Below, one piece after another: positions 1-64,000 of a stretch of DNA of 64,000 bases. Positions within the stretch are counted from its first letter, which is position 1. Each line of letters starts with the position of its first letter. The stretch comes from an uncultured Gammaproteobacteria bacterium. GTDB lineage: Bacteria > Patescibacteriota > Patescibacteriia > Magasanikbacterales > UBA922. The position numbers were made by a program, and so were the translations under genes. The DNA is taken from the NCBI GenBank assembly GCA_964394405.1, contig CAYMVY010000002.1, positions 92 to 64,091 on the forward strand, given 5' to 3'. The notes beneath the pieces were generated by a model, which worked only from the letters and a program-made list of their open reading frames with translations, was not told the origin of the DNA and did not search any database.

Positions 1-40
1 ACCAATAAAAAAAATAGGGAAGTGGTCTCTGGTTATTTTC

Positions 41-457
41 TTTGGTGCCGCGTTATTTTTATTTGGGTGGAATCGATTGCATTGGCCCAAAGCCTCGCTT
101 GAAATCAATGGGCATACGATTCGCGTATTGGTTGCAAAATCAGTGTATCAGCAGTATCGTGGACTAGGAAAACGTGATTCGATTGATCCGTATGATGGTA
201 TGATTTTTCCATTTTTACTTTATGGAAAGCATGGGATCGTGATGCGTGATATGCGATTTCCTATTGATATTATCTGGCTTCATGATGGAGTAGTTGTTGA
301 TTTGGCACAACATGTTCCACTAGAACCTGGTGTAAGTGAAGGGTATTATCATATCTACCGTCCTCGTGCTGATGCAAATGCGGTTTTGGAGCTTCCTGCG
401 GGCAGGGCTCTTGAGCTTGGGATTGTGATTGGGACGGAGATTGAGCAGGTGCGTTAG
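41..457 (+). CDS. DUF192 (COG1430) family protein; start uncertain, TTG/GTG upstream of the tracked start encodes a hydrophobic N-terminus
   Basis: ORF 77..457 translation fits the DUF192 pattern (GMxFP, DIIWL). The upstream in-frame stretch from ~41 encodes a hydrophobic leader (SGLWLFSLVPRYFLFGW) after a stop at 14-16. Confidence 0.55.
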   Translation, partial: FGAALFLFGWNRLHWPKASLEINGHTIRVLVAKSVYQQYRGLGKRDSIDPYDGMIFPFLLYGKHGIVMRDMRFPIDIIWLHDGVVVDLAQHVPLEPGVSEGYYHIYRPRADANAVLELPAGRALELGIVIGTEIEQVR

Positions 458-608
458 CTAGTCTTTTATTCTCTTAAGTTGGTATTTTTTCCGTCACCCT
501 GCCCCTCAGAGGGGAGGGGAGAGTAGACTCTTGACTTTTTTACCTGTTCCCTGTATATTACTCCTGTTTCCCAAAACATTTATTAAAAATCTTAGTTATT
601 TATTTCGT

Positions 609-920
609 ATGTTTGCAGTTATTGAAACCGGCGGAAAACAGTATCTGGTGAAGGCCGGAGATGTTATCAGAGTTGAAAAAATTGAGCTTGAAAAAGGTCA
701 GGAAGCAGTATTTGATAAAGTACTCCTTACTGCTGATGAAAATGGCGAAAATATCGTATTTGGTAAGCCATACATCGATGGCGCAAGTATCCGAGCCACT
801 GTTGAAGAACAGGGACGACACGCGAAAGTTCGTGTGGTCAAGTACAAGCGCAAAGTTCGCTACAAAAGAACGATTGGACATAGACAAGCGTTTACCAAAG
901 TGAAGATTGCAAAAGTGTAA
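609..920 (+). CDS. rplU: 50S ribosomal protein L21
   Basis: MFAVIETGGKQYLVKAGDVIRVEKI... is a canonical L21 N-terminus. The internal ATG at 609 was chosen over the tracked 531 start. Confidence 0.9.
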   Translation: MFAVIETGGKQYLVKAGDVIRVEKIELEKGQEAVFDKVLLTADENGENIVFGKPYIDGASIRATVEEQGRHAKVRVVKYKRKVRYKRTIGHRQAFTKVKIAKV

Positions 921-924
921 TTTT

Positions 925-951
925 AAAAAATCCCGCGAAAGCGGGATTTTT
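925..951. terminator. Rho-independent terminator hairpin with GAAA tetraloop (ATCCCGC-GAAA-GCGGGAT) flanked by A- and T-runs
   Basis: aaaaaatcccgcgaaagcgggattttt lies directly after the rplU stop. The same core recurs in reverse complement at 45585-45604. Confidence 0.8.
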
Positions 952-1011
952 GATTGCAAATATTAATTGACTATGGTTATATTATTCTAACTTCTGCAAG
1001 AGGAGAGTGCT

Positions 1012-1416
1012 ATGTTCCCGCGCCATGAGAGTGTCGTTGAGGGTGAATTCGAGGTTCTGGATGTCACGGACATCATGACAGCTACTGGTACGGACGAAAA
1101 TTCACTTAGACCGGTCACGGTCCATGTGGTGGTCTGGCTTCGGATCAAGAAGCCGGGAACGAGGAATAATGTGTACCGTGCGTACGGACAGTTCGTCTAC
1201 ACGAAAGGAAAGCATCCAACCTTTCGAGATGCGTGTCCGTGGCGTCGTGGTACGGTGATCCCCCATAAGTTCGTTGTTTCTATGCCGGTCGGGCTTACCA
1301 AGTGGTTTCGTACTACTTATGTGAAACCTGAAACTTCACGGAAACCCTTCCTCTGTAGTCAACACGGGGCGATTCTCAATCTCCAAGACTGGTGGGATTC
1401 AGTTCTCACTGCATGA
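1012..1416 (+). CDS. Hypothetical protein encoded in a high-GC islet with a strong SD (AAGAGGAGAG N5 ATG)
   Basis: GC content is clearly above surrounding genes. Codon third positions are G/C-rich. There is a canonical RBS, unlike neighbouring host genes. No family recognised. Confidence 0.6.
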   Translation: MFPRHESVVEGEFEVLDVTDIMTATGTDENSLRPVTVHVVVWLRIKKPGTRNNVYRAYGQFVYTKGKHPTFRDACPWRRGTVIPHKFVVSMPVGLTKWFRTTYVKPETSRKPFLCSQHGAILNLQDWWDSVLTA

Positions 1417-1466
1417 AGCCATGCGCCTGTGGTCCATCTGACTGCGGGCGCGTGCCTCTCTACATT

Positions 1467-1495
1467 AAAAACATCCCGAATTGGTCGGGATGTTT
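1467..1495. terminator. Bidirectional terminator hairpin (AACATCCCGA/TCGGGATGTT) between the convergent ORF 1012 (+) and recR (-)
   Basis: aaaacatcccgaattggtcgggatgtttt has a perfect 10-bp stem with an A-run 5' and a T-run 3'. Confidence 0.75.
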
Positions 1496-2094
1496 TAATT
1501 TGTAGTTCTATTCTTCAGTGCACTCGACAGCGTAATATCATCAGCGTATTGGAGATCGCTTCCCATGGGAAGTCCTCGTGCCAGTCGAGATACTTTTATT
1601 TGTGGGGCAAGCTCTTTAATTTTTTTTTCGAGGTACATCATGGTGGTTTCTCCGTATAAGTCAGGATTGAGAGCTAGGATTATTTCGTCAATTTGGCTTT
1701 TTCGTATCCGTGCAAGCAGTTCTGGAATTTTTAGACCTTTGAAGGAATTTTCATCATGACCTTTGATAAGTCCACGCAAAACATGGTACCCGCCTCTATA
1801 TGATCCTGTTTTTTCGATTACTTCACGATCCTGGGGTTCGGCAACCACACATACTGTCTTTGGGTCACGCTGGGGTGAATTGCAGATGGTACAGGGGTTG
1901 GTATCAGAAAAAGTCCAGCATAGCTCGCAACTCTTTACACTCTCAATTAATTCTTTGAGAGCAATCGTGAGTTCTGCGGCGTCTTTTTTTCCAGATTTGA
2001 GCAAATAAAAAACAAAGCGTTCCGCAGTCCGAGGACCAACGCTTGGAAGACTCGCGAACGCTTGGATGAGGTTTTGTATTGACTTAGAATACAT
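1495..2094 (-). CDS. recR: Recombination protein RecR
   Basis: N-terminal helix-hairpin-helix motif LPSVGPRTAERFVFYLL. C4 zinc finger CELCWTFSDTNPCTIC. Toprim region. Confidence 0.92.
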   Translation of the reverse strand: MYSKSIQNLIQAFASLPSVGPRTAERFVFYLLKSGKKDAAELTIALKELIESVKSCELCWTFSDTNPCTICNSPQRDPKTVCVVAEPQDREVIEKTGSYRGGYHVLRGLIKGHDENSFKGLKIPELLARIRKSQIDEIILALNPDLYGETTMMYLEKKIKELAPQIKVSRLARGLPMGSDLQYADDITLSSALKNRTTN

Positions 2095-2101
2095 GTCTTA
2101 T

Positions 2102-2404
2102 CTAACTTAGTCCCGGTATCTCAGGAAATCCTCCCATTTCTTTCATTTTCATTGCCATAGTGCGCTGCATTTTTTTCAAAGCGTCTTTGTGAGCATCTTT
2201 GATTCCTTCTTCTAATTTTGATTTTTTTTCTGGAGAGAGTAGGGAAGGATCGATTACAACTGAGGTGAGCTCGAGATTGCCATTCATGGTGACCGAAATA
2301 GAGCCACCCGCAGCTGTAGTTGTCACTGATTCCTGGCCCAGAGTATTTTGTAACTCTTTTGCTTTATCTCGGATATCTTTGAACTGTTTCAGTTTATTAA
2401 ACAT
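2102..2404 (-). CDS. ybaB: Nucleoid-associated protein YbaB/EbfC
   Basis: MFNKLKQFKDIRDKAKELQ...GGFPEIPG is typical of YbaB. It forms the conserved ybaB-recR gene pair. Internal ATG used, at 2404 on the minus strand. Confidence 0.85.
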   Translation of the reverse strand: MFNKLKQFKDIRDKAKELQNTLGQESVTTTAAGGSISVTMNGNLELTSVVIDPSLLSPEKKSKLEEGIKDAHKDALKKMQRTMAMKMKEMGGFPEIPGLS

Positions 2405-2484
2405 ACTATGTAAATTAAAAAGTAAAAAGGAAAAAGTCAAAAGAACGTATGTATTCTTTTTACTTCTACCTTTTGTCTTTTGAT

Positions 2485-3885
2485 TTATCCGAGACTAGAT
2501 ACGCCACCACCATGCTGCAAATCAAGATTTTTGTAGCTGGCGCGTGCTTCATCAAAATACACTTTGACTACCCCGGTTGGACCGTTTCTATGTTTTGCAA
2601 TATGAATTTCTCCAATATATCGCTCATCTGGCGGAATATCTTCCATGCGGTAGTTGCGATCTGCTGATTTTCGGTAAATAAACATTACCACGTCAGCATC
2701 CTGCTCAATACTACCAGATTCACGGAGGTGCGCAAGCTTTGGGACAGCAGGTTTGCTTTGCTCTACTGCGCGTGAAAGCTGGGAGAGCGCAATAACCGGA
2801 ACATTGAGTTCTCGGGCAATACCTTTCAAATTTCGGCTAATTTGTGATACTTCTTGCACACGGTTGTCACTAAATTTGTTGGTATGCGATTCCATGAGTT
2901 GTAAGTAATCAATAATGATCATGCCTAAACCATGCTCTGCCTGGAGTTGGCGAGCTTTGGTTCTGATATGCATGACGTTGTTTCCTGGAGTGTCATCGAT
3001 ATAGATGGGTGCTTCGGCCAGGAGACCCATGGCGTGTCCAATACGAGGAAAATCATCGCTATCTGGTCGGTCTGAGAGGTTGCCGGTACGCATTTTCCAT
3101 AGATCGATTCCCGCCTCAGCACAGAGCAGACGATCGACTAATTGTTCTTTACTCATTTCAAGAGAAAATATTCCGACTGGTACTTTCATGCGTACTGCAG
3201 CATGTCGCGCTACATCAAGCGCAAAAGATGTTTTTCCAACCGATGGACGTGCTGCAAGAATAACCAGGTCTGATTTTTGGAATCCTGCAAGGAGGTTGTC
3301 TAGTTGGGTAAATCCACTTGCGATACCGCGTAGTTTCCCTTTTTCTCTATGTAGCTCATCAATGCGATCAAACGCTTCATTAAGAATCCCTCTGATCGGT
3401 GTGAATGTCTGTCGTAAATGTTTTTGTGAGATTGAGAATAGGTGCTGTTGTGCTTCATCGAGTAATACGTCTACATCTTCTTCATCTTCTTTGTACCCAA
3501 GCTTTGAGATTTCATGCGCTGATTGTAATAATCTTCGGAGTGTGGATTTTCTACGCACTATTTTTGCGTATTGCTGTATGTGTGATGCTGTTGGCACGCT
3601 GTTTGATAATTCTACGAGATAGCTTCGTCCCCCGATTTGTTCGAGCTGACCTTTTTCTGCCAAACGATTGGAAACAGTGAGCACATCAATCGGCTCTGAC
3701 TTGCTGTAGAGTTCGAGCATCACTTCAAAAATCATTGAGTGGCCGGTTTTGTAGAAATCTTCAATATCAACCAGATCTGCTATTTTGATCATTGAATCTT
3801 TGTCAATCAAAATAGCTCCCAGCAGAGATTTTTCAGCTTCGAGATTTTGTGGGGGTATTTTTTCTAGTTGTGTAATATCAGCCAT
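2485..3885 (-). CDS. dnaB: Replicative DNA helicase DnaB
   Basis: DnaB N-terminal domain (LEAEKSLLGAIL). RecA-like core with Walker A ARPSVGKTSFALD and LESGSIEQDADVV. Start set at MADITQ (3885) rather than the tracked 3999. Confidence 0.9.
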   Translation of the reverse strand: MADITQLEKIPPQNLEAEKSLLGAILIDKDSMIKIADLVDIEDFYKTGHSMIFEVMLELYSKSEPIDVLTVSNRLAEKGQLEQIGGRSYLVELSNSVPTASHIQQYAKIVRRKSTLRRLLQSAHEISKLGYKEDEEDVDVLLDEAQQHLFSISQKHLRQTFTPIRGILNEAFDRIDELHREKGKLRGIASGFTQLDNLLAGFQKSDLVILAARPSVGKTSFALDVARHAAVRMKVPVGIFSLEMSKEQLVDRLLCAEAGIDLWKMRTGNLSDRPDSDDFPRIGHAMGLLAEAPIYIDDTPGNNVMHIRTKARQLQAEHGLGMIIIDYLQLMESHTNKFSDNRVQEVSQISRNLKGIARELNVPVIALSQLSRAVEQSKPAVPKLAHLRESGSIEQDADVVMFIYRKSADRNYRMEDIPPDERYIGEIHIAKHRNGPTGVVKVYFDEARASYKNLDLQHGGGVSSLG

Positions 3886-3990
3886 AGTCCCTGTATAGTA
3901 CCGCAGTAGTAGGAGTCTTTCAAATGTACATACTGCACAACATGTGCGGAAGGTGTGTGTAACTGGAAAGTTTAAAAAAAATGTGCTACA

Positions 3991-4080
3991 GTGAGCCAAT
4001 AGTTCATAGCAAGAAAGCCAATAGGAATACGAATTCGTGTTTTTATCGACTATTGGCTATGAACTATTGGCTATGAACTA
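3991..4080. promoter_or_regulatory. Divergent dnaB/GT4 intergenic region carrying three copies of a TATTGGCTATGAAC motif (one inverted, two tandem)
   Basis: gccaatagttcatagc at 3995-4010 is the reverse complement of the junction of the tandem tattggctatgaac copies at 4051-4064 and 4065-4078. Confidence 0.5.
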
Positions 4081-4084
4081 AAAT

Positions 4085-5260
4085 ATGAAAATTTGCATTA
4101 TCAATAACATCTATCCACCCTATCACCGTGGGGGAGCAGAACAGGTGGTGGTACAAACCGTAAAAGGTCTGCGAGAGCGAGGACACTCTGTTGTTGTGAT
4201 TACCTCGACTCCAGAGCATGATGAATTGGTAGAGGAACAGGGAGTAAAAATTTATCGGATTAATCCAAAGATGTCATATTTTTATACGGATGCTCATACA
4301 TATGGAATTTTTTCTCGAATACGATGGCATATCGAAAATATCTGGAATAGGGGAGTTGCGGACGCAGTGGATCAGATCATTGAAAATGAGAAACCTGATG
4401 TAGTGCACACGCATAATCTCATGGGATTGTCATTTCTTATTCCACAAAAGATTCGCGCGCGGCGTATCAGGCATGTACATACGATTCACGATGTTCAGCT
4501 TGTTGAACCCAGTGGGATGATTCTCAAAACTAAGGAGCATAGTTTTCGCTACCATGGTCCGCACACACTACTCTATAGTTTTATTACCAGAAAACTATTT
4601 GGTTCTCCTGAGGTGGTTATTTCACCTTCAAAATTTTTACTTGATTTTTATCGAGCGCGCGGTTTTTTTGGCAACTCACTCTGTACTGTTATTAGAAATC
4701 CGCTTACATTTTCAGGCGAACCATTGTATGAAAAGAAGGCTAATACAAAGCTCACTCTTCTCTATGTCGGTCAAATTGAATATCACAAAGGTATTTCAAT
4801 TCTTATTGATACACTTCAGAAACTCGCATCAGTTCCTTTTGAATTGCATATTGCAGGAGGGGGATCACTACTTCCTGAGGTAAAAAAAAGAACAGAACAT
4901 ATGCCACATGTGTTCGTTCACGGGAGAGTGGAGAAGGGTGAACTTCGCGAGTTGTATAAACAAGCTGAAATTACGATTGTACCATCGCTGTGTTATGAAA
5001 ATTCTCCCACAGTTATTTTTGAAAGTTTTTCATTCCACACCCCAGTTCTTGCAAGCAAAATTGAAGGAATCGCAGAACTGATTGAGGAGGGGAAAAATGG
5101 AATTACGTTTGAGGCGGGGAGTGTCAAGGAACTTCTGGAAAAAATACAATGGTGTGCTCTGCATCAACATGAACTTGAGGCAATGAGAAAATTTATTACC
5201 GTGCCAAAGACGAGTAATGAAGAGTATGTCAGAGCGCTTGAGGAGAGTTATCGTTCCTAG
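4085..5260 (+). CDS. Glycosyltransferase family 4 (GT-B, group 1)
   Basis: MKICIINNIYPPYHRGGAEQVV N-terminus, and the C-terminal GT1 core motif E..S.T..E....G.PV.A, are typical of GT4. Confidence 0.8.
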   Translation: MKICIINNIYPPYHRGGAEQVVVQTVKGLRERGHSVVVITSTPEHDELVEEQGVKIYRINPKMSYFYTDAHTYGIFSRIRWHIENIWNRGVADAVDQIIENEKPDVVHTHNLMGLSFLIPQKIRARRIRHVHTIHDVQLVEPSGMILKTKEHSFRYHGPHTLLYSFITRKLFGSPEVVISPSKFLLDFYRARGFFGNSLCTVIRNPLTFSGEPLYEKKANTKLTLLYVGQIEYHKGISILIDTLQKLASVPFELHIAGGGSLLPEVKKRTEHMPHVFVHGRVEKGELRELYKQAEITIVPSLCYENSPTVIFESFSFHTPVLASKIEGIAELIEEGKNGITFEAGSVKELLEKIQWCALHQHELEAMRKFITVPKTSNEEYVRALEESYRS

Positions 5261-7361
5261 TGTATTCAAAAATCCACATCTTATCATCAATCGATTGCCA
5301 TTTATCGGCAGTCGATTTTCCACCTTCTACAATTTTATCAGAATTTTTCCAATACCAGCTGACAACAAAATAGACTTTGTCTACATGTGTTAGATCAAAA
5401 ACTTTGTCTATTGTTTCTCGTTTTTGCCCCTGATACAACATTTCCTCATACAGAATATAGAGTGGTCCACCAGCAGGTATTGAATAATAGAATTGGGGAC
5501 CTTTTTCTGTATCGATATATCTAGCAAAAGGGTATTCGGTAAGCGAGGTGACTGCGGTCAGAATAGTAGAGAGTACTACATAATTATTTTCTGGATTTTG
5601 ATTGTGAATTGTTTGTACCACTTTTTTGTCGTACTCAGTCACATTGAAACCAGGAAAATACACTTTGCCATTGTATTGCGGGTAGGCAAAGTAGAGAGAG
5701 AACATGAGAAGTATTCCAATTTTTATTGACCCGAGAATATATAGTGTATGTGGTTTGATAGATAATTTATTTTGAATCCATAATAATTTTTTTTCTGAAA
5801 ATTTGTATACCCCATACATACTCAAAGGAATAAGTGTGATAATTGCGCCGACTAGTAATCGGAGCGGATAGTTTCCCTGTTCGTGGAAAGAGACGTCGGG
5901 GAATGTGAATAGCGTACGCAGTAGAAACGCGCCTATAAGAAGTCCGGTGCTGGAAGATAGTAGGATCCATGTAATTTTTGTTTTTCGTAGGTATCGTGCG
6001 CCCACAAGGCCAAAGAAAATTACGATAGGTGTGATCGCGTATTGCCAGATATAGAGTATCTCGAGATACCATGCTGCATCAGCTTTGTACCAGAATGGTC
6101 GGATAACATATTCTTTGAATAATGCGACATGTGTGAAGGGGTTTCGTAGCGAAGGAGCTCCATGTCCATTGAGCCATTGTTGCACTCCAAACATCACGAG
6201 TGGAATACTTATCAGAAGGAGTGTCAGTATACTACAGACAATTACCGTGATTTTTTTGGATTGATATTTTTTTTGTATAAACGCTCCTGCAACAATACAC
6301 ATGAGCGGCGCGCCAAGCAGCGGGTGAGTAGCTAGTGCGTATAGGGATACCATACATATAAGAGAAAAGGGGATAATTGAATGGTAATAGCCAACTATAC
6401 CGAGTATTACCAGTACCATCGCGAGAGTAGTCAGATTGTGCGGTGTAGTGAGATTGAATGGTAAGAAAAAAATAAACGGAATTATGAGCGAAATAACGAG
6501 AGCGGATTGTCGTGTAATATTCCAGATTTTTGGAAATATAGCACGGACTAGGGTGGGGATTGAGATAGATGCAAGGATAGGAACAAGGAAGATGTCGATG
6601 TGTTGTATCGATATTCCACTCAATCGTGAGAGTGTTACTACGAGTCCATATTGTCCGATATAGAATGGTTCTTTTGGGCTGATAAAACCATTTTGCAAAA
6701 TCCACGACTCTGTCGCTCGGTGTATGAATCCGTCAAATCCGAAGCCTAATTTGTATACGATTGCTGCGATACAATAAAAAATAAAAAAATGTATGATTAT
6801 TCCCAGTGTCATGATTTTTCCCGAAGTCTTTTGGGATAATAGGTACACTATTATGCTTGTAGATATCGCAAATAGGATAAAAAACCATGGGGAGAACATT
6901 ATCCAGGGTGAGGGCATCAGCTCTCCGCTTCTTGAAGAAATAATAATGAGCATCAGTATAATTTCCAAAAGCAGGAATAGGTATATAAGCTTATTGGAGC
7001 GTGGGTGGTTTGGTATCAATGCATCTTCTGTAGTTTTCTTTTTTGGTAGCAAAAGAAAGAATAATGGGATAATGAAAGATATAATTGAGGTTAGGGGTGT
7101 TATTTTAAATAGATAGTAGAAGATTACATTGGCGAGGGAAATTGACGATAGGAGTATTGCGAACCCTCCCCACCATTGTATCTCTTTATTACTACTCAAG
7201 CGCTCACCAATTGATTTTCCCGCAATAACGAGATAGGTAATGCATGCAATGCCTGATACTATGGGCGCATCATAGATGTAGGCTTCGATGGTGCATAGTA
7301 TCAGAGAGACGCATAGCAGGACTGTTCGTATGTTGATTTTTGTGCTTATTTTAGCTATCAT
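5229..7361 (-). CDS. Large polytopic membrane protein, putative GT-C-type glycosyltransferase or polysaccharide-related
   Basis: 710 aa with more than 12 predicted TM helices followed by a soluble C-terminal domain. It lies in the glycosylation cluster. The family was not resolved from sequence. Confidence 0.4.
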   Translation of the reverse strand: MIAKISTKINIRTVLLCVSLILCTIEAYIYDAPIVSGIACITYLVIAGKSIGERLSSNKEIQWWGGFAILLSSISLANVIFYYLFKITPLTSIISFIIPLFFLLLPKKKTTEDALIPNHPRSNKLIYLFLLLEIILMLIIISSRSGELMPSPWIMFSPWFFILFAISTSIIVYLLSQKTSGKIMTLGIIIHFFIFYCIAAIVYKLGFGFDGFIHRATESWILQNGFISPKEPFYIGQYGLVVTLSRLSGISIQHIDIFLVPILASISIPTLVRAIFPKIWNITRQSALVISLIIPFIFFLPFNLTTPHNLTTLAMVLVILGIVGYYHSIIPFSLICMVSLYALATHPLLGAPLMCIVAGAFIQKKYQSKKITVIVCSILTLLLISIPLVMFGVQQWLNGHGAPSLRNPFTHVALFKEYVIRPFWYKADAAWYLEILYIWQYAITPIVIFFGLVGARYLRKTKITWILLSSSTGLLIGAFLLRTLFTFPDVSFHEQGNYPLRLLVGAIITLIPLSMYGVYKFSEKKLLWIQNKLSIKPHTLYILGSIKIGILLMFSLYFAYPQYNGKVYFPGFNVTEYDKKVVQTIHNQNPENNYVVLSTILTAVTSLTEYPFARYIDTEKGPQFYYSIPAGGPLYILYEEMLYQGQKRETIDKVFDLTHVDKVYFVVSWYWKNSDKIVEGGKSTADKWQSIDDKMWIFEYTRNDNSPQAL

Positions 7362-7385
7362 ATATGTAACAGTCTATACGATTTT

Positions 7386-8009
7386 ATGGGATTTATCAAA
7401 CGGTTCAAAGAGCGGAATGGGGACTTATTCGTGTATTTGAAAGCAGAAGAAGTTCATCCACATGACTATTTTTTGGCAAAAACGATACTCAAATGGTTTC
7501 CATCGAGTATTACCCCGAATCGGATAAGCATTTTTAGAATTTTAGCAACTCCTGTTGTTTTTTATTTGATACTCAATGGCTTTTATCGAATTGGGATTAT
7601 CACTTTTCTTCTAGTAGCATTTACTGATGCTCTCGACGGTTCTCTCGCTCGGACAGAGAATAAGGTGACCAAGTTTGGGATGCTTATTGATCCTGTGGCT
7701 GATAAATTTCTCGTAGGATCGATTATTCTTATTTTGGTTTTTAGAAATCTCAATCCTTGGCTAGGTATTGCAGTTTTGGGAATTGAGGTGGTATTTATTG
7801 TTTCAGCATTAGTGTCGCGGATAAAATTTAAAACTGTCCGAATGGCAAACAGATGGGGTAAGATTAAGATGTTTCTTCAGGTACTCGCTATGTGTGCGAT
7901 TATGTTTGGGTTGGTACTCGATGTACCTATATTTTTTTCATTCGCAACTGGAATTTTGGGACTTGCAATCGGATTTGCTATTGTGAGTTTGTTTAAACAT
8001 GGACTTTAA
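7386..8009 (+). CDS. CDP-alcohol phosphatidyltransferase family protein
   Basis: Signature D-G-x2-A-R-x8-G-x3-D-x3-D is present as DALDGSLARTENKVTKFGMLIDPVADK. It is a multi-TM protein. Confidence 0.8.
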   Translation: MGFIKRFKERNGDLFVYLKAEEVHPHDYFLAKTILKWFPSSITPNRISIFRILATPVVFYLILNGFYRIGIITFLLVAFTDALDGSLARTENKVTKFGMLIDPVADKFLVGSIILILVFRNLNPWLGIAVLGIEVVFIVSALVSRIKFKTVRMANRWGKIKMFLQVLAMCAIMFGLVLDVPIFFSFATGILGLAIGFAIVSLFKHGL

Positions 8010-8023
8010 GTACGTATTGTAGT

Positions 8024-9718
8024 ATGACTATTTCTGACTTAGGCACTCAACCTCACCCTGCACCCTCCCCTAAAAGGGGAGGGAAATACATATTACCTCT
8101 AGTAGCGTTGTTGTTTTTTGGATTGTATTTTTATCTTCATGGAGGTGAGGCACTCACAGACCTAAGAAACGGCGAAAGTCATAACATTATTTCAAATCAG
8201 CCAGATGAAATGGCTAATTATTTTTTTATCAAGGAATTAGTTGTCAATCATTCGTTTGGGTGGTATGAAGCTCTGAATGAGATTGTATCGAGTCAGGTGC
8301 ATGCGCGCAGCATGACGGTGATTGATGGGCGACTGGAGCCAATTGGATTCCCATTTTTTATTGTATTGGTTTCTGCATTTGCATTTGTACCAACGATGAT
8401 TTTTGGTACAAGTTTTTTCAACATAGTCGCCATCAGCTTAGTACCGCTACTTGCTGTTGCGTCTAATTTTTTGTTGTATGGAATAGTGAAGAGAGTATGG
8501 AATGAACGAATGGCCTTGATCAGTTCGATGTTATTATTTCTACTGCCCTCGTGGTGGTATTGGGCAAGTCGACCATTTCAGCATACGATTCCATTTATAT
8601 TTTTTGTACTCCTCAGTGTGTATGGAATGTTGCGAATACTGGATACCAAAATCACACGTGAGAAATTATGCTATGCCGTGGTGAGCGCTCTTGGAATTTC
8701 AATTGCGCTTGCAATTCGTCCGAATGAATTACTTTGGGTTTTAGGGCTTTATGGGTATGTCGTGTATCTGATGCGAAAGCATATATCCAAGCAACATATT
8801 ATTGCATGGAGTGTGAGTGTTGTGTTTGTTTCTATATTATTTTTTGTGATACAGGATGCTTTCTATGGCAGTCCGCTAGCAAGCGGATATGTAAAACCAA
8901 CCGCAGATGGAGACGCAGGAGGTGTGCTCGGTGGTGGACAAGGAGTATCGTTTCTTCGAGCTTTTTTCTTTCCTTTTGGAATTCATCTCATGAATGCGCT
9001 CACCACTGTGTATCGATATTTTTTTCTTTTGTTTAATTCATGGATATTATGGGCATTTGTATCATTTGTGTTTATTTTGGCACGTGGTGAAAGCTCTATG
9101 AGGAGATATGTCGCAGTGTATTGCGTGTTAAGTGCGTATTTGGTGTTGTGGTATGGATCATGGAGTTTTACTGACAATCTGCTCGGCCTTCCCTCTATCG
9201 GTAGCTCACAAGCACGATATTTTATGCCCGTATATCTTGGTATGATTCCCTTGATTGCATATTTTTGTGACCGTATACTAACTACACTCTCTCGTACGAA
9301 ACAAATTCTTGCCGCCAGTGTTTTGGTTCTTATTTTTTCACTAACTTCACGTAGCGCTGTGTTTGCTTCATTTCCCGAAGGGCTCACTGCAGTCAAACAT
9401 ACGTTGCGTGTATATTCAGAGAGACAAACTGGAATTTACGCTCATGTTCCTGCATATGGATTGGTAGTGACTCGCTATGGAGACAAATATATATTTCCCG
9501 AACGAAAAGTCATGATTCGGACAGAAGAAACTATCTGGGCATACTCAGTAAAACAACTATTGGAAATTGGTATGCCGGTATGGTGGTATGATTTGGAATT
9601 AACATCTGAAGAACAAGAAGAAGTGGACGCGCTTTTGAGTACTAATGGACTGGTACTTGGTGAAGTTAAAGCAACGTGGGACAATCTCCAGCTTAGAGAG
9701 ATAGGGTTGAAAAAATAA
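8024..9718 (+). CDS. Polytopic membrane protein, GT-C fold (GT39/GT83-like, ArnT/PMT family)
   Basis: 564 aa, many TM helices with a large loop, typical of 4-amino-arabinose/mannosyltransferase-like enzymes. The N-terminal codons overlap the GC-rich hairpin repeat at 8053-8084. Confidence 0.55.
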   Translation: MTISDLGTQPHPAPSPKRGGKYILPLVALLFFGLYFYLHGGEALTDLRNGESHNIISNQPDEMANYFFIKELVVNHSFGWYEALNEIVSSQVHARSMTVIDGRLEPIGFPFFIVLVSAFAFVPTMIFGTSFFNIVAISLVPLLAVASNFLLYGIVKRVWNERMALISSMLLFLLPSWWYWASRPFQHTIPFIFFVLLSVYGMLRILDTKITREKLCYAVVSALGISIALAIRPNELLWVLGLYGYVVYLMRKHISKQHIIAWSVSVVFVSILFFVIQDAFYGSPLASGYVKPTADGDAGGVLGGGQGVSFLRAFFFPFGIHLMNALTTVYRYFFLLFNSWILWAFVSFVFILARGESSMRRYVAVYCVLSAYLVLWYGSWSFTDNLLGLPSIGSSQARYFMPVYLGMIPLIAYFCDRILTTLSRTKQILAASVLVLIFSLTSRSAVFASFPEGLTAVKHTLRVYSERQTGIYAHVPAYGLVVTRYGDKYIFPERKVMIRTEETIWAYSVKQLLEIGMPVWWYDLELTSEEQEEVDALLSTNGLVLGEVKATWDNLQLREIGLKK

Positions 9719-9878
9719 CACTAATGCGATAGGATGAGGTTTGAGGTTAGTATTTTGGATTTTAATTATCGGCTCTGGTGAACAACCTTGATCCGACCCC
9801 TTTTCATTCTAAAGATTACAAGATGTAAGAATGAAGATTGGAATTTTCTTTTTACTTTTTACTTTTGACTTTACTATT

Positions 9879-10283
9879 ATGGACTGCGTTTTTTGTAAAA
9901 TTTTAAAAGGAGAAATTCCTAACTATACTGTGTATGAGGATGAATATGTTTTGGCGTTTCTCGACATTCATCCTACTGTTGAAGGGCATACCGTAGTCAT
10001 TCCAAAAACACATGGTGCGACAATTTTTGATTTTAGCGAAGAGGTTTTGGGGCAATTGATGAAGGGCGCACAAAGAGCAAGTGAGAGATTGAATGAAGTT
10101 TTGCATCCAGATGGATTTTCTATTGGGTGGAATCATGGAGAAGCAGCAAAACAGGGTGTGCCTCATCTTCATATACACATTATTCCTCGGTATCATGGTG
10201 ATGGCGGGGGAAGTATGCATTCGATTGTTCGACAAGATGGTATGCACACCGTTGAGGATGTTTCAAAGCTTTTTCATAGATAA
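9879..10283 (+). CDS. HIT family hydrolase (histidine triad)
   Basis: MDCVFCKI... and the HxHxHxx motif (HLHIHIIP). Internal ATG start used. Confidence 0.85.
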   Translation: MDCVFCKILKGEIPNYTVYEDEYVLAFLDIHPTVEGHTVVIPKTHGATIFDFSEEVLGQLMKGAQRASERLNEVLHPDGFSIGWNHGEAAKQGVPHLHIHIIPRYHGDGGGSMHSIVRQDGMHTVEDVSKLFHR

Positions 10284-10288
10284 TCGTT

Positions 10289-10828
10289 ATGCCATCTCCA
10301 CTCAAAAAAGTTTCAGAAGAAATATTGCATGAAAATCCCTGGTGGAGATATAAGCATGATATTTTTTCTTTTCCTGATGGTAAAGAGGGGAGTTATTATT
10401 ATGGAGAGACATATGGTATGTCTATCATTGTTCCAATTTTGCCCGATGGGCGATTGGTGATGGTAAAACAATATCGATATTTAAATGACAGATACAGTAT
10501 TGAATTTCCTGGTGGAGGAATAAAAAAGGGAGAAGCCCCTTCGGCTGTTGCTAAGCGAGAATTGATGGAAGAAACTGGATTTTCTGCCAAAGAATTTATT
10601 AATATTTCAAATTTTGAACCTCACAATGGATTGTTCCTTGATTCGACTCATGTATTTATTGCCAAACAAATTTCACAAATTGATACTCATGAACCAAAGG
10701 GTGATGAGACAGAATTTATCGAAATCTTGCTGCGTCGACCAGATGAGATAGATCAGTTGATTCGGAATAATGAAATTTGGGATGGACAGACGCTCGCAAC
10801 GTGGGCAGTGGCACGGTATTATGTATAA
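10289..10828 (+). CDS. NUDIX hydrolase
   Basis: Nudix box GGGIKKGEAPSAVAKRELMEETG. Confidence 0.8.
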   Translation: MPSPLKKVSEEILHENPWWRYKHDIFSFPDGKEGSYYYGETYGMSIIVPILPDGRLVMVKQYRYLNDRYSIEFPGGGIKKGEAPSAVAKRELMEETGFSAKEFINISNFEPHNGLFLDSTHVFIAKQISQIDTHEPKGDETEFIEILLRRPDEIDQLIRNNEIWDGQTLATWAVARYYV

Positions 10829-10881
10829 ACATTGATTTAGACAGATTAAAAGGATTGAGACTGAAGATGTGTGTCCTTTAA

Positions 10882-10921
10882 AATCTGCGTAATCAATGTT
10901 AATCTGCGTAATCAATGTTTT
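10882..10921 (+). promoter_or_regulatory. Tandem duplicated motif AATCTGCGTAATCAATGTT x2 ending 2 nt before the rfbB start codon
   Basis: Exact 19-bp tandem copies at 10882-10900 and 10901-10919. The same half-sites TCTGCGTAATC and AATCAATGTT are found upstream of mraY. Confidence 0.6.
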
Positions 10922-11929
10922 ATGAAATTACTAGTAACTGGCGGAGCTGGTTTTATCGGATCAAATTTTATTCGATATTGGTTGAGAGAGCATGCAGACG
11001 ATGAAATCGTTAATTTTGATGTATTAACATACGCGGGCAATCTAGAAAATCTAGATGAAGTAAGCGATGATCCCCGATATCATTTTATCAAAGGAGACAT
11101 TACTGATCGGGATGCAGTTTTTGACGCAGTAAAAGATGTTGACGTCGTGGTGCATTTTGCCGCTGAGTCTCATGTGGATCGATCGATTATGGATCCTATG
11201 ATTTTTGTAAAAACAAATGTTATTGGAACGCAGAATTTGCTTGATGCCACAAAAGAATATAAGAAAAGATTTCATCATATCTCGACTGATGAAGTGTTTG
11301 GAGCTTTGAAATTAGGGGAAGCCGCGTTCAATGAGCTCACTCCATATGATCCGAAAAGTCCTTACTCTGCTTCCAAAGCCGCTTCTGATCATCTGGTTCG
11401 TGCATATCGACATACTTTTGGAATTGAGGCGACCATTTCAAATTGTTCGAACAATTACGGCCCGTACATGTTTCCTGAAAAGTTTATTCCATTATGTATT
11501 TCCAATCTGATGGAACATAAAAAAGTACCAGTCTATGGTGATGGACTGTATATACGAGACTGGATACATGTTGATGATCACTCACGTGGAATTGATGTTA
11601 TTTTGAGTAAGGGAAGAATAGGAGAGACTTATTGTCTTGGTGGAAATTCTGAAATGACGAATCTCGATGTAGTAACATTGCTTTTGAAGTACATGCACAA
11701 AGATGAATCGTATATTGAATTTGTAACAGATCGACCAGGACATGATCGACGATATGCGATTGATTTTACCAAAGCAAAGACTGAGCTCGGATGGGGGCCT
11801 GAAATCAAGTTTGAAGAAGGACTCAAAAATATGGTAGACTGGTATCTCTCGAATCAAGACTGGGTGAATCGCTGTAAGAGCGGTGCTTATCGAGAGTACT
11901 ACGCTACACAATATGGTGAACGTTACTAG
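10922..11929 (+). CDS. rfbB: dTDP-glucose 4,6-dehydratase
   Basis: [16 protein letters not shown] Rossmann N-terminus, catalytic YSASKA, SDR extended family. Its length and motifs match RmlB. Confidence 0.9.
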
Positions 11930-11931
11930 TT

Positions 11932-12807
11932 ATGAAAATACTTATTCTCGGTAATGGATATATCGCGAAGCGCTGTGCGAAAGCATGGGCCAACGCGGTA
12001 CATGATCCTACAAAAATATATTCGAAAGAAGATGTTATTGTGTTAATCGAAAAACACCATCCTGATGTAATACTTAACGCTGCGGGCGTGCGTGGAAAAC
12101 CCAATGTTGACTGGTGTGAGACTCATCAGCTCGAAACTATTGTTGGTAATACTAAACTTCCAATTCTCATTGCAGAAGCATGTCAGGAAAAAAATGTGTA
12201 TCTTCTGCATATTGGCTCTGGTTGTATTTTTTATGGCGATTCTCCGCATCCGGATAAGAAATGGCGCGAGAATGATATGGGAAATCCGACAGATGTGACC
12301 TATTCTCGAACGAAATGGGCAGCTGATCTGGTGCTTTCTACTTTGCCAAATACCGGTATTGCTCGAATCCGCATGCCGATTGACTGGATTCCCGCACCTG
12401 ATAATCTGATTAACAAACTCACGTCGTTTTCGAAAGTGATTGATGTTGAAAATAGTGTGACTATTCTTGATGACATGGTTGAGGTTTTTTATAAATTACT
12501 TGAGAAAAAAGCAGAAGGAATTTTTCATGTAACTAATCCTGGAACTTTGAAGCACAGAGAGATTGTTGGTTTATATGAAGAAATAGTTGATTCTGCACAC
12601 AAGAATGAGTGGATTAGTAATGATGATCTGGTAACGCAGGGGCTTGCAACTAAGGGTCGATCGAATAATTTTCTAGCTTCAGAAAATCTCGGAAAGATTG
12701 GTATTGAAATGCGCGAGGTAAAACAAGCAATTCGAGACACTATGGAAAAATATGCTAAGGCAAAAAAAGATGGATTGCATTGGGAAGAATTTCTGACAGT
12801 TGAATAA
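11932..12807 (+). CDS. dTDP-4-dehydrorhamnose reductase-like NAD(P)-dependent epimerase/reductase
   Basis: MKILILGNGYIAK Rossmann-like N-terminus and a YSRTK catalytic motif. It sits immediately downstream of rfbB. Confidence 0.65.
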   Translation: MKILILGNGYIAKRCAKAWANAVHDPTKIYSKEDVIVLIEKHHPDVILNAAGVRGKPNVDWCETHQLETIVGNTKLPILIAEACQEKNVYLLHIGSGCIFYGDSPHPDKKWRENDMGNPTDVTYSRTKWAADLVLSTLPNTGIARIRMPIDWIPAPDNLINKLTSFSKVIDVENSVTILDDMVEVFYKLLEKKAEGIFHVTNPGTLKHREIVGLYEEIVDSAHKNEWISNDDLVTQGLATKGRSNNFLASENLGKIGIEMREVKQAIRDTMEKYAKAKKDGLHWEEFLTVE

Positions 12808-12824
12808 ACAGTATATATCTCATA

Positions 12825-12853
12825 CAAACCTTCTTATCAGAGAGGGTTTTTTG
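12825..12853. terminator. Terminator-like hairpin followed by a T-run after the rmlD-like gene
   Basis: caaaccttcttatcagagagggttttttg. Confidence 0.5.
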
Positions 12854-12970
12854 TTTACCATTGACACCAGACCGGAAAAGTGATATTTTTTTTAATCTTG
12901 TCCATTTCGGATCGGATCCCTATATGCCTAGGGTAATCGGCTATACTGCATTACAGGAGAGGGTGCCACC

Positions 12971-13591
12971 ATGGCACATAATTCTTCGTGGATCGAGTGG
13001 TTCAATACGCAGTGTATCGTTTCGTCGATGATCGTCGTCCCGAAGCCTATTCAGACCGTGCGTGGATGGGTGATGGATCTTCTTCGGGGATGGTTCGGTC
13101 GGACGGATGGTAAGTTCTTCCAGATGGTCGGGTTCGAGATCTCGGTGCCGAAGCCTGGACAGCGGGAGATCCCGAGCTGGGACCAGCCTCTGATCCAGGA
13201 GGTGGGCGAGGGAGCTCTCGGACTTCTCAAGGTCCGGGGAGAGGATCTGTACCTGGTCTCTGCCAAGGCCGAGCCGGGCAACAAGTCCAGAGGTCGGGTC
13301 CTCCTCGCGCCTAGCCTGCAGGCTTCCCGCTCCAACCTCGAGCAGGCGCATGGTGGCACCCTGCCGCCGCGTGCCGAATTCGCTCGAGAGTCGGGCGTCA
13401 AGTGGGTCGACTTCCTCAAGGATGGTGGCCGCTTCTTCGAGAGCACCAACCAGGCCGCGGTGATCGAGGTCGACTACTTCCATCCGAACTCGAACGAGCG
13501 ATGGTTCAGTCGCTACGAGCTCAGGGAGGCTCTCCTTCGCGGTGTGTGCAACGCACACCTTCGAGAGCTGCTCGCGCTCGCGTTCATCTGA
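12971..13591 (+). CDS. Single-domain NDP-hexose 2,3-dehydratase-like protein (Hexose_dehydrat family; Nudix-like fold), high-GC, with SD AGGAGAGG
   Basis: Motifs recalled for the TylX3/EvaA/EryBVI family: GKFFQMVGFEISV, WDQPLIQEVGEGALGLL, LVSAKAEPGN, LAPSLQASRSN..HGG, DGGRFFESTNQAAVIEV. It is 206 aa, half of the usual two-domain enzyme. It shows ~60% GC against a ~40% background. Confidence 0.6.
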   Translation: MAHNSSWIEWFNTQCIVSSMIVVPKPIQTVRGWVMDLLRGWFGRTDGKFFQMVGFEISVPKPGQREIPSWDQPLIQEVGEGALGLLKVRGEDLYLVSAKAEPGNKSRGRVLLAPSLQASRSNLEQAHGGTLPPRAEFARESGVKWVDFLKDGGRFFESTNQAAVIEVDYFHPNSNERWFSRYELREALLRGVCNAHLRELLALAFI

Positions 13592-13603
13592 GATAGAACG
13601 CTC

Positions 13604-13716
13604 GTAGATGTTCTTTTGTGGCCGTATCGGGGGGAGATACATCTCGATACGGCATCTGCAAAAAAGCCTTTCTTCAAGGGCTTTTTTGTTTTCAAGTTTA
13701 TTGATAATAGGCTTGA
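13604..13716. repeat. Left copy of a ~110-bp direct repeat flanking ORF 13773..14324; contains a palindrome and terminator-like hairpin
   Basis: gttcttttgtg...ccgtatcg/cgatacgg palindrome...acggcatctgcaaaaaagcctttcttcaagggcttttttgtttt...tattgataataggcttgac aligns with 14323-14455. Confidence 0.7.
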
Positions 13717-13775
13717 CTTTTTTGTTATATATGCTAATATCCTCTGTCCATCTGACCAGAAGGAGGTTCGAAATG
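13714..13775 (+). promoter_or_regulatory. Canonical sigma70-like promoter (TTGACT N15 TAATAT) and SD AAGGAGG upstream of ORF 13773
   Basis: ttgacttttttgttatatatgctaatat, then ccagaaggaggttcgaaATG. Confidence 0.55.
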
Positions 13776-14324
13776 GACGGGGCAATGTATGAGATACAAC
13801 AGGCAGAAATAGTTCGGGCGCTGAAAATGCTTCCGAACGGGAATGGTCCGCTGCCACACGACATCTTCGTTCAGATCGCACGCGCGTGGTACCTCATCGC
13901 CTTCGAGGCCGTACTCTTGCGCAAGGGGCAGGGTGGCATCGAGGTCTATCTGACTCAACGCGATCTGAGGGACGCGTTCTACCCTGGGGAGTGGCATGCG
14001 CCGGGTTCCATTCTCCTGCCTCGTGAGGAGGATGCTGACGTGGCTCGGCGGCTCGGCAAGAGGGAGTTCAAGAGCCCGATCACGGACAGCTCGTTGGTCG
14101 GGTGCAAGTTCCACCAAGAAGCACGGGGGTGGATGCTCTCGATGATCTTCCTCACCACGGTTCCGGACCTGTCGCACGCTGGTGGCACCTGGTACCCGGT
14201 CGACCGTCTGCCGAAGAATACCGTCTCGTCCCATGTGGACTTCATCATCCCCATGGCAGTTGCGGCCTTCAAGCGGCGGCACGGGTGGCGTGCCTGGGTC
14301 GGGAAGCTGCTCGGTCTGGTGTAG
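13773..14324 (+). CDS. High-GC Nudix-fold-like hypothetical protein (degenerate Nudix box)
   Basis: PGEWHAPGSILLPREEDADVARRLGKREF approximates GX5EX7REUXEEXGU but is off-register. GC content is high. It has a strong SD and its own promoter. Internal ATG at 13773 was chosen over the tracked 13608. Confidence 0.55.
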   Translation: MDGAMYEIQQAEIVRALKMLPNGNGPLPHDIFVQIARAWYLIAFEAVLLRKGQGGIEVYLTQRDLRDAFYPGEWHAPGSILLPREEDADVARRLGKREFKSPITDSSLVGCKFHQEARGWMLSMIFLTTVPDLSHAGGTWYPVDRLPKNTVSSHVDFIIPMAVAAFKRRHGWRAWVGKLLGLV

Positions 14325-14455
14325 TCGTTCTTTTGTGAAAAATTAGGGGTTGCCCTACCGGAGTGAAATAATCTTCGGTACGGCATCTACAAAAAAGCCT
14401 TTATTTTAAGGGCTTTTTTGTTTTACAAAAGCCTATTGGTTTGATAGGATTACCC
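14323..14455. repeat. Right copy of the ~110-bp direct repeat flanking ORF 13773..14324
   Basis: gtcgttcttttgtg...taccgg..cggta palindrome...acggcatctacaaaaaagcctttattttaagggcttttttgtttta...tattggtttgataggattac. Confidence 0.7.
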
Positions 14456-14488
14456 TGTATATGCGTTATACTCTATAACTTATTTTTT

Positions 14489-15553
14489 ATGTTAGATTCA
14501 CTTACTCAAATTAAAAAAATTGATACTGAAAACATGCTCGGCAGTTTGCAACTACTCCATACACAAGTAGCAGAAGTTGCTCAGAATGCAGAGGGTTTGA
14601 CTATCCCTTCAGCGTATAAAAAAATTGACCGAATAGTAGTTTTTGGCATGGGTGGATCTGCTCTTGGTGGGCATATTATTCAATCCTTATATCGAAAAGA
14701 ATTGAAATACCCACTTGAGATTGTGAATGGGTATGAAGTGCCTGGGTATGTGAATGCAAAAACATTGGTTATTTTATCCAGCTATTCTGGCACGACTGAA
14801 GAAGTATTATTTGTAGCTGAACTTGTGCGGGCACGAAAAGCAAAGATTGTGGTAATCAGTGCGGGCGGTGATTTGGCACAGTTTGCACAGAAACACAAAT
14901 ATCCGGCTTTGATTTTTTCAACTGAGAATAATCCCTGTGGATCTCCACGTATGGGTCTCGGATATTCAATCATTGGACAGTTGATTCTTCTTTCAAAATT
15001 TGGTGTTGTAAAAATTTCATCAAAACAAATTCAAAACATTATTAAGGTGCTTGCCGAGTATGACACACTCTATGGTGTTCTTACTCCAGAAAAAGAAAAT
15101 TTTGCAAAGCAATTGGGGAGAAAGACGATTGATCGAAGTGTATGGTATGTGGGAAGTGAACATCTACTTGGGAGCGCACATACCGCAGCAAATCAGATGA
15201 ATGAGAATGGAAAACGTATGAGCGGATATTTTGCATTACCTGAACTCAACCATCATTTGATGGAAGGTATGATGTATCCGAAGACAAATAAGAATACGTT
15301 ACTTTTTGTCCTGATTGAATCATCCTTGTATTATGCTCGCGTGCAGAAGCGATACGAAGTAACGAGAAAGGTGTTGGAAAAGAATCATATTGCACATACA
15401 TTGTATCGTGTAAAAGAAACTGATGCGTTATTGCAGGCATGCGAATGTTTGGTATTTTTCAGTTATGTGAGTTATTACTCAGGACTCTTGAAAAAGATTG
15501 ATCCGACTGCGATTCCGTTTGTGGATTATTTTAAGCGTGAACTGTCAAAATAG
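14489..15553 (+). CDS. Bifunctional phosphoglucose/phosphomannose isomerase (SIS domain, PGI/PMI family)
   Basis: Tandem SIS-domain signatures: IVVFGMGGSALGG and a second VWYVGSEHLLGSAHTAANQMNENGK. Archaeal-type PGI/PMI architecture. Internal ATG 14489. Confidence 0.7.
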   Translation: MLDSLTQIKKIDTENMLGSLQLLHTQVAEVAQNAEGLTIPSAYKKIDRIVVFGMGGSALGGHIIQSLYRKELKYPLEIVNGYEVPGYVNAKTLVILSSYSGTTEEVLFVAELVRARKAKIVVISAGGDLAQFAQKHKYPALIFSTENNPCGSPRMGLGYSIIGQLILLSKFGVVKISSKQIQNIIKVLAEYDTLYGVLTPEKENFAKQLGRKTIDRSVWYVGSEHLLGSAHTAANQMNENGKRMSGYFALPELNHHLMEGMMYPKTNKNTLLFVLIESSLYYARVQKRYEVTRKVLEKNHIAHTLYRVKETDALLQACECLVFFSYVSYYSGLLKKIDPTAIPFVDYFKRELSK

Positions 15554-15632
15554 AACACGGATGACACGGGTCTAACGGATTTTATTGCATTATCCGTGAT
15601 AACCCGTGTTACCCGTTCAATCCGCGTTCTAT
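15551..15632. repeat. Array of ~9-bp units (AACACGGAT / ACCCGTGTT types) arranged convergently, between the PMI and GT2 genes
   Basis: aacacggat gacacgggt ctaacggatt | atccgtgat aacccgtgtt acccgttca atccgcgttc. A homologous array with opposite arrangement lies at 31869-31958. Confidence 0.65.
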
Positions 15633-15643
15633 TAATTAAGATT

Positions 15644-16501
15644 ATGCGAGTATCTGTTATTACGGTGACCTGGAATAGTAAGGAGTTTATTTTCAACCAA
15701 ATTGAATCTGTTAAGCGTGCGGCACAGAATATTCAGATTGAGCAGATTGTAGTTGATAATGCATCGACTGATGGGACTGTCGAGGTAATACAAGAGAGAT
15801 TTTCTGATGTTATAGTGATTGCAAATAAAGAAAATAAAGGATTCGGTGCAGCGAATAATCAGGGTGTGGAGATTTCGAAAGGGGAGTATGTATTGTTTCT
15901 CAATCCTGACATGAAGTTGGAACCAGGATCACTCGATATATTTGTTGATTGGATGGATACAAATCCAAAGGTTGGTATTGCGAGTCCAAAATTGGTTGAT
16001 GAGCAAGGTGTACTTAATTTGAACACAACTCCCCGTCGATTCCCACGAGTGTGGGAACAGATTGCGTTGATTGTTAAATTACCCCACCTTTTCCCCTCAT
16101 TTCTTGACGGGTATCGAATGAAGGGGTTTGATAGTACTAGAGAACAAGAGGTGGATTCGGTACAGGGTTCGTGCATGCTGGTACGAAGAGAATTGATTGA
16201 AAAATTGGGGTATGCCTTCGATCTTCGATATTTTATCTGGTATGAGGATGTCGATCTTTGTAGGGAGGCATATCGGCTGGGATACGTGGTTATGTATACG
16301 CCGGTCATTAGTGCGGTTGATTATAGTGGGCAGAGTTTTAAAAAACGGACGACTTTGTGGAAACAAAAACAATTTACTCGATCCATGCTTGTTTATTTTC
16401 AAAAATGGGAACCATGGTGGAAGTGGGTATGGATCGCAGTATTTAGACCAGTAGGAATTGGGATCGTCTGGATAGGGGAAAAAGTAAAAAGTAAAAAGTA
16501 A
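15644..16501 (+). CDS. Glycosyltransferase family 2
   Basis: MRVSVITVTWNS...DNASTDGT...NKGFGAANNQG...YVLFLNPD is the GT-A DxD-type fold. Confidence 0.85.
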   Translation: MRVSVITVTWNSKEFIFNQIESVKRAAQNIQIEQIVVDNASTDGTVEVIQERFSDVIVIANKENKGFGAANNQGVEISKGEYVLFLNPDMKLEPGSLDIFVDWMDTNPKVGIASPKLVDEQGVLNLNTTPRRFPRVWEQIALIVKLPHLFPSFLDGYRMKGFDSTREQEVDSVQGSCMLVRRELIEKLGYAFDLRYFIWYEDVDLCREAYRLGYVVMYTPVISAVDYSGQSFKKRTTLWKQKQFTRSMLVYFQKWEPWWKWVWIAVFRPVGIGIVWIGEKVKSKK

Positions 16502-16515
16502 AAAATATTTTTTAT

Positions 16516-17595
16516 ATGCAGAAGTTGGTTATACAGCTGGTGACTTGGAACGGAAAAAAGTATATTCCGTATTTGTTTGATTCACTCAGGAAGCAAACAT
16601 TTAAAGATTTTTATTTGTATATTTTGGACAATGGATCAACTGATGGAACTCCAGAAGCAATCGATAGAGAATTACAAAATTTTCAGTTTGAATATACGTT
16701 TGAAAGGAACGAGAAAAATATGGGATTTGCAGGAGGGCATAATCAGATATATAAAGTCGCAAGTCGCAAGTCGCAAGTCGAAAGTTTCGAATATATACTT
16801 TTGTTGAATCAAGATATATATCTTATACCCGATTGTATTGACAAAATGGTGAATTTTTTAGATGCAAATCAAAATGCATCTGCAGTAAGTCCGAGGCTTA
16901 TGCGGTGGAATTTTGAAGAAGTTCATGATGGTGTAGAGAAAAGTTTTAGTTTTTTTATTGATTCACTGGGACTCCGGGTTTTTCGCAATCGTCGTGTCAT
17001 TGAAAAATACGCAGGAAAAACCTGGGAAGAGAAAAAATCAAGACTGGAATTATCATTTCGCACGCATGACGACGCAATGGAAGTTTTTGGAGTTTCTGGA
17101 GCATTGCCCATGTTTCGACGCAGCTCGCTTGAAGTTGTGAGTTTTAGTGACGGAACTTTTTTTGATGAATGGTATCAATCGTATAAAGAAGATATTGATC
17201 TTGCATATCGATTGAGAATCGCTGGCTTTCAATCATTTGTGTTGCTTAATGCAGTCGCATACCATGATCGATCCGCTGTCGGATTAGAGAGAATGGGTGA
17301 TCGTATTGCAGCTCTGAATAAAAAGAAACAGTCAGTATGGGTCAAATATAATAGTTATAAGAATCATCTCGTGACTATTTATAAAAATGAGTATTGGCAG
17401 AATCTCATCCTTGATTTTTATCTTATTATATGGTATGAGTTGAAGAAGTTTTTGTATTATTTATTATTCGATCGCCCGGTACTCAAGGGTATTCTCGAGA
17501 TTTGGAGAGATAGAAAAAAACTTAAGTATATGAGAAAGGAGATTGTACATATGAGACGGGTTTCATGGAGAGAATTAAGAAAGTGGTGGAAATAG
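16516..17595 (+). CDS. Glycosyltransferase family 2 (rhamnosyltransferase-like) containing an in-frame heptanucleotide tandem repeat
   Basis: LVTWNGKKYIPY..DNGSTDGT..NMGFAGGHNQ...YILLLNQD. The 7-bp repeat lies at 16756-16783. Confidence 0.85.
   Translation: MQKLVIQLVTWNGKKYIPYLFDSLRKQTFKDFYLYILDNGSTDGTPEAIDRELQNFQFEYTFERNEKNMGFAGGHNQIYKVASRKSQVESFEYILLLNQDIYLIPDCIDKMVNFLDANQNASAVSPRLMRWNFEEVHDGVEKSFSFFIDSLGLRVFRNRRVIEKYAGKTWEEKKSRLELSFRTHDDAMEVFGVSGALPMFRRSSLEVVSFSDGTFFDEWYQSYKEDIDLAYRLRIAGFQSFVLLNAVAYHDRSAVGLERMGDRIAALNKKKQSVWVKYNSYKNHLVTIYKNEYWQNLILDFYLIIWYELKKFLYYLLFDRPVLKGILEIWRDRKKLKYMRKEIVHMRRVSWRELRKWWK
16756..16783 (+). repeat. Heptanucleotide tandem repeat (GTCGCAA)x3 + GTCGAAA inside the GT2 coding sequence
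   Basis: aagtcgcaagtcgcaagtcgcaagtcgaaag. 3x7=21 nt keeps the frame. It encodes a short insertion relative to paralogous GT2s in the window. Confidence 0.8.
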
Positions 17596-17598
17596 CGT

Positions 17599-18432
17599 AT
17601 GAAAGATATTGGGGTAGTTATCGTTAATTATAAAATGAAAGAACACATTGAAAAATGTCTTACTTCGTTATTTCCGCAGATTGCACGTTCAACTCTCAAT
17701 ATTAGCGTCGTCGTTGTGGACAATGCGTCAGACGATCACATTAATCTTTTTTTACTTGAACATTTTCCTCAGGTTACTTGTGTAATGCTTCAGAAAAATG
17801 AGGGTTTTGGGAAAGCACAAAACGTTGGTATGAGAAGTATGGAAGCAAAATATTATTTTATTCTTAATCCAGATACCGTATTTACTGAAAATGATCGAAC
17901 CCTCGAGCGTTTGTATCATTTTATGGAATCACGTCCCAAAGTCGGAATGGCTGGTCCTAAATTGCTTAATTCTGATGGATCTCTCCAGCATTCATGTTGG
18001 CGTTTTCCTACGTTTTGGCAACCTTTGTTTAGTCGAACTCGATTGGGTGAAAAGGGGAGGGGTAAAATGATCTCTGATCATTATTTTATGAAAGATTTTG
18101 ATCATGAGTCTACGCGTCCAGTCGATGCTCTGATGGGTTCTGCAATGTTTGTGCGAGGAGAAGCAATTAAGAATGTCGGTAGATTTGATGAACGTTTTTG
18201 GATGTATTTTGAAGATGTGGATTGGTGTATTCGGATGTGGGAAGCAGGTTGGTTTGTGTATTATATCCATGATATTGTGTTAAAACATAGACATGGACGA
18301 GGTTCGGCTAAGGTTCCTGGAATTTTTCGAGCATTTTTCAAAAATAAACTTGCACGAGTACATTTTTTTAGTTGGATAAAGTATTTTTTGAAGTGGCGAG
18401 ATATACATCCGTATTACACCAGTAAATTTTAA
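17599..18432 (+). CDS. Glycosyltransferase family 2
   Basis: VVIVNYKMKEH..VVVVDNASDD..NEGFGKAQNVG..YFILNPD. Confidence 0.85.
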   Translation: MKDIGVVIVNYKMKEHIEKCLTSLFPQIARSTLNISVVVVDNASDDHINLFLLEHFPQVTCVMLQKNEGFGKAQNVGMRSMEAKYYFILNPDTVFTENDRTLERLYHFMESRPKVGMAGPKLLNSDGSLQHSCWRFPTFWQPLFSRTRLGEKGRGKMISDHYFMKDFDHESTRPVDALMGSAMFVRGEAIKNVGRFDERFWMYFEDVDWCIRMWEAGWFVYYIHDIVLKHRHGRGSAKVPGIFRAFFKNKLARVHFFSWIKYFLKWRDIHPYYTSKF

Positions 18433-18440
18433 CCTCTCGT

Positions 18441-19547
18441 ATGGATCAACTTAAACCAAAAATCGGTATTGTGTACCTACTGTATTATCATAATGAGACA
18501 TATATTGATGATATGGTTTCTTCTTTGCGGAAAATTACGTATCCCAAAGATAGGATTGAACTTATTATTGTTGCTAATCCACATGCTGACGAGGGTTCTT
18601 TTGTTCACTATATTGAATCAGCTGTTATGCCCCTTTCGGGCAATGAAATTCCGCATACCACAATACTCCCTCAGGAAAAGAATCTTGGGTTTGGTATAGG
18701 GAATAATGTAGGAACAAAATGGGCAATTGAACATGGGTGCGACTATGTATTTTTTCATAATAACGATGGTTTTTTGGCGACCAATGCATTTGAGCCACTA
18801 GTCGAAGCTTTTGCTTCGGACCCACAGATTGGCGCTGCACAGTCGCTTGTATTGCTCCATCCGGAGACTAATTTGCTCAATAGCGCGGGAAATTCCTTTC
18901 ACTATCTTGGTTTTGGGTTTTGCGATCAATATCGAGTGGATATTAAAAATGTATCATTTCCCCCAATTAAAGATGTAGATTATGCGAGTGGTGCCGCACT
19001 CATGGTTCGTTCTGATTTGATTAAAAAGTATGGTGGATGGGACACGGACTTTTTTATGTATCACGAAGATTTAGAGTGGGCATTTCGGTTGAGGATTCGT
19101 GGGTATAGGACTATTCTCGTCCGTGATTCGATTTTTTATCATAAATATCAATTTGGTAGAAGTATTGAAAAGTTTTTTTGGATGGAAAGAAATCGGCATG
19201 CAATCATGCTTATGTTTTTCAAAATTCCAACCCTCATTTTCCTTCTTCCCATGGGAATTATACTTGAAATTGGGTTGTGGTTTTTTACAATCAAAAATAA
19301 ATATGTCTCAAAACGGGTTGAAGTTTACAAGTATTGGCTTACTTGGAAAAATTGGAAGCTATGGCTCGAGAAGCGAAAAAAAATGCAATCTGAACGGGTT
19401 ATTTCTGATCGCCAACTATTGAAATATTCAGTTCCTGAAATCAAATTTCAAGAAACTGGGATACATAACCCTTTGCTTGTCTACATTGGTAATCCGATTA
19501 TGAAATTGTACTACTGGATTGTAGTTAAGGGTTTGATTTGGTGGTAA
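18441..19547 (+). CDS. Glycosyltransferase family 2 with C-terminal membrane segment
   Basis: IVYLLYYHNE..NLGFGIGNNVG..DYVFFHNND, with a hydrophobic C-terminal region. Confidence 0.8.
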   Translation: MDQLKPKIGIVYLLYYHNETYIDDMVSSLRKITYPKDRIELIIVANPHADEGSFVHYIESAVMPLSGNEIPHTTILPQEKNLGFGIGNNVGTKWAIEHGCDYVFFHNNDGFLATNAFEPLVEAFASDPQIGAAQSLVLLHPETNLLNSAGNSFHYLGFGFCDQYRVDIKNVSFPPIKDVDYASGAALMVRSDLIKKYGGWDTDFFMYHEDLEWAFRLRIRGYRTILVRDSIFYHKYQFGRSIEKFFWMERNRHAIMLMFFKIPTLIFLLPMGIILEIGLWFFTIKNKYVSKRVEVYKYWLTWKNWKLWLEKRKKMQSERVISDRQLLKYSVPEIKFQETGIHNPLLVYIGNPIMKLYYWIVVKGLIWW

Positions 19548-19592
19548 TTCCCGCGTGATACATAGCACATATCAAAATTACAAAAGAAATTT

Positions 19593-20678
19593 ATGCGAAT
19601 AAGAAAAGCGATTTTAACAGGTGGTGGACGTGCAACACGATTGCAACCCATCACTACAACTATCAACAAACATCTTCTTCCACTTGCAAATAAGCCGATG
19701 ATTTTTCATGCAATAGAAAAAGCAGTGGAGGCAGGGGTAGTTGAAATTTTTATTAATACCAATCCTGGGGATACTGAGTTGCAACGAGTGATTGGTGACG
19801 GGGGGCATTGGGGAGTCAATATAACATTTTTTGAACAGACCGGAGGGCCCCAAGGGATTGCGCATGTGGTGAATGAAGCGCGTAATTTTATTGGAGACGA
19901 CCCCTTTATGTTTTACCTTTCAGATAATGTGGTTTTGGGGGATCTCAAGGGATTTTTTGATGAATTTTCTATGGGCAATTATGATTGCATGCTTGCGCTT
20001 TCGGCTGTCTCTGATCCCGAGCGTTTTGGAGTACCTATATTTAATGAAAAGAAAGAACTGATTGATGTAATTGAGAAGCCGAGTAATCCTCAGAACAATT
20101 TTGCAGTGACGGGCATGTACCTCTATGGTCCGCGGGTATTTTTTGATGCGTTTGAACATATTGAAAAAAGTCCCCGCGGAGAATATGAGATTTCGAGTAT
20201 TCATTCATATTTTTTGAAACAGGGAAAGCGTGTCGGGTACAAAGAAATTACCGGGTGGTGGAAAGATACGGGGAAAATGGATGACCTGTTGATTGCCAAT
20301 CGTCTGTTACTTGATAAAACTGACAAGGATTTTTTTGTCTACCCGCGTGAGCTCGTGAAAGATGCAGTGCTTTCTGGCGATGTGCATATTGGCAATGGCA
20401 CGCAAATTGGGAAGAATGTAATTCTCAAAGGGCCAGTGGTTGTTGCTGAAAATGTATTGTTAGAAAATTGCGTGATTGGCCCACATGTGACTATAGGCTC
20501 AGGGTCTGAGATCAGAGACGCACGTATTGATGATTCAATTATCCTCGATAATTCTACGATTATTGCAGACATGCATATTACCCGTAGTATCATTGGTAAA
20601 CATGTCCGATTGACAAAAAAGAGTACTGACGGTGGTCGATCAATGATTATTGGAGACAAAACAAATGTAGAGTTGTAG
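19593..20678 (+). CDS. Sugar-1-phosphate nucleotidyltransferase (RmlA/G1P thymidylyltransferase-like) with C-terminal left-handed beta-helix
   Basis: AILTGGGRATRLQPITTTINKHLLPLANKPMI N-terminal NTP-transferase motif. C-terminal hexapeptide repeats (IGNGTQIGKNV...). Confidence 0.75.
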   Translation: MRIRKAILTGGGRATRLQPITTTINKHLLPLANKPMIFHAIEKAVEAGVVEIFINTNPGDTELQRVIGDGGHWGVNITFFEQTGGPQGIAHVVNEARNFIGDDPFMFYLSDNVVLGDLKGFFDEFSMGNYDCMLALSAVSDPERFGVPIFNEKKELIDVIEKPSNPQNNFAVTGMYLYGPRVFFDAFEHIEKSPRGEYEISSIHSYFLKQGKRVGYKEITGWWKDTGKMDDLLIANRLLLDKTDKDFFVYPRELVKDAVLSGDVHIGNGTQIGKNVILKGPVVVAENVLLENCVIGPHVTIGSGSEIRDARIDDSIILDNSTIIADMHITRSIIGKHVRLTKKSTDGGRSMIIGDKTNVEL

Positions 20679-20686
20679 AGAATTTT

Positions 20687-22027
20687 TTAATACTCTATCG
20701 AGTACACCCCTCGATGACCTGCAAAGACGCCAGAAAAATATACGATACGCTTGGTCGTGTTTACTGACACAAATGTGTATGTCTCAAGCGGAATGAGAGA
20801 ATGTCTCACATAATACCCCGGGTTGAATGCTGCGAGTTCTTTCTCTGTTGCAAGTAATATCACTCCGCTTGTGTCGAGCAGTGTGATATTTTGTATTTTA
20901 TCTCCACTTCGATTCAATAAACTTACACCACCATCTGGATATACACTCGAGAGTTCCCATTCAGACCATATCAGCCACTCCTGAGTTCTTCGATTATAGT
21001 GGGTACGCGTTCCATTGATAGTTTGAATTGACTCAATTCCCTCATTGTTTAGCGCTACTACCATTGTCTTATCGCCATGAGTGGCGATGATGCGGGAATT
21101 ATTTATGTGTATGATTGAGTCAACATGATCAGGAAGTGAAAATATCTTTCCATTGTTTTGATTTTTAATTGTCGAGCCTTCGGCTTCCCAGATGCTTCCC
21201 TCGTCATCACGGTACCATAATGTTCCTGAAGTTGTACCTATCTGTCTTTCGGTTCTTGAGGGATATAGAATACTTATGTTTTTTCCTTCTTTTTTGTATA
21301 GAGGCTCAGTTGTATTGGTTGCGTTCCATGAGAGTTCTGCATTTTTTTCAATTGAGGTGATGGTTGTATTTTCTGGATTGGCAAGGGAGATGAGATATAG
21401 GGTATCTTCAGTTGCACCCCGTATGCGACTGTATCCGAGAGAGAGGTAAGGTGAGACCTCGACCTGGGGCATCTCAGCGTGTGGAGTTCGGTAAATTAAT
21501 GTATCTTCATTATTTACTGTATTCAACACGTGAAGTTCATAAAATTCATTTATTTTTTTTAGAATAAGTAGTGTGTCATTATATCCATGCACCGATACAA
21601 TATCTTCAGTCCAATCAAGTATGCGAATAGGTAGTGCATCTTTGATCAGGGTGACTCCTTTGATATAGGTGGTGTTATTACTCTCGATTACAATATCACG
21701 CTCCCATGTTTTGTATCCAGGGCGTTCAATCTTCAGAGCATAGGTGCCAGGCGCGCGATTCGACAATCGTATTGGAATTTCTTTTTCAATAGGTATGTTA
21801 TTCAACATGACGTGTACATCTTGCGGCTCCACATCCACACTCAATACCCCTGTCTGCTTGATTTGATTGGTTTCAAAATCATACCGATATCCCGCAGTGT
21901 ATAGAATTATGGAAGGACAGATAACAAAAAAGGCAATCCATAGTGTTATCATAAGCGCTCGTCGCACTGGACGAGTCACCAGGTGACCTACATAGTATGT
22001 TTTTGGCCTCGTAACCATAGATTGCAA
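20687..22027 (-). CDS. Membrane-anchored PEGA-domain protein with C-terminal beta-rich domain
   Basis: N-terminal TM helix. PEGA-like segment APGTYALKIERPGYKTWERDIVI. Confidence 0.55.
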   Translation of the reverse strand: MQSMVTRPKTYYVGHLVTRPVRRALMITLWIAFFVICPSIILYTAGYRYDFETNQIKQTGVLSVDVEPQDVHVMLNNIPIEKEIPIRLSNRAPGTYALKIERPGYKTWERDIVIESNNTTYIKGVTLIKDALPIRILDWTEDIVSVHGYNDTLLILKKINEFYELHVLNTVNNEDTLIYRTPHAEMPQVEVSPYLSLGYSRIRGATEDTLYLISLANPENTTITSIEKNAELSWNATNTTEPLYKKEGKNISILYPSRTERQIGTTSGTLWYRDDEGSIWEAEGSTIKNQNNGKIFSLPDHVDSIIHINNSRIIATHGDKTMVVALNNEGIESIQTINGTRTHYNRRTQEWLIWSEWELSSVYPDGGVSLLNRSGDKIQNITLLDTSGVILLATEKELAAFNPGYYVRHSLIPLETYTFVSVNTTKRIVYFSGVFAGHRGVYSIEY

Positions 22028-22080
22028 ATAGGTAGTTATTTTGATATGATTATAAGCGAAATTTCATACTATTTCAATCT

Positions 22081-23388
22081 ATGGCGACTTATATCATCAA
22101 AGGCGGAAAGAAACTCAAGGGTTCTATTGCGGTTGGTACTGCAAAGAATTCTGCCTTGGGATTGCTTTCTGCAGCAGTAATGCTCAAAGGAAAAGTGACT
22201 TTTCGCGACATGCCTCGGATTGAGGAGGTGTATCGATTTATTGAAATCTTGCAGAGTATCAATGTATCGTGCGAGTGGACTGCGGATCACACGCTAGTTA
22301 TCGATAGTTCAAAAAAATTGAATTTGGATACGCTTGATAAACAAGCATCAATGAAAATTCGATCTTCATTACTTTTGCTCGGATCGCTTGCTTCAGTTGT
22401 TCCCTCATATCGATTGTATCGATCAGGTGGTTGTAAACTCGGAGAGCGTACGGTGCGTCCACATCTCTATGCGCTTGAGAAATTTGGCGTCAAGATCGAG
22501 ACTACTAATGAACAATATCAAGTAACCAATCAAAAATTGCGCGCTGCGTATGTGGTCATGTATGAAGCAGGGGATACGCCGACTGAAAATGCGATTATGG
22601 CTGCTGCACGCGCAGAAGGAATTACTACTATCAAATTTGCTTCGGCAAATTACATGGTTCAGGATTTGTGTTATTTTTTGGTCAAAGCAGGTGTCAAAAT
22701 TTCAGGTATTGGTACACAGACTCTCACTATTGAGGGGGTGAAAAAATTGAAATCAGATTTTGAATATCATGTAATGCCAGATCCAGTTGAAGCTATGGCA
22801 TTTATTGCAACGGCGATTACTACACATTCTCCCCTTACTATAGAAAATTGTCCGATTGATTTTCTTGAGCTTGAGCTTGAAAAACTCTCGGTCATGGGGC
22901 AACGCTACTCCGTCACCAAAGAGCGGGTATCGAAAAATGGAAAATTTCGAATTGTTGATATTACTATCACACCTTCTGAATTGACTGCATTGCCTGACAA
23001 AATTCATGGCTTGCCTTTTCCAGGAATTAATATTGATAATGTTCCTTTTTTTGTTCCCATTGCTACTCAAGCAAAAGGGCGGACGCTCATCCATGACTGG
23101 ATGTGGGAAAATAGGAGTGTGTATTACCTGGAATTCCAGAAAATTGGAGGAAAAATTACGTTGCTTGACCCACATCGCGTCTTTGTCGAAGGTCCTACCA
23201 AGCTTACAGGTCGCAAAGGCGAAATAGTCGCTCCTGATGGAATTCGTCCAGCTATGGCGCTTTTGATCGGAATGCTCGCTGCTAAGGGCGTTTCGCAGCT
23301 ACAGGATATTTATGTAATCGAGCGGGGATATGAGGATTTGGAATCGAGACTTCGATCGATCGGAGCTGATATTACGCGTACAGAATGA
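22081..23388 (+). CDS. murA: UDP-N-acetylglucosamine 1-carboxyvinyltransferase
   Basis: EPT-family fold. MATYIIKGGKKLKGSIAVGTAKNSALGLL. Length 435 aa. Confidence 0.9.
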   Translation: MATYIIKGGKKLKGSIAVGTAKNSALGLLSAAVMLKGKVTFRDMPRIEEVYRFIEILQSINVSCEWTADHTLVIDSSKKLNLDTLDKQASMKIRSSLLLLGSLASVVPSYRLYRSGGCKLGERTVRPHLYALEKFGVKIETTNEQYQVTNQKLRAAYVVMYEAGDTPTENAIMAAARAEGITTIKFASANYMVQDLCYFLVKAGVKISGIGTQTLTIEGVKKLKSDFEYHVMPDPVEAMAFIATAITTHSPLTIENCPIDFLELELEKLSVMGQRYSVTKERVSKNGKFRIVDITITPSELTALPDKIHGLPFPGINIDNVPFFVPIATQAKGRTLIHDWMWENRSVYYLEFQKIGGKITLLDPHRVFVEGPTKLTGRKGEIVAPDGIRPAMALLIGMLAAKGVSQLQDIYVIERGYEDLESRLRSIGADITRTE

Positions 23389-23397
23389 AATTAATAT

Positions 23398-23522
23398 ATT
23401 TTTAACGCAAAACTCAAATGTCAAAACGAAAAACTATAACTAAAAATTTAAAACTAACATACGATGTATAAAGTTTTAGATTTGAGTTATAGTTTTGAAC
23501 TTTGAGTTTTCAGTTTTGACTC
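23398..23522. repeat. ~125-bp palindromic dispersed element (AAACTCAAA / TTTGAGTTATAGTTT family), copy 1
   Basis: The left arm aaaactcaaatgtcaaaacgaaaaactataact mirrors the right arm agttatagttttgaactttgagttttcagttttg. Related copies lie at 33298-33402, 56599-56696 and 60096-60155. Confidence 0.7.
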
Positions 23523-23528
23523 TTATCT

Positions 23529-24797
23529 ATGGAATTAAACCAACCGACACGAAAGGAAAAATTTTTACGATTTGCATTAACCGGGGCGCTCATCCTGGGT
23601 GTTTTTGTTTCCGGAGTACTCACGGGAACTTCATATGGAATGCGAGCACTGCTTCGGGGGAATAGTGTATCTGCGATTACAAATGTGACTAATTTGTTTT
23701 CACACTCTGATACTACCAATGTTTCTTTTGATCAATTCTGGGAAGTGTGGAAAAAAGTGCAAGAGAAGTACGTGTATAAGCCAGTCACTAGTACAGATTT
23801 GTTCTATGGCTCAATGGTCGGAATGGTTGCTGCGCTCAAAGATCCGTACTCGGTATATATGCCTCCGGTCAAGGCAGAAGAATTCAAGCGTGATTTATCT
23901 GGCGAGTTCTTTGGTATTGGAGCTGAGATTGGTCTCAAGGAGACTCGAGTGACTATCATTGCTCCACTACCCGATTCTCCTGCTGAGAAGGCTGGTCTCA
24001 AGGCACAGGATGTTATCATCATGGTTGATGGAACAGATATTGCAGGAAAACCATTGGATGAGGTTATCAGTCTGATTCGAGGGCCAAAAGATACTGTCGT
24101 CACATTGACTGTGGTAAAGCAGGGGTCACAAACACCCAAAGAAATCAAGATTACTCGCGGTGTTATTACAGTTCCTACGGTAACATGGAATGTCAAAGAT
24201 GGATCGATTGTATATATGCGTATTAGCTACTTTAATGACACTACCTGGAATGAATTTGATAAAGCAGCTCGAGAAATCGTTGCGAAAAAACCCAAAGGTA
24301 TTGTACTCGATTTGCGGAGCAATCCAGGTGGGTATCTCGATACCTCGGTCAAAGTTGCGAGTGAATGGGTCACGAGCGGAGTTATCGTATATGAGAAAAT
24401 GAATGATGGATTCAGAGATCAGTATACTGCTGATGCTGGGAAGCATCGATTTGTGGGTATTCCGACTGTGATATTGGTCGATGAAGGTACTGCGTCAGGC
24501 TCAGAGATTGTGTCCGGAGCTCTCCAGGACTATGGAGTCGCGACACTTGTTGGTACAAAGACCTTTGGAAAAGGCTCGGTGCAGGATTTTGAATATTTTC
24601 CTGATGGATCTGCATTGAAATTGACGATTGCTGAATGGCTCACGCCTCATGAACGCCAGATCAATAAAGTAGGAATTGAACCTGATGAAACAATTGAAAA
24701 GATGTTTGTACAAAAAGAAGGAACTGATGGCACCTCACCAGATCATTTTGTTGATAAAGGTCTTGAACGTGCACTTGAATTATTACAGAAAAAATAA
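23529..24797 (+). CDS. Carboxyl-terminal processing protease (S41, CtpA/Prc-like) with PDZ domain
   Basis: PDZ segment GIGAEIGLK...PAEKAGLKAQDVIIMVDG. S41 catalytic region LDLRSNPGGYL. Confidence 0.85.
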   Translation: MELNQPTRKEKFLRFALTGALILGVFVSGVLTGTSYGMRALLRGNSVSAITNVTNLFSHSDTTNVSFDQFWEVWKKVQEKYVYKPVTSTDLFYGSMVGMVAALKDPYSVYMPPVKAEEFKRDLSGEFFGIGAEIGLKETRVTIIAPLPDSPAEKAGLKAQDVIIMVDGTDIAGKPLDEVISLIRGPKDTVVTLTVVKQGSQTPKEIKITRGVITVPTVTWNVKDGSIVYMRISYFNDTTWNEFDKAAREIVAKKPKGIVLDLRSNPGGYLDTSVKVASEWVTSGVIVYEKMNDGFRDQYTADAGKHRFVGIPTVILVDEGTASGSEIVSGALQDYGVATLVGTKTFGKGSVQDFEYFPDGSALKLTIAEWLTPHERQINKVGIEPDETIEKMFVQKEGTDGTSPDHFVDKGLERALELLQKK

Positions 24798-24810
24798 GCT
24801 CACTTCTTCT

Positions 24811-25164
24811 ATGCTTCATATTTCAGGAATTGTAGTTGAGGGAGAGAAGCGAGGGCGCGTCTTGGGATTTCCTACTGCGAATCTTGAGTTTAAGAAGCGT
24901 CTACATATCAGCCCAGGTATCTATGCCGGGTGGGTGATTGTGGGAAAGAAGAAGTACCTGGCAGGTCTCTATATTCCAGAGCCTATGAATCGAGTTGAAG
25001 CGCATGTGCTCGATTATACCGGTGAGTCACTGTATGGGGTGTTTATTGAAGTTGAAGCAGTACAGAAAGTGAGTGAGATCGAGAAGCATGATTCTGATGA
25101 GGAATTAGTTAAGAAAATTAAGAGTGATATTGAGATGGTGAGGGAGGTGTTGGGGAAGTCATAA
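24811..25164 (+). CDS. Riboflavin kinase domain protein (RibF C-terminal-like)
   Basis: GEKRGRVLGFPTANL motif. Internal ATG at 24811 chosen, because the tracked start overlaps ctpA. Confidence 0.7.
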   Translation: MLHISGIVVEGEKRGRVLGFPTANLEFKKRLHISPGIYAGWVIVGKKKYLAGLYIPEPMNRVEAHVLDYTGESLYGVFIEVEAVQKVSEIEKHDSDEELVKKIKSDIEMVREVLGKS

Positions 25165-25191
25165 AGTCCATAAAGTCGAAAGTCAGAAAGT

Positions 25192-25217
25192 AAAAATTCA
25201 CCGAGAGGTGAATTTTT
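25192..25217. terminator. Rho-independent terminator (ATTCACC-GAGA-GGTGAAT + T-run)
   Basis: aaaaattcaccgagaggtgaattttt. Confidence 0.8.
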
Positions 25218-25311
25218 GGTACTATTGACAAAAATTATAAAAAGGTGTAGTGTGATTTGTTTCGTGCTGGAAAAACACTATTCGTACTTTGTGGTACAAA
25301 GGATTGGATAC

Positions 25312-25821
25312 ATGAAGCGGCCTATTCCTAGTTTTCCTCCTGTGAATGGTGAGATGCTAATGCCCTGTGAACCGGATGAACTCCCAGATGATCTGCAGGG
25401 TGCATTACCGGATCCCTGTCAGGAGACTGCTGCACATACGTTCCTTCGTAACTCCCGTAACAAGGGTTGTTGGGTTGGTATGAGTGGGTCTGATTTTTTG
25501 GACCATCTTAACAGCTTTAGCAACCAGCGTATCTGGAAGTTCGTGTCCAAGAAGAAGTGGTATCAGTGGCTGTGCCGATCCAAGATCCATCCCCTGACTG
25601 TTCGCTGGGAACATCGGGGGGAAGGTCTGAATTATTCGGGTACTGACACCGATACGCTGTACGAGACGGACTTCTTTAGAGTCGGAATACACCGACTCAT
25701 CGAGTCACAAATGGTATTGCTCGTGCCAGGCAAGAAACCGGAAGCAACGATGATATTCCCGACGCCGCTTCTGGTCTCGACCCTCATGAAGCACCAAGCT
25801 CGCCAGCAAGTTCGCTCGTGA
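25312..25821 (+). CDS. Hypothetical protein in a high-GC islet with SD (AAGGA N8 ATG)
   Basis: GC clearly elevated. Followed by a GC-rich 15-bp-stem hairpin (25832-25867) lacking a U-tract. No family recognised. Confidence 0.5.
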   Translation: MKRPIPSFPPVNGEMLMPCEPDELPDDLQGALPDPCQETAAHTFLRNSRNKGCWVGMSGSDFLDHLNSFSNQRIWKFVSKKKWYQWLCRSKIHPLTVRWEHRGEGLNYSGTDTDTLYETDFFRVGIHRLIESQMVLLVPGKKPEATMIFPTPLLVSTLMKHQARQQVRS

Positions 25822-25919
25822 GCACGAAGCCGAGTCCGGGCGCACGACCAAGGTCGTCCCCGGACTCGCGCTGAATAACAAAAAACCGCGATGAAGCGGA
25901 TTTTTTATTTTGTTTTAAA

Positions 25920-26768
25920 TTACAATCTCTCCACCCAATGTTTATCAACTTCTACTTCAAGTTCGAGATATACTTTTTTTGCAAGTGCTTGTTCGAGTTC
26001 GCGGCGAGCCATTTGGCCAATTTCTTTGATACGCTTTCCACCAGCTCCGATAATTAATTTTTTGTACCGTTCTTCGTCAGTCAAGATTCTCGCAGTGATG
26101 ACAAAAATATCTTCTTTTTCTTCTACATTATCTACCTCTACGGTCATGGAATAGGGAACTTCTTTGTCAAAGACTGAGAATACTTTTTCACGGATAAGTT
26201 CTGAGATAAAGAAATATTCATGCACATTGGTGAGTTGTCCATCAGTATACATGGGTTCACCTTCGGGCATTAATTCCATTACTTTTTCTTTCAAAGGTTG
26301 GATATGACTTGCTCGAAGCGCTGAGAGTGAAAATACTGCGTTGAATTCTTTGCCGAGCATTTCATAGTCTTTTTGATGTCTTCGTTCACGTTCCGGAAGA
26401 TCACTTTTGTTTATAACTAGAATTTTGGGCAGATCAATATGTCGGATAAGCCCGAATGCGTATCGTTCCTCATCTCCAATTTCTCGGGTAGGGTCAACCA
26501 CATAGACAATCAGGTCTACTCCCTCGAGCGCTTCTTTTGCACGCTGGATAAGTTTACTCGTAAGCGAGCTTTTGCGGTCTTTGAAGATACCTGGAGTATC
26601 GACGAAGGTGATCTGTCCTTCAGACGTGTTTACTACCCCATGAATGACGTTTCGGGTCATTTGTGCACGAAAACTCGTAGCGGAAACTTTGGTTCCGACG
26701 AGGGTGTTTAAGAGGGTGGATTTTCCTACATTTGAACGGCCGATAAGGATTGCGAAACCGGATTTCAT
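25920..26768 (-). CDS. era: GTPase Era
   Basis: G1 GRSNVGKSTL, G3 DTPG, G4 NKSD. C-terminal KH domain. Confidence 0.9.
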   Translation of the reverse strand: MKSGFAILIGRSNVGKSTLLNTLVGTKVSATSFRAQMTRNVIHGVVNTSEGQITFVDTPGIFKDRKSSLTSKLIQRAKEALEGVDLIVYVVDPTREIGDEERYAFGLIRHIDLPKILVINKSDLPERERRHQKDYEMLGKEFNAVFSLSALRASHIQPLKEKVMELMPEGEPMYTDGQLTNVHEYFFISELIREKVFSVFDKEVPYSMTVEVDNVEEKEDIFVITARILTDEERYKKLIIGAGGKRIKEIGQMARRELEQALAKKVYLELEVEVDKHWVERL

Positions 26769-26867
26769 AATGGTTTTTTGGTTGTCTAGTTTACTAGTTG
26801 TCTGGTTAATAAAAGGAATATATCATGTTATTGCCTAAATTTCAAGGATACTGTATCATATTCCCAT

Positions 26868-27317
26868 ATGAAAGTACTTCTTTTGAGTGATGTAAAAACT
26901 CTTGGGAAAAAGGGGGAAGTCAAAGAAGTCTCCGAAGGTTATGCTCGGAATTTTCTCGTCCGTCAGGGACTGGCTGAAATAGCGACAGGGAAGACGATGG
27001 AAATGGTCGCTGCACGCGCACGAAAAGCTGAAAAAATACTATTGCAGGAAGCAAAAGAGCATCGAAAGATGTTTACTGCACTGAATGGAAAGTCTATTAC
27101 GGTCGCGGCAAAAGTCGCTGGTGGCACTACCCTGTATTCCGCAGTGTCTCCTGCACATATTGCAGATGAGATTGAGGAAGTTTTCGATATTCTGATTGAA
27201 CCGCATGATATTGTAATAGATGAACCAATCAAAACGGTAGGGACGCATGCTATTGTGGTACGGTGTGACAAAGATTTGCATGCACAAATGAAAATTTCAG
27301 TTGAAGCATTGGATTAA
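26868..27317 (+). CDS. rplI: 50S ribosomal protein L9
   Basis: [30 protein letters not shown] is a canonical L9 N-terminus. 149 aa. Confidence 0.9.
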
Positions 27318-27318
27318 G

Positions 27319-27350
27319 TGTCTCTGTCGCAGGAGACAGTTTTATTTTTT
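27319..27350. terminator. Terminator hairpin + T-run after rplI
   Basis: gtctctgtcgcaggagacagttttatttttt. Confidence 0.7.
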
Positions 27351-27367
27351 ACAACATTTTAATATCT

Positions 27368-29005
27368 ATGAAAAAAAAGTCTGTCAAGCGTAAATTTATA
27401 TTTGTAGTCGGAGGTGTATTGTCTGGGGTAGGTAAGGGGGTCACCTCTGCATCTATTGGAGCAATCATGAAGGCAAAGGGTTTTTCAGTAACTGCACTGA
27501 AAATCGATCCGTATGTGAATGTAGATGCGGGAACTATGAATCCGGTTGAGCATGGTGAAGTATTTGTGACTGATGATGGTGATGAGACTGATCAGGATAT
27601 GGGAAATTACGAACGATTTCTTGATGTTGATCTCACGAGCTTGAATTACATGACTACTGGGCGAGTGTATCTCAGTGTAATTGAGGCTGAACGAGCGATG
27701 AAATATAAAGGAAAATGTGTACAAGTTGTACCACATATTCCTGAACAAGTGATTGAGCGGATTGAAAAAGCTGCACAGATTGCCAATGCACATATTAGTA
27801 TTATTGAAGTTGGGGGAACAGTCGGAGAATATGAGAATATTTTGTTTCTTGAAGCTGCTCGCATGATGAAACTCAAAGATCCCGAAAGTGTAGCTGTGGT
27901 TCTGGTGAGTTATTTGCCTATACCATCTCATCTGGGAGAGATGAAGACTAAACCCACCCAACATGCTTCACGCGCGCTCAATAGCACGGGAATCCAGGCA
28001 GATATGATTGTGGCGCGTGGACCTCACGATCTTGATTTGCCTCGTCGAGAAAAATTGGCAATTTTTTGCGGGGTGAAAAAAGATTTTTGTATTTCAGCTC
28101 CTGATGTATCAAGTATTTATGAGATTCCTCTCAAGATGGAGGAGCAAGATATCGGAAATAAATTATTGGGCATTCTCAAACTCTCAAAGAGAAAATCACA
28201 ATTAGGTCCATGGAGTTCATTGATTACACGTGTACAAAATGGCACGAGAGAGGTAAAAATCGCGGTCGTGGGCAAGTATTTTGGAACGGGAAATTTTACT
28301 CTCGCTGATTCGTATATTTCGGTTATTGAATCAATCAAACACGCATCATGGAGTCAGTCAGTACGACCCAAGCTTGAATGGATTGATTCTGAGGAATTTG
28401 AGAATGATCCTAAGTCTATTAAAAACTTGAGCAATTTTGATGCAGTAATTGTTCCTGGAGGATTTGGGACTAGAGGGGTTGAAGGAATTATTTCTGCAAT
28501 TGAATATGTACGTAAAAATAATATTCCATATTTGGGATTGTGTTATGGTATGCAACTTGCGTGTATTGAATTTGCGAGACATATTTTGAAAAAGACTGAT
28601 GCACACACGGTAGAAGTAAATTCTAAAACGAAACATCCTATTATTCATATCAATCCCATGCAAGCAAGTAATGTTCGTGAACAGAAGTACGGGGGGACTA
28701 TGCGATTGGGAGCATATGATTGTGCTCTGCGGAAGGATACGAGAGTATATAAAGCATATGGTAGTGACATTATTTCAGAACGTCATCGCCATCGCTATGA
28801 ATTCAATAATGAGTATCGGGAGGAAATGGATGCTGCTGGACTCCAGGTAGTGGGTATTAATCCAGAGACAGATCTGGTGGAGATAGTAGAACTTGAAAAT
28901 CATCCATATTTTGTGGGAGTGCAATTCCATCCTGAGTTCAAATCTCGTCCCATGCGACCACATCCACTGTTTGTAGGGCTTGTCAAAGCTGCTCTTCACA
29001 TCTAG
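27368..29005 (+). CDS. pyrG: CTP synthase
   Basis: FVVGGVLSGVGKG N-terminal synthetase motif. C-terminal glutamine amidotransferase domain with GLCYGMQ and HPEF. Confidence 0.92.
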   Translation: MKKKSVKRKFIFVVGGVLSGVGKGVTSASIGAIMKAKGFSVTALKIDPYVNVDAGTMNPVEHGEVFVTDDGDETDQDMGNYERFLDVDLTSLNYMTTGRVYLSVIEAERAMKYKGKCVQVVPHIPEQVIERIEKAAQIANAHISIIEVGGTVGEYENILFLEAARMMKLKDPESVAVVLVSYLPIPSHLGEMKTKPTQHASRALNSTGIQADMIVARGPHDLDLPRREKLAIFCGVKKDFCISAPDVSSIYEIPLKMEEQDIGNKLLGILKLSKRKSQLGPWSSLITRVQNGTREVKIAVVGKYFGTGNFTLADSYISVIESIKHASWSQSVRPKLEWIDSEEFENDPKSIKNLSNFDAVIVPGGFGTRGVEGIISAIEYVRKNNIPYLGLCYGMQLACIEFARHILKKTDAHTVEVNSKTKHPIIHINPMQASNVREQKYGGTMRLGAYDCALRKDTRVYKAYGSDIISERHRHRYEFNNEYREEMDAAGLQVVGINPETDLVEIVELENHPYFVGVQFHPEFKSRPMRPHPLFVGLVKAALHI

Positions 29006-29033
29006 GAATCCTAGTGCTATAGTGGATCCTAGT

Positions 29034-30125
29034 ATGGATCAAGCTAATTACAACATTTATCACACTACAAAAGAAGCATGGGAAGCCATGCTTCTCGCTA
29101 TTGGGGAAGCAAAACACTCGATTTATTGGGAGATGTATATTTTGGTTGACGATGATGCTGGGAAACGTTTTTTTGACTTGCTGAAGAGTAGATCTGAGGC
29201 TGGTGTTAAAGTAAAGATCATTATTGATTATTGGGGAAGTTTTTGGCTTTCAGGAAAAAAAATTGATGAACTCAAGCGTAGTGGTATTGATATTCGTGTA
29301 TTTCAGCCACAAAAGAATCCGTTTTCTGGTTTCAAAAATTGGATTATGCGACGAACACATCGCAAAATTCTTATTGTTGATGAGAAGGTTGGTTTTGTCG
29401 GAGGGGTGAATGTCGATAAACAGATGGAAAATTGGGATGATCTCGTGGTTGAACTCTATGGGAAACCCGTCCGTTCACTACTCCGCTCATTTGCGCGTAC
29501 CTATGTGATTGCTGGTGGGGAGAAGAGTGAAGTGCGTCATTTGCTTGCATATCGATACCGGGTTCGTCATGACACGTTTGATATCGTATATGATGATATT
29601 GATCGGAAAAAATCAAAAATTAAGAATACCTATCTCAATGCTATTTATAAAGCCCGAGAGCGAGTTATATTATTTTCTCCATACTATTTTCCCGACAAGC
29701 ACTTTCTTCATGCGCTATGGGTCGCGCGTAAACGTAATGTAAAAATTGACCTGCTTATCCCATTCCGCACTGATGTACGTATTGCGACGTACGCTGCGTA
29801 TGCGTGGTTTTCTGTTATGTCGAAGCTTGGGGTGCGGGTACATCTGACCAAAAAGATGATGCATGGGAAGGGAGTTGTAGTTGATGATGACTTTGCATTT
29901 GTTGGTACGAGCAATCTCGAACATTCGAGTTTTGACTATAATCAGGAGGTCAATGTGACGCTTAAGGATAAAAAAGTTGTAGCACGAGTGAAACATATAC
30001 TCGAAAAGTGGATTGTTGATGCAGATGAACTTGATCATGAGCGTTGGAATAAGAGGGGGCGTCTAGCGCGATTTAAAGAAAAAATTGCACGTTGGCTGTA
30101 TAGCTATTGGTTTGATGTTAAGTAG
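29034..30125 (+). CDS. Phospholipase D / cardiolipin synthase-like protein with two HKD motifs
   Basis: HRKILIVDEKVGFVGGVN and HGKGVVVDDDFAFVGTSN. Internal ATG 29034 avoids an overlap with pyrG. Confidence 0.75.
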   Translation: MDQANYNIYHTTKEAWEAMLLAIGEAKHSIYWEMYILVDDDAGKRFFDLLKSRSEAGVKVKIIIDYWGSFWLSGKKIDELKRSGIDIRVFQPQKNPFSGFKNWIMRRTHRKILIVDEKVGFVGGVNVDKQMENWDDLVVELYGKPVRSLLRSFARTYVIAGGEKSEVRHLLAYRYRVRHDTFDIVYDDIDRKKSKIKNTYLNAIYKARERVILFSPYYFPDKHFLHALWVARKRNVKIDLLIPFRTDVRIATYAAYAWFSVMSKLGVRVHLTKKMMHGKGVVVDDDFAFVGTSNLEHSSFDYNQEVNVTLKDKKVVARVKHILEKWIVDADELDHERWNKRGRLARFKEKIARWLYSYWFDVK

Positions 30126-30130
30126 TGTTA

Positions 30131-30166
30131 GCTGGGTTTTCTAAGTTTGCTGAGTTGGCTAAGTTA
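30131..30166. repeat. 9-bp tandem units (RAGTTNKCT x4), intergenic copy
   Basis: gggttttct aagtttgct gagttggct aagttaaga. A related array lies in frame inside the Elp3-like gene at 34919-34958. Confidence 0.6.
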
Positions 30167-30183
30167 AGAAACACTTACTACTT

Positions 30184-31431
30184 ATGAGTTTTCATGAGAA
30201 ACAATCTACACGGGAACCACTGGCGTACCGCATGCGACCGAGAAATTTTGATGAGTATGTGGGGCAGGAAAAGCTTACGGGTAAGAACTCTTCTTTGCGG
30301 TCCATGATTGAGAGAGGTGTAGTACCTCCTATGATGCTCTGGGGACCACCTGGGGTCGGGAAGACGAGTCTCGCGTCGCTTATTTCAGAAGTAGCAGGAT
30401 TACCCTTTGTTACGCTTTCAGCTGTTGAAAGCGGAAAGAAGATGTTGACTGAAGTTGTGCGTCAGGCAGAAGAGCTTTTCCAGAAGGAAGGTAAACGCAC
30501 CATTCTTTTTGTTGATGAAATTCATCGTTGGAATAAGGCACAGCAGGATGCACTATTACCGTATGTAGAGCGAGGGACGGTCATACTGATTGGCGCGACT
30601 ACTGAGAATCCGTCATTTGAAATTATTTCTCCGCTATTATCTCGTACCCGAGTATTTATATTGGAACGTTTGGAGAGCGAGCATATTATTACCATTATTG
30701 ATCGTGCATTGAAAGATGAGGAAAGGGGATTAGGAAAAATGAATATCAAACTTGGGTCTGATGTACTTGACTACATTGCTGAAATTTCAGGTGGTGATGC
30801 ACGAGTAGCCTTGAATGCGCTTGAGCTTGCGTATGTTTCAAAATCTCACACGAAAAAAAAGACTGGTGAGATCGTTATTGATGAAAAAGATATCAAAGAA
30901 GCACTACAGCGGACACATGTAATTTTTGATAAAAAAGGTGAAGAATTTTATAATCTTATTTCCGCTTTGCACAAATCAATGCGGGGGAGTGATCCGAATG
31001 CTTCATTGTATTGGCTTGCGCGCATGCTTGAGGGTGGGGCAGATCCACTCTATATTGCTCGGCGTGTGCTTCGATTTGCAAGCGAGGATATTGGTATGGC
31101 GAATAGTGAGGCTATGATCCAGGCAAATGCAGTGTATGACGCAGTTCATAAGATTGGCATGCCTGAGTGCGCGGTGCATCTCGCTCAGGCGGTTGTGTAT
31201 TGTGCGAAGTCGAAGAAATCAAACGCTCTATATCGAGCCTATGGATTAGCTGCGGCTGACGCAAAGAATACGTCACATCTCGGAGTACCGATTCATCTTC
31301 GTAATGCTCCAACCAAGTTGATGAAAGATATTGGGTATGGGAAAGAGTATAAATATAATCCGGATTATGACGGAGAAGTTGAGCAGGATTATTTTCCTCC
31401 TGAATTAAAAAAAAGAGACTATTTTTCTTAA
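30184..31431 (+). CDS. rarA: Replication-associated recombination protein A (AAA+ ATPase)
   Basis: Walker A GPPGVGKTSLA. Walker B ILFVDEIHR. MgsA C-terminal domain. Confidence 0.9.
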   Translation: MSFHEKQSTREPLAYRMRPRNFDEYVGQEKLTGKNSSLRSMIERGVVPPMMLWGPPGVGKTSLASLISEVAGLPFVTLSAVESGKKMLTEVVRQAEELFQKEGKRTILFVDEIHRWNKAQQDALLPYVERGTVILIGATTENPSFEIISPLLSRTRVFILERLESEHIITIIDRALKDEERGLGKMNIKLGSDVLDYIAEISGGDARVALNALELAYVSKSHTKKKTGEIVIDEKDIKEALQRTHVIFDKKGEEFYNLISALHKSMRGSDPNASLYWLARMLEGGADPLYIARRVLRFASEDIGMANSEAMIQANAVYDAVHKIGMPECAVHLAQAVVYCAKSKKSNALYRAYGLAAADAKNTSHLGVPIHLRNAPTKLMKDIGYGKEYKYNPDYDGEVEQDYFPPELKKRDYFS

Positions 31432-31862
31432 ATAGTCTCCACAGTGATTGTCCGTTCAGTGGTAGTTCCAGCTTTTAAGGTTACTACTATCAATTTTCTA
31501 TTTTCAAGCAATTTTTCTACTTTTTCGGGCCACTCAATAATGGTGAGTGTATCTGGTCTACCTAAATATTCTTCAATTCCAATTTCTATCAAATCTTCGT
31601 AGGTTTCAAGTCTATAGGTATCCACATGCACCAATTCTTTGATTGTTTCATGGTCTACGGGATAGACACTCATGAGTGTGAATGTGGGACTCATCACTTC
31701 TTTTTCAATTCCCAATCCTTCGGCGATTCCTTTGGTAAAGGCTGTCTTTCCTGCTCCTAAATCTCCTTTGAGAATTATAATATCTCCACCAGTGAGTGTA
31801 CGAGCAAGCTCTGCACCGATTTTTTTGGTTTCGTGGGCTGAGTGGGAGATATGTGTGGACAT
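31428..31862 (-). CDS. tsaE: tRNA threonylcarbamoyladenosine biosynthesis protein TsaE
   Basis: GDIIILKGDLGAGKTAFTKGI P-loop. SPTFTL motif. Internal ATG at 31862 chosen, because tracked N-terminal codons translate the repeat array. Confidence 0.8.
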   Translation of the reverse strand: MSTHISHSAHETKKIGAELARTLTGGDIIILKGDLGAGKTAFTKGIAEGLGIEKEVMSPTFTLMSVYPVDHETIKELVHVDTYRLETYEDLIEIGIEEYLGRPDTLTIIEWPEKVEKLLENRKLIVVTLKAGTTTERTITVETI

Positions 31863-31868
31863 AATTGT

Positions 31869-31958
31869 ATTACCCGTGTATACCCGTGTTAATCCGTACA
31901 ACCCGCGTTCCATTCAATAGAACACGGATGACACGGATTAAACGGATTGGGGCGGATT
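31869..31958. repeat. Second array of ~9-bp ACCCGTGTT / AACACGGAT units, divergent arrangement, upstream of tsaE
   Basis: tacccgtgta tacccgtgtt aatccgtaca acccgcgttc ... agaacacggat gacacggat taaacggatt ggggcggatt. Homologous to 15551-15632. Confidence 0.65.
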
Positions 31959-31967
31959 TAATTCACA

Positions 31968-33221
31968 TTATTTAGCTAGTTCCGGATACAGTGGGAATTT
32001 ATCAGTAAGATTTTTTACTTCACTTTTTATTTCACTCAACTTTGCTTCATTAGATGAATTACTAAGAGCCTGATCAATGAACTGTGCTACTAGCTTCATC
32101 TCTTCTTCCTTGAATCCTCGAGTAGTGAGTGCTGGAGTTCCAAGACGAATTCCACTCGGGTCCATCGCTGATCGTGCATCATCTGGAATCATGTTTTTGT
32201 TTACCGTAATTCCTGCCTTATCAAGGGCTTTTTCTCCCTCTGATCCACTGATTCCCTTACTCGTCACCACATCAATCAGAAGCAGATGGTTATCAGTTCC
32301 ACCAAACATGAGTTTGTATCCGAGTGTATTGAACTCTGATTCAAGTACTTTTGCATTTTTTCTGATTTGCTTTGCGTACTCTTTGAATGCAGGTTCGAGC
32401 GCTTCTTTGAATGCTACTGCTTTTGCTGCAATATTATTCTCATGCGGACCACCTTGGAATCCAGGGAATACTGATTTATCAATCGCTTTTGCAATTTCTT
32501 TTTTGCACATAATCATTCCACCGCGAGGTCCACGAAGTGTTTTGTGTGTGGTGGTCGTCACTACATCAAATAGGGGAACCGGATTATTCATTTCTCCTCC
32601 AGCAATGAGTCCTGCAATATGAGCAATGTCTGCCATGGTGAGTGCACCGACTTCATCAGCAATCTTTTTTATTTCTGCATATTCGATTTCTCGTGAATAT
32701 GCGCTGTAGCCCACCAAAATTAATTTTGGCTTGTGTTCAATCGCCATGGCACGAAGATTATCTAGATCAATTTTTCCTTCGGCATTCGTTTTGTATCTAA
32801 TAAAATTAAACACTTTGGTCATGTGTGTGACTGGGTGACCGTGAGTCAGGTGTCCGCCGTGTGACAAGTCCATACCAAGAATGGTGTCGCCTGGATTCAA
32901 TAGCCCAAAATAAACTGCAATATTTGCAGGTGCTCCGGATAATGGCTGTACATTCACATGTTCGGCACTAAATAATTGTTTTGCACGATCAATGGCAAGT
33001 GTTTCAATTTCGTCAATAAATTCACATCCACCATAGTATCGTTTGCCTGGATAACCTTCAGAATATTTATTGGTGGCAATTGATCCAAGAGCTTCGAGTA
33101 CTGGGAGTGAGACAAAGTTTTCAGAAGGGATCATCTCCAATCCTGTCTCTTGTCGATTCCGTTCACGTTCGAGTGCTGAGTATAGGGAAGGGTCAAATTC
33201 TTTGATTTTTTGTTTGTTCAT
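31968..33221 (-). CDS. glyA: Serine hydroxymethyltransferase
   Basis: SHMT motifs: EMIPSENF, PLP-lysine region VTTTTHKTLRGPRGG. Confidence 0.92.
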   Translation of the reverse strand: MNKQKIKEFDPSLYSALERERNRQETGLEMIPSENFVSLPVLEALGSIATNKYSEGYPGKRYYGGCEFIDEIETLAIDRAKQLFSAEHVNVQPLSGAPANIAVYFGLLNPGDTILGMDLSHGGHLTHGHPVTHMTKVFNFIRYKTNAEGKIDLDNLRAMAIEHKPKLILVGYSAYSREIEYAEIKKIADEVGALTMADIAHIAGLIAGGEMNNPVPLFDVVTTTTHKTLRGPRGGMIMCKKEIAKAIDKSVFPGFQGGPHENNIAAKAVAFKEALEPAFKEYAKQIRKNAKVLESEFNTLGYKLMFGGTDNHLLLIDVVTSKGISGSEGEKALDKAGITVNKNMIPDDARSAMDPSGIRLGTPALTTRGFKEEEMKLVAQFIDQALSNSSNEAKLSEIKSEVKNLTDKFPLYPELAK

Positions 33222-33297
33222 AAAATAGCTAATAACAATAAGCAGAATAAGTAGTAAGCAATTCGGATTTAGAATTACAACATATTATATATTGAAT

Positions 33298-33402
33298 AAG
33301 CTCAAAACGTAAAACTCAAAGCTTAAAACTGGAACTAAAAACTCAAAATTTTAAGCTTTGAGTTATAGTTTTAAGTTTTGATATTTAAGCTTTGAGTTTT
33401 TT
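33298..33402. repeat. Palindromic AAACTCAAA/TTTGAGTT dispersed element, copy 2 (overlaps the 3' end of the NUDIX gene)
   Basis: ctcaaaacgtaaaactcaaagcttaaaactggaactaaaaactcaaaattttaagctttgagttatagttttaagttttgatatttaagctttgagtttt. Confidence 0.7.
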
Positions 33403-33802
33403 TTAAATACTCCTCAACAACAGCTCTTACATTTGGAGCACAATCTTCCGGTAGATCATTAATATCAAACCAGTTCCATTCAACAATATTTTCACCTGGT
33501 TTTATTTCTCCAATTCGCTTTGCAAGATAGTGGATAAGAATCACTAGTTTTTCTGGATGGTCTGGGCGATGTACGAGCATTGGTTTTAATGGTTGTATGA
33601 TTTCAACTTTAATTCCCATTTCTTCCATTACTTCACGTTTACATGCTTCTTCAAGTGAAATATCAAAAGATTCTACTTCTCCGCCAGGAAAAAGCCAGGT
33701 GGTAATTCGACCATTTTCTTTCTTCTCTTTATTAAGCAAAACTTTGCCATTTTCAATAATGACTGGTCCCGAGGCAATAATTGTTTGATCTGGTAGATAC
33801 AT
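33371..33802 (-). CDS. NUDIX hydrolase
   Basis: Nudix box GGEVESFDISLEEACKREVMEEMG. Confidence 0.8.
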   Translation of the reverse strand: MYLPDQTIIASGPVIIENGKVLLNKEKKENGRITTWLFPGGEVESFDISLEEACKREVMEEMGIKVEIIQPLKPMLVHRPDHPEKLVILIHYLAKRIGEIKPGENIVEWNWFDINDLPEDCAPNVRAVVEEYLKKTQSLNIKT

Positions 33803-33833
33803 AGGGCTTTATTATTAAGGTATTGTAACTAAG

Positions 33834-34260
33834 ATGGCGAAATATCACAAGCTGGTTTTGGTTGACTTTCGGTGGGATGTATTGTACGCTTTTTTGCGGA
33901 TTTTGCCCGAAGTACGGGCCCGTCACCCAAGTACTGTGGAGGTCAGTTCATGTTCACCCTGGTGTGCGTTATGGGGTTGTGGACCCAGATCATGTATGTC
34001 CCGGACAAGGGGAGGAAGATTTCTCGTGCACGGGACCGCAAGGGTCGTTGGCACGTCGGAGGGGTGGGGCAGCTTCCGAGGGGGCACTGTCGGAAATTCA
34101 GGAAGCCGCGTTGAGTGGCTAGGAGTGGTAGATCTGGGAACAGATCTTAGCTCAGGAGCGCTTTCCTGGATCCATCATGTCGTCGACGGGGCTGTGCATC
34201 GCACGGTCCCGTCAGTTCTCTTAACCTATTTATTCGAGCCCTATCGGGCTTTTATTATTT
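33834..34260 (+). other. High-GC ~430-nt segment, probably noncoding, ending in an intrinsic terminator; candidate structured RNA or decayed foreign gene
   Basis: All three forward frames are open with R/G/S/W/C-rich translations, typical of non-coding GC-rich DNA. Terminator gagccctatcgggcttttattatttt at 34236-34260. No RNase P, tmRNA or SRP signature motifs could be matched by eye. Confidence 0.35.
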
Positions 34261-34359
34261 TACCAAATAAAGTATTGACTTTATAATAATGTTCATATAT
34301 CCTATTGCGGTGCTTAGCTCAACCTCGGTCGAGTTGTGCCGTCAACCAGAGGAAACATC

Positions 34360-34566
34360 ATGTCAGATTCAGAAAGAAATGATCAGCCGCGCCCTCGGAG
34401 TCGCCGTCGAGTCCATACTGCCGGAGCTTTCGATCACATTCAACGTGTGCTCGTCGACGAAGAGCAGAACATGCGACCCTATCGGGACGTAGGGCATCAG
34501 CAGTCCGGAGTGCGTCTCAATGATGCATGCATCATTCCCAACCAGCGGCCGGACTACAAGTCCTGA
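34360..34566 (+). CDS. Small high-GC hypothetical ORF (68 aa) with SD AGAGGAAACATC-ATG
   Basis: GC-rich. Followed by a perfect 14-bp-stem hairpin ccaggaagactgtg/cacagtcttcctgg (34582-34614) without a U-tract. Overlaps an antisense ORF, so coding status is uncertain. Confidence 0.3.
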   Translation: MSDSERNDQPRPRSRRRVHTAGAFDHIQRVLVDEEQNMRPYRDVGHQQSGVRLNDACIIPNQRPDYKS

Positions 34567-34654
34567 TCCGTGATCCTCTTGCCAGGAAGACTGTGCTCTG
34601 CACAGTCTTCCTGGCTCCTTCGCCAAATTAAGAGAAGCTCCTAATAGGAGCTTC

Positions 34655-36352
34655 TTATGTTATTTCTTTAATCATGTATGTACCTTCTTTTTTGTAGCCA
34701 AGCTTTTCATAATATCCACGTACACCTACTCCGGAAATCACAGCGAGTTTTTTTACTTTATTTTCTTTGCTAATACGCTCAGCTTCAGCCATTAGTTTTT
34801 TACCGTATCCTTTGTGTTGACTACCGATTGTTTTTGTTTTTCCGATTCCGATCATTTGTCCATATACGTGTAGTTCTCGGATGAAAGCGCTGTTTGTTAG
34901 CTCGGGCATGAGTTTTTTTAAGTTTTCTAAGTTGGCTGAGTTAGCTAAGTTTTCTGAGTGGGGAATGCGTAAACGTAAGAAACCGTAGACGGCGATGCGA
35001 TTTTTGTCTTCCATTGAAATGAAATATTCTGTTCCGCCAATAGTTTCATATGTGTCAACAAAAATTTGTGGTTCTTCGTTTTCATTAATATTATCTTTTT
35101 GTCGATAAATTTCTCGGCAACGCAGACATTCGCAATGCTTTCCTTCTTTCTTTAATTGATATTCAAGCATCTCGCGCAAGTTGGTAATGATATTTCCATT
35201 CTCAATTTCTGTTGCAGGGATATCGCGAATGAGTCGAGAAATGCGGCAATAGCGGGGAGTCGCGAGTTTCATTTCGAGCAATGCCTTGAATAATCCTTCA
35301 TCGCCATACGATTTATATCGTCCATCAAGAAACCACTGATACAGCTCTGCGGATTTAATAACCGTGTTTGGATAAATTTTGATCATGTCTGGGCGAAGGC
35401 CTGGATCCATGAATATTTCTTTGTACATTTCTACATCATGCTCAGGGCTACTCCCTGGTAAATCAGGCATGAAATGCAAATCTACTTTGAAACCCGCTTC
35501 GCGAAGTAGGTAGATTGCCTCGCGGAATTGTTGTACTGTATGTCCGCGTTTGATTAATTCAAGAATTTTATTGTCTGTTGCCTGCAGACCTAATTCAATT
35601 CGGGTACAACCCTGAAGGCGCATATGGTGAATCGTTTTTCCCGAAATTGCGTCTGGTCGAGTCTCAAGTGTGAGACCAATAATACGATGTCCAGTAGATT
35701 CATTAATCGTTTGCTCTTTATCAAGAGCTTCCTGTAATTCAGTAAGAGGTCTATCATTCCAATATTCCTCACTGGTTGGACCAATTGGAACTTCACGGCT
35801 GAAATCATTGCATGCTTTGAATGATTCGAGAATGAACCAGTATTGATATTTAAGCGGATATGCATTCCATGTCCCACCTTTTAAAATATACTCAATTTTG
35901 TCAGTAGGGTGACCATTCACCTCAAGCATTTCGATGCGTCTCTTCATCTGTTCGTATGGGCTAAAATCAAGCCGTAGTGCTCGTGCTGCGGCGGGTTCGG
36001 TTGCAATATAGCTTTTGGGCATGCGGAGCTCAGTAGGGCAGTATACGCATTTTCCGGGGCAGGTATAGGGCTTTACCAATGAGGTTATAATTACTACTCC
36101 AGAAAGGGTACGTACATTTGCTTTGCGAAGAAAAAATTCCATTTGTTCGTCTGGTTCTACACTTTTCTTTTCGAGTAGACTCTGGTAGGCTATGAGCAGT
36201 TGTTGGTTTGCAGGTTGTTTGATTTTTAATTTCGAAGCGCCAAGTCTTTTTGCATCATCAAAATCCTCTTTGGTTTGAGGCTTGTATGCGACGATATATT
36301 CCATTAATTTTTCTGCTATTTCATTCATACGTATGTCGAAAGTTGACTTCAT
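34655..36352 (-). CDS. Elp3-like radical SAM / GNAT acetyltransferase (bacterial Elp3 homologue)
   Basis: Radical-SAM CxxxCxxC (CPGKCVYC). C-terminal GNAT (GYGKKLMAEAERI). 565 aa. It contains an in-frame 9-bp tandem insertion (ENLANSANLENL). Confidence 0.75.
   Translation of the reverse strand: MKSTFDIRMNEIAEKLMEYIVAYKPQTKEDFDDAKRLGASKLKIKQPANQQLLIAYQSLLEKKSVEPDEQMEFFLRKANVRTLSGVVIITSLVKPYTCPGKCVYCPTELRMPKSYIATEPAAARALRLDFSPYEQMKRRIEMLEVNGHPTDKIEYILKGGTWNAYPLKYQYWFILESFKACNDFSREVPIGPTSEEYWNDRPLTELQEALDKEQTINESTGHRIIGLTLETRPDAISGKTIHHMRLQGCTRIELGLQATDNKILELIKRGHTVQQFREAIYLLREAGFKVDLHFMPDLPGSSPEHDVEMYKEIFMDPGLRPDMIKIYPNTVIKSAELYQWFLDGRYKSYGDEGLFKALLEMKLATPRYCRISRLIRDIPATEIENGNIITNLREMLEYQLKKEGKHCECLRCREIYRQKDNINENEEPQIFVDTYETIGGTEYFISMEDKNRIAVYGFLRLRIPHSENLANSANLENLKKLMPELTNSAFIRELHVYGQMIGIGKTKTIGSQHKGYGKKLMAEAERISKENKVKKLAVISGVGVRGYYEKLGYKKEGTYMIKEIT
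34919..34958. repeat. 9-bp tandem units (RAGTTNKCT x4) within the Elp3-like coding region
   Basis: aagttttct aagttggct gagttagct aagttttct gagt, translated in frame as ...ENLANSANLENL.... Confidence 0.6.
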
Positions 36353-37460
36353 TTCCCAGAATAGAGATTTTTATGACATTATTGCTCCGTATTTTTCCAA
36401 TACCCGAGAGTTTTTGTGGGAAGATCTCAAAGATTTCTCCCAGTATATCACGAAGGATGATGCTGTTCTTGATATTGGGTGCGGGAATGGAAGAGTATAT
36501 CAATTATGCGAGAATTTGCAAGTAGCGTATACCGGGATTGATCAGAGTAAGGAACTTGTTGCGATAGCCCGAGAAAAATATCCGCAGGCACATTTTGATA
36601 TCGGAGAAATGACGACACTTCCATATGCTGATGCATCTTTTTCGGTAATACTTTGCATTGCAACGTTTAACCATCTACCAACTGTAGAAACTAGAATTCA
36701 GGCGCTCAAGGAAATGAAACGTGTACTGAAACCTGGAGGAGTTATTCTCATGACCAATTGGAATGTCTTGTCAGATAATGCGCAGAAATATATTGATAAA
36801 GGAAAATGGAAGATTGTAGATACTAATAGACAAGATGTCCTAGTGCCATGGATGACACCGATTGGTGAAAAAATGCCTGGCGATCGATATTATCATGGAT
36901 ATGAACTATCAGAATTATTTGATTTGTTTACCACTGTAGGATTTATTGTAGAACAGCAATATTATTCGAAAAAAGGAAAACGGAGTACAAAAAATGAAGG
37001 ACATAATATTGTAAGCATTATTAGAAATCAGTGGACTGGCGTACCTTCTGCTGGGGGAGTGGTAGTACGAAAAGAAGGGGAGGAATATTTTGTTGCTGTT
37101 GAAAGAGATGGGAGTTTGATTCAGGGCGAGTATTGGTTTATTCCCAAAGGTCATATGGACCCAGGAGAAACGCTTGAAGAAGCTGCACGACGAGAGATTG
37201 GCGAAGAAGTTGGTGTGACTGAATTGATCTATAATTGTTTTCTTATGAAAACTGAACGAGAAGCTGTGATTGGTGGTGAATGGAAGAATATGTATTATTT
37301 TTTGTATATTACTGAGCAAGTTGAATTGCAACCAACTGCAACTGATAAACCTCATGAAGCTCGATGGGTGAATTTGTTTCAGGATACACCGATTTCGTCG
37401 TTAGAGGAGCAAGAGAGAGTGTTTGAGATGGTGAGGAAAATAATTCGATCAGATGTATAA
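36333..37460 (+). CDS. Fusion protein: class I SAM-dependent methyltransferase + C-terminal NUDIX hydrolase domain
   Basis: MTase motif I VLDIGCGNGR, with post I/II motifs. C-terminal Nudix box GHMDPGETLEEAARREIGEEVGV. Confidence 0.75.
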   Translation: MSKVDFISQNRDFYDIIAPYFSNTREFLWEDLKDFSQYITKDDAVLDIGCGNGRVYQLCENLQVAYTGIDQSKELVAIAREKYPQAHFDIGEMTTLPYADASFSVILCIATFNHLPTVETRIQALKEMKRVLKPGGVILMTNWNVLSDNAQKYIDKGKWKIVDTNRQDVLVPWMTPIGEKMPGDRYYHGYELSELFDLFTTVGFIVEQQYYSKKGKRSTKNEGHNIVSIIRNQWTGVPSAGGVVVRKEGEEYFVAVERDGSLIQGEYWFIPKGHMDPGETLEEAARREIGEEVGVTELIYNCFLMKTEREAVIGGEWKNMYYFLYITEQVELQPTATDKPHEARWVNLFQDTPISSLEEQERVFEMVRKIIRSDV

Positions 37461-37481
37461 TAAATAAGAAAGGAGGGGATT

Positions 37482-37850
37482 GTGTGGAGGTATATACGTT
37501 CTCACAATCGAGGAGAATTTAAGGATCGGCGACAAGACTTGCGCACATTTTCGACTAAAGCAGAACGAGTTTTGTGGCAAGAATTGAGAAAGCGAAAACT
37601 CAGATATAGATTTCGTCGGCAGTTTGGCATTACGACATATATTGTCGATTTTTATTGTCCATATTTGTGGCTTATTATTGAAGCTGATGGACCAATTCAT
37701 TTGAAACAAAAGGAACAAGATAAAAAACGCGAAGATTTTTTAAAATCTCGCGGATATACGGTTATTCGATTTACAAATGATGAAGTGTTGTTTGAACGAG
37801 AACGGGTTGTTGAGGAGATTAGGCGAGTGTGTCGAGAATTGGATGTTTAG
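37482..37850 (+). CDS. DUF559 / Vsr-like endonuclease-fold protein (GTG start, SD AAGGAGGGG)
   Basis: LWQELRKRKLRYRFRRQFGITTYIVDFYCPYLWLIIEADGPIH...GYTVIRFTNDEV matches the DUF559 pattern. Confidence 0.75.
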   Translation: MWRYIRSHNRGEFKDRRQDLRTFSTKAERVLWQELRKRKLRYRFRRQFGITTYIVDFYCPYLWLIIEADGPIHLKQKEQDKKREDFLKSRGYTVIRFTNDEVLFERERVVEEIRRVCRELDV

Positions 37851-37856
37851 CACGTT

Positions 37857-37943
37857 CTTCCCCCTTTCCCAAGGGGGAAGACAGAAGGGGGTATAAGCCT
37901 ATTCTACCCCACCCTGTCCCTCCCCTTGAGAAAGGGGAGGGAA
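37857..37943. repeat. Two adjacent GC-rich hairpins (CTTCCCCCTT..AAGGGGGAAG and GTCCCTCCCCTT..AGGGGAGGGAAC) between convergent genes; member of the CCCTCCCCT/AGGGGAGGG repeat family
   Basis: The same caccctg..ccctcccct-loop-aggggaggg core is found at 493-522 and 8053-8084. Confidence 0.7.
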
Positions 37944-37951
37944 CGCACTGA

Positions 37952-38839
37952 CTACATCCCTGTAATCAAGCACGCAACCGGTCCATCGAATTTCCAATTT
38001 TTTTGTAAAGCTTTTTGTAATCCTGCAATTGAGAGTGCAGAGTTTGGGGAGATTATACTTTCACATGTTTCCTCGATGAGCATGATTGCATTCTTGATTT
38101 CCTTATCACTCACCACCCATCCGAACCCATCGGATTTTTTTATTACTTCAATTACATGCTCTTTTCGATGAGCGACATTGTCGACGATTGCTCCGGCAAG
38201 TGACGATTCTCTATGGATAAATTCTGTATCAAAATGTTCAGCTATGGGGTGGCAATGTTCGGTTTGTACAATATGAATTTGTGGTTTTGGTTGGTCTAGT
38301 TTTTCAAATTCAATTCCGAGAGCTTGTGCGGTGGTTCCAGAAGAGGTAGGAATAAAAATAGCAGAAAGATTCGGAATACGTGCTAATTCTTTTGCTAGTT
38401 CAAAATATCCTTCCAGCGCTAAGTCATCAGTCGATTGTCGAAGATTCAGCGCAGTTCCTGCTTTATGCATTTCAAGCGCAGATTTTTTTGGTCGTTCAGT
38501 TTGTGTAATGGTGATGTGTGAGTCTTCTTCTCTTTCAGTTCCTAGAATCAGTAACTTTTTTGGTTGTATTTTTTGCCCCACAAACACTGTGAGGTTAAGC
38601 GGAGTTTCGACATTATTTCGATTATGTAGACACACATACTTTATTGCAGAGAGTGCGGCATTTCCTGATGATGAGATAACAAAAGAGGATTTATTTTCTT
38701 TTTTTACATAATGTTCAATCATGTGTGGAATTGATCGTCCTTTGTGTGACCCAAAAGCATGGAGATCTTCGCGTTTTAGGTATACCTCGACTCCTAGTGC
38801 CTCATTTAGTTTTTGGTATGATTGTTGGGTGGTTTTCAT
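37952..38839 (-). CDS. PLP-dependent enzyme, fold type II (threonine synthase/dehydratase/cysteine synthase-like)
   Basis: LKREDLHAFGSHKGRS resembles the PLP-lysine motif (SFKDRG-like). Glycine-rich PLP loop SSGNAALS. Confidence 0.55.
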   Translation of the reverse strand: MKTTQQSYQKLNEALGVEVYLKREDLHAFGSHKGRSIPHMIEHYVKKENKSSFVISSSGNAALSAIKYVCLHNRNNVETPLNLTVFVGQKIQPKKLLILGTEREEDSHITITQTERPKKSALEMHKAGTALNLRQSTDDLALEGYFELAKELARIPNLSAIFIPTSSGTTAQALGIEFEKLDQPKPQIHIVQTEHCHPIAEHFDTEFIHRESSLAGAIVDNVAHRKEHVIEVIKKSDGFGWVVSDKEIKNAIMLIEETCESIISPNSALSIAGLQKALQKNWKFDGPVACLITGM

Positions 38840-38934
38840 ACATTTTGACTATTGAAAAATATCGTGTTATAGTTTTTCATTATCCGTTCCCGTTTTGGCA
38901 AAAATTAAGACGGGCGAAGTAAACACTATCATGT

Positions 38935-39096
38935 ATGAGACTTATCTGTCCAGAATGTAAAAATGAAGTCGATCTATCGGCATATCCCAATCTTGCTGTT
39001 GATCAAGTGATTGAATGTGATATCTGTGGAATCACACTCATGATCACTAGCCTTGGTGATGAGGTGTCAGCTGAGATTGTGGATGAGGGAAAATAA
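38935..39096 (+). CDS. Small zinc-ribbon protein (53 aa), LysW-like fold; not in the supplied ORF track
   Basis: MRLICPECKNEVDLSAYPNLAVDQVIECDICGITLMITSLGDEVSAEIVDEGK* has two CxxC pairs with LysW-like spacing and an acidic tail. It is followed by a strong bidirectional terminator. Confidence 0.5.
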   Translation: MRLICPECKNEVDLSAYPNLAVDQVIECDICGITLMITSLGDEVSAEIVDEGK

Positions 39097-39103
39097 GGAA
39101 GAT

Positions 39104-39127
39104 AAAAAGCGCTCTACGCGCTTTTTT
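39104..39127. terminator. Bidirectional terminator (AAAGCGC-TCTAC-GCGCTTT) shared by the small ORF (+) and the NUDIX gene (-)
   Basis: aaaaagcgctctacgcgctttttt. Confidence 0.8.
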
Positions 39128-39129
39128 GT

Positions 39130-39678
39130 TTACTCGAATAACATTTTTTTAAATTCTTCAAGTTGTCCTTTGTAATACAAGGTAAGAATATCAAGCGACA
39201 GATCTTTTGATTGGAAATTTGGATCGATGATAATTTCCATAAATTCATCAAAAGATACCAGCATTGGTGTGATTTTTTCTCCAGGATCGAGATTTTGTTC
39301 TGCAATTTTTTTGCATTCGCGTGCAATAAACGTTTGGATTGTCCAATCAATTCGAGTATATAAATTTTTTGTTGCCAATAGTTCCCATTGTTCTGACGCA
39401 TACCCTATTTCTTCAAGCATTTCTCGTTTTGCTGCATTGAGTGGTTGTTCATCCTTATCTTGTTGACCACCCACGAGACCATATCGTTCAGGATAGGTGG
39501 GTTGCGTCTCTTTTACTATTATTATCTTATCTTCAATAATTGGAAGTATTTGTACACTACCTGGTCGTCTGAGCATTTCAAATGTTTTGACGCTTCCATC
39601 AAATTGTTTTTGATCCCAGTGGTAGGCATCGAAGATTATTCCTTCGAATACTTTTTTTGCGTCTTTGGGTATGGGCAT
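39130..39678 (-). CDS. NUDIX hydrolase
   Basis: Nudix box GLVGGQQDKDEQPLNAAKREMLEEIGY. Confidence 0.8.
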   Translation of the reverse strand: MPIPKDAKKVFEGIIFDAYHWDQKQFDGSVKTFEMLRRPGSVQILPIIEDKIIIVKETQPTYPERYGLVGGQQDKDEQPLNAAKREMLEEIGYASEQWELLATKNLYTRIDWTIQTFIARECKKIAEQNLDPGEKITPMLVSFDEFMEIIIDPNFQSKDLSLDILTLYYKGQLEEFKKMLFE

Positions 39679-39679
39679 A

Positions 39680-41056
39680 TTATCTACTTAGTTTACTCAC
39701 CAGCTCTTCGATCATACCACGAAACCCATGGCTACCGAGGAAGACGACAGAATCTCCAGGCTGAGCTTCTTCTATAATTGTCTGAATGAGTATGTGATCA
39801 TCATCAATATATTGTGTATGTGAATGTGTTTTTGTAATGATTTGAGCCAAGCCTTCGCCATCAAATGGTTTGTCTGCGTCTTTGTCAGTTTTGATGATTG
39901 TGAGACGGGGGATGATGACTATATCTGCGTCGGTAAATGCATGTGCATATCCTTCAGTTGCGCTTGGCTGCCTATTTCCAGTGTTTGGTTCAAAAATTGC
40001 AATTACTTTGCCTGCGGTGATTTTTTTCACGGTTGCGAGAGCTGACGATGCTTTGGTGGGGGAATGAGCAATATCATCAATAACAGTAACGTCACCTTCG
40101 TAGCGTTTTTCCATACGACGTTTGAGTCCTTGGTGAGCAGTGATTGAAGCGATAATTGATTCAGGTTCAATTCCAATCGTGTGGGCGAGCGCAAAACAGC
40201 CACTAATATTTTCTGCCTGATATTCACTTACGAAGGGAGTTTTGATCTGAAATGTTTTTTTGTCATGAGTAATCGTGAAAGTCATTCCATTCTTATCGCT
40301 TACAATATTAGAATACATGTAGTCATTGTGTTCACTTAGTCCATAGGTCACCACTTTGCATTCACTGTATTCTCTGTATTGTTCCGCACGTTCTGAAAGT
40401 ACGAGAAGTCCATCTTTCGGAAGAGAGCGTACGAGTGTCTCAAATGTATCAAAATATTTTTGTTCTGTTGGGTAAATATCTGCATGGTCCCATTCGACTG
40501 CGGTTAGGAGCAAGTGTGTTGGATTGTAGTGCGCAAATTTGGGGCTATTGTCCCAACGTGCGGTTTTGTATTCATCACCTTCGAGCACACTCCAGCCACT
40601 TTTTCCAATCTGTGCAGATGGAGTTTCATCTATACTTAGGCCACCAAACATATAGCTGGGGTCGTACTCTGCATCAGTAAGAATTTGAGCCATGAGCGCT
40701 GAAGAGCTGGTTTTTCCATAGGTCCCTGCACAGACAATTGAATTTTTCTTGAGGAAAAATTTTTCAATCAGTTCCGGATAAGAAACATAGGGAATGTTGT
40801 TTTCCTGTACACATATCCATTCTGGATTGGTAGAAGATGCGACGTTCCCAACAACTACGAGATCAGGATTTCCATTTGCGCACATTTTTTGTGGGTGCCA
40901 ACCTGGATAATAAGGGACGCCATTATCTTTCAGATATGTTGAAATAGGAGGAAAAAATCCTTTGTCACTGCCAGTCACATCGTGTCCAGCTTTTTTGAGG
41001 GCGAGTGCGAGACCTCCCATGGCTACGCCGCAGATTCCGATAAAGTGGATTTTCAT
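39680..41056 (-). CDS. Mur ligase family protein (MurC/Mpl-like UDP-N-acetylmuramate--amino acid ligase)
   Basis: N-terminal IHFIGICGVAMGGLALAL, P-loop GTYGKTSSSAL, 458 aa. Confidence 0.75.
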   Translation of the reverse strand: MKIHFIGICGVAMGGLALALKKAGHDVTGSDKGFFPPISTYLKDNGVPYYPGWHPQKMCANGNPDLVVVGNVASSTNPEWICVQENNIPYVSYPELIEKFFLKKNSIVCAGTYGKTSSSALMAQILTDAEYDPSYMFGGLSIDETPSAQIGKSGWSVLEGDEYKTARWDNSPKFAHYNPTHLLLTAVEWDHADIYPTEQKYFDTFETLVRSLPKDGLLVLSERAEQYREYSECKVVTYGLSEHNDYMYSNIVSDKNGMTFTITHDKKTFQIKTPFVSEYQAENISGCFALAHTIGIEPESIIASITAHQGLKRRMEKRYEGDVTVIDDIAHSPTKASSALATVKKITAGKVIAIFEPNTGNRQPSATEGYAHAFTDADIVIIPRLTIIKTDKDADKPFDGEGLAQIITKTHSHTQYIDDDHILIQTIIEEAQPGDSVVFLGSHGFRGMIEELVSKLSR

Positions 41057-41089
41057 AAAGTCAAAAGTAAAAACGCAAAAGTAAAAAGA

Positions 41090-42151
41090 TTAATTTCGAG
41101 CTATATCTGGAATATTTTTTCTTGGAATAATTCTAACCTGAACTTCTTTTTGTCCAAGAATATACGCTTTGACTAGTCTGTGTAATCCATCTAGAATAAC
41201 GTATTTACCCTTGTTTTCCATAATATCTATTGGATAGCGCAAATCAACTTGCTCTACGCGCTTTTGGTGATCGAGTGTTCCTTCTTTTTTATTAATCACT
41301 TCCCAGGGAGTTAGATTATATGCATCAGTGCCATCTTTTTCCCAAAAAGGTATATCAAAATGCCATGTTAATTCTTCAATATCTATGGTTTGTGTGGGGA
41401 TAACAAGTGCCCAGACTTTTTTTGAATCCCAATGGAAGTCAAAACCAACTTGCTTGATAATTTCTGGTAGTGTATCAGCATCATTGCGAGTATGGGTTAA
41501 AAGATTTTTTAACTCCTCAACATCTTCACTCCACTTCTCTCCATCAAACCATTCAGCTCCAGAAAATTGAAATTTATACGTGTCGGTAGGGCGCTGTGCT
41601 GAGCCGAGATACGCGTATTTCTTTTTAGCATCTTTTGACCAGACAATAGCTTTGGTCATCATTCCAATACCGATATTTGTAAATTGGCTCACGTTTGTGA
41701 GTTCGTAGAAGGGATAAGAATAGTGCAAGATATTTTCATTTGCATAGCAGATTGAGTAGCCGACTGCTTCTTCGTTATGAATATACTTAAGTAGTAAATT
41801 GAAATTACTTTCTTCAGTATCGGTCAGCAGTTCTTTTACTTTGTTTGCGCTAAAGGTTCCGTCGCCAAATTTGGTGGTATAAAAATCTTTGGCAAGTTTG
41901 CCGATAGACCAGTGATAGTTGGAATAGGAAAGGGGAATAGTTTCAAGCGTGATTTCATCAGTTTTTTTAAGCACTCGTCGATTTTCACTTGATAATTCAA
42001 ATTTTGATAAATCTATTCGTACACTACGCGTCTGATCCATTTCACCTTTGCCTCTGCGTGTAAAAACAAAACCATCAGCATATTGGTTACTAATGTTCTC
42101 TGGTGAGAAATCGGTAATGGTTTGTTTTTTCCAGGCGAGGTATGTCCCCAT
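41090..42151 (-). CDS. Fusion: aminoacyl-tRNA--protein transferase-like (ATE/Bpt C-domain-like, GNAT/Fem-like) + C-terminal ParB/Srx-like domain
   Basis: HYSYPFYE and IGIGMMTKAIVWSKDAKKKYAYLGS resemble Bpt/ATE motifs (YTFYDP, ILWQI..YLGYWI). The C-terminal YVILDGLHRLVKAYILG is a ParB/Srx DG.HR motif. The start may extend to 42214. Confidence 0.5.
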   Translation of the reverse strand: MGTYLAWKKQTITDFSPENISNQYADGFVFTRRGKGEMDQTRSVRIDLSKFELSSENRRVLKKTDEITLETIPLSYSNYHWSIGKLAKDFYTTKFGDGTFSANKVKELLTDTEESNFNLLLKYIHNEEAVGYSICYANENILHYSYPFYELTNVSQFTNIGIGMMTKAIVWSKDAKKKYAYLGSAQRPTDTYKFQFSGAEWFDGEKWSEDVEELKNLLTHTRNDADTLPEIIKQVGFDFHWDSKKVWALVIPTQTIDIEELTWHFDIPFWEKDGTDAYNLTPWEVINKKEGTLDHQKRVEQVDLRYPIDIMENKGKYVILDGLHRLVKAYILGQKEVQVRIIPRKNIPDIARN

Positions 42152-42159
42152 AGATGTGA

Positions 42160-42570
42160 TTATTTTTTGATTGCGGGCTGTGTTTTCTTTGTATTGAAAC
42201 GTTTTTCCATCCATCGATAGATTCCAATGAACGCACCTGTACTTAGTATCGTAAAGAATCCTACGAGCATATCGAATCCTCCGAAGAATGTCGCTACTAT
42301 TCCTCCGATCATAAAAATATAACTCCATGTTTTCATCTGCATTGCAGCAAAAAACATGTTTGCGGCAGGGTCCGAGAGATGCCAGTATCGATCGACGAGG
42401 AGAATATTGACTCCAAATATGAATACCCACATTGGTACTAGCAGAGTACCCAGTGTTTCTTCGGGGATTGATGAGCCAAATATCGCGAATGCGATAATTG
42501 CCCATACGAATGAAATACCGAATGCGATAGCGCCCACATAGAGCGCTTTTATTCTAAACCAGATTAGCAT
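42160..42570 (-). CDS. Small polytopic membrane protein (hypothetical)
   Basis: 136 aa, 4 predicted TM helices. Upstream in the same orientation as the tRNA-transferase-like gene. Confidence 0.55.
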   Translation of the reverse strand: MLIWFRIKALYVGAIAFGISFVWAIIAFAIFGSSIPEETLGTLLVPMWVFIFGVNILLVDRYWHLSDPAANMFFAAMQMKTWSYIFMIGGIVATFFGGFDMLVGFFTILSTGAFIGIYRWMEKRFNTKKTQPAIKK

Positions 42571-42607
42571 ATGTTATACTTATATTAATTATCTTTAATC
42601 TTCTTTG

Positions 42608-42787
42608 TATGGAAGAAAAACCTGTAGCTCCTTCGAGCAAGACTCGTCTGGTTTTCAGTGTCGTCGTACTCGTCGTCGGTCTCATCATGCTTGGCACTAT
42701 GGAAGAAAAGCAATGGGCATGGGTCGTGACAGTGGTTGGTGCGCTTTCCATAGTGTACAACATGGTCATGATAAAAAAAGGAAAATA
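42608..42787 (+). CDS. Small membrane protein (59 aa, two TM helices); not in the supplied ORF track
   Basis: MEEKPVAPSSKTRLVFSVVVLVVGLIMLGTMEEKQWAWVVTVVGALSIVYNMVMIKKGK*. Followed by a strong palindromic terminator. Confidence 0.4.
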
Positions 42788-42810
42788 GTGCTTTGTTTTG
42801 TTTTTTACGA

Positions 42811-42846
42811 AAAAATACGTACGTACTGTACGTATTTTTTTAATAT
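42811..42846. terminator. Bidirectional terminator, perfect palindrome AAAAAATACGTAC-GTACT-GTACGTATTTTTT
   Basis: Immediately follows the mraY stop (minus strand) and the small ORF (plus strand). Confidence 0.8.
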
Positions 42847-43970
42847 AATGCAATCCAGAGGCCCAGCAATACCATTCCTGCATGCACGATCCAAAAACGC
42901 ATGACGGTTTTTTCTTCACTCCAGCCACGGATTTCAAAGTGGTGGTGGATAGGTGCCATGGAGAAGATTCGGCGACCTAGCGTGTAGCGACCAAGAATTT
43001 GGATAATCACACTTAAAAGCTCTACAAAGAAGATAAAACCGAACAGGGGGAGCAGAAGCATGTGATTGATCACAATCATATTGATTGCGAGTAGTGCGCC
43101 TAAGCCGAGTGACCCTACGTCTCCCATCTGAAAGCGTGCAGGCTTGATGTTGAAATAGGTGTAGGCAATAAGCGCTCCTGCGACCATGGTATTGAGAATG
43201 GCAATTTCTTGGTAACCTTCGAGCCAGCTCAGTACTCCAAGTGTTGAGAAGGTGACTAGTAGAGAGCCGCCTGCAAGACCGTCCATACCATCAGCAACGT
43301 TTACGGCGTTTGCGGTAAATACGACAAAGAAAATAATAAGTGGAATGATCCACCAGCCAATATTTACAAATCCATCAAATGGAATATGAATTTCTCTCCA
43401 TGTTTCACCGAGTTTGAAATATACCCACCATGCAGTGATTCCTCCAGCAAGAAATTGCAGTAATAATTTTTCGTGTACATGAATTCCACGACCTGGATGA
43501 CGAGACAGCCAGACTGAAGTCCGTTTGAATAATGACCAGGGGAGCGTGAGCATATACCAGAGACGCATTTTCCAATCGTGGTGTACGCGAATGAGGCGAA
43601 ATACTTGACTCAGCTTTCTACTTCGACGCTTCTGTCCATAGATATTCATCACATCATCAATTCCACCGAGAAGGGCTGATAAAAGCATTACCCCGATTGG
43701 TACCCAGGTATACTTTCTCTCCCAATTGAAGATCATGGTGAGTACCGCGACGGTAACAATTACCAATAAGCCTCCCATTACGGGAACTCCAGCCTTGCTT
43801 TTTCGTGCACCCATTGCAAGAGTAGCGTCGTATTCCGGACGTCTCGTGAGATTGTATTTATAGAGAATTTTGGTGAGCAGTGGAGCCCAGGCAAATGCGG
43901 TAATGCAGGCAATAATACCGTAGCCGATTGTGGATCGGAGTAGAATGAGAGAAGATTCGTCAATTACCAT
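42840..43970 (-). CDS. mraY: Phospho-N-acetylmuramoyl-pentapeptide transferase-like (MraY/WecA family)
   Basis: Polytopic. KSKAGVPVMGGL, GGIDDVMN, NAVNVADGMDGLAGG motifs of the polyprenyl-phosphate N-acetylhexosamine-1-phosphate transferase family. Confidence 0.8.
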   Translation of the reverse strand: MVIDESSLILLRSTIGYGIIACITAFAWAPLLTKILYKYNLTRRPEYDATLAMGARKSKAGVPVMGGLLVIVTVAVLTMIFNWERKYTWVPIGVMLLSALLGGIDDVMNIYGQKRRSRKLSQVFRLIRVHHDWKMRLWYMLTLPWSLFKRTSVWLSRHPGRGIHVHEKLLLQFLAGGITAWWVYFKLGETWREIHIPFDGFVNIGWWIIPLIIFFVVFTANAVNVADGMDGLAGGSLLVTFSTLGVLSWLEGYQEIAILNTMVAGALIAYTYFNIKPARFQMGDVGSLGLGALLAINMIVINHMLLLPLFGFIFFVELLSVIIQILGRYTLGRRIFSMAPIHHHFEIRGWSEEKTVMRFWIVHAGMVLLGLWIALY

Positions 43971-44052
43971 AACATTGATTTAGACTGATTGGAATACAAG
44001 ATTACGCAGACTAGATCTGTTTAAATCAATTTAAATCTGCATAATCAATGTT
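43971..44052. promoter_or_regulatory. mraY upstream region carrying the same TCTGCGTAATC and AATCAATGTT(ATG) half-sites as the rfbB leader, plus a second full copy
   Basis: The minus strand reads ...agtctgcgtaatc N24 aatcaatgttATG. The plus strand at 44034-44052 reads aatctgcataatcaatgtt. Confidence 0.6.
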
Positions 44053-44114
44053 AAAAAGAAATGGCTTAATTAAGCCATTCTAGTTTACTGTAAAATAGGG
44101 AAAAATTCAAGTCA

Positions 44115-44759
44115 TTACTTATCCTGGATTTTTCTTCTCAGTTCATCGATATTTCGTAGGTCACTTCCCATGATACTTTCTCGAGAGACAACGCCTGTCT
44201 GGTCCAAGTTTTGTTGTAACATGTTTAGGACACATTTAACGAGACATTCTTGTAGTCCTTGCGCACTACCACGACCTATTTTTTCAGCGGGAATACCTCG
44301 TTTGTCTAATTCATTTTTTATTTGTTCGTTGATGTCGCTAGATTGTAGTAATTTTTGAGTTTGTGGTTTACTAAATTCTCTCACTACGCCTTTTACAAAA
44401 GAATTGATGTTGTCTATTGTAAAATTATTTTCAGGATTTTTGCCGATTTGTATACCAGGTATGCCTGCTTCTTGGAGGAGGGTAAGACGATCTCTCAGGG
44501 TGTCAAAATTGTCGGTATCAAATAATGTATGGACTTCTTCTATTGCTTTCTTCAGCTCCTCCGCATGTCTCGCCTCTCCTTCTAGTTTTTTGCGTCGAGC
44601 TTTTAATTCTTGAATTTTTTGGTCTATATCGTCAAGATCAGCATCTATTTCAAGTAGATCATTTTTTAAAGAATCTATTTTTTTAATATATTCAGGTTTT
44701 CGGTCGGGCCAGACTTCTGCTGCTCCTCCCCAGACTGGTCCTTTTTTTGACTCTGTCAT
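44115..44759 (-). CDS. Hypothetical coiled-coil protein
   Basis: Charged heptad-rich sequence (DLDDIDQKIQELKARRKKLEGEARHAEELKK). Confidence 0.5.
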   Translation of the reverse strand: MTESKKGPVWGGAAEVWPDRKPEYIKKIDSLKNDLLEIDADLDDIDQKIQELKARRKKLEGEARHAEELKKAIEEVHTLFDTDNFDTLRDRLTLLQEAGIPGIQIGKNPENNFTIDNINSFVKGVVREFSKPQTQKLLQSSDINEQIKNELDKRGIPAEKIGRGSAQGLQECLVKCVLNMLQQNLDQTGVVSRESIMGSDLRNIDELRRKIQDK

Positions 44760-44763
44760 ATGT

Positions 44764-45537
44764 TTAAAATTTATATATGCGTCTTAGATGTATTGCCTCA
44801 GCCGACTTGAGATAGTCCCATGTTTCATTTTTTTCTCCAGTTTTTCCATCCTCGGTCCACTTTTGCTCGAGTAATGTTCCTTTTGGTTTACTAATTTCTA
44901 TACTACCACGTCTAATACCTTTGGTAAATTTTCCTTGGCTTTTCCAGGTATATGAATGTGTGTATTCTACTGAAATCAAATTATCAGCTTCATCATGTTT
45001 TGTCGAGGTTATTACAAGTATATGATTGTAGTCATGCTGGAGTCCGCCACCGATTGCAATAATCAAGTCCCCGGGAGAAAAATCTTTGAGTGCGATTTCT
45101 TTTGAATTTTCATTGAAAATAGTGACACTGGTATTTTCTACTGTGCGGAATAGTGCAATGAATCTCCGTAATAAACTTTTTGATTTGAATGATAGGAGAG
45201 ATTTCAGATTTTGGTTTTTTGTAGCGCGAAGTTCTGCGTCGAGGATGTAGTATACAAAAGCTGAACAATCAATTCCGATGTGATGGTCGGTAAGAAATTT
45301 TGTAATTGTACTTTCATCAAGAGCCTCTAAATCTACTTTATCCCTCAGACTGATGATCCGTGCTTCATCTGTGATTTCTTGCGCTGTGCCTTTGCCTACG
45401 AGTACTCGAAGTGCACCACGGAGATTGGTGGTTCGGTTATTGAAATACGGGCAATTGATAGTTTTATTTCCAATTTTGAGATGTTCGTATGAATCAATTA
45501 CTGCGAGAGCTTGGGGGGAGAGGGTTGTTGTCGTCAT
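44764..45537 (-). CDS. Hypothetical protein with papain-like cysteine hydrolase-type motif (NlpC/P60- or YiiX-like)
   Basis: HHIGIDCSAFVYYIL (Cys in a DCS context) and a downstream HILVITS histidine. Family not resolved. Confidence 0.35.
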   Translation of the reverse strand: MTTTTLSPQALAVIDSYEHLKIGNKTINCPYFNNRTTNLRGALRVLVGKGTAQEITDEARIISLRDKVDLEALDESTITKFLTDHHIGIDCSAFVYYILDAELRATKNQNLKSLLSFKSKSLLRRFIALFRTVENTSVTIFNENSKEIALKDFSPGDLIIAIGGGLQHDYNHILVITSTKHDEADNLISVEYTHSYTWKSQGKFTKGIRRGSIEISKPKGTLLEQKWTEDGKTGEKNETWDYLKSAEAIHLRRIYKF

Positions 45538-45549
45538 ATTTTTTTCGTC

Positions 45550-45604
45550 ATCCCCGTGAAAACGGGGATCTTTGAGTTTTTTAGATTCCCGCTTTCGCGG
45601 GAAT
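45550..45604. terminator. Two tandem tetraloop hairpins (ATCCCCGT-GAAA-ACGGGGAT and ATTCCCGC-TTTC-GCGGGAAT)
   Basis: The second hairpin is the reverse complement of the rplU terminator core ATCCCGCGAAAGCGGGAT at 931-948. Confidence 0.7.
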
Positions 45605-45619
45605 GACGTGAAATGTTAG

Positions 45620-46837
45620 TTATGAAATAATGTCTTTAATACGTGCACCAATATCAGTAAATTCATTATCAGTTTCAATAATACTCGTTTTTGATTGTAT
45701 ACGTAACAGATCACTATTGTGTTCAGTATTGTTATACGTAATCACTTTGAAGTTTTTTTCTGTGAGTTTTTTTGATGCTTCTTCAACTTGTGCAAGTGAT
45801 GTTATTTTTTTTGTCACTCGTTGAATAATCTGTGCTCCATCAGAAATTTTTATCAGAGAATAATTTCCGAGTGGTTCATCCAAGAGTGCCTTCAGGTGCG
45901 CTTCGAGAATGGTGATGGTATCATCATCTTGTTTTGCGCTAAACTGAAGTTCGCTTTCGTACGAAGCGCTTGCAGGCTGGCGCGCATTGATTTCAATCAG
46001 ATACCATCTACTTTCTTTGGTACTCCAGATTGCGTCAATGCCGAATAATCCGACCCAGCCGAGCTCGCGAAGCGTGTCCGCAACCTCTCGGACCAACATA
46101 TCGTATGCGGTCCGTTCTGATTCATTGAGTATTCTATACGGTGCGCCCCAATCATTTCCAATAGTTGCAAATGCACTATCAGTGAATGGTTTTATTCCCG
46201 TAATCTGGTAGCTGATATTTCCAGTGAGAGTAACATCTTTTGCCACTACGATGTTACTTGTAAACACGGGTCCTTCTATTACGGGCGCAATTCGTGATTC
46301 ACGTTTTGGAAATCGATTTTTTAGTTCGTTGAGTTTTTCTACGGTATCAATAATCATTGTTCCACTTCCCGTGTGCGAGTGATTGAACTGAAGCACCAAA
46401 GGTGTGCCAAGCCATTGAATTTCTTCAATTCTCTTTTTTTCATATCGTGGCATGAGTTCACGTATTTTTTCGAGCGTTGTCAATTGTGTGATTTTTTCCT
46501 CGAGTGAACTTGCTAATTGTGACGCAGGATTGAGGAGTTCATATCCTTTTTCTCTACACCATTTTTCAATCAACGACGTATTTTTGAAAACAACAATTTT
46601 TGGTGAATCAATACTTACCAAAATTTTTTCTGTTTCTTTGTGGACTAGAAGTTCATGAGTATCAAGTGTGTTCAGGCTATCTACAAGATATACACGATCA
46701 GGGTAGGTATTTTTTATTAACTTGGCAAAGGGGGAATGATTTGAGATAATGAAAATAGACGGAATGGTAAGGCATCCGAGTGCACGCTCAATGTCACGAG
46801 TGATATAGACGATTGTGTTCTTGCTAAATTTCTTCAT
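45620..46837 (-). CDS. ATP-grasp domain protein (carboxylate-amine ligase-like)
   Basis: C-terminal ATP-grasp signature ...LFGIDAIW...RWYLIEINARQP. Divergent from murB. Confidence 0.65.
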   Translation of the reverse strand: MKKFSKNTIVYITRDIERALGCLTIPSIFIISNHSPFAKLIKNTYPDRVYLVDSLNTLDTHELLVHKETEKILVSIDSPKIVVFKNTSLIEKWCREKGYELLNPASQLASSLEEKITQLTTLEKIRELMPRYEKKRIEEIQWLGTPLVLQFNHSHTGSGTMIIDTVEKLNELKNRFPKRESRIAPVIEGPVFTSNIVVAKDVTLTGNISYQITGIKPFTDSAFATIGNDWGAPYRILNESERTAYDMLVREVADTLRELGWVGLFGIDAIWSTKESRWYLIEINARQPASASYESELQFSAKQDDDTITILEAHLKALLDEPLGNYSLIKISDGAQIIQRVTKKITSLAQVEEASKKLTEKNFKVITYNNTEHNSDLLRIQSKTSIIETDNEFTDIGARIKDIIS

Positions 46838-46872
46838 AATTTAGACTCAAGCATACTCTTTTTTTCTTCTAA

Positions 46873-47841
46873 TTGCAACGTATGGATGGACTTGCGACAA
46901 AATTGAAACAGTATGGAAAAGTAAAGATAAGTGAGTTGTTATCAAAACATACATCTTTTAAAATCGGTGGTCCTGCACGATTTTTTGTCTCACCGGAAAC
47001 ACTCGATGATCATGTTGAGCTTATGCGGTATCTCGATGGTATTGGCGTCCCGTATATGATTCTTGGTGGTGGGAGCAATATGCTTGCAGGTGATTCTGGG
47101 TTTGATGGCGTGGTAATTCATCCAGAGTATAAGAAAATTACCCGAGACGGAAAACATCTTATTGCGGACGCAGGAGCTCTCACGGTGACCGTTTCGCGAG
47201 AGTCTATGAGAGAGCAACTTACTGGATTTGAATGGGGGGTCGGGGTGCCAGGCACTATTGGCGGAGCAGTGCGCGGAAATGCAGGAGCTATGGGATTTGA
47301 GATGAAAGATTCTGTATCGCGCGTGAAAGCGTATCGTGACGGAGAAATTGTGCTACTCACCAATGAACAATGCGAATTTGGATATCGTTCGAGTGTTTTT
47401 AAACGTGCTGGTGGGGTTGTGCTCCAAGTCACTCTTGAACTTGAAGCCACAGAGAATAAGGAATTAATCAAACATGCGCTTGAGTATCTTAATTATCGCA
47501 ATTCTACTCAGCCTCAAGGACATGCGTCGACTGGTTGTATTTTTCAGAATCCTGACGTTGGTAAATATCGTCCACAATTAGTTGAACATTTTGATAAATA
47601 TAGTGAGCATGTACAAAAATTTTTAAGCTTGGGTAAGATATCCGCAGGGTGGCTAATTGAACAAGCGGGACTCAAGGGTGAGCAGGTGGGACAAGCATTG
47701 GTTTCTGAACAGCATGGTAATTTTATTGTGAATTTGGGCGGAGCAACGGCTCTCGATGTGCAGACACTTATTGATAGGATCAAGGAAACAGTCTATACTA
47801 AATTTGGGATCATGTTGGAGGAGGAAATCTATACGTTTTAG
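46873..47841 (+). CDS. murB: UDP-N-acetylenolpyruvoylglucosamine reductase
   Basis: FAD-binding N-terminal TSFKIGGPARFF, and YRSSVF. 322 aa. Confidence 0.88.
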   Translation: MQRMDGLATKLKQYGKVKISELLSKHTSFKIGGPARFFVSPETLDDHVELMRYLDGIGVPYMILGGGSNMLAGDSGFDGVVIHPEYKKITRDGKHLIADAGALTVTVSRESMREQLTGFEWGVGVPGTIGGAVRGNAGAMGFEMKDSVSRVKAYRDGEIVLLTNEQCEFGYRSSVFKRAGGVVLQVTLELEATENKELIKHALEYLNYRNSTQPQGHASTGCIFQNPDVGKYRPQLVEHFDKYSEHVQKFLSLGKISAGWLIEQAGLKGEQVGQALVSEQHGNFIVNLGGATALDVQTLIDRIKETVYTKFGIMLEEEIYTF

Positions 47842-47864
47842 TCATTATTCTTAACCCGAATCGT

Positions 47865-48212
47865 ATGAATATCTCAATTCATGCAAATAATATCGAGCTT
47901 ACAGACGCTATCCGAGAATATACTGAGAAGAAGATACAGGGTTTGGTAAAATATTTTGATCGAATTACCAATGCTGCGGTGGATATTGGTCTTACATCAA
48001 ATCATCATCAAAAAGGAAAAATTTATTATGCAGAGGTTAATGTACATCTTCCTCAGGGACAGATGGTTCGAGTGAGAAAAGAAGCGGAAGATTTGTATAA
48101 AGCAATTGATAAAGTCAGAGATCATCTGAAGCTTGAGCTTGATGAAATTAAGGATAGGATGCGTGCCAAAGATCGTGAAGTATTACGAGATGCAAAGGGG
48201 TATCAGGAATAA
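47865..48212 (+). CDS. hpf: Ribosome hibernation promoting factor (HPF/RaiA family)
   Basis: MNISIHANNIELTDAIREYTEKKIQGL...YAEVNVHLPQGQMVRV matches the YfiA/HPF fold sequence pattern. Confidence 0.85.
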   Translation: MNISIHANNIELTDAIREYTEKKIQGLVKYFDRITNAAVDIGLTSNHHQKGKIYYAEVNVHLPQGQMVRVRKEAEDLYKAIDKVRDHLKLELDEIKDRMRAKDREVLRDAKGYQE

Positions 48213-48372
48213 TTACATCTGAGTGCCAGAGCTCATTTTCTGTGGGGCAAATAGAAAAAAGTGGTGGGAAATCAAATACATTGGCCGAGTTTTCACAGTT
48301 TTTGGCTTCAATTCAGGATAAAATTCAGGCTGAAAATTATGATTTTCTAGGGTAGACATGCGGATTATTTTA

Positions 48373-48411
48373 TGATATAATCAGCTAGCTTATTTACTGA
48401 AGCTAGCTTTT
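48373..48411 (+). promoter_or_regulatory. Extended -10 promoter (TGATATAAT) followed by a 9-bp-stem hairpin in the secA leader
   Basis: tgatataat then cagctagctt-atttactg-aagctagctttt, 8 nt before the secA ATG. Confidence 0.45.
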
Positions 48412-48419
48412 TATATTGT

Positions 48420-51206
48420 ATGTCATTTTTACACAAATTGTTTCCAGATCAGAATAAGAAGGTGATCAAAAGTCTGCAACCATTGGTTGATCGTATCAAT
48501 CAGCTTGAAGTTGAATTCGAAAAAATATCAAACGATGGAATAAAGGATAAAACTACTGAGTTCAAATCCAGGCTTGAAAAAGGTGAGACACTTGATGATC
48601 TATTACCTGAAGCATTTGCGACGGTGCGTGAAGCAGCAAAGCGTACACTCGGTATGCGACACTATGATGTGCAGCTCATCGGAGGTATCACGCTTCATCG
48701 TGGACGAATTGCTGAAATGCGCACGGGTGAAGGAAAAACACTCACGGCTACACTTGCAGTCTATCTTAACGCGCTTTCAGGCAAAGGCGTGCATTTGGTT
48801 ACCGTGAATGATTATTTGGCAAAACGCGATGCGGTGTGGATGGGGCAGATTTATGATTTTTTGGGAATGTCTATTGGAATTGTGCAGAATCAGCGGGTAA
48901 GTTTTGTCTATGACGCAAGCGCAAAAGCTACTGAAGAGGGAAGTGAAGCGGACAAAGAGCGAGATGAGGAAGGTAGTTTTAAAGTTGAAAATGAATATTT
49001 GAGACCAGCCTCTCGTCAAGAGGCGTATCGCTGTGATATTACGTACGGAACTAATAATGAATTTGGGTTTGATTATCTTCGCGACAACATGGTGCAGCGA
49101 ATCGAAGATATGGTAATGCGTCCAGGGAGTGAAATGAGTTATGCAATTGTTGATGAAATCGATTCTATCTTGATTGACGAAGCGCGAACTCCATTGATTA
49201 TTTCTGCTCCTGCTGAAGAAGCAACTGATCAGTACTATCGATTTGCTGATTTGGTAAAAATGCTTACGTTGAATGAAGATTATAATCTAGATGAAAAATT
49301 ACGAAGTGCAACTCTGACCGGAGAGGGTATTGCAAAATTTGAAAAATGGTTGAATGTCGATAATATCTATGTCGAAGGTGGTATCCGAACAGTGCATCAT
49401 ATTGAGCAGGCTCTCAAAGCAGAATTTTTATTCAAGAGGGATAAAGATTATATCGTTGATGGGAAAGAAATTATTATTATTGATGAATTCACGGGACGCA
49501 AGATGCCGGGTCGACGATATTCTGAAGGATTGCATCAGGCGATCGAAGCAAAAGAGCGGGTACCGATTCAGAAAGAGAGTAGAACGCTTGCAACAATTAC
49601 GTTCCAGAATTTATTCAGAATGTATGACAAGCTGGGCGGAATGACAGGTACCGCAAAGACCGAAGAAGAGGAATTTTTCAAGATTTATGGACTGGAAGTG
49701 ACAACGATTCCGACCAATAAACCTGATAATCGCAAAGATCATCCTGATCGGATTTACAAAAATAATAAAGGAAAATACAAAGCCATTGTAGAAAAGGTGC
49801 AGGAAGCTCGGGCAAAGGGGCAGCCCGTACTTATTGGTACGATTTCGGTTGAAAAGAATGAAGAATTGAGTGCCTACCTCTTTGGTCAGGGAATTGAACA
49901 TGAAATTTTGAATGCAAAGAATCATGAACGTGAAGGAGAAATTATCGCGCAGGCCGGTCGTCCAGGTGCCATCACTCTCGCTACCAACATGGCAGGACGT
50001 GGTGTCGATATCAAACTTGGCGGCGTCCCTGCAGTCGAGGAGGATGTGAAGAAAGTGGTAGAGGCTGGAGGATTGTTTGTCCTCGGAACTGAACGACATG
50101 AGTCACGACGCATCGATAATCAGCTTCGCGGACGAAGTGCTCGTCAGGGAGATCCGGGTGAGACTCAGTTTTTTGTGTCTGCAGAAGATGATCTCATGCG
50201 CGTCTTTGCGGGTGATCGATTGAAGAGTGTGATGACACGGTTCAATATACCGGACGACATGCCAATTGAGCAGAAGATGATTACTCGAATTCTTGAAAGC
50301 GCACAGAAAAAAGTAGAATCACATCATTTTGATACTCGAAAACATTTGCTTTCATATGATGACGTATTGAACAAGCAGCGTGATGTCATCTACAAGAAAC
50401 GTCGAGAGATTCTTGATTCTGCTAAGCGAGAAATTGATGCTGCAGCGGGGGATAAGGATACACTTCCTCCAGAACTCGCACCTCGACCACTTCGGGATAT
50501 TATTCTCGAAATGGTAGATCAGGAAATTGAGACTGTGGTATCGATGCATACTAGTGCTGAAGATGAGACAGAGTGGAATACCAAAGAGATTGTCGAGAGT
50601 ATGTCTGCGATGATGCCTCTTGAAAATACTGATAAATCAAAAATCGAATCAGTTATCGCTTCTGCAACAAAGGAAAATAAGAATCCGATTGAGGTTAGAA
50701 ATGAGGTTGTAGAAAATCTAGTTGCCAATGCTCGTCGTGCGTATGATGCTTTTGTAGCTTCGCTTGAGAAAATCCAACCAGATGCAAAACTTCGTACTCA
50801 GATGGTCTCTGAAGTGGAGCGCGGGGTGTTGCTTCGCACTATTGATATGATGTGGGTTGATTATCTGATCACTATCGATCATCTTCGCGCGGGGATTGGA
50901 TTGCAGGGCTATGGACAGAGAGATCCATTGGTTCAGTACAAACAGGAGAGTTTCCATCTTTTCAATCGACTGCTTTCGGGAATTCAGCGGGAAGTCGCAA
51001 ATACGATATTCAAAGTTCATGCAGGAATTCAGCTTTCTCCATCGGTTATGGCGACTGATGTCATGACACTGGGTGGCGCGCAGAAAACTGCAAAATCAGA
51101 AGTGTCTGGATCTGGAGTAGGGAAACCGGGGGATGGGAAAGTAGGGCGGAATGATCCCTGTCCGTGTGGTTCTGGCAAAAAGTATAAGAAGTGTCATGGG
51201 GCGTGA
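48420..51206 (+). CDS. secA: Preprotein translocase ATPase SecA
   Basis: DEAD-like motor ([32 protein letters not shown]). C-terminal zinc finger [14 protein letters not shown]. Confidence 0.95.
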
Positions 51207-51207
51207 T

Positions 51208-51474
51208 ATGGCAATAATTAAGAAGAAAATAGTACCTCAGTATTTCGAAGCGGTAGTTTCTGGGAAAAAGAAGGCAGAATTACGTTTGAATGATTTCAAT
51301 ATTGAAGAAGGGGATACTCTTGTGTTGGAAGAGTGGAATCCTGAGACAAAAGAATATACAGGTCGGAAAATAGAGAAAAAAGTGACCCATGTTGCCAAAT
51401 TTAAAATGGATAACTTTTTTTGGTCGAAAGCTGAAATTGACGAGAAGGGTATTCAGATTATTTCTCTTGAATAA
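51208..51474 (+). CDS. DUF3850/ASCH-like (PUA-fold) small protein
   Basis: KKKIVPQYFEAVVSGKKKAELRLNDFNIEEGDTLVLEEW. ATG 2 nt after the secA stop. Confidence 0.55.
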   Translation: MAIIKKKIVPQYFEAVVSGKKKAELRLNDFNIEEGDTLVLEEWNPETKEYTGRKIEKKVTHVAKFKMDNFFWSKAEIDEKGIQIISLE

Positions 51475-51488
51475 TATAGACAGGGCGT

Positions 51489-52067
51489 ATGTTTAAAAAA
51501 ATACTTCTTTTATTTCTGGTTTTAGTTTTTTTGGGATTCGGATGTAATTCTAATCAGGGAATTACTCAATCTGCGACTACTCCAGGATGGAAAACCTATA
51601 CGAATACTTCCTATGGCATATCAATAGATATCCCGAAATCGTGGAAAATAGCTGAGTATACAGGGTCAGGAGATGATATTGTTTCGATAGCATTTGATCC
51701 GAAACAGGTTGGCAGTCAGGCTGACTATAATACGCTTGATCAGGCAATGGGGCTTGTTACGATTAGTTTGTCTACAAAAGTTCGGCCTAGTGAACAGTTT
51801 ATGGTGAATAAGGTGAAAATGGGTAAAGATAAAATTCCTGCAGATTTATTGATTCAACTCTGCAAAGAACCTGAGTGTCCAAATCCGTGGTGGGTTGACC
51901 GTGCGCGAGTCGATTATTATGTGGATCTTCCCGAAGATAAGAAAACTGAGAATTTTGATTCTTTACGAATTTCTTTCCAGTATCCTGAAGGCACTGAAGC
52001 TGAAGATACTTTTAGATTGACGCTTGAAAATATTGTCGCTTCGTTTGAATTCATTAATACGAAATAG
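51489..52067 (+). CDS. Putative lipoprotein (signal peptide with lipobox LGFGC)
   Basis: MFKKILLLFLVLVFLGFGCNSNQG... Confidence 0.6.
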   Translation: MFKKILLLFLVLVFLGFGCNSNQGITQSATTPGWKTYTNTSYGISIDIPKSWKIAEYTGSGDDIVSIAFDPKQVGSQADYNTLDQAMGLVTISLSTKVRPSEQFMVNKVKMGKDKIPADLLIQLCKEPECPNPWWVDRARVDYYVDLPEDKKTENFDSLRISFQYPEGTEAEDTFRLTLENIVASFEFINTK

Positions 52068-52097
52068 TATGAAAGCGACCAATATGTAACGTAGTTT

Positions 52098-52127
52098 AAA
52101 AAAATCCTCTTAGTAAGAGGATTTTTT
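52098..52127. terminator. Bidirectional terminator, palindrome AATCCTCTTA-G-TAAGAGGATT with A/T runs
   Basis: aaaaaaatcctcttagtaagaggatttttt. Confidence 0.8.
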
Positions 52128-52132
52128 ATGTA

Positions 52133-52552
52133 TTACACTTCATGAATTTTTTCAAGCAACTTCTGATGCAGATTCTCGTGAGTAAAATTGCCTGGAATAT
52201 ATAGTGGGGTTACTTTTGGAAGAGTGAGTTTTTCGAGTAGTTGATTTTTGAGATTTTCTGGAGCAGCCACTACAACATTGTGATATTCAGCGGCACCATA
52301 TAACTCTCTCGTAATGCGTACAACTGTATCCAGATGTTTTCTGGTTTCTTCGTCCCACATTTCGTTTGTTTTCAGATTTCCACCAGTGGTAGGACCTTTG
52401 TTTGATCGTCCTTCTTTGTCACTAAATTGTGCTTTTTCTTCGACTGCAGTTTCCAATTGTATCATACGGTTCTCACTTTCTACACGGTACCATTGAGACT
52501 CATGAGAATTGGTTATCAGGAGCAGGAATGGGTGCACGATTTGTGGATGCAT
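52133..52552 (-). CDS. Hypothetical protein (Host_attach/baeRF-like motif VVVAAPENLKNQL)
   Basis: Weak resemblance to the host-attachment protein family. Low certainty. Confidence 0.35.
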   Translation of the reverse strand: MHPQIVHPFLLLITNSHESQWYRVESENRMIQLETAVEEKAQFSDKEGRSNKGPTTGGNLKTNEMWDEETRKHLDTVVRITRELYGAAEYHNVVVAAPENLKNQLLEKLTLPKVTPLYIPGNFTHENLHQKLLEKIHEV

Positions 52553-52676
52553 AGACGTTATTTAAGGATAAAATTCTCTATGTACTGTACTACTTTCATG
52601 AATATCCGGCAAATTTGCATATACGTATGTAAAAAGGTACGATAGTACTATATAGTGACCTATAGATTTTTTCTGT

Positions 52677-53504
52677 ATGTTTAAAAACTTTATTTTTATA
52701 TTATTGATTGGGGGTACTGCTCTTGTTTCCAGTTTTTTTGTCGCTGATTATTTTTTTTCCAAAGAGCGACCGAAGATCCCTCAGATTTCTTCTGGTACAC
52801 CAAGCAATGTGGTCACTACTTCTTCTATTGTGACAAGTACTGAATCAGAACCCAATCCTCAGGAACCTGCAATCACTACGAGCACGGTCAACACAGCAGA
52901 TGAATTGCCACAGAAAGTGCTTCTCACGGTTCCGTTTACACCACAGGCCCCATTTGGTGGCTGGTCAGATCCACGACAGCAGGATGGATGTGAGGAAGCA
53001 TCAGTGGTTATGGCGTGGCGCTGGGCGAATGGCGAAGATCTTACCAGACAAGAAGCGCTTGAAGAGATTACCAATATGTCCAATTGGGAGGAGACTCAGT
53101 ATGGGAGTTATCGTGACACCTCTGCCGCAGACACACTCAAACGCCTGCTTCAAGAATTTTATGGATACAAAGGTGGACGAGTCGAGTATGATATTACACT
53201 TCAAGATGTGAAGCGCGAACTTGCAGCAGGGAATGTCCTTATTATTCCATTTGATGGACAAATTCTTGAAAATCCAAATTTTTTGAATGGGGGACCGGAG
53301 CGCCATATGCTCGTCGCAATTGGATATGATGATACTAAGAAACATATTATCACGAATGACCCTGGTACAAGACTTGGACAAGGATTTACGTATTCATATC
53401 GTAATTTTGAAGACTCGTTTCGTGATTATGAGACTGGGGACCATGAGCCGATAGTGGGGAGGCGGAGCGCGATGATTGTGGTTGAGAAAGTTCGTAGTCA
53501 ATAG
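52677..53504 (+). CDS. Secreted/anchored papain-like cysteine peptidase (Peptidase_C39-like)
   Basis: N-terminal TM/signal. Catalytic Cys context QQDGCEEASVVMA, His HMLVAIGYDD, Asn/Asp ITNDPG. Thr/Ser-rich linker. Confidence 0.65.
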   Translation: MFKNFIFILLIGGTALVSSFFVADYFFSKERPKIPQISSGTPSNVVTTSSIVTSTESEPNPQEPAITTSTVNTADELPQKVLLTVPFTPQAPFGGWSDPRQQDGCEEASVVMAWRWANGEDLTRQEALEEITNMSNWEETQYGSYRDTSAADTLKRLLQEFYGYKGGRVEYDITLQDVKRELAAGNVLIIPFDGQILENPNFLNGGPERHMLVAIGYDDTKKHIITNDPGTRLGQGFTYSYRNFEDSFRDYETGDHEPIVGRRSAMIVVEKVRSQ

Positions 53505-53515
53505 CGAGAAAGTCA

Positions 53516-53534
53516 ATCCCGACTTAGTCGGGAT
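53516..53534. terminator. Hairpin ATCCCGAC-TTA-GTCGGGAT after the C39-like gene
   Basis: Perfect 8-bp stem. No strong T-run, so weaker as an intrinsic terminator. Confidence 0.45.
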
Positions 53535-53616
53535 GAACTAATAATTACTCACTTGACTCTATAGCCTGGATATCGTACAATACTGCTCATTCTAAATTGA
53601 TAGTGATTGTTACCTT

Positions 53617-55665
53617 ATGAGCTATAGAAATAAAGACATTCGATCGAAAATTAAGTGGGGGATTGCAGGTATATTAGTGTTATTAGTTGTATCAAGCGGT
53701 TTTGTGTATCCACAACCACTCAATGCAGTAATTTCACGGCTTAATTCTGTTGCTAAATTAGGGCTTCCTCAGATTCCTGAAACCCCATTCCAGCTCGGAT
53801 TGGATTTGCAGGGTGGAGCTCATTTGGTATATGAAGCAGATATGAGTGCGATTCCTGAGACTAACCGTGCAGATGCTCTTGAGGGTGTGCGTGATGTGAT
53901 TGAGCGTCGTGTGGGAGGAATCGGAGTTTCTGAACCACAAGTACAGACAGGTAAAGTCGGCGATTCATATCGATTGAGTGTTGATTTGCCAGGAATTGGA
54001 AATGTTGAAGATGCAATTAAACTTATTGGTCAGACACCTATTTTGGAATTTAAAGAAGAAAATAAAGAAGCTCCTCGTGATCTCACTAAGGATGAAGAGG
54101 AGTTCATGAAGACATATAATGCTGAGGCAAAGAAAAAAGCTGAAGATATTTTGAAACGTCTCAAGAAAAAGGAAGTGTTCGAAGATCTTGCAAAAGAACT
54201 TTCAGAAGATGAGCAGAGTAAAAATAATGGAGGATATCTGTCATATGTGAATTTGAAAAACATGTATGCGGAGATTTATGACTGGGCAGCAAGTTCGACT
54301 GAAGGGTCGATATCATCACGTGTTATAGAAGCTCCAGATGGATATAATATTTTGAAACGCGGTAAAGAGCGTGATGGTGGAAAAGAAGCGCTTGCAAGTC
54401 ATATTTTGATTTGTTATTTGGGTGCAGTGAATTGTGACGCTCCGATGTTTAACAAAGATGAAGCGCGCGCAAAAGCACAGGAAATTTATGACAAAGCTAC
54501 TGGTGATAATTTTGCGACACTTGCTGAAGAGAATTCAACTGATCCTACCGTGTCCCTCAATCAGGGTGATTTGGGTTGGGTTCCTACTGGTATTATGGTC
54601 CCCGAATTTGAGAACGCTTTGTTCGGATCTGAGAAAGGTCAGATTATTGGCCCAGTCGAAACTCAGTTTGGTTTTCATATTATTTACAAGAAAGATGAAC
54701 GGGTTTCAAAAGAATATGAAGTATCTCGCATCTTGATTAAAACTCATACCAAAGAAGATCTCGTCCCTCCGGTAGATCAGTGGAAAGAGACGGGATTGTC
54801 AGGAAAACAATTGGCTCGTGCAGAGGTAGTCACTGATCAGCAGACTGGTGCGGTACAAGTTGCTCTTAATTTCAACGAAGAGGGTACCAAATTGTTTGCT
54901 GAAATCACTGAGCGCAATCTTAATAAGACTGTTGCTATATTTCTCGATGGCGAAGTAATCAGCGCTCCGACAGTACAGGCAGTCATCCGTGATGGAAAAG
55001 CTGTTATTACTGGTGCTGGAAATATACAGGAGGCGCGTCTTTTGACACAGCGCTTGAATGCGGGAGCGCTTCCAGTTCCTGTTGAGCTTGCAAGCCAGCA
55101 GAAAGTGGGTGCGACATTGGGTGCAGAATCAGTTGCAATGAGTGTAAAAGCAGGAGTCGTGGGTGTGATTATCATTATGTTATTCATGATTCTCTATTAT
55201 CGCCTGCCAGGATTTCTTTCAGTTATCTCATTATCACTCTATATTGTTGTGACTCTCTCTATTTTCAAACTGATCGGTGTCACGCTTACTCTTGCGGGTA
55301 TCGCAGGATTTATTCTGTCGATTGGAATGGCGGTTGATACCAATATTCTCATTTTTGAACGTTTGAAAGAGGAGTTGCAAAGAGGAAAAAGTCTCAAAGT
55401 TGCGGTTGAAGAAGGATTCAAACGAGCATGGACTTCGATTCGAGATGGTAATGTCTCAACGCTTATTACTTGCGTACTTTTGATTTGGCTCGGCACAAGC
55501 TTTGTAAAAGGCTTTGCAGTAGCGCTTATCATTGGTGTATTGGTAAGTCTGTTTAGTGCGATTACTGCAACTCGTGTAATGCTCCGATTTGTGGTGCCTT
55601 GGTTTACCAAACGCGATGGTGGAAAGTTATTCCTCGGCAGTGGCCATTCTACTGAACAAAAATAA
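53617..55665 (+). CDS. secD: Protein translocase subunit SecD with an inserted PpiC-type (parvulin) PPIase domain
   Basis: SecD N-terminal TM and P1 domain, C-terminal 6-TM core. A central ~100-aa segment ASHILICY...GDLGWVPTGIMVPEFENALF...IGPVETQFGFHIIYKKDE matches the parvulin signature. Confidence 0.8.
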   Translation: MSYRNKDIRSKIKWGIAGILVLLVVSSGFVYPQPLNAVISRLNSVAKLGLPQIPETPFQLGLDLQGGAHLVYEADMSAIPETNRADALEGVRDVIERRVGGIGVSEPQVQTGKVGDSYRLSVDLPGIGNVEDAIKLIGQTPILEFKEENKEAPRDLTKDEEEFMKTYNAEAKKKAEDILKRLKKKEVFEDLAKELSEDEQSKNNGGYLSYVNLKNMYAEIYDWAASSTEGSISSRVIEAPDGYNILKRGKERDGGKEALASHILICYLGAVNCDAPMFNKDEARAKAQEIYDKATGDNFATLAEENSTDPTVSLNQGDLGWVPTGIMVPEFENALFGSEKGQIIGPVETQFGFHIIYKKDERVSKEYEVSRILIKTHTKEDLVPPVDQWKETGLSGKQLARAEVVTDQQTGAVQVALNFNEEGTKLFAEITERNLNKTVAIFLDGEVISAPTVQAVIRDGKAVITGAGNIQEARLLTQRLNAGALPVPVELASQQKVGATLGAESVAMSVKAGVVGVIIIMLFMILYYRLPGFLSVISLSLYIVVTLSIFKLIGVTLTLAGIAGFILSIGMAVDTNILIFERLKEELQRGKSLKVAVEEGFKRAWTSIRDGNVSTLITCVLLIWLGTSFVKGFAVALIIGVLVSLFSAITATRVMLRFVVPWFTKRDGGKLFLGSGHSTEQK

Positions 55666-55670
55666 TACCT

Positions 55671-56600
55671 ATGAATATTTCCTTTGTTTCAAAACGAAAT
55701 TATTTCTTCTTGATCTCGATTGTATTTGTTGCGGTGAGTATCGTAAGTCTCATTATGTATGGTCTCAAACCAGGGATTGATTTTACGGGTGGCACCTTGG
55801 TTGAGTTGAAATTTACTCATGAGAGGCCAACTCTTTCAGAGATACAAGAAATTGTTCCTGAGTCGACCTATGGATCAAGTATTATCCAGTCTGTTGGAGA
55901 CATGGGATATCTGTTGCGTCTACGCTTTATCTCGGAAGAAGAACATCAGCAGATTCTTGCGAGTGCTCGGGAAAAATTTGAAGTAGCGGGAACAAGTGAA
56001 ACTCCTGAGAATCGAGTTCTTGAGGAAAGTATTGAGACTATCGGTCCTGCAATCAGTGAATCTCTGAGAGAGCGATCGGTCCAGGCGGTGATTGCGGTTT
56101 TACTTACGATTGGTGCCTATATCGCGTATACCTTCAGAAAAGTTTCACGTCCAGTCGCTTCGTGGAAATACGGACTTGCTGCTATTATCGCACTTTTCCA
56201 TAATATACTTATTACGATTGGTGTTTTTTCTCTTTTGGGACATTTTCATGGCGTAGAAGTCGGTATTTCGTTTGTACTCGCACTTCTCACGATTCTTGGT
56301 TTTTCGGTACACGATACTATTGTGGTGTTTGACCGTATTCGAGAAAACCTGAATCGATATGGGGCAAATGAGTTTGAGTCATTGGTCGATCGAGCGCTTA
56401 ATGAGACTTTTGTCCGTTCGATTAATACTTCGATTACGGTATTGATTGTATTATTCTCACTTTTTGTATTCGGAGGAGAATCAATCAGATACTTCGTACT
56501 TGCGCTGATTGTGGGCATCTTCTTTGGAACATATTCTTCGATTTTTATTGCGTCACCACTTTTGGTGGTTTCACATCGGTTGTCACGGAAGAGAGCGTAA
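55671..56600 (+). CDS. secF: Protein translocase subunit SecF
   Basis: LKPGIDFTGGT.., a 6-TM core, and its position after secD. Confidence 0.9.
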   Translation: MNISFVSKRNYFFLISIVFVAVSIVSLIMYGLKPGIDFTGGTLVELKFTHERPTLSEIQEIVPESTYGSSIIQSVGDMGYLLRLRFISEEEHQQILASAREKFEVAGTSETPENRVLEESIETIGPAISESLRERSVQAVIAVLLTIGAYIAYTFRKVSRPVASWKYGLAAIIALFHNILITIGVFSLLGHFHGVEVGISFVLALLTILGFSVHDTIVVFDRIRENLNRYGANEFESLVDRALNETFVRSINTSITVLIVLFSLFVFGGESIRYFVLALIVGIFFGTYSSIFIASPLLVVSHRLSRKRA

Positions 56601-56696
56601 CTCAAAACGTAAAGTTTAAAGCTTAAAACTATAACTCAAATCTCAAAGGTTTGAGTTTTTAGTTTCAGTTTTGCGTTTTGACATTTGAGTTTTGAA
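56599..56696. repeat. Palindromic AAACTCAAA/TTTGAGTT dispersed element, copy 3
   Basis: taactcaaaacgtaaagtttaaagcttaaaactataactcaaatctcaaaggtttgagtttttagtttcagttttgcgttttgacatttgagttttg. Confidence 0.7.
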
Positions 56697-56733
56697 TTTT
56701 CTATGCTATACTTTTCCTATAACTATTCTTCAT

Positions 56734-56910
56734 ATGACCGATACTTCCACTCGTCACATCATAGCATTCCTCGGAACCCTTGCATTTCTGATTGTCTTTT
56801 TGGCCGGATATGTGGCTGGAACGCTTGGCTGGTGGCTTGCTGCGGTTATCGTGCTCTCTCTCTATCCGATCATCTATAAATTGGTCAATGCTTCTTCTGG
56901 ACATCACTAG
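56734..56910 (+). CDS. Small membrane protein (hypothetical)
   Basis: MTDTSTRHIIAFLGTLAFLIVFLAGYVAGTLGWWLAAVIVLSLYPIIYKL has two TM helices. Confidence 0.4.
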   Translation: MTDTSTRHIIAFLGTLAFLIVFLAGYVAGTLGWWLAAVIVLSLYPIIYKLVNASSGHH

Positions 56911-56922
56911 TCCGAATATTGT

Positions 56923-58362
56923 ATGGATTTTGGCTTGTTTACCTTTAATTTTTCAGACATTTTTTCGTTTCTTGATCAACCGACATCGAGTATTTTTATT
57001 CAGTTATTTGCCATTATCCTCTGGGTTCCCTTGGTAAATTTTTTGTTGATGGAAATTCTAAACACATTCCACCATTATCGCGTCCATCAATCTACCCACC
57101 ACTGGAAACATGTAGTTCTTGCAATCGATATTCCACAGCTCAATGTACAGACGCCAAAGGCGGTAGAGCAGCTTTTTTCTCATCTTGCTGCAGTATTCAG
57201 TAAGCCTGATCTCAGAGAGAAATTTATTGAGGGATATCAACAGAAGTGGTTTAGTTTTGAAATTATTAGTATTGAGGGGTACATACAATTCCTCGTATGG
57301 ACCGAAGAGCAATATCGAGATTTGATGGAAACAGCTATCTATGCCCAGTATCCAGAAGCTGAAATTACTGAGGTAGAGGATTACGTATCGTTTGCCCCTG
57401 ATACCTATCCTAATCAGGAATATGATATTTGGGCGGGTGAATTCGCGCTTGCAGAAGATGCGGCTTTTCCTATTCGTACGTATGAAGAGTTTGAACACTC
57501 TATTTCAAAGGATACGGTATTGAAGGACCCTATGGGTACGATGCTCGAAAGCTTTTCACGTATTGGACATGGAGAGCAGATGTGGTTTCAGATTTTAGTC
57601 GAACCAATTGACAATGAGTGGAAAGAAAGCGTCATTGCAAAAATTAAAGAGTTTATTGGAGAAGAAGATGCACACGGACATGGACATGGATCACCATTGA
57701 GTTTTCTTACTGATAATTTTTTGGTAACTGAGGCAAAAGGTCTTTTACAAGAAGCGGGTAGGCAAGTGGCAGGAATGGGTGGGGGCGGGCATGAAGAACA
57801 CGCAGAAGAGAAGGTAGATAAAAATCAGCTCAAGTATATGACTCCAGGGCAAGTGAAGCTGGTCGAAGCAATGGAGAAAAAGATTCAGAAAATTGGATTC
57901 AAGACCAATATTCGTGCAGTCTATATTGCGCGTAAAGAAATTTTTAATACCGCACGCGGAGTTACTGCACTCAAGGGGTCACTTAGTCAGTTCAATATTC
58001 CGAGCGCAAATTCTATTGTGACTGAAAAAACAACAGGCGCGAGAAAGCCACAGGTGTCTAATAAGAAAAAAGCTACATATATTGCGGCGTATAAAAAACG
58101 CAAGATGGGTCTTGAAGTAAAACCATTTGTTCTGAATATCGAAGAGCTGGCGACACTCTGGCATTTCCCAATGTCACATGTGAAGACGCCTTTGCTTCAG
58201 AAGGCATCAAGCAAGGCTGCAGAACCGCCTTCTGGATTGCCGGTGGAATTTGTACCCGCTCCTGTTGCCGAAGCTCCTACGACCCATGCAAATGGCCAAA
58301 AAAAGCGTATTGTGACTGATTCGGGTGAGGAGATTGTGACAGATGAGGAAGAGTACGGTTAA
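56923..58362 (+). CDS. Hypothetical membrane-anchored protein (479 aa) with His/Gly-rich segment
   Basis: N-terminal TM. No P-loop. HGHGHG and GMGGGGHEEH segments. Family not recognised. Confidence 0.5.
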   Translation: MDFGLFTFNFSDIFSFLDQPTSSIFIQLFAIILWVPLVNFLLMEILNTFHHYRVHQSTHHWKHVVLAIDIPQLNVQTPKAVEQLFSHLAAVFSKPDLREKFIEGYQQKWFSFEIISIEGYIQFLVWTEEQYRDLMETAIYAQYPEAEITEVEDYVSFAPDTYPNQEYDIWAGEFALAEDAAFPIRTYEEFEHSISKDTVLKDPMGTMLESFSRIGHGEQMWFQILVEPIDNEWKESVIAKIKEFIGEEDAHGHGHGSPLSFLTDNFLVTEAKGLLQEAGRQVAGMGGGGHEEHAEEKVDKNQLKYMTPGQVKLVEAMEKKIQKIGFKTNIRAVYIARKEIFNTARGVTALKGSLSQFNIPSANSIVTEKTTGARKPQVSNKKKATYIAAYKKRKMGLEVKPFVLNIEELATLWHFPMSHVKTPLLQKASSKAAEPPSGLPVEFVPAPVAEAPTTHANGQKKRIVTDSGEEIVTDEEEYG

Positions 58363-58389
58363 TTTTAGTGAAAATAATTTTTTGGTAGT

Positions 58390-59328
58390 ATGGTAAATTT
58401 AGATGAACAGAATTCATCGGGTACACCGAGTGTTCCGTTGGTTAATACAAAACGTACTCAAATATTTGTGTTAGTTGGTGTGATTTTTATCTTATCTATT
58501 TTTTTGAATTTGTTTTTTCTTTTTAAAGTTGATGAAAGACTAGGTCCGAAGAAAAATTTTGTACAAAAAGAAATACCCCAGAAAGAGAGGACTTTCATTG
58601 AAGAAAAAATAATTGTTAACACAACAACGATACAAAGTGGTGATTTATTACAACAGACACACACTATTGATAAACAAGTGAGTAATGGTGGAATTTTGTG
58701 GTTAGGTATGAAGACTGTGCAAAGCAGAGACCAGTCCACATCCCATAGTGCATCTAATTATGAACTATGGCGTATTGATGGCAGTAACAGCTCTCTCATT
58801 GAAAATTTTACTATATCTTGGTGTGATGATGTTACATGGGATCTTAATAGTGGAGGTGGAATTGATTTGTTGTACAGTAGGTCACCTTGCGAGGCTATTC
58901 AGGTTCAGACTCATATTGTCTATGATAGCGAAGCTGTCGAGCAATTTAGAATTGAGTACAACACGGGTGGTGGAGGACAATTTGAATTTAAACAATTTTT
59001 TAAACCTCATTATACCGTTAGTCTAGTTACTGAAGGAGTTTGTGAAGGTGTGGTTCCTCAGTCTCCGGCTGAACCTGTAGTACCAAGCGTTATGCTAAAG
59101 GGAATAAAACTTACTACGTTCAAGGGAGATGATGAGGTGGAAAATATATTTACTTTGCCGAAGTTAGAAAAAGTCTCCTGTGGTGTAGGCTATGGTGACT
59201 CGATCACTGATCCACTAATTAAGGAACCTATCTTTGATGAAGAAAAGATTGAATTTGTTTTACCGAATAAACAAACAGCAATAATTTCTTTGAAATCATC
59301 TGACTACGCACAAGTGCGGTTTAAATAG
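58390..59328 (+). CDS. Hypothetical membrane-anchored/secreted protein (312 aa)
   Basis: N-terminal TM followed by a soluble domain. No recognisable family. Confidence 0.5.
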   Translation: MVNLDEQNSSGTPSVPLVNTKRTQIFVLVGVIFILSIFLNLFFLFKVDERLGPKKNFVQKEIPQKERTFIEEKIIVNTTTIQSGDLLQQTHTIDKQVSNGGILWLGMKTVQSRDQSTSHSASNYELWRIDGSNSSLIENFTISWCDDVTWDLNSGGGIDLLYSRSPCEAIQVQTHIVYDSEAVEQFRIEYNTGGGGQFEFKQFFKPHYTVSLVTEGVCEGVVPQSPAEPVVPSVMLKGIKLTTFKGDDEVENIFTLPKLEKVSCGVGYGDSITDPLIKEPIFDEEKIEFVLPNKQTAIISLKSSDYAQVRFK

Positions 59329-59350
59329 GTAGAATTGTTAAAAAAACCGT

Positions 59351-59384
59351 TTACCTCAGGTAAACGGTTTTTTGGTGTTAGTAT
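59351..59384. terminator. Rho-independent terminator (AACCGTTTACC-TCA-GGTAAACGGTT + T-run)
   Basis: aaaaaaccgtttacctcaggtaaacggttttttgg. Confidence 0.8.
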
Positions 59385-59507
59385 TGACAAACTTATGTCT
59401 TTTTGGTAGATTCATCTATCAACTATTGTCTACTGCGCTGGCTGTATAGTATGTACATCTGGCGCAGCCGGCAATCCCGCCATCAGAGGCTGCCAAGGAG
59501 AATCGAA

Positions 59508-59840
59508 ATGATTCACGTGTTCCGTCAGATGAGTGAATGGCATCACCGGTATCCTGAAAAGTGCGAAAAGACGATCCCTACTGATACAACGGTGGGTTCG
59601 GCTGAGTTCGCTCGTCTGCCTGACCTGGGACGTTGTCCCTCCTGTGTCGGGTATCTCTACGCCAAGGGGCGAGGACATCACGAGAGCATCTTCCATGCAC
59701 TCTGTCCGGTCGGAAGGCATCTGACTACCGTCTGCGGGAAGTCTGTCGGGATCAATGAGATTCCTCTCAAGGAGTTCCACATGCTCCCGCCTGAGCGTAA
59801 GTGTGAGAAGTGCGCTGAGCTCGTTCGTTCTTTCAAGTAA
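59508..59840 (+). CDS. High-GC Cys-rich (zinc-ribbon-like) hypothetical protein with SD AAGGAG
   Basis: CEK..CPSC..C..C..CEKC cysteine pattern. aaggagaatcgaaATG. GC clearly above background. Confidence 0.5.
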   Translation: MIHVFRQMSEWHHRYPEKCEKTIPTDTTVGSAEFARLPDLGRCPSCVGYLYAKGRGHHESIFHALCPVGRHLTTVCGKSVGINEIPLKEFHMLPPERKCEKCAELVRSFK

Positions 59841-60052
59841 TCGCAGTGGTCTGTCGGATGTGCTAGTTCTGCCTCAATCGTGATCATTGCGTGGTCGCTC
59901 CCGAATGTTGTAAATATCTATAGATTGTAGAAAAAAAGAAAAATATTTAAAACATAACATAAGCGGCCGACGGGGGAAATGAGAAATTGATTGAATATTA
60001 CAAAACCCCGAAGCCAAATATTATTTTGTTCACTACGAAGTAATTGAGGATT

Positions 60053-60080
60053 AAAAAACACCCGCATTAAGGTGTTTTTT
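60053..60080. terminator. Terminator hairpin ACACC-CGCATTAA-GGTGT + T-run
   Basis: aaaaaacacccgcattaaggtgtttttt. Confidence 0.6.
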
Positions 60081-60095
60081 AATTTTAGCTGATTA

Positions 60096-60155
60096 TTTTT
60101 AGTTTTAAGCTTTAAGTTTCAGTTTTGAATTTTGCGTTTTTAGTTTTGAACTATA
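60096..60155. repeat. Half copy of the AAACTCAAA/TTTGAGTT element family (copy 4)
   Basis: agttttaagctttaagtttcagttttgaattttgcgtttttagttttgaactata. Its reverse complement contains aaagcttaaaact and aaaacgcaaaa, as in copies 1-3. Confidence 0.6.
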
Positions 60156-60641
60156 AAATCGTACTGCTTCAATTCCTCCGACCAATACTCCCGTATAGAA
60201 GAAATCACTCAATAAACTATTTCGGAAGAAGGGGAGAGCGAGGTAGTAGCTTTCCATAAGTCCGGCAATAGTTCGTGGGTAGAGCGCGCCAAATGCCCAG
60301 ACCATGGTATTAGTGACGAAGTAGAATAGGATCGAGCTTGCCAGGGTAATTCCAATTATTGTCCCAACATTTTTGTGCTTTTTTGCCCAGGTACCAAAAT
60401 AGGTTGTGGCAAGCAAACATCCGTATACTGATACCATGACTAGTGGATGGTAGAAGCCAATGAATAGATCGCTTACGAGCATTGCAGTCATTGGCACGAT
60501 ATATGCCAGTTTGCGGGGTAGATATAGCCCTCCTACGAGTGCTAGGGCGGTAATTGGTACAAAGTTTGGGCTATGCGGCATAAGGCGTGCTAGGACCCCG
60601 TATGCTGCCAAAGCGATGACTAGGATAAGGTATTTTTTCAT
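60105..60641 (-). CDS. Small polytopic membrane protein
   Basis: 178 aa, 5-6 TM helices. Immediately downstream of the surface-protein pair. Resembles the sizes and topology of ECF-transporter S components. Confidence 0.4.
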   Translation of the reverse strand: MKKYLILVIALAAYGVLARLMPHSPNFVPITALALVGGLYLPRKLAYIVPMTAMLVSDLFIGFYHPLVMVSVYGCLLATTYFGTWAKKHKNVGTIIGITLASSILFYFVTNTMVWAFGALYPRTIAGLMESYYLALPFFRNSLLSDFFYTGVLVGGIEAVRFYSSKLKTQNSKLKLKA

Positions 60642-60666
60642 AGTGAGTAGATTATATCATCAATGC

Positions 60667-62853
60667 TTATTTTTTTGAAGACTTCCTGCTTATACCCATA
60701 TATCCGGTGAGCAGGATGAATATGGTAAGTGATATGATGAATATATATGTATTTGTATTACTTTTGGGTTTGGGTGTTTCTATTACCTCGCCTTGATCTT
60801 GTAGTTCTATCACTTCTTCGGTAAGCGGCTGAGTATTTTTCTCTTCTACTATTTCTGTATTTTCAATTCTCTCTCCGAGTACTACAGGTTCCCGATATGT
60901 GACAACTTGTATTGTATTCGCTTCCTCGGGTACTATCACATTTTCTTCTTCTATTACTACCGCGACTTCAGGAGTGGAAGTAGTGATTGGGTTTTCTGTC
61001 TGAGTTGTTGTGACAAAAATGGTAGAAGTAGTAACTGGTGCGGTTGATGTGACTGTTGGAGTTGGAGTGGTGGTTGTCGTAGTACCAATTGCCCCGGTAT
61101 TAGTTGGGTTCTGTACTGTGCTTGGTTTGTTGAAACCGGAAAGAATCGACCCCCATTTTTTTTCGAGTACACCAGGAATTGCGTATGACGTAGCCCAAAT
61201 TCGATTGGTAAGTATATCACCAGACAAAAGTCCGCCATCAGTGTCCTGGTTTTTAGTAATATAGGTTATTCCAGAATTGTCTCCCATTTTCCATGTTTCT
61301 GCAGTTTCACCAAGTGCCTGAATTGCCTGAAGTGTCCAACCGGTTGCGTATACATTTCCAAAACTTCCATCAGTTCCTTGAATTGATTTGAGATATGCTT
61401 TTGCTTTTGTAAGTGCTTCTTCTACACCAGAAATACCTGAGGTCATAGAAAGTGCCTGGATTCCGGCTGCAGTAAGGTCGACTGAGCCAAATGATCCGAC
61501 CTGATTTTGACTTGCAATAATATGTTTTGTCGTGCTTACGATTAGTTGATCCTGCGCTGTATAACCGGCTTTGAGTAGAGGAACGAGAGCAAAGATGTCA
61601 TCGTTCACCAGTCCGGCATCCCCAAATTGGTTACCGTCATATCCGTCGAGAATGGCTTGAATGTAGTTGGTTTTGGTTCCGGTGTAGGGATTGATTCCAA
61701 GAGACATTAGACCCATTGCGCGACGTGCATAGTTGGTCGTGTGGTTGGGGCCATCAAGCGGATTTGGATCTGTAAGTAGATATGTTGAAAGTTTCGATTT
61801 ACCCATTTGTTCACCAGTCCAGGCGCCGTATGCAATTGCAGCCCAGTCGCTCACGAATGCGCTTGATCCGAATGATCCATCGGCGTTCTGTTTTGCGTCA
61901 AGAAACGCAATCATCTGTTCTACTGGATTCTTGGTGGTGCAACATGAACCACCACCTCCGCTCCCTCCGCCTGGGCTGGTCGGCGGGGGAGTTACTGGAA
62001 TTTCTCTAGCCGTAATGGTGCGTTCTGTGGTTACATATCCTGATTTTGACACTAGAATAGTGTAGGGCTCTACGGTGGTTATTGAGAGTGTTGTTGTGTT
62101 TGAACTTGGTATTTCTTCTATACCGTTTATACTGATAGTTGAATTAGTACTCGGAAGCCATACGGGATTCCACGATGTATCAAGACCAAATTCGTAGATC
62201 GAAACGATTACTGAATCTCCTACGTGCGGAGAGGTTGTAGAAAGCTCGATTTTGAGAGGAATCGTATTGTATTGAATTAGTATCTCATCCCCTTCGATTA
62301 GGGTGTATGCATTTAGAGCAATTGATCCATATTCCAGATTGATAAAATACCCCCAGAAATTGTTTGCACTAAAATCATTGTGTACACCATTGATCGAATC
62401 AAGGAATGCATCAGTGCCAAAGAAATTCCAGGTTGAGGTTAATCCCGGTGCCTGATCCACCAGACATTTTGCATTGAGTGTGTATTCTGTTGATGCTTCA
62501 TATGGTTTACAGGCAGTGACGGTAAGAGTCTCGTTAAAGAGAATGTTTCCATTTGCTACTACATACAGCCGCGCAGAAACAGTTGGGAGTGTTGTTGTAG
62601 GTGTTGCTATTATTTCTTCTGTCACCTGTGCATCAGTCGAGGTCGTGGTAGTTTCTTGTAGGTCTTCTGTTTGAATTTCTTCTATTTCGAGTAGAGGAGC
62701 TTCTTCTATTTCTTCGGGTGCGGGTATGTTTTCTGGAATTTCTATACTCTCTGGTGCTGTTGTTTCGGGAATTGCGTCTTCTGCATGTACTGATACAGTT
62801 ATTGAGAAAGACAGTGCAAGGATAATGAATAGGCTAGAGTATTTCTTTTTCAT
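60667..62853 (-). CDS. Cell-surface protein: signal peptide, DUF4430-like beta-domain, alpha/alpha-toroid domain with QxDGSFG repeats, Thr-rich stalk, C-terminal TM anchor
   Basis: MKKKYSSLFIILALSFS signal. Repeats QNADGSFGS, QNQVGSFGS, QGTDGSFGN, QDTDGGLLS. Stalk TTTTTPTPTVTSTAPVTTST. C-terminal IFIISLTIFILLTGYMGISRKSSKK. Confidence 0.6.
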   Translation of the reverse strand: MKKKYSSLFIILALSFSITVSVHAEDAIPETTAPESIEIPENIPAPEEIEEAPLLEIEEIQTEDLQETTTTSTDAQVTEEIIATPTTTLPTVSARLYVVANGNILFNETLTVTACKPYEASTEYTLNAKCLVDQAPGLTSTWNFFGTDAFLDSINGVHNDFSANNFWGYFINLEYGSIALNAYTLIEGDEILIQYNTIPLKIELSTTSPHVGDSVIVSIYEFGLDTSWNPVWLPSTNSTISINGIEEIPSSNTTTLSITTVEPYTILVSKSGYVTTERTITAREIPVTPPPTSPGGGSGGGGSCCTTKNPVEQMIAFLDAKQNADGSFGSSAFVSDWAAIAYGAWTGEQMGKSKLSTYLLTDPNPLDGPNHTTNYARRAMGLMSLGINPYTGTKTNYIQAILDGYDGNQFGDAGLVNDDIFALVPLLKAGYTAQDQLIVSTTKHIIASQNQVGSFGSVDLTAAGIQALSMTSGISGVEEALTKAKAYLKSIQGTDGSFGNVYATGWTLQAIQALGETAETWKMGDNSGITYITKNQDTDGGLLSGDILTNRIWATSYAIPGVLEKKWGSILSGFNKPSTVQNPTNTGAIGTTTTTTPTPTVTSTAPVTTSTIFVTTTQTENPITTSTPEVAVVIEEENVIVPEEANTIQVVTYREPVVLGERIENTEIVEEKNTQPLTEEVIELQDQGEVIETPKPKSNTNTYIFIISLTIFILLTGYMGISRKSSKK

Positions 62854-63418
62854 AGTTCCACATGATTATGTCGTTTGGGTTAAGTATGAGTGTTGATATT
62901 CCTTTGTTTGATTTTTTGCCATTGATGTAGAGTATCCAGTACATTTTTTCTCTAGTATTTTCTGCTATTCCATTGATTGATTTCACAAATGTGCCGAGAT
63001 CTCCACCATATTCAATGCTTTCGTACCAGAATGATTCAGGGTATCGTGAATGCGCATCTTTCATCGCACTTTCTGCTGACAGGTTTTCTTGATAGGGAAT
63101 ATGTAAGTTTTTTCCGTTTATTTGCAGTGTTATTTTTGTTTTGAATATTTCTTCTTGGTTTATTTCAGTAGTTGTTGGAGTGTCTGGTTCTGTACCGGTG
63201 CCAGTAGTTACTGTTTGTGTGGTAAGTGGTAGTTGGTAAGTGGTAGCTGGCTCAGTTTTATTTTGTTCATCATCAATTTTTACTTCTCTAATTATTTCTT
63301 CTTCCTTCTCTGGAATTTTGAAATTTTGATTTTGAACTTCGCTGTTCCATAAGTATCCACTCACGAGTGTTGCGGTACCAAAGATGGTAATGAGAAAATA
63401 TAGTAGTTTTTCACGCAT
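62834..63418 (-). CDS. DUF4430-domain protein with N-terminal membrane anchor
   Basis: ITLQINGKNLHIPYQ...WYESIEYGGDLGTFVKSINGIAEN...MYWILYINGKKSNKGISTLILNPNDIIMWNY matches the DUF4430 pattern. Confidence 0.6.
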   Translation of the reverse strand: MREKLLYFLITIFGTATLVSGYLWNSEVQNQNFKIPEKEEEIIREVKIDDEQNKTEPATTYQLPLTTQTVTTGTGTEPDTPTTTEINQEEIFKTKITLQINGKNLHIPYQENLSAESAMKDAHSRYPESFWYESIEYGGDLGTFVKSINGIAENTREKMYWILYINGKKSNKGISTLILNPNDIIMWNYEKEIL

Positions 63419-63686
63419 AGATACTTGTAGACAAAAAAATTCCCCTGAGCTGAGGAATGTCTATGTTGGTACATGGCGGTATCAAAAAATACCTATGTAC
63501 TGGTTCCTGCTCGGGATAACACACATTCTACAAGATCGGACTTTTACCGTTGCGGCACAGTCAGGGAATTACACCCTGGTTCCAGTAGAATAGGTTTTTG
63601 TTGTAAATAACAGGTAAATTGTATCAGGTATGTGCCTGATGTCAAACAGTCATAACTGTTGTTAAAAAAGGGATTTTTTGATATCC

Positions 63687-63736
63687 TGTGGATAACTTCA
63701 CTAATCTTGACAAAAAGTCTGGAAATGGGGTATTAT
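63687..63736 (+). promoter_or_regulatory. Perfect DnaA-box 9-mer (TGTGGATAA) followed by a sigma70-like promoter (TTGACA N18 TATTAT) in a 400-bp AT-rich intergenic region
   Basis: tgtggataa at 63687-63695. ttgaca at 63707-63712. tattat at 63731-63736. Confidence 0.4.
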
Positions 63737-63823
63737 CCTATGTCTTTTGGTGTGCGTTTATCTGGAATCTTTCTATATAGACGCGCGTCAAACGAATTGG
63801 CGCGGATATTCGGGAGGGGGTAT

Positions 63824-64000
63824 ATGTCCCTGTGGCAATTGTGGAGGCGCGTTCACTGCGCGTTCAAGAAGAAGTTCGGCGTCGAGTTCCGGGCCGAGCG
63901 AAGGGCTGAGGGTGTCAGCGTGATGCGGGTCGAGTACCGCGGTCAGGAGATGTCCGTGGTGTGGGATTTCGTGAGGTCTCCCGGGTTCGTCATCCTCGAG
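63824..64000 (+). CDS. High-GC hypothetical ORF (5' part; runs off the window end) with SD GGGAGGGGG
   Basis: gggagggggtatATGtccctgtggcaattgtgg... GC ~60%. Confidence 0.4.
   Translation, partial: MSLWQLWRRVHCAFKKKFGVEFRAERRAEGVSVMRVEYRGQEMSVVWDFVRSPGFVILE

Follow-up and report, generated by a model that had tools for sequence, protein, structure and literature searches.

Two short intergenic loci were examined in a 64,000-nucleotide stretch of DNA, referred to here as the window. Locus 1 is flanked by a gene for a SIS / bacterial PGI-type sugar isomerase and by a family 2 glycosyltransferase (GT2) gene, the latter being the first in a run of four GT2 genes. Locus 2 occupies the spacer between glyA, which encodes serine hydroxymethyltransferase (SHMT), and tsaE (Table 1). 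The SHMT encoded in the window assigns the host to Candidatus Magasanikbacteria (CPR/Patescibacteria), with a best match at 96% protein identity. An initial annotation had described each locus as an array of short units with a strand switch in the middle, and the letters at both loci are as it described them. The building block is an arm of ~42 nt, in which the terminus AATRG is followed by four CACGGAT-type words at intervals of 9, 9 and 10 nt. Each locus carries two such arms in inverted orientation, one of which reads in the forward direction (F arm) and the other as the reverse complement (R arm).

Table 1. Features of the two loci and their flanking genes, with positions numbered within the window.
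Feature	Positions	Strand	Description
SIS / bacterial PGI-type sugar isomerase gene	14489..15553	+	upstream of locus 1
Locus 1 element	15549-15633		intergenic; arms tail-to-tail
Locus 1 F arm	15549..15591	+	terminus AATAG, then words GAACACGGAT, GACACGGGT, CTAACGGAT
Locus 1 degenerate fourth word / apex	15582-15591		TTATTGCATT
Locus 1 R arm	15592..15633	+	reverse complement of arm; four words; directly after F arm
Family 2 glycosyltransferase (GT2) gene	15644..16501	+	downstream of locus 1
tsaE	31428..31862	-	downstream of locus 2 in transcription direction; true start ATG at 31862
Locus 2 element	31871-31958		intergenic; arms head-to-head, termini abutted
Locus 2 R arm	31871..31914	+	TACCCGTGTA TACCCGTGTT AATCCGTACA ACCCGCGTTCCATT; four words
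Locus 2 junction between abutted termini	31915..31915	.	single base C (CCATT-C-AATAG)
Locus 2 F arm	31916..31958	+	AATAGAACACGGAT GACACGGAT TAAACGGAT TGGGGCGGATT; four words; begins AATAGAAC
glyA (serine hydroxymethyltransferase, SHMT)	31968..33221	-	upstream of locus 2 in transcription direction

The F arm of locus 1 reads AATAGAACACGGAT GACACGGGT CTAACGGAT and then degenerates in its fourth word, with CGGRT cores at 15558, 15567 and 15576. Its R arm, ATCCGTGAT AACCCGTGTT ACCCGTTCA ATCCGCGTTCTATT, ends in GTTCTATT, has word cores at 15592, 15602, 15611 and 15620, and is predicted to pair with the F arm in a long, imperfect hairpin (-37.0 kcal/mol, z = -6.7). The isomerase stop codon (TAG, 15551-15553) falls within the terminus AATAG. 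The possibility that the terminal TAG generally supplies the stop of the upstream gene was rejected, as this arrangement is restricted to locus 1 and a few others (5/113 copies).

At locus 2, the R arm ends in GTTCCATT, with its terminus CCATT pointing to the centre of the element. Word cores are found at 31872, 31882, 31892 and 31901 in this arm and at 31925, 31934, 31943 and 31953 in the F arm, which yields a mirrored core spacing of 10-10-9 / 9-9-10. A long, imperfect hairpin is predicted for the transcribed (minus) strand (-42.6 kcal/mol, z = -4.7). The distinction between convergent and divergent arrangements that had been drawn for the two loci is correct, and corresponds to tail-to-tail arms at locus 1 and head-to-head arms with abutted termini at locus 2, both of which recur in the wider family described below. 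The window also contains many other word-array hairpins with the same architecture.

One feature of the initial annotation is not retained, namely that the units spill into the N-termini of the adjacent proteins as TRV/YTG repeats. These extensions are artefacts of ORF calling, because GT2 and tsaE start where independent gene calls put them. GT2 begins with the ATG at 15644 (independent call of 285 amino acids), such that its Pfam GT2 domain extends from residue 4. For tsaE, the independent call is 144 amino acids, and relatives start at the aligned methionine.

The two loci are related to each other and to sequences outside the window. Blocks common to both had been proposed, and the exact 19-mer TAGAACACGGATGACACGG occurs exactly twice, once at each locus, compared with an expectation of 0.02. 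The two F arms are 91% identical, and they are the only matches in the window to a profile built from 126 external arms of the family (E = 1.5e-11 for locus 1 and E = 8e-13 for locus 2). When the window and 1.3 Mb of related CPR loci were scanned for clusters, just one further true array was revealed. In addition, the locus 2 F arm includes an exact 35-nt match to an unrelated metagenome sequence (L187). The many other short tandem-word arrays in the window could be taken to favour chance low-complexity sequence or local slippage, with no relatives elsewhere, as the source of both loci. However, this explanation, to which we assign a negligible probability, is refuted by the shared 19-mer, by the 35-nt match, and by more than 120 external copies, among the matches listed, that hold the same word order.

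These external copies were collected with a degenerate 26-mer, ACACGGATNACACGGRTNNAACGGAT, that fits both F arms of the window and an arm of a related CPR locus (L012). Among the matches listed are more than 120 metagenome contigs from several different sequencing projects and sample series, and 3 viral contigs as well. The GC contents of the host contigs among these matches range from 31 to 69%, and the gene contexts are unrelated. Seven contigs (37-203 kb) from a single sample contain copies. The search pattern was taken from the window itself, and therefore the family-wide proportions given here are biased.

Alignment of the copies yields the arm consensus (A)AT[AG]G-GAACACGGAT-GACACGGAT-TNAACGGAT-TTNCACGGAT, and the elements are bounded by terminal inverted repeats of the form AATRGRAC...GTYCYATT. 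An inverted partner is present within 700 nt of 63 of the 129 F arms among the matches listed, and the elements formed by these 63 pairs are 73-623 nt long, mostly 73-210 nt. For R arms lacking a match to the search pattern (n = 66), the positions of the ACGGAT words are 85% conserved versus 64% for other positions. The 2-3 nt spacers between words are only 20-50% conserved and vary independently in the two arms. When the two arms of the same element are compared, 29 departures from the consensus are shared and 279 are unshared. Because the deviations are mostly unshared, we conclude that the sequence of the words is conserved and not the complementarity of the arms.

Several other searches with the element gave negative results. 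No flanking direct repeat indicative of a target-site duplication was found at 29 aligned short elements or at the head-to-head forms. A weak likeness of the flanks of locus 2 to the loop of locus 1 was considered as such a duplication and rejected, as it is not repeated in other head-to-head copies. BLAST comparison of a consensus element with plasmid and phage collections gave no match, which might be caused by the low-complexity filter. Searches of Rfam, using the whole window at the gathering score and both locus 1 and a consensus copy at an E-value threshold, returned only sub-threshold matches to generic hairpins. Likenesses to DnaA boxes, FokI sites, the tRNA T-loop and attC sites were weighed by eye and dropped.

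Three configurations of the arms are observed. In the first, exemplified by locus 1, the arms are arranged tail-to-tail as F-loop-R, the loop ranging from about 0 to several hundred nucleotides. In the second, exemplified by locus 2, they are arranged head-to-head as R-F with the termini CYATT and AATRG abutted, and reading of the sequences places about 0-2 nt between these terminal motifs. Isolated head-to-head units are present at L088, L095 and L173 and twice at L137, and the same R-F junction is formed within tandem arrays of whole hairpins that have a period of about 95 nt (L132 and L212). The third configuration consists of solo arms. At both loci in the window, the F arm is close to the consensus and the ACCCG variant is frequent in the R arm (5/8 words over the two loci), and this shared pairing points to a single F+R progenitor for the two isomers.

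Orthologous sites were compared for the glyA-tsaE spacer. Three relatives (L002, L004 and L005) are syntenic with the window over about 20 kb, with about 70-86% nucleotide identity per block, and their spacers are only 14-25 bp long and have no array. A fourth (L003) was left out of this comparison because another ORF follows glyA. The more distant L012 (81% SHMT identity) carries a tail-to-tail CACGGAT hairpin in this spacer. Thus, the initial annotation's question of whether related genomes have arrays at the same positions has a mixed answer, in that the window and L012 carry the element and L002, L004 and L005 do not. The lack of an array in the closest relatives indicates a lineage-specific insertion, and the copy in L012 further indicates that the element has been gained and lost at this site on a short evolutionary scale and is not part of a gene. 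Other strains with identical flanking proteins were sought for mapping of an empty site, and this search returned only the same sample. Comparison with the relatives likewise gave no mappable insertion boundaries, because these genomes are too diverged.

These observations also bear on the proposal that the loci are operator or iteron arrays, in which the 9-10 bp words would bind a host regulator or a replication or partition protein. The conserved hexamer words, the free spacers and the periodicity of approximately one helical turn do resemble protein-binding arrays, and one weak promoter-like match lies inside locus 2. In contrast, the genes beside the arm are unrelated and its hosts are many and phylogenetically distant, and the arm is missing from the orthologous glyA-tsaE spacers noted above. 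The initial annotation had pointed to a Rep- or ParB-like protein as a possible partner, but genes for Rep, ParB or regulators do not recur among 74 small ORFs adjacent to arms, and Pfam searches of the eight genes flanking the two loci likewise reveal no Rep or regulator. Moreover, GC skew exhibits no origin-like switch at either locus, and the number of promoter-like matches does not exceed that of shuffled controls. Given the wide distribution of the arm and the absence of a cognate gene among its neighbours, a host-specific operator or iteron is disfavoured and we consider it extremely unlikely.

A further possibility is that the host has selected the element for its function as RNA, with the stem acting as an RNase III processing site, as an mRNA stabiliser or insulator, or as a terminator. 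In agreement with this possibility, all copies fold strongly (-37 to -43 kcal/mol, z = -4.7 to -6.7, for the two loci), each locus is located between co-directional genes, and G.U pairs make the transcribed strand of locus 2 more stable than the other by 12 kcal/mol. Furthermore, the arms of some copies enclose an ORF in the manner of rRNA and intervening sequence (IVS) processing stems, and cleavage of IVSs by RNase III has been described (PMC11270868). However, 18 copies whose orientation could be established exhibit no folding advantage for the sense strand (10 versus 8, p = 0.35), and the 29 shared versus 279 unshared arm deviations form no compensatory pattern. A scan for intrinsic terminators found zero terminator-like sites at both loci, which lack a U-tract, whereas canonical terminators are present elsewhere in the window; neither promoter nor terminator scans gave results above those of shuffled controls. 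The closest relatives also manage without the element in their orthologous glyA-tsaE spacer. Because there is no strand bias, no compensatory variation and no U-tract, we regard effects at the RNA level as secondary, and selection by the host for an RNA function as rather unlikely.

The genes found next to the arms suggest a different association. Using hmmsearch, a GxxExxY-type ORF, encoding a minimal nuclease of the PD-(D/E)XK type, was identified in 10 loci selected by their arms from the matches listed. Either single arms enclose this ORF, the F arm reaching as far as the start codon and the R arm coming after the stop codon, or a complete hairpin lies on each side of it. The three encoded proteins that were tested match TIGR04256 ('GxxExxY protein') with E = 1e-36 to 1e-42, and one of them matches PF13366 (PDDEXK_3) with E = 4e-39. 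Of the Pfam families represented among the 74 small ORFs no more than 60 nt from an arm, only PDDEXK_3 recurs (8 members). The other families near arms represent unrelated housekeeping genes with 1-2 members each (25 families listed), and no transposase, Y1 transposase or integrase is among the 25. The window has no GxxExxY ORF as judged by hmmsearch, and its copies therefore represent the ORF-less form, which greatly outnumbers the copies that bracket the PD-(D/E)XK nuclease gene.

The association also holds in the reciprocal direction. A sample chosen by protein first, consisting of 3 viral loci, 8 protein look-ups and 1 CPR relative in which the gene lies beside SHMT (L028), has inverted word arrays flanking both sides of the GxxExxY gene in 12/12 loci. 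The words are of the CACGGAT/CACAGAT/CACTGAT (CACNGAT) type in 9/12 of these, and the remaining words are CACAAAT (L028), CGCGAAAAG (L206) and CACGAAA (L207). Two GxxExxY clades that are only 36% identical carry the same words and other members carry different ones, and thus a simple specificity of protein for word is not evident.

The GxxExxY family is very large, as 7,998 of 8,000 scored candidate clusters were recovered at E <= 1e-10, and some of its clusters are named as Bacteroidales proteins by NCBI. An AlphaFold model (pLDDT 89, pTM 0.82) exhibits a PD-(D/E)XK core, and residues D66, E76 and K78 are invariant. The nearest solved structures in a fold search with this model are the Cas4 protein SSO0001 and lambda-type exonucleases, with modest TM-scores. 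A Holliday-junction resolvase assignment was considered and rejected, since the fold search indicates a generic Cas4 / lambda-exonuclease PD-(D/E)XK core. Searches of PADLOC, PHROGs and PDB sequences with GxxExxY gave only a marginal match to Cas4; the protein is in neither PADLOC nor PHROGs, and no PDB homologue is recognisable by sequence. In the open-access literature that we searched, neither the element nor any connection of GxxExxY with flanking repeats is described.

Arms that bracket ORFs, together with R-F junctions between neighbouring units, would also be expected if the hairpins were attC-like recombination sites and the GxxExxY and other genes were integron-type cassettes carried between them. 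The arms form imperfect palindromes of attC-like length, with ends of the form ...AAC / GTT.... Integron attC core sites have the consensus RYYYAAC / GTTRRRY. The termini ATAGAAC / GTTCTAT of the element do not fit this consensus, no integrase is among the 25 families listed for arm-adjacent ORFs, and the genes flanking the elements in the window include core genes (glyA and tsaE). In addition, the primary sequence of the element is constant across phyla, unlike that of attC sites. We therefore judge this explanation to be very unlikely.

Overall, the element is a dispersed palindromic repeat that crosses phyla, is composed of two inverted four-word arms, and is polymorphic at orthologous sites. 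It is neither restricted to two copies nor preserved as coding sequence in relatives. The arrays look like selfish mobile DNA and not like operators, iterons or coding sequence, because the element is scattered through very different bacteria and elsewhere brackets the GxxExxY gene. The initial annotation had left the choice open between iteron or operator arrays and the terminal repeats of a small mobile element. Only the second of these is favoured by the wide distribution, the empty spacer in relatives and the bracketing of a nuclease gene. We consider it probable, although by no means assured, that both loci are ORF-less copies of a dispersed, non-autonomous, REPIN/MITE-like palindromic repeat element, roughly 85-90 bp long, that is possibly serviced by GxxExxY.

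The mobility of the element and the role of the nuclease are those that we infer by analogy. As in the REPIN/RAYT and MITE/transposase pairings, the copies in the window would be non-autonomous relatives of GxxExxY cassettes, and they would have entered the two operon spacers after the lineage split from its nearest sequenced relatives. Their spread or upkeep may depend on a protein, perhaps multimeric, that reads the conserved words, and GxxExxY is the only recurrent candidate for this function. It is equally conceivable that GxxExxY is a passenger that reaches the hairpins by homing. The head-to-head form might represent joined element ends, as would be generated at a circle junction or a tandem-dimer junction. 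We know of no observation of transposition for the CACGGAT-word element family, nor of any transposition intermediates. Upon transcription, the elements are predicted to fold into imperfect double-stranded RNA stems of ~35-40 bp in the PGI-GT2 and glyA-tsaE transcripts. These stems could be targets of RNase III, which would be a side effect of the element and not its reason to exist.

A more specific proposal, which we offer tentatively and hold to be doubtful, is that the tandem words serve as a recognition code for GxxExxY, and that the hairpins together with GxxExxY constitute a hitherto unrecognised, HUH-independent class of palindromic mobile element that parallels REPIN/RAYT in function. 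If true, this class would move between phyla (CPR, Bacteroidales and others), and its existence would account for the other word-array hairpins in the window and in other genomes, as well as for thousands of orphan GxxExxY genes. Such a relationship would provide genomic context and a testable function for GxxExxY/PDDEXK_3, a very large family of orphan nucleases, and would establish a family of palindromic repeats that spans phyla and is not in Rfam. The arrays also explain spurious N-terminal ORF extensions in the annotation of metagenome-assembled genomes, which appear as TRV/YTG, 'TRITRI' and 'IRVIRV' peptides. Streamlined CPR genomes evidently still hold several selfish hairpin repeat families within core operons, and these hairpins may influence how mRNA is processed and how polysaccharide loci recombine.

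Among known systems, the closest in its way of working is that of REPINs and RAYT transposases (Bertels and Rainey 2011, PMC3116915). As with REPINs, the element is a short extragenic inverted doublet that forms a hairpin and that is found alongside singlets and tandem clusters. Both systems include a small nuclease-type gene with the repeats on either side of it, and in both, copies without an ORF are far more common. Nevertheless, the element is not a member of the REPIN/RAYT system, because its gene encodes a PD-(D/E)XK protein (GxxExxY) and not an HUH/Y1 RAYT. Its arm is also built differently, from four tandem words whose spacers are free, whereas a REPIN has a single GC-rich REP. REPIN families are, to our knowledge, lineage-specific, whereas the CACGGAT-word arm sequence crosses phyla.

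The element likewise resembles MITEs, examples of which are Correia/NEMIS, RUP, ERIC and Nezha, in being small, ORF-less and palindromic with terminal inverted repeats, and in being dispersed between genes, often within operons, where it folds when transcribed. It differs from MITEs in having no detected target-site duplication or cognate DDE transposase, in consisting of essentially two arms only, and in existing in a permuted, head-to-head form. Cyanobacterial short tandemly repeated repetitive (STRR) heptamers and small dispersed repeats also consist of short words arrayed in tandem between genes, commonly as inverted pairs, and as with the element several word families can be present per genome, although the phylum and the words differ. 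We know of no described link between these repeats and GxxExxY.

The word core ACGGAT fits the AYGGAY motif of the Rfam family TwoAYGGAY (RF01731), but the score of this match (21 bits, E = 0.67) falls well short of the gathering score of 43, and the AYGGAY motifs of that family reside in terminal loops whereas the words of the element reside in stems. A further parallel is provided by the IVSs of 23S rRNA, which are cut by RNase III and some of which contain small ORFs (PMC11270868). In both cases, flanking inverted repeats form a long stem around either nothing or a small uncharacterised ORF, and the distribution is sporadic, suggesting horizontal transfer. Unlike IVSs, the copies in the window reside between protein-coding genes, their cleavage by RNase III is a prediction, and the cargo of the element is PDDEXK_3 and not a member of the 23S_rRNA_IVP four-helix-bundle family. 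Thus, the element is of a known kind, that of palindromic non-autonomous repeats, and what is new here is the arm built from words and its previously undescribed nuclease partner.

The reverse-complement (R) arms of the two CACGGAT copies in the window carry a variant that affects the two strands differently. Specifically, ACCCG replaces ATCCG in five of the eight R-arm words, and because these words read ACCCG rather than ATCCG, G.U pairs arise on the minus strand only. Folding of locus 2, the copy between glyA and tsaE, yields -42.6 kcal/mol for the transcribed strand versus -30.7 kcal/mol for the opposite strand. This asymmetry, seen in n=2 copies, could conceivably reflect selection at the RNA level.

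Elsewhere, whole hairpins are repeated in tandem, head to tail, once every ~95 nt (L132:1862-2560, eight copies, and L212:1-1399), and in both of these comparison loci the amplified hairpins adjoin a GxxExxY nuclease gene. Moreover, in loci from one metagenome (L098, L117, L129, L145, L165, L187 and L197), a second inverted repeat (GGTAACTATTCAGC ... GCTGAATAGTTACC) surrounds the CACGGAT hairpin. Such nesting suggests that the palindromes are modular composites.

GxxExxY cassettes and CACGGAT hairpins are repeatedly housed in sugar-nucleotide or polysaccharide operons. A dTDP-sugar isomerase gene lies upstream of the cassette or hairpin in L208-L217 and L222, with a DegT aminotransferase gene coming next, downstream, in L208-L217, while the L132 example follows an RmlC-like ORF. 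Similarly, within window positions 12941-19547, locus 1 is flanked by SIS/PGI on one side and four GT2 genes on the other. Either a preference for such targets or a function at the module junctions of variable glycan loci could account for this setting.

The window contains many further intergenic arrays of tandem words (6-19 nt), including AAAAAGT, CAAAAC/GTTTTG, GTTNGCTRAGTT, AGCCAATAGTTCAT and AATCTGCGTAATCAATGTT. Inverted pairing gives long hairpins in many of these arrays (z between -4.3 and -7.4 in the three arrays that were folded), and the orthologous spacers in the CPR relatives L002-L005 lack the arrays found at window positions 23404 and 33300. Since these arrays share the architecture of the CACGGAT element, and since non-CACGGAT words bracket some GxxExxY genes elsewhere, all may belong to one superfamily. 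The palindrome of AGCCAATAGTTCAT words has a 30-nt exact match at L021:2107-2136, in a different Magasanikbacteria MAG with just 77% SHMT identity. This match indicates a second conserved, dispersed repeat family in this phylum.

Repeat and RNA features of the window
Feature	Position	Setting
Word array	2411-2486	intergenic
Word array	3990-4084	intergenic
Word array	9844-9874	intergenic
Word array	10825-10921	intergenic
Word array	16473-16506	intergenic
Word array	23404-23520	intergenic
Word array	25156-25191	intergenic
Word array	30127-30165	intergenic
Word array	33288-33409	intergenic
Word array	34913-34969	intergenic
Word array	41056-41089	intergenic
Word array	43971-44052	intergenic
Word array	56601-56700	intergenic
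Word array	60080-60157	intergenic
AGCCAATAGTTCAT palindrome	4049-4080	
CACGGAT R arm	15592-15633	
CACGGAT R arm	31871-31914	
75-nt repeat	13618-13692	3' of ORF
75-nt repeat	14349-14423	3' of next ORF
AdoCbl-II aptamer	63525-63591	minus strand
REP-like hairpin	490-520	GC-rich
REP-like hairpin	37853-37945	GC-rich
REP-like hairpin	45545-45615	GC-rich

Two consecutive ORFs are each followed by one copy of a direct repeat (73% identity), composed of a conserved stem-loop (GGCCGTATCG...CGATACGGC) and then a canonical intrinsic terminator, which may represent a small RNA or a 3' UTR element common to both. The only Rfam family detected in the window is the AdoCbl-II (cobalamin) riboswitch aptamer, which at 44.6 bits exceeds its gathering score of 36.5. 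Across positions 1-64000, 31 of the 32 2-kb bins have a positive GC skew, mostly of 0.1-0.24 and regardless of gene orientation; therefore, the entire window resides on one replichore.

Finally, the window carries hairpins resembling REP elements, exemplified by ATTCCCGCTTTCGCGGGAATGAC and a GGGGA/TCCCC palindrome. Near-identical matches of 24-29 nt to the 45545-type hairpin are present in three further CPR loci (L017, L035 and L078).

Follow-up and report, generated by a model that had tools for sequence, protein, structure and literature searches.

A GT2 glycosyltransferase gene of Candidatus Magasanikbacteria contains a tandem array of seven-nucleotide units. Since the gain or loss of one such unit shifts the reading frame, the locus raises the question of whether the array acts as a phase-variation switch, as an earlier note on this DNA had proposed, or is an array of some other origin and behaviour. 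The window referred to below is the whole 64,000-nt stretch of DNA that was analysed.

The tract and its host gene

The array lies on the forward strand at 16754–16785 and consists of three AAGTCGC units followed by AAGTCGA and a partial AAGT (4.6 units), encoding K80–S90 of the glycosyltransferase. Period-7 identity runs without mismatch for 27 nt (16754–16780, AAGTCGC ×3.86), is broken by a single mismatch at 16781 and then continues to 16785 (TRF: 4.6 copies, 96% matches). The earlier description of three perfect GTCGCAA copies (16756–16762, 16763–16769 and 16770–16776) and a degenerate fourth (GTCGAAA, 16777–16783) was confirmed; the interval 16756–16783 is correct but slightly narrow. Among 300 dinucleotide-preserving shuffles of the window, none contained a perfect period-7 run of at least 21 nt, the longest being 20 nt, and the analytic expectation of a 27-nt run is ~1e-7 per window. 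The locus therefore shares two features with contingency loci, a tract longer than expected by chance and a simple sequence repeat (SSR) inside an open reading frame (ORF, 16516–17595) with a 7-nt unit, which is not a multiple of three, in 4.6 copies. Assembly L179 from Logan (SRR12404947) is identical to the window over 3080 nt; it is probably built from the same data and so is not independent evidence of stability.

The host gene (16516–17595, forward strand) encodes a 359-aa GT2/GT-A-fold glycosyltransferase, as judged from Pfam PF00535, an AF2 model, Foldseek and invariant alignment columns. The ORF matched PF00535 with an E-value of 6e-18 (65.7 bits; cut-off 23.3), bearing out the assignment of the repeat to a GT2 gene, and its placement between the GFAGG and YILLLNQD motifs also held, with KVASRKSQVES lying between GFAGGHN and YILLLNQD. 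The AF2 model (pLDDT 86, pTM 0.87) had its best Foldseek match in SpsA (1h7q, E 3e-14, TM 0.71). N98-Q99-D100, at the DXD position, follows just after the array-encoded loop and is invariant in 43 orthologues. Sequence and model together indicate a GT-A fold in which β4 ends with an acidic motif of the DXD type; catalysis is predicted. Within the catalytic domain, model confidence is lowest in the array-encoded loop (pLDDT 68); the insertion lengthens helix 70–84. Searches of Rfam, NCBIfam and PDB sequences returned nothing beyond unspecific GT2 matches and a single riboswitch, which is unrelated.

The gene is one of several GT2 genes on the forward strand. The upstream paralogue (15596–16501) has its C-terminal codons and stop codon within a second perfect heptamer array, (AAAAAGT)×3.7 at 16479–16504, which contains the TAA at 16499–16501 and stops 12 nt short of the host ATG. 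Two more paralogues (17599–18432 and 18441–19547, together 17599–19547) belong to the same co-directional gene run, with no heptamer array in either. Genes for an RmlB-like dehydratase and an RmlD-like reductase (10923–12807, forward strand; PF16363 and PF04321; true ATG at 10923) and for an NTP-transferase (19593–20678; PF00483) show that the product of this run is an envelope glycan whose synthesis depends on nucleotide sugars, which we infer to be of the dTDP-rhamnose type. TRF identified 11 period-7 arrays in the 64-kb window, which also has intergenic heptamer arrays that pair into long hairpins.

Heptamer arrays across orthologues

Comparison of 146 unique orthologue alleles gave a loop of 11 aa in 103 and of at least 14 aa in 36. 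Heptamer repeats build 26 of the 36 lengthened loops, in which lag-7 identity is at least 0.5, a value reached in only 1 of the 103 short ones; lag-7 nucleotide identity was 0.548 in long loops, against 0.25–0.35 at the other lags from 3 to 12 and 0.236 in short loops. No fewer than 12 different units are used at this loop (e.g. AAGTCGA, GGAACAA, GAATTAC, GCTGCAA, GGGGGAA and AGAAACA), and the encoded peptides are unrelated between lineages (KVASRKSQVES, TRNKEQG, ELRIKNY, AASCKLQAAS). The insertion is absent, as noted earlier, from the three neighbouring paralogues, which have ~7 residues fewer at the tract position, but it is not absent from the orthologues, many of which have an insertion built of heptamers there. 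A candidate three-unit expansion, the 24-aa loop of L009, was rejected, its extra 21 nt being non-periodic and found nowhere else among the loci compared.

Near-perfect arrays of 4–5 heptamer copies are 7–29 times denser in the orthologous gene than in its flanks. In the genome set (the best 80 tblastn hits of at least 533 relatives in GTDB genomes), 15 arrays were found in the gene (85 kb), two in the 100 nt upstream and three in 488 kb of flanks; in the metagenome set, among the matches listed, there were 12 in 88 kb of gene and 11 in 556 kb. The same threshold applied inside the gene to periods 5, 6 and 9–12 gave zero arrays, and period 8 gave one, while allowing one further mismatch raised the heptamer arrays to 33, in 24 of the 146 unique genes. 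Across ~1.2 Mb of related DNA, 43 near-perfect period-7 arrays were found, against a total of 12 with any other period in the range 5–12. These stricter scans replaced a relaxed scan of the window alone, in which period 7 did not stand out, the AT-rich intergenic arrays being removed by the low-complexity filter.

The arrays cluster at about six permissive sites (near residues 50–57, 79–86, 137–138, 175–177, 210 and 339–343), in alignment-variable, low-confidence segments, and recur just 5′ of the ATG. Homologous 5′ arrays in relatives are degenerate in L178 and L005, (AAGTCGA)n in L001 and L181, and (AAACAGT)×4.1 in L015. Array size is about 4–5 units (28–38 nt), and no coding arrays of seven or more copies were seen, which is odd if slippage is frequent. 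Many orthologues have decayed arrays (e.g. L014, L008 and L039). Alternating ABAB unit patterns are present in L001, in L016 and at 63219–63246 of the window. At the C-terminus of L114 and L064 arrays replace sequence with no net insertion, and in the L114 gene one 30-nt array is present at two sites; the enrichment in the gene could partly reflect insertion tolerance or local copying of arrays. Polytopic membrane proteins adjoining the cluster in L114 and L101 also carry heptamer arrays. Taken together, these data indicate that this GT2 orthologue accumulates 4–5-copy heptamer arrays across Magasanikbacteria, the window tract being one instance.

Copy number and reading frame

The window and its nearest relative, L178, differ at 25.8% of nucleotides (46% at third positions) with no indel in 1077 nt, and their arrays are equal in length, differing only at positions 7, 14 and 21. 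L178 and L181 have diverged by 10% (19% at third positions), yet their arrays are identical at 34 of 34 positions; both differ from L001 at array positions 3, 6, 13, 17, 20 and 27, all of them periodic. The loop is 18 aa long in all four species that share the array (window, L178, L181 and L001), and the agreement of the arrays in site and length, together with their related units, argues for one homologous array rather than four births. At the sequence level these comparisons support a live slippage-type array, with units evolving in concert from species to species. Periodic differences of this kind could also come, with no frameshift intermediate, from gene conversion that preserves length or from rounds of contraction and re-expansion.

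Length differences among coding arrays were sought in assembled sequences, which have limited power to reveal them, and none was found in pairs of at least 85% nucleotide identity, in alleles of the P0012/P0002 clusters or in the four array-sharing species. The P0012 cluster comprises four alleles on seven contigs with identical loops, and L009 and L011 have the same array at 90% identity. The presence of the array in one and its absence from the other of the near-identical genes of L178 and L180 reflects a recombination tract of ~120 nt and not a slip. An exact look-up in a collection of 15 billion proteins found no match to hypothetical window proteins with ±1 or ±3 units or to L178 with ±1 unit, an absence that is uninformative for rare species. 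L012 and L092 (93% identical) differ by exactly one unit (ATTTTGT) in an intergenic array on the 5′ side of the orthologous gene; the close-pair alignments, 133 kb in all, contain only one other true indel of more than 3 nt. Thus the comparison of copy number across relatives, which the earlier note had suggested as a check, showed constancy in coding arrays and a one-unit difference only in a non-coding 5′ array.

A one-unit frameshift abolishes the product, as in a contingency locus: with one unit gained the product is 110 aa and with one lost 94 aa, both stopping before the NQD motif. The frameshift had been anticipated correctly, but its formulation as three copies ON and two or four OFF is more accurately put as 4.6 units (one original and three added) ON and one unit more or fewer OFF. 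With an anchor search blind to reading frame, loop lengths were ≡ 43 mod 3 in 97 of 97 loci, giving no out-of-frame loop, including none among 28 lengthened loops. No split tblastn hit occurred in the 174 related loci having a hit, so none of these is frameshifted, although the 80 genome loci, having been chosen as best tblastn hits, are biased to intact genes. All consensus sequences are in frame, and the coexistence of ON and OFF alleles that marks contingency loci was not found among these 97 and 174 loci. Truncated members of the P0095 cluster (P0128 and P0132–P0134) were considered as OFF alleles and rejected, since they result from homopolymer-type frameshifts or contig ends away from heptamer arrays. 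As a separate observation, the heptamer array of the P0095 cluster is degenerate.

Origin and behaviour of the tract

The reading that we favour, with a probability of roughly 60%, is that the tract is a heptamer microsatellite in coding sequence, prone to slippage and kept in frame by selection. One original and three added units (+21 nt, +7 aa) would have given a longer α3 end and a longer loop before β4, an origin that is shown in part. The loop is predicted to lie at the N-terminal end of the β4 strand, with the catalytic NQD at that strand's C-terminal end; being probably on the opposite sheet edge from NQD, the insertion would be tolerated by the enzyme. Arrays in general occupy a few such insertion-tolerant surface segments and the stretch immediately before the start codon. 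Mutation of the array by slipped-strand mispairing, or by conversion within it, would outpace point substitution, so that the array would stay perfect and its units would change in concert. Since a single-unit slip is a truncating frameshift, null variants should arise recurrently and reversibly, and purifying selection would keep the consensus of the population in frame, with the tract fixed at 4.6 units. Phase variation by the tract is mechanistically possible and unproven; the evidence so far speaks for a low-copy SSR that has the potential to switch and is held ON, rather than for a demonstrated high-frequency contingency switch.

A classical contingency locus, in which the tract would flip the glycosyltransferase ON and OFF often under second-order selection for surface-glycan variation (e.g. 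phage escape or host-cell interactions), is possible and doubtful. It is favoured by the unit length together with the absence of frame-neutral 6- and 9-nt arrays from the gene, by the strong gene-specific enrichment within an envelope-glycan gene run, by the arrays in the 5′ flank and in the cluster-adjoining polytopic membrane proteins of L114 and L101, by the active slippage that concerted evolution implies and by the one-unit difference in a non-coding array. Precedent exists in Neisseria, where a heptanucleotide repeat inside the glycosyltransferase gene pglE makes that gene phase-variable, with both ON and OFF phasotypes among isolates (PMC7157529). The likeness, which is one of architecture only and involves no sequence comparison, lies in a 7-nt unit within the ORF of a surface-glycan-decorating glycosyltransferase where a one-unit change shifts the frame; unlike pglE, the window tract is fixed at 4.6 units and every consensus is ON. 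OFF alleles and variable tracts are usual among isolates for known contingency genes, whereas here the frame-agnostic census (0/97 loci, 0/28 long loops) and the 174 loci with a hit gave no frameshifted orthologue, no allele with another copy number was seen, and tract length is equal across species 46% different at third codon positions.

The window tract passes the threshold of at least three units for heptamers used in a study of Haemophilus influenzae contingency loci (PMC2651432). In both lineages one unit length predominates (tetranucleotides there, heptanucleotides here), and genes for surface structures carry SSRs in their ORFs and 5′ regions. Known heptanucleotide tracts, including those of hmw1A and hmw2A, however, have 13–38 strain-variable copies, and an (AATTTTG)14 tract inside hmw1A was frameshifted (PMC2651432), in contrast to 4–5 copies, no length differences and no frameshifted allele here. 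What endured of the contingency-locus architecture first proposed was a non-random SSR in a surface-glycan GT2 gene, a frameshift null, a live array and a clade-wide hotspot; OFF alleles and copy-number variation were sought and not found.

The prevailing view is that CPR/Patescibacteria live on host cells, to which they are attached, and face heavy pressure from phages, which gives weight to the question of how they vary their surface. A literature search combining CPR or Patescibacteria with SSR or phase variation found nothing, and the literature searched holds no description of localised simple-repeat hypermutation for CPR/Patescibacteria. Against this background, one glycosyltransferase orthologue is a hotspot of 7-nt arrays over a class-level clade, with arrays that are perfect, concerted and always in frame. 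We offer as speculation, and hold to be rather doubtful, that Magasanikbacteria have a heptamer-specific repeat-generating and homogenising process, similar to that of the cyanobacterial STRR (short tandemly repeated repetitive) sequences and concentrated in envelope-glycan genes (the GT2, its 5′ region and neighbouring polytopic membrane proteins), which would constitute a lineage-wide low-copy contingency system; arrays of 4–5 units would then represent ON in a three-phase frameshift switch, with OFF cells as minority variants hidden by consensus assemblies. If so, phase variation would extend to an uncultured, reduced-genome episymbiont phylum. Minority alleles differing by 7 nt in reads would make CPR phase variation testable at a defined set of loci; if there are none, there is still an unexplained mutational process with a 7-nt period, whose form is shared with the STRR.

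STRR units are CCCCAGT and similar. These 7-bp tandem repeats are often hairpin-forming, mainly intergenic and of unknown function (PMC2670836). As with the STRR, the period bias of 7 nt is lineage-wide and independent of sequence, tandem 7-bp units occur at many loci (11 arrays in 64 kb; 43 in ~1.2 Mb) and there are intergenic arrays in the window that form long hairpins. Unlike the STRR, the arrays belong to another phylum, Candidatus Magasanikbacteria (an assignment that follows the naming of homologues) having neither a cyanobacterial origin nor the described units (AAGTCGC, AAAAAGT, TTTTGAG and others instead), and are found in frame in a specific gene and its orthologues.

It is unlikely that the tract is a frozen in-frame scar, left by a rare heptamer duplication that adds three units at once or in quick succession and of which only in-frame products in tolerant loops survive, then decay. 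The tract would be no more unstable than ordinary DNA, and the periodic differences between species would stem from independent expansions of slightly different single-copy seeds. The constant size of ~4–5 units (28–38 nt) and never seven or more, the decayed arrays of L014, L008, L039 and other orthologues, the lack of length variation in coding arrays and their location in alignment-variable, low-confidence segments are all consistent with such a scar. Against it stand the probably single homologous array shared by the window, L178, L181 and L001, the perfect periodicity and 34/34 identity of L178 and L181 despite 19% third-position divergence, and the ABAB patterns, which need multi-step array dynamics; we also know of no mechanism that adds exactly three 7-nt units in a single step.

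Selection at the protein level, with seven extra residues (about two helical turns) favoured for function or partner binding and the DNA periodicity a mere mode of origin, would fit the extension of helix 70–84, the conservation of an 18-aa loop in four species and the retention of a long loop by about a quarter of alleles. It is nevertheless highly improbable: it cannot keep DNA perfectly periodic or render substitutions periodic, the peptides are unrelated between lineages, most orthologues lack the insertion, and several arrays (L114 and L064 C-terminus) bring no net insertion. Similarity arising by chance, or an error of assembly or sequencing, has nothing but the shortness of the tract in its favour; it is refuted by the 0/300 shuffles and by the recurrence of such arrays in dozens of assemblies that different studies made with different assemblers, to which the identical Logan assembly of SRR12404947 adds, though probably from the same data, and its probability is negligible. 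Three other candidates were dropped: transposon target-site duplications or footprints (units too diverse, no element present), DGR mutagenesis (tandem heptamers are not its product) and a Shine-Dalgarno-like role (G/A-rich in some units only).

Coding VNTRs usually have units that are multiples of three, and their length varies without frameshift. VNTRs of bacterial surface proteins (e.g. in Legionella, PMC2639597) resemble the slippage-prone microsatellite favoured here in the repeat-driven length variation of insertion-tolerant protein segments. The difference is that the present unit is 7 nt long and viable only in multiples of three units. The pattern illustrates how protein loops can evolve through frameshifting microsatellites, three units per step.

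The heptamer tract and its host glycosyltransferase

A scan of the window for repeats identified a perfect period-7 run of 27 nt at 16754-16780 (AAGTCGC x3.86), interrupted by a single mismatch at 16781, after which period 7 goes on to 16785. The repeat described in the earlier note, GTCGCAA x3 at 16756-16776 followed by GTCGAAA at 16777-16783, was thereby confirmed, and the tract is a real heptamer simple-sequence repeat (SSR). Just one other perfect repeat with at least three copies of a 4-10 nt unit was found in the 64-kb window, (AAAAAGT)x3.7 at 16479-16504, whose end is 12 nt 5′ of the ATG of the same host gene.

The host gene, ORF 16516-17595, encodes a 359-aa GT2 glycosyltransferase (PF00535), and its homologues bear the name Candidatus Magasanikbacteria (CPR/Patescibacteria). 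Genes for three GT2 paralogues, for RmlB-like and RmlD-like enzymes, for an SIS/PGI-type isomerase and for a sugar-nucleotidyltransferase share its co-directional run, which makes up an envelope-glycan cluster. The AlphaFold model (pLDDT 86, pTM 0.87) shows a GT-A fold, and its closest PDB structure is SpsA (E 3e-14). In this model the array-encoded residues K80-S90 form the final turn of helix 70-84 and the coil preceding strand 93-97, at whose C-terminal end stands the invariant N98-Q99-D100; confidence is the lowest of the catalytic domain here (pLDDT 68). As the earlier note had claimed, the insertion is absent from the nearby paralogues, all three of which have ∼7 residues fewer at the loop, and a one-unit change would frameshift the enzyme. 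Predicted products are 94 aa after loss and 110 aa after gain of one unit, and single-unit changes would be null alleles.

Two further features were seen at this cluster. A perfect 19-bp tandem duplication at 10882-10919 (AATCTGCGTAATCAATGTT x2) stops 3 nt short of the true start codon (ATG at 10923) of the RmlB-like dehydratase, placing it within the 5′ leader or promoter of that gene. In L178, the nearest relative of the window, the GT2 cluster is immediately preceded on its 5′ side by a gene (782-1156) of the bAvd / 23S-rRNA-IVP family, whose four-helix-bundle proteins are accessories of diversity-generating retroelements in some systems.

Heptamer arrays in orthologous genes

Orthologous genes were compared in 80 loci from GTDB genomes (the best 80 of at least 533 relatives) and in 97 further metagenome loci, retrieved by a frame-agnostic search with GFAGGHN and NQD, the motifs that bound the loop, as DNA anchors. 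Among 146 unique alleles, the loop has its basic length of 11 aa in 103 and measures 14-24 aa in 36. Nucleotide identity in long loops is 0.548 at lag 7 versus 0.25-0.35 at all other lags from 3 to 12, and in short loops it is 0.236 at lag 7. Since lag-7 identity of at least 0.5 occurs in 26/36 long loops versus 1/103 short loops, lengthening of the loop in this family is almost entirely by heptamer-repeat material. The unit sequence varies by lineage: AAGTCGC / AAGTCGA / AAGTCAA in the window and relatives L178, L181, L001, L045 and L076; GGAACAA / GAGGAAC / AGAAACA in L005, L011 and L114; GAATTAC / GAATTAA in L050, L020 and L015; GGGGGAA / GGGGAAC in L146 and L127; GCTGCAA in L155; CCAATTA in L110; and TCYTAWG in L016.

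With a threshold of at least four copies and at most two mismatches, the genome loci and the window held 15 heptamer arrays in 85 kb of the gene, 2 in the 7.9 kb formed by the 100 nt upstream and 3 in 488 kb of flanks. The corresponding numbers for metagenome loci were 12 in 88 kb of gene and 11 in 556 kb of flanks, with no separate count for the 100 nt upstream. At this threshold, the two samples together contained no in-gene array of period 5, 6 or 9-12 and one of period 8, although units of 6 and 9 nt would be frame-neutral. Allowing one extra mismatch gave 33 heptamer arrays in 24/146 unique genes, and 7, 0, 1 and 0 arrays for periods 5, 6, 8 and 9. The window tract is one of a clade-wide, gene-specific and period-specific family of arrays, and the phylum-level hotspot so exposed in a glycan gene is of greater interest than a lone repeat. 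Array positions are concentrated around window residues 50-57, 79-86 (14 arrays), 137-138, 175-177, 210 and 339-343, in segments that are length-variable in the alignment or of low confidence in the model. Tracts in the gene measure 28-38 nt (4-5 units) throughout, never reaching seven units, and part of them substitute for existing sequence with zero net insertion.

The GT2 orthologue of L114, a metagenome contig, carries three heptamer arrays (12400-12436, 12511-12545 and 13259-13294), with an identical 30-nt (AGAAACA)n at two sites 750 nt apart. Five further arrays, at 85-4174, are spread over two large polytopic membrane proteins that matched no Pfam family, and a homologue of one of these in another relative, L101, also contains arrays. 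Copying between sites, or targeting of envelope genes, may account for these arrays.

Homogenisation, reading frame and interpretation

The genes of the window, L178, L181 and L001 are all 1077 nt long, with no indel between them. Between the window and L178, nucleotide divergence is 25.8% (third positions 46%) and the 34-nt array differs at positions 7, 14 and 21; L178 and L181 diverge by 10% (19%) and their arrays are identical (34/34); and both diverge from L001 by 15-16% (25-30%), with array differences at 3, 6, 13, 17, 20 and 27. Differences in all compared pairs are periodic, and because independent point mutation would break this periodicity, the arrays are homogenised internally and evolve in concert. 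The 5′ array is built of AAAAAGT-type units in the window and L178. In L181 and L001 an array ∼30-70 nt 5′ of the GT2 ATG consists of AAGTCGA; the loop array of L181 (gene offset ∼235) is also AAGTCGA, and that of L001 uses the related AAGTCAA/AACTCAA. These likenesses suggest exchange between the 5′ and loop arrays, or a common seed.

Close-pair alignments (133 kb, 2866 substitutions) contained just two true indels longer than 3 nt. The first is one ATTTTGT unit, distinguishing L012 from L092 (93% identity) in the hairpin-forming heptamer array that separates the upstream GT2 from the orthologous gene; one-unit slippage thus happens where the reading frame is irrelevant. The second is a 21-nt GC-rich, non-periodic insertion (CCCTCCCATCCGGCGGGCAAG) in the loop of L009 (1446-1466), adjoining a GAGGAAC array and present neither in the 90%-identical L011 nor anywhere else in the loci compared.

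In the comparison of copy number that the earlier note had proposed, no coding array differed among gene pairs at least 85% identical in nucleotides. In the species with GGAACAA arrays, one loop is common to four alleles on seven contigs. Hypothetical variants of the window protein lengthened or shortened by one or three units, and of the L178 protein by one unit, were absent from the protein collection. Loop lengths at the 97 frame-agnostic loci were 43, 46, 52, 55, 58, 61 or 67 nt, all equal to 43 modulo 3, so none of these loci, and none of the 28 long loops, is out of frame. Split tblastn matches, a sign of frameshift, were seen in 0/80 genome loci, a sample biased to intact genes, and in 0/94 metagenome loci that gave a match. 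Every consensus sequence is in frame, and the tract has kept its length. L180 is ∼98% identical to L178 yet without the array, but slippage was rejected as the origin of this difference: a ∼120-nt mosaic segment of 67-70% identity (gene offset ∼250-400), a recombination tract, includes the loop, with a 4.6-unit array in one and a short non-repetitive loop in the other. Homologous recombination therefore shifts loop alleles between strains.

We interpret the tract, with a probability of about 0.6, as a slippage-prone microsatellite held in frame. Slipped-strand mispairing or intra-array conversion would keep it homogeneous, frameshift variants would recur and then be purged or reverted, and gains would persist only as three units, in tolerant segments. 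A true adaptive contingency switch, as the earlier note proposed, is unlikely. That proposal is supported in part: the frameshifting heptamer SSR on which it drew is real, and the tract shares the architecture, and that alone, of the Neisseria glycosyltransferase gene pglE, which varies in phase through a heptanucleotide (PMC7157529). It also reaches the three units from which heptamers are counted as SSRs in H. influenzae, where functional tracts are strain-variable and have 13-38 copies (PMC2651432), compared with 4-5 units in the GT2 orthologues. However, neither of the two population features that are diagnostic of a contingency locus, length polymorphism or OFF alleles, was found when tested for, and the tract is therefore not classed as one. 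A frozen scar with no present instability is considered improbable, and selection at the protein level very improbable. Chance or artefact can be dismissed, with a perfect period-7 run of at least 21 nt in 0/300 dinucleotide-preserving shuffles of the window and an analytic expectation of ∼1e-7 for a 27-nt run.

Other heptamer elements

In each of the intergenic elements of ∼100 nt at 23400-23520, 33295-33405 and 56598-56705, a degenerate A-rich array, (CTCAAAA)n, runs straight into the complementary (TTTTGAG)n; these elements are predicted to fold into long hairpins, some followed by a T-run, and matched no Rfam family. A T-rich array stands alone at 60090-60160. The hairpins resemble those of cyanobacterial short tandemly repeated repetitive sequences, which have 7-bp units and unknown function (PMC2670836). 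The lineage-wide 7-nt bias is a further likeness, whereas taxon, unit sequences and the in-frame coding position differ. In the literature library searched, no paper connected simple-sequence repeats or phase variation with CPR or Patescibacteria.

At 2412-2443, 41057-41088 and 9844-9872, gene starts are closely preceded by arrays of (AAAGTAA)n / (TTTACTT)n, whose units are TTTACTT-type when read on the coding strand. One such array is at the 5′ end of the HIT-domain gene 9831-10283, and the HIT gene of L101, an unrelated relative, has a heptamer array at the equivalent place (L101 7492-7522). The second coding heptamer array of the window, at 63219-63246 (-), has an ABAB pattern (CTACCAC TTACCAA CTACCAC TTACCAC) and codes for a linker rich in T and P within a small ORF (62834-63418) directly behind an AdoCbl-II (cobalamin) riboswitch at 63525-63591 (-), the sole Rfam match in the window.

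Follow-up and report, generated by a model that had tools for sequence, protein, structure and literature searches.

Four loci in a 64-kb stretch of DNA from a Candidatus Magasanikbacteria genome (CPR/Patescibacteria; the whole stretch of 64,000 nucleotides is called the window here) are probably miniature, ORF-less forms derived from a small selfish cassette that encodes a four-helix-bundle protein and resembles the intervening sequences (IVS) of 23S rRNA genes. The full-length form, seen in relatives, has a 5' arm, a ~125-codon PF05635/TIGR02436 gene and a 3' arm. Its 5' arm comprises about seven degenerate CTCAAAA heptamers and includes the ATG and first ~14 codons of the gene; its 3' arm is an inverted TTTTGAG-type array that runs from the stop codon on. 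The window copies would have lost the gene, leaving the two arms abutting, and copy 4 would be a single arm. Such elements lodge at the boundaries of cistrons and transcription units, and lone arms are found in frame within genes of other genomes. Positions are collected in Table 1.

Table 1 Elements, arms and coding relics in the window, and flanked four-helix-bundle genes in other bacteria
Feature	Position	Strand	Context
Copy 1, full palindromic element	23398..23522	+	Between murA (ends 23388) and ctpA (starts 23529); arms from nhmmer
Copy 1, 5' arm, A-rich strand	23403..23455	+	Relic start codon ATG at 23418-23420
Copy 1, relic 17-codon ORF	23418-23471	+	MSKRKTITKNLKLTYDV, then stop
Copy 1, relic last codons and T-rich 3' arm	23468..23522	+	ATAAAGTTTTAG, read I K F stop (AAG TTT TAG)
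Copy 2, full palindromic element	33298..33402	-	Between glyA start (33221) and end of NUDIX gene
Element-encoded C-terminal tail of NUDIX protein	33371..33403	-	KKTQSLNIKT and stop codon
Copy 3, full palindromic element	56597..56700	-	Relic ATG on - strand at 56682-56684
Copy 4, lone arm, T-rich on + strand	60093..60156	+	Adjoins conventional terminator hairpin 60054-60085
Array-encoded C-terminal tail of DUF6580 protein	60105..60155	-	17 residues, ending SSKLKTQNSKLKLKA, then stop
Arm 1, gap-free single register	23403-23455	-	
Arm 2, same register	23472-23522	+	
Arm 3, same register	33299-33350	-	
Arm 4, same register	33348-33398	+	
Arm 5, same register	56598-56648	-	
Arm 6, same register	56647-56698	+	
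Arm 7, same register	60101-60153	+	
Xanthomonas, XCC0516-type gene (PDB 2gsc)	Between accB and accC		Unit GGGAATC
Calothrix	Plasmid		Unit GGGTGTA
Trichormus	Plasmid		Unit GTCAGAA
Picosynechococcus	Plasmid, between cmr2 and cmr3		Unit GGAGATA
Riemerella	Plasmid		Unit AAGGTTC
Azospirillum	Plasmid		Unit GACAGAG

One arm in a fixed register at all four loci

A preliminary description had reported a dispersed family of imperfect palindromes at these four loci, in either orientation and always between genes or at gene ends. We found all four loci where it had placed them. Copy 1 has + orientation, copy 2 and copy 3 both have - orientation, and each locus lies in an intergenic region or at a gene end. 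The gene names it had assigned to the neighbors were upheld as well (MurA-type enzyme, S41 protease (CtpA), SHMT (GlyA), NUDIX protein and SecF). Its inventory of shared sequence blocks was accurate with one exception: the 21-mer of copy 1 is the exact reverse complement of its counterpart in copy 3, and AAAGCTTAAAACT is present in copies 2 and 3 and, reversed, in copy 4, but CTCAAAACGTAAA occurs in copies 2 and 3 only and is missing from copy 4.

Rather than a set of blocks, the loci are better described as carrying one fixed module of ~50-54 nt made of degenerate heptamers. Seven homologous arms of ~50 nt, arranged as three inverted pairs and one lone arm, align without gaps in a register of ~7 degenerate units (CTCAAAA on one strand, TTTTGAG on the other), the third of which is a hexamer (TTATAG / TTGTAG). 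Tandem Repeats Finder (TRF) detected period-7 arrays at all four loci, with unit matches of 66-73%. In a repeat search, copies 1 and 2 appeared as long imperfect palindromes with arms of 47-65 nt that are 74-77% complementary; copy 3 yielded shorter inverted segments, and folding and alignment show it to be a long imperfect palindrome too. Copy 1 (+) aligns over its full length with copy 3 (-) (alignment A1), with 19 additional central bases in copy 1. This end-to-end match means that the element has a polarity. The terminal inverted symmetry of the elements takes the form AACTCAAA...TTTGAGTT.

Pairwise local scores between arms were 33-65, compared to 17 ± 3.6 for shuffled arms (shuffled maximum 35). 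Within the window, a profile built from the window arms matched those seven places only. A second profile, built from 108 metagenome arms without any window sequence, recovered exactly the seven window arms (E = 7e-10 to 8e-7), with no further match in the window and none in 20 locally shuffled windows. A third, from the arms of four gene-bearing cassettes alone, again recovered all seven (E = 4e-7 to 0.02) and nothing in shuffled sequence. The lone arm of copy 4 was detected by nhmmer with E = 5e-11 using the window profile and 1.4e-8 using an independent profile. These profiles and controls refute an origin in AT-rich low complexity, the alternative raised alongside the original observation. 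Simple-sequence repeats of the STRR kind are ruled out by the degenerate units and by their fixed number and order, which, like the hexamer at unit 3, are constant in more than 100 arms.

Window copies match both ends of gene-bearing cassettes

A 25-base degenerate arm pattern was found in at least 120 metagenome contigs and in no viral contigs. Clustering of ORFs from the 120 loci listed yielded a family of small proteins matching PF05635 (Pfam 23S_rRNA_IVP) and TIGR02436, the 'four helix bundle protein' family ('S23p'). In one locus (L116:8012-8456), a PF05635 gene is bracketed exactly by two arms of the window family, one A-rich and one T-rich; the gene product has about 1,900 homologues, with CPR names wherever the source is named. 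Three more loci (L131, L134 and L135), attributed to CPR by their source names (Magasanikbacteria, Parcubacteria), carry the same arms around homologues of the L116 protein. In these three, the ATG of the gene, within CTCAAATGTCAAA, and its first ~14 codons are inside the 5' arm (protein MSNLKTTAQNPKTD...), and the stop codon is the start of the 3' arm (AAGTTTTGA followed by GTTTTAG, and AAAAAGTTTTGA followed by GTTTTAG).

The window arms are homologous to both ends of these cassettes (alignments A2 and A3). At the 5' end (A2), CTCAAATGTCAAAAC of copy 1 matches the ATG-bearing arm of L135, L116 and L134, whose proteins begin with MSNLKTTAQNPKTD, MSNVKTTTKNPKTD and MSKIKTTTQNPKTD, respectively; at the 3' end (A3, which also includes copy 4), copy 1 matches AATAAAAAGTTTTAA/TGA and the 3' arm of L116, L135, L134 and L131. 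Both ends of copy 1 thus align with cassette ends. Copies 1 and 3 have retained the ATG and about 13 codons of a decayed N-terminus (MSKRKT.TKN...), and copy 2 has ATA where the other copies have the relic ATG, a sign of further decay. Because the window arms align with the cassette ends, with the relic ATG preserved in copies 1 and 3 and the last codons in copy 1, we interpret the window elements as cassettes with a deleted ORF; as only relics of that ORF are left, we class them as ORF-less derivatives and not as full members. No window copy bears a gene, and there is no PF05635 gene within the 64-kb window.

Most cassettes are co-oriented with the neighboring genes. No match was obtained with the PADLOC models of anti-phage defence. 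In fold, the cassette protein is of one family with Avd, the accessory protein of diversity-generating retroelements, and the L005 protein reaches 54.5 bits on the Avd model. A role of this kind was rejected because the Avd model has a cut-off of 80 bits, which the L005 protein does not reach, and because no reverse transcriptase adjoins the cassettes with called genes (L131, L134, L135, L138 and L141); no template or variable repeats were noted either.

The elements are insertion-polymorphic among relatives

Relatives of its CtpA and SecF proteins place the source genome in Candidatus Magasanikbacteria. We compared the window to nine related genomes with 71-81% CtpA identity, covering 170 kb in total. 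The window family had no significant match in this sequence, the best being one weak match of 21 nt (E = 0.013). At the murA/ctpA junction, seven of the nine relatives have an unrelated spacer of about 10-90 nt (about 10-25 nt in four of them), one (L006) has a short heptamer-like remnant and one (L004) has a palindrome built from a different unit, of the CTAATTAAC type. Copy 2 is missing from the glyA/NUDIX junction of five relatives. Downstream of secF, an ordinary terminator is present in L146, ahead of a conserved extended -10 box, TGCTATACT; in L144, the spot of copy 3 is taken by a palindrome made of still another type of heptamer. Therefore, the presence/absence variation that had been proposed as a check was found: the window family is missing from relatives at all three comparable junctions, three relatives have a palindrome of a different unit there, and the window elements are an insertion-polymorphic family. 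Copies 1 and 3 are also where short-read contigs from sample SRR12404947, which encode identical CtpA and SecF, are interrupted, a behavior typical of repeats. For practical purposes, such elements break short-read assemblies of CPR genomes.

The junction between the gene at 14441-15553 and the GT2 gene illustrates a cassette and its ORF-less counterpart at one site. L005 carries the full cassette, whose arms are of the (NGTAAGT)n type; in L004, arms of this type form a palindrome that lacks the ORF; and five relatives are empty, with the stop codon followed by 4-40 nt to the start codon. In both L004 and L005, the element provides the stop codon of the upstream gene and the ATG of the downstream gene. 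In the window itself, a third type of unit makes up a palindrome of 85 nt upstream of the GT2 gene (15549-15633).

Small size, terminal inverted symmetry, many copies in both orientations, presence/absence polymorphism and the contig breaks within copies 1 and 3 are all features of a classical MITE, that is, an internally deleted insertion sequence mobilized by a transposase that acts in trans on the terminal inverted repeats and leaves target-site duplications. Nonetheless, the only full-length relatives found encode a four-helix-bundle protein and no transposase, and ORF clustering at the 120 loci revealed no recurrent transposase family. Of 28 paired elements inspected, none is visibly flanked by a direct repeat, with the limit that filled and empty sites are too diverged for exact boundaries to be placed. 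In addition, lone arms are common (135 unpaired compared to 32 pairs), which a transposase requiring two ends does not account for. We consider a classical MITE very unlikely on these grounds.

Lone arms are common and inserted in frame in housekeeping genes

The 120 metagenome loci listed contain 199 arms. All 32 close pairs have the A-rich arm first and the T-rich arm second, with none in the reverse order, and about 135 arms are unpaired. This population of singlets and inverted doublets in a fixed orientation, capable of forming long hairpins, is also that of REPINs (PMC3116915). Elements of the REP/REPIN type are mobilized by a RAYT, an IS200/IS605-like tyrosine transposase. An origin of this type is highly improbable here: unlike a REP, the single arm is not itself a short palindrome, arms are present within coding sequence, the 859 ORFs clustered from the 120 loci include no recurrent RAYT-like family, and the arms are demonstrably part of PF05635 cassettes. 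The label 'REP/MITE-like' in the preliminary description accordingly applies to the miniature, non-autonomous, hairpin-forming and multicopy behavior of the elements, but not to a RAYT or transposase partner, whose place is taken by the four-helix-bundle cassette.

Among the unpaired arms, 32 are inside long ORFs of housekeeping genes. Their hosts include RNase HII and Fpg, identified by Pfam or PDB search, and ValRS, LeuRS, ArgRS, GlyRS, an ELP3-like enzyme and others, read from conserved motifs. Each arm adds about 18 residues (for example, NSKLKTQNSKLQLKTKNL), corresponding to a conserved block of about 54 nt; in the RNase HII of L050, a 15-residue insertion is seen relative to PDB 3o3g. 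The A-rich strand is the sense strand in all 32 cases, with the three reading frames used about equally. In 96 of 108 arms, each of the three frames of the T-rich strand is closed by a stop codon, and we attribute the orientation bias to this closure. In-frame insertion within conserved ORFs was found for family members elsewhere and not for the window copies. It is difficult to see how lone in-gene arms would arise from an element with two arms.

The palindromic elements of Rickettsia, presented by Ogata and colleagues in 2000, are reportedly selfish and inserted in frame in conserved protein genes, to which they add a hydrophilic peptide. The 32 in-frame insertions of the window family's arm are alike in this respect. 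However, the Rickettsia elements are unrelated in sequence and insert as whole palindromes of 100-150 bp, whereas genes accommodate no more than a single arm of ~54 nt of the window family, always in the orientation free of stop codons; the window copies are never inside a gene and merely extend two C-termini.

Hairpin potential and its interpretation

In the folding check suggested in the preliminary description, the window copies form hairpins with energies of -32 to -36 kcal/mol on the better-folding strand and z-scores of -3.8 to -8.0. Copy 1 folds at -34.3 kcal/mol (z = -6.6), copy 2 at -36.4 kcal/mol on the - strand (z = -8.0) and copy 3 at -32.1 kcal/mol. For the full cassettes L135 and L116, both minimum free energy (MFE) and centroid structures show the 5' and 3' arms paired in a ~50-bp stem around the ORF. 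Compensatory covariation was absent: arm complementarity was 65.3% within elements compared to 64.9% between elements (permutation p = 0.33). Since arms of one element pair no better than arms of different elements, the hairpin is a property of the family consensus and not a product of compensatory evolution, and it may be a by-product instead of a selected structure.

The suggestion that the copies form a family of structured small RNAs, or of cis-regulatory RNA motifs selected for structure, did not survive these comparisons. Predicted folds are strong relative to shuffles, as this explanation would have it, but within-element complementarity shows no excess, the elements are not conserved at orthologous positions, both orientations relative to the flanking genes occur and the module is coding sequence in all three frames. 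At the gathering score, there is no Rfam match at the elements; the sole match in the window is an AdoCbl-II riboswitch (63525-63591). We regard selection for an RNA structure as extremely improbable.

For derivatives of an IVS-like cassette, the transcribed arms would pair into an AU/GU-rich stem of ~45-50 bp. Because this stem has the architecture of the 23S rRNA IVS, which is excised by RNase III, the host enzyme would presumably cut the long double-stranded RNA hairpin and so uncouple the flanking cistrons, with the cassettes riding on host operons. In addition, the T-rich arm brings in stop codons in each of the three frames. The elements may also have a terminator or insulator effect, and those at operon boundaries may alter mRNA processing.

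Another explanation is that these hairpins, having arisen at operon boundaries or been recruited there, were selected by the host as insulators or as terminators of transcription in both directions. The order of A-rich then T-rich arms is the polarity of bidirectional terminators, copy 3 occupies the spot of the canonical terminator of L146, just upstream of the conserved extended -10 box TGCTATACT, and a T8 tract follows copy 2 on the + strand. That strand, however, has no incoming gene at copy 2. The stems are AU/GU-rich, ~50 bp long and almost without G-C pairs, unlike the short G+C-rich stem and U tract of a rho-independent terminator, and a terminator scan passes only a short inner hairpin of copy 3. 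Ordinary G+C-containing terminators are present in this genome (for example, 60054-60085 and 34632-34656). Moreover, the two genes that flank copy 1 are separated by only about 10 nt in several relatives, which makes their co-transcription probable, and the same module is translated within genes. Host-selected terminators are quite unlikely given this evidence.

Consequences for neighboring genes

Two proteins end in residues encoded by the elements. In the NUDIX protein, homology to relatives (tblastn) stops at residue 132-140 of 143, and 10 added codons precede the stop codon inside copy 2; the L004 orthologue ends in ...EVIKEYK and a stop codon. In the DUF6580 protein, the Pfam match ends at residue 161 of 178, with the array-coded tail beyond it, and the L144 orthologue has a different ending that is likewise an array-like tail. 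The first heptamer of copy 3 overlaps the stop codon of secF (56598-56600). The new C-termini and stop codons of the NUDIX and DUF6580 proteins are side effects seen in the window, as are the placement of copy 3 where L146 has its post-secF terminator and of -35-like TTGAnn boxes beside two conserved -10 boxes, one belonging to glyA and one to the gene that follows secF. In annotated proteins, family members add spurious C-terminal tails and inserts of about 18 residues.

These boxes bear on another reading, in which the arrays are binding sites at the DNA level, either stacked -35-like TTGAnn boxes or targets of a repeat-reading pentameric four-helix-bundle protein. TTGA is present in every heptamer, a promoter scan pairs an element-end hexamer with a flanking -10 box at two genes, namely glyA (TTTACG-18-TATAAT) and the one that follows secF (TTGAGT-16-TATACT with TG), and each protein subfamily has a repeat unit of its own. 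Yet promoter-like matches do not exceed those in shuffles (36 compared to 30 ± 7, and 28 compared to 27 ± 4), by which Bacteroidetes-type and sigma-70 promoter stacks were rejected, and the end of copy 1 is 6 nt from the ctpA ATG, leaving no space for a promoter. The covariation of unit and protein is equally accounted for by co-inheritance. Overall, we consider binding sites unlikely as the explanation for the arrays. Any role of the four-helix-bundle protein in mobilizing the arms is conjectural; co-inheritance would lead to the same pattern.

Relation to rRNA intervening sequences and heptamer repeats

The closest parallel is with the IVS of 23S rRNA (Leptospira, Coxiella, Brucella, Xanthomonas), whose inverted ends pair into a long stem that encloses a PF05635 ORF as the loop. 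The same fold is predicted for full-length relatives of the window element, and the ends of the window copies also pair into a long terminal stem. In enterobacterial rRNA genes, IVS exist in ORF-less, AT-rich versions of ~100 nt. In the Coxiella IVS, RNase III cuts the stem formed by terminal inverted repeats, the loop contains an S23p ORF and GACAGAT heptamers stand in tandem on the 5' side of that ORF, and IVS are sporadically distributed and regarded as selfish (PMC4990558). The window copies differ in being situated at boundaries of protein-coding genes and not in helix 25 or 45 (Rfam detected no rRNA in the window) and in having lost the ORF, and lone arms of the family are translated inside genes.

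A second parallel is with arrays of heptamer repeats, namely GGGAATC in Xanthomonas, GGGGA(C/T)T and STRR in Nostocales and TAACTGA in Beggiatoaceae, which are likewise intergenic tandem 7-mers. Such families are often immediately beside start codons, and the arrays are described as variable-copy simple-sequence repeats and discussed as G-quadruplex or regulator-binding sites (PMC4692102, PMC4679880). Xanthomonas GGGAATC, described as a G-quadruplex-forming simple repeat, occurs as 70-75 convergent inverted pairs per genome (PMC4692102). Arrays of precisely this unit flank the XCC0516-type four-helix-bundle gene. Unlike these arrays, the window family has a fixed register of seven units, degenerate units and one hexamer. 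A term search for S23 or intervening sequences in PMC4692102 and PMC4679880 returned no mention. In the open-access literature searched, only the Coxiella paper links heptamers with a four-helix-bundle gene, noting them beside the S23p ORF, and a search for the element sequence strings found nothing.

Flanking arrays around four-helix-bundle genes in other phyla

Wherever the flanks of a four-helix-bundle gene were read, arrays of this kind, or faint remnants, were present. In CPR loci, 15 PF05635 genes have flanking inverted arrays of 7-9-nt units, with one unit per subfamily; in two of the 15 (L083 and L068), the flanking repeats are only short or weak. The arm-gene-arm layout was present in all four other bacterial phyla sampled (Table 1). 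Five of six plasmid cassettes have clear inverted arrays, and the arms of the sixth (Nostoc PCC 7120) do not match each other.

The recurrence of this layout suggests one explanation for several puzzling families of heptamer repeats. The window elements are probably a variant of IVS-type cassettes, and an extension of this reading to heptamer-repeat families in other phyla is plausible. It is possible, though we hold it only tentatively and think it rather doubtful as a whole, that a four-helix-bundle gene between inverted arrays of ~7 nt constitutes one widespread, hitherto unrecognized class of selfish element. Under that same tentative proposal, taken jointly, the 23S rRNA IVS would merely be copies that landed in rRNA, and the CTCAAAA palindromes of CPR, the GGGAATC pairs of Xanthomonas and the STRR of Nostocales would be ORF-less or single-arm derivatives, with TAACTGA of Beggiatoaceae possibly another. 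The Avd-like pentameric protein would recognize its own arrays and help in their spread or maintenance, and lone arms would be able to colonize housekeeping genes in frame.

Three old puzzles may then share one answer: the origin and mobility of rRNA IVS, the function of the four-helix-bundle family and the excess of heptamer repeats. The first has been a standing question since about 1990. If the palindromes are cassette relics, all three become testable in tractable organisms such as Xanthomonas, in which the cassette is inside the accBC operon. The four-helix-bundle family is itself very large, with about 1,900 and 7,500 homologues in protein searches.

Palindromes and in-gene arms

In addition to the main family of AT-rich palindromes, we identified a second dispersed palindromic family in the window, with units of 9–10 nt (ACACGGATG / ATTACCCGTG; see table). 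The junction that holds its first copy is occupied by a full four-helix-bundle cassette in one related genome (L005) and by a miniature one in another (L004). A further ORF-less palindrome, this one of heptamer arrays, separates ybaB from its upstream neighbour. It consists of an A-rich arm, a 7-nt loop and a T-rich arm, and its unit type is similar to that in the arms of the L070:3466-3840 cassette.

Arms of the main-family pattern were also found inside genes. In three diverged orthologues of an ELP3-like radical SAM gene (metagenome loci L103, L063 and L091), an arm lies at nearly the same position, with two different reading frames used across the three. Together, the near-identical position and the change of frame suggest that a tolerated or preferred site has been inserted into recurrently. 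The cassette of a Picosynechococcus plasmid (L150) lies within a type III-B CRISPR operon, with cas10/cmr2 on one side and cmr3 on the other.

Single, compound and expanded arrays

Read in the sense direction, two of the four single heptamer arrays in the window are T-rich, and both stop within a few bases of a start codon, that of the HIT gene (~9880) and that of the minus-strand gene at 39680-41056, resembling in this respect the TAACTGA repeats of Beggiatoaceae, described just 5' of start codons. Compound clusters occur in seven metagenome loci (L049, L062, L076, L102, L106, L023 and L125), where the heptamer arms adjoin a different abundant repeat, GTCATTCTGAGCGAAGCGAAGAATCC...GGATGACA. 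In one other metagenome locus, tandem TTTTGAG-type arms make up nearly all of a ~780-nt run (L122:25-804), whereas main-family arms elsewhere are a fixed 7-unit module.

Other features of the window

An inverted repeat with 44-nt arms is unrelated in composition to the AT-rich palindrome families. Genes downstream of an AdoCbl-II riboswitch have homologues in a related contig (L144) with DUF4430 and, faintly, cobalamin-binding domains. SecD carries an inserted PPIC-type domain, an unusual fusion shared by relatives L144 and L146.

Coordinates of repeats and other features
Feature	Location	Details
Single heptamer array	window 9838-9872	AAAGTNA / TNACTTT type
Single heptamer array	window 16479-16504	AAAGTNA / TNACTTT type
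Single heptamer array	window 25156-25191	AAAGTNA / TNACTTT type
Single heptamer array	window 41057-41088	AAAGTNA / TNACTTT type
Heptamer-array palindrome	window 2405-2480	AAAAGTN units
Second-family palindrome	window 15549-15633	first copy
Second-family palindrome	window 31866-31947	other copy
Inverted repeat	window 37853-37945	GGGGGAAG / CCCCTT-rich
SecD with peptidyl-prolyl isomerase domain	window 53617-55665	two Rotamase stretches
AdoCbl-II (cobalamin) riboswitch	window 63525-63591	minus strand; 44.6 bits, above gathering score
Four-helix-bundle cassette (L150)	NZ_CP016476.1, 126543-126899	Picosynechococcus sp. PCC 7003 plasmid
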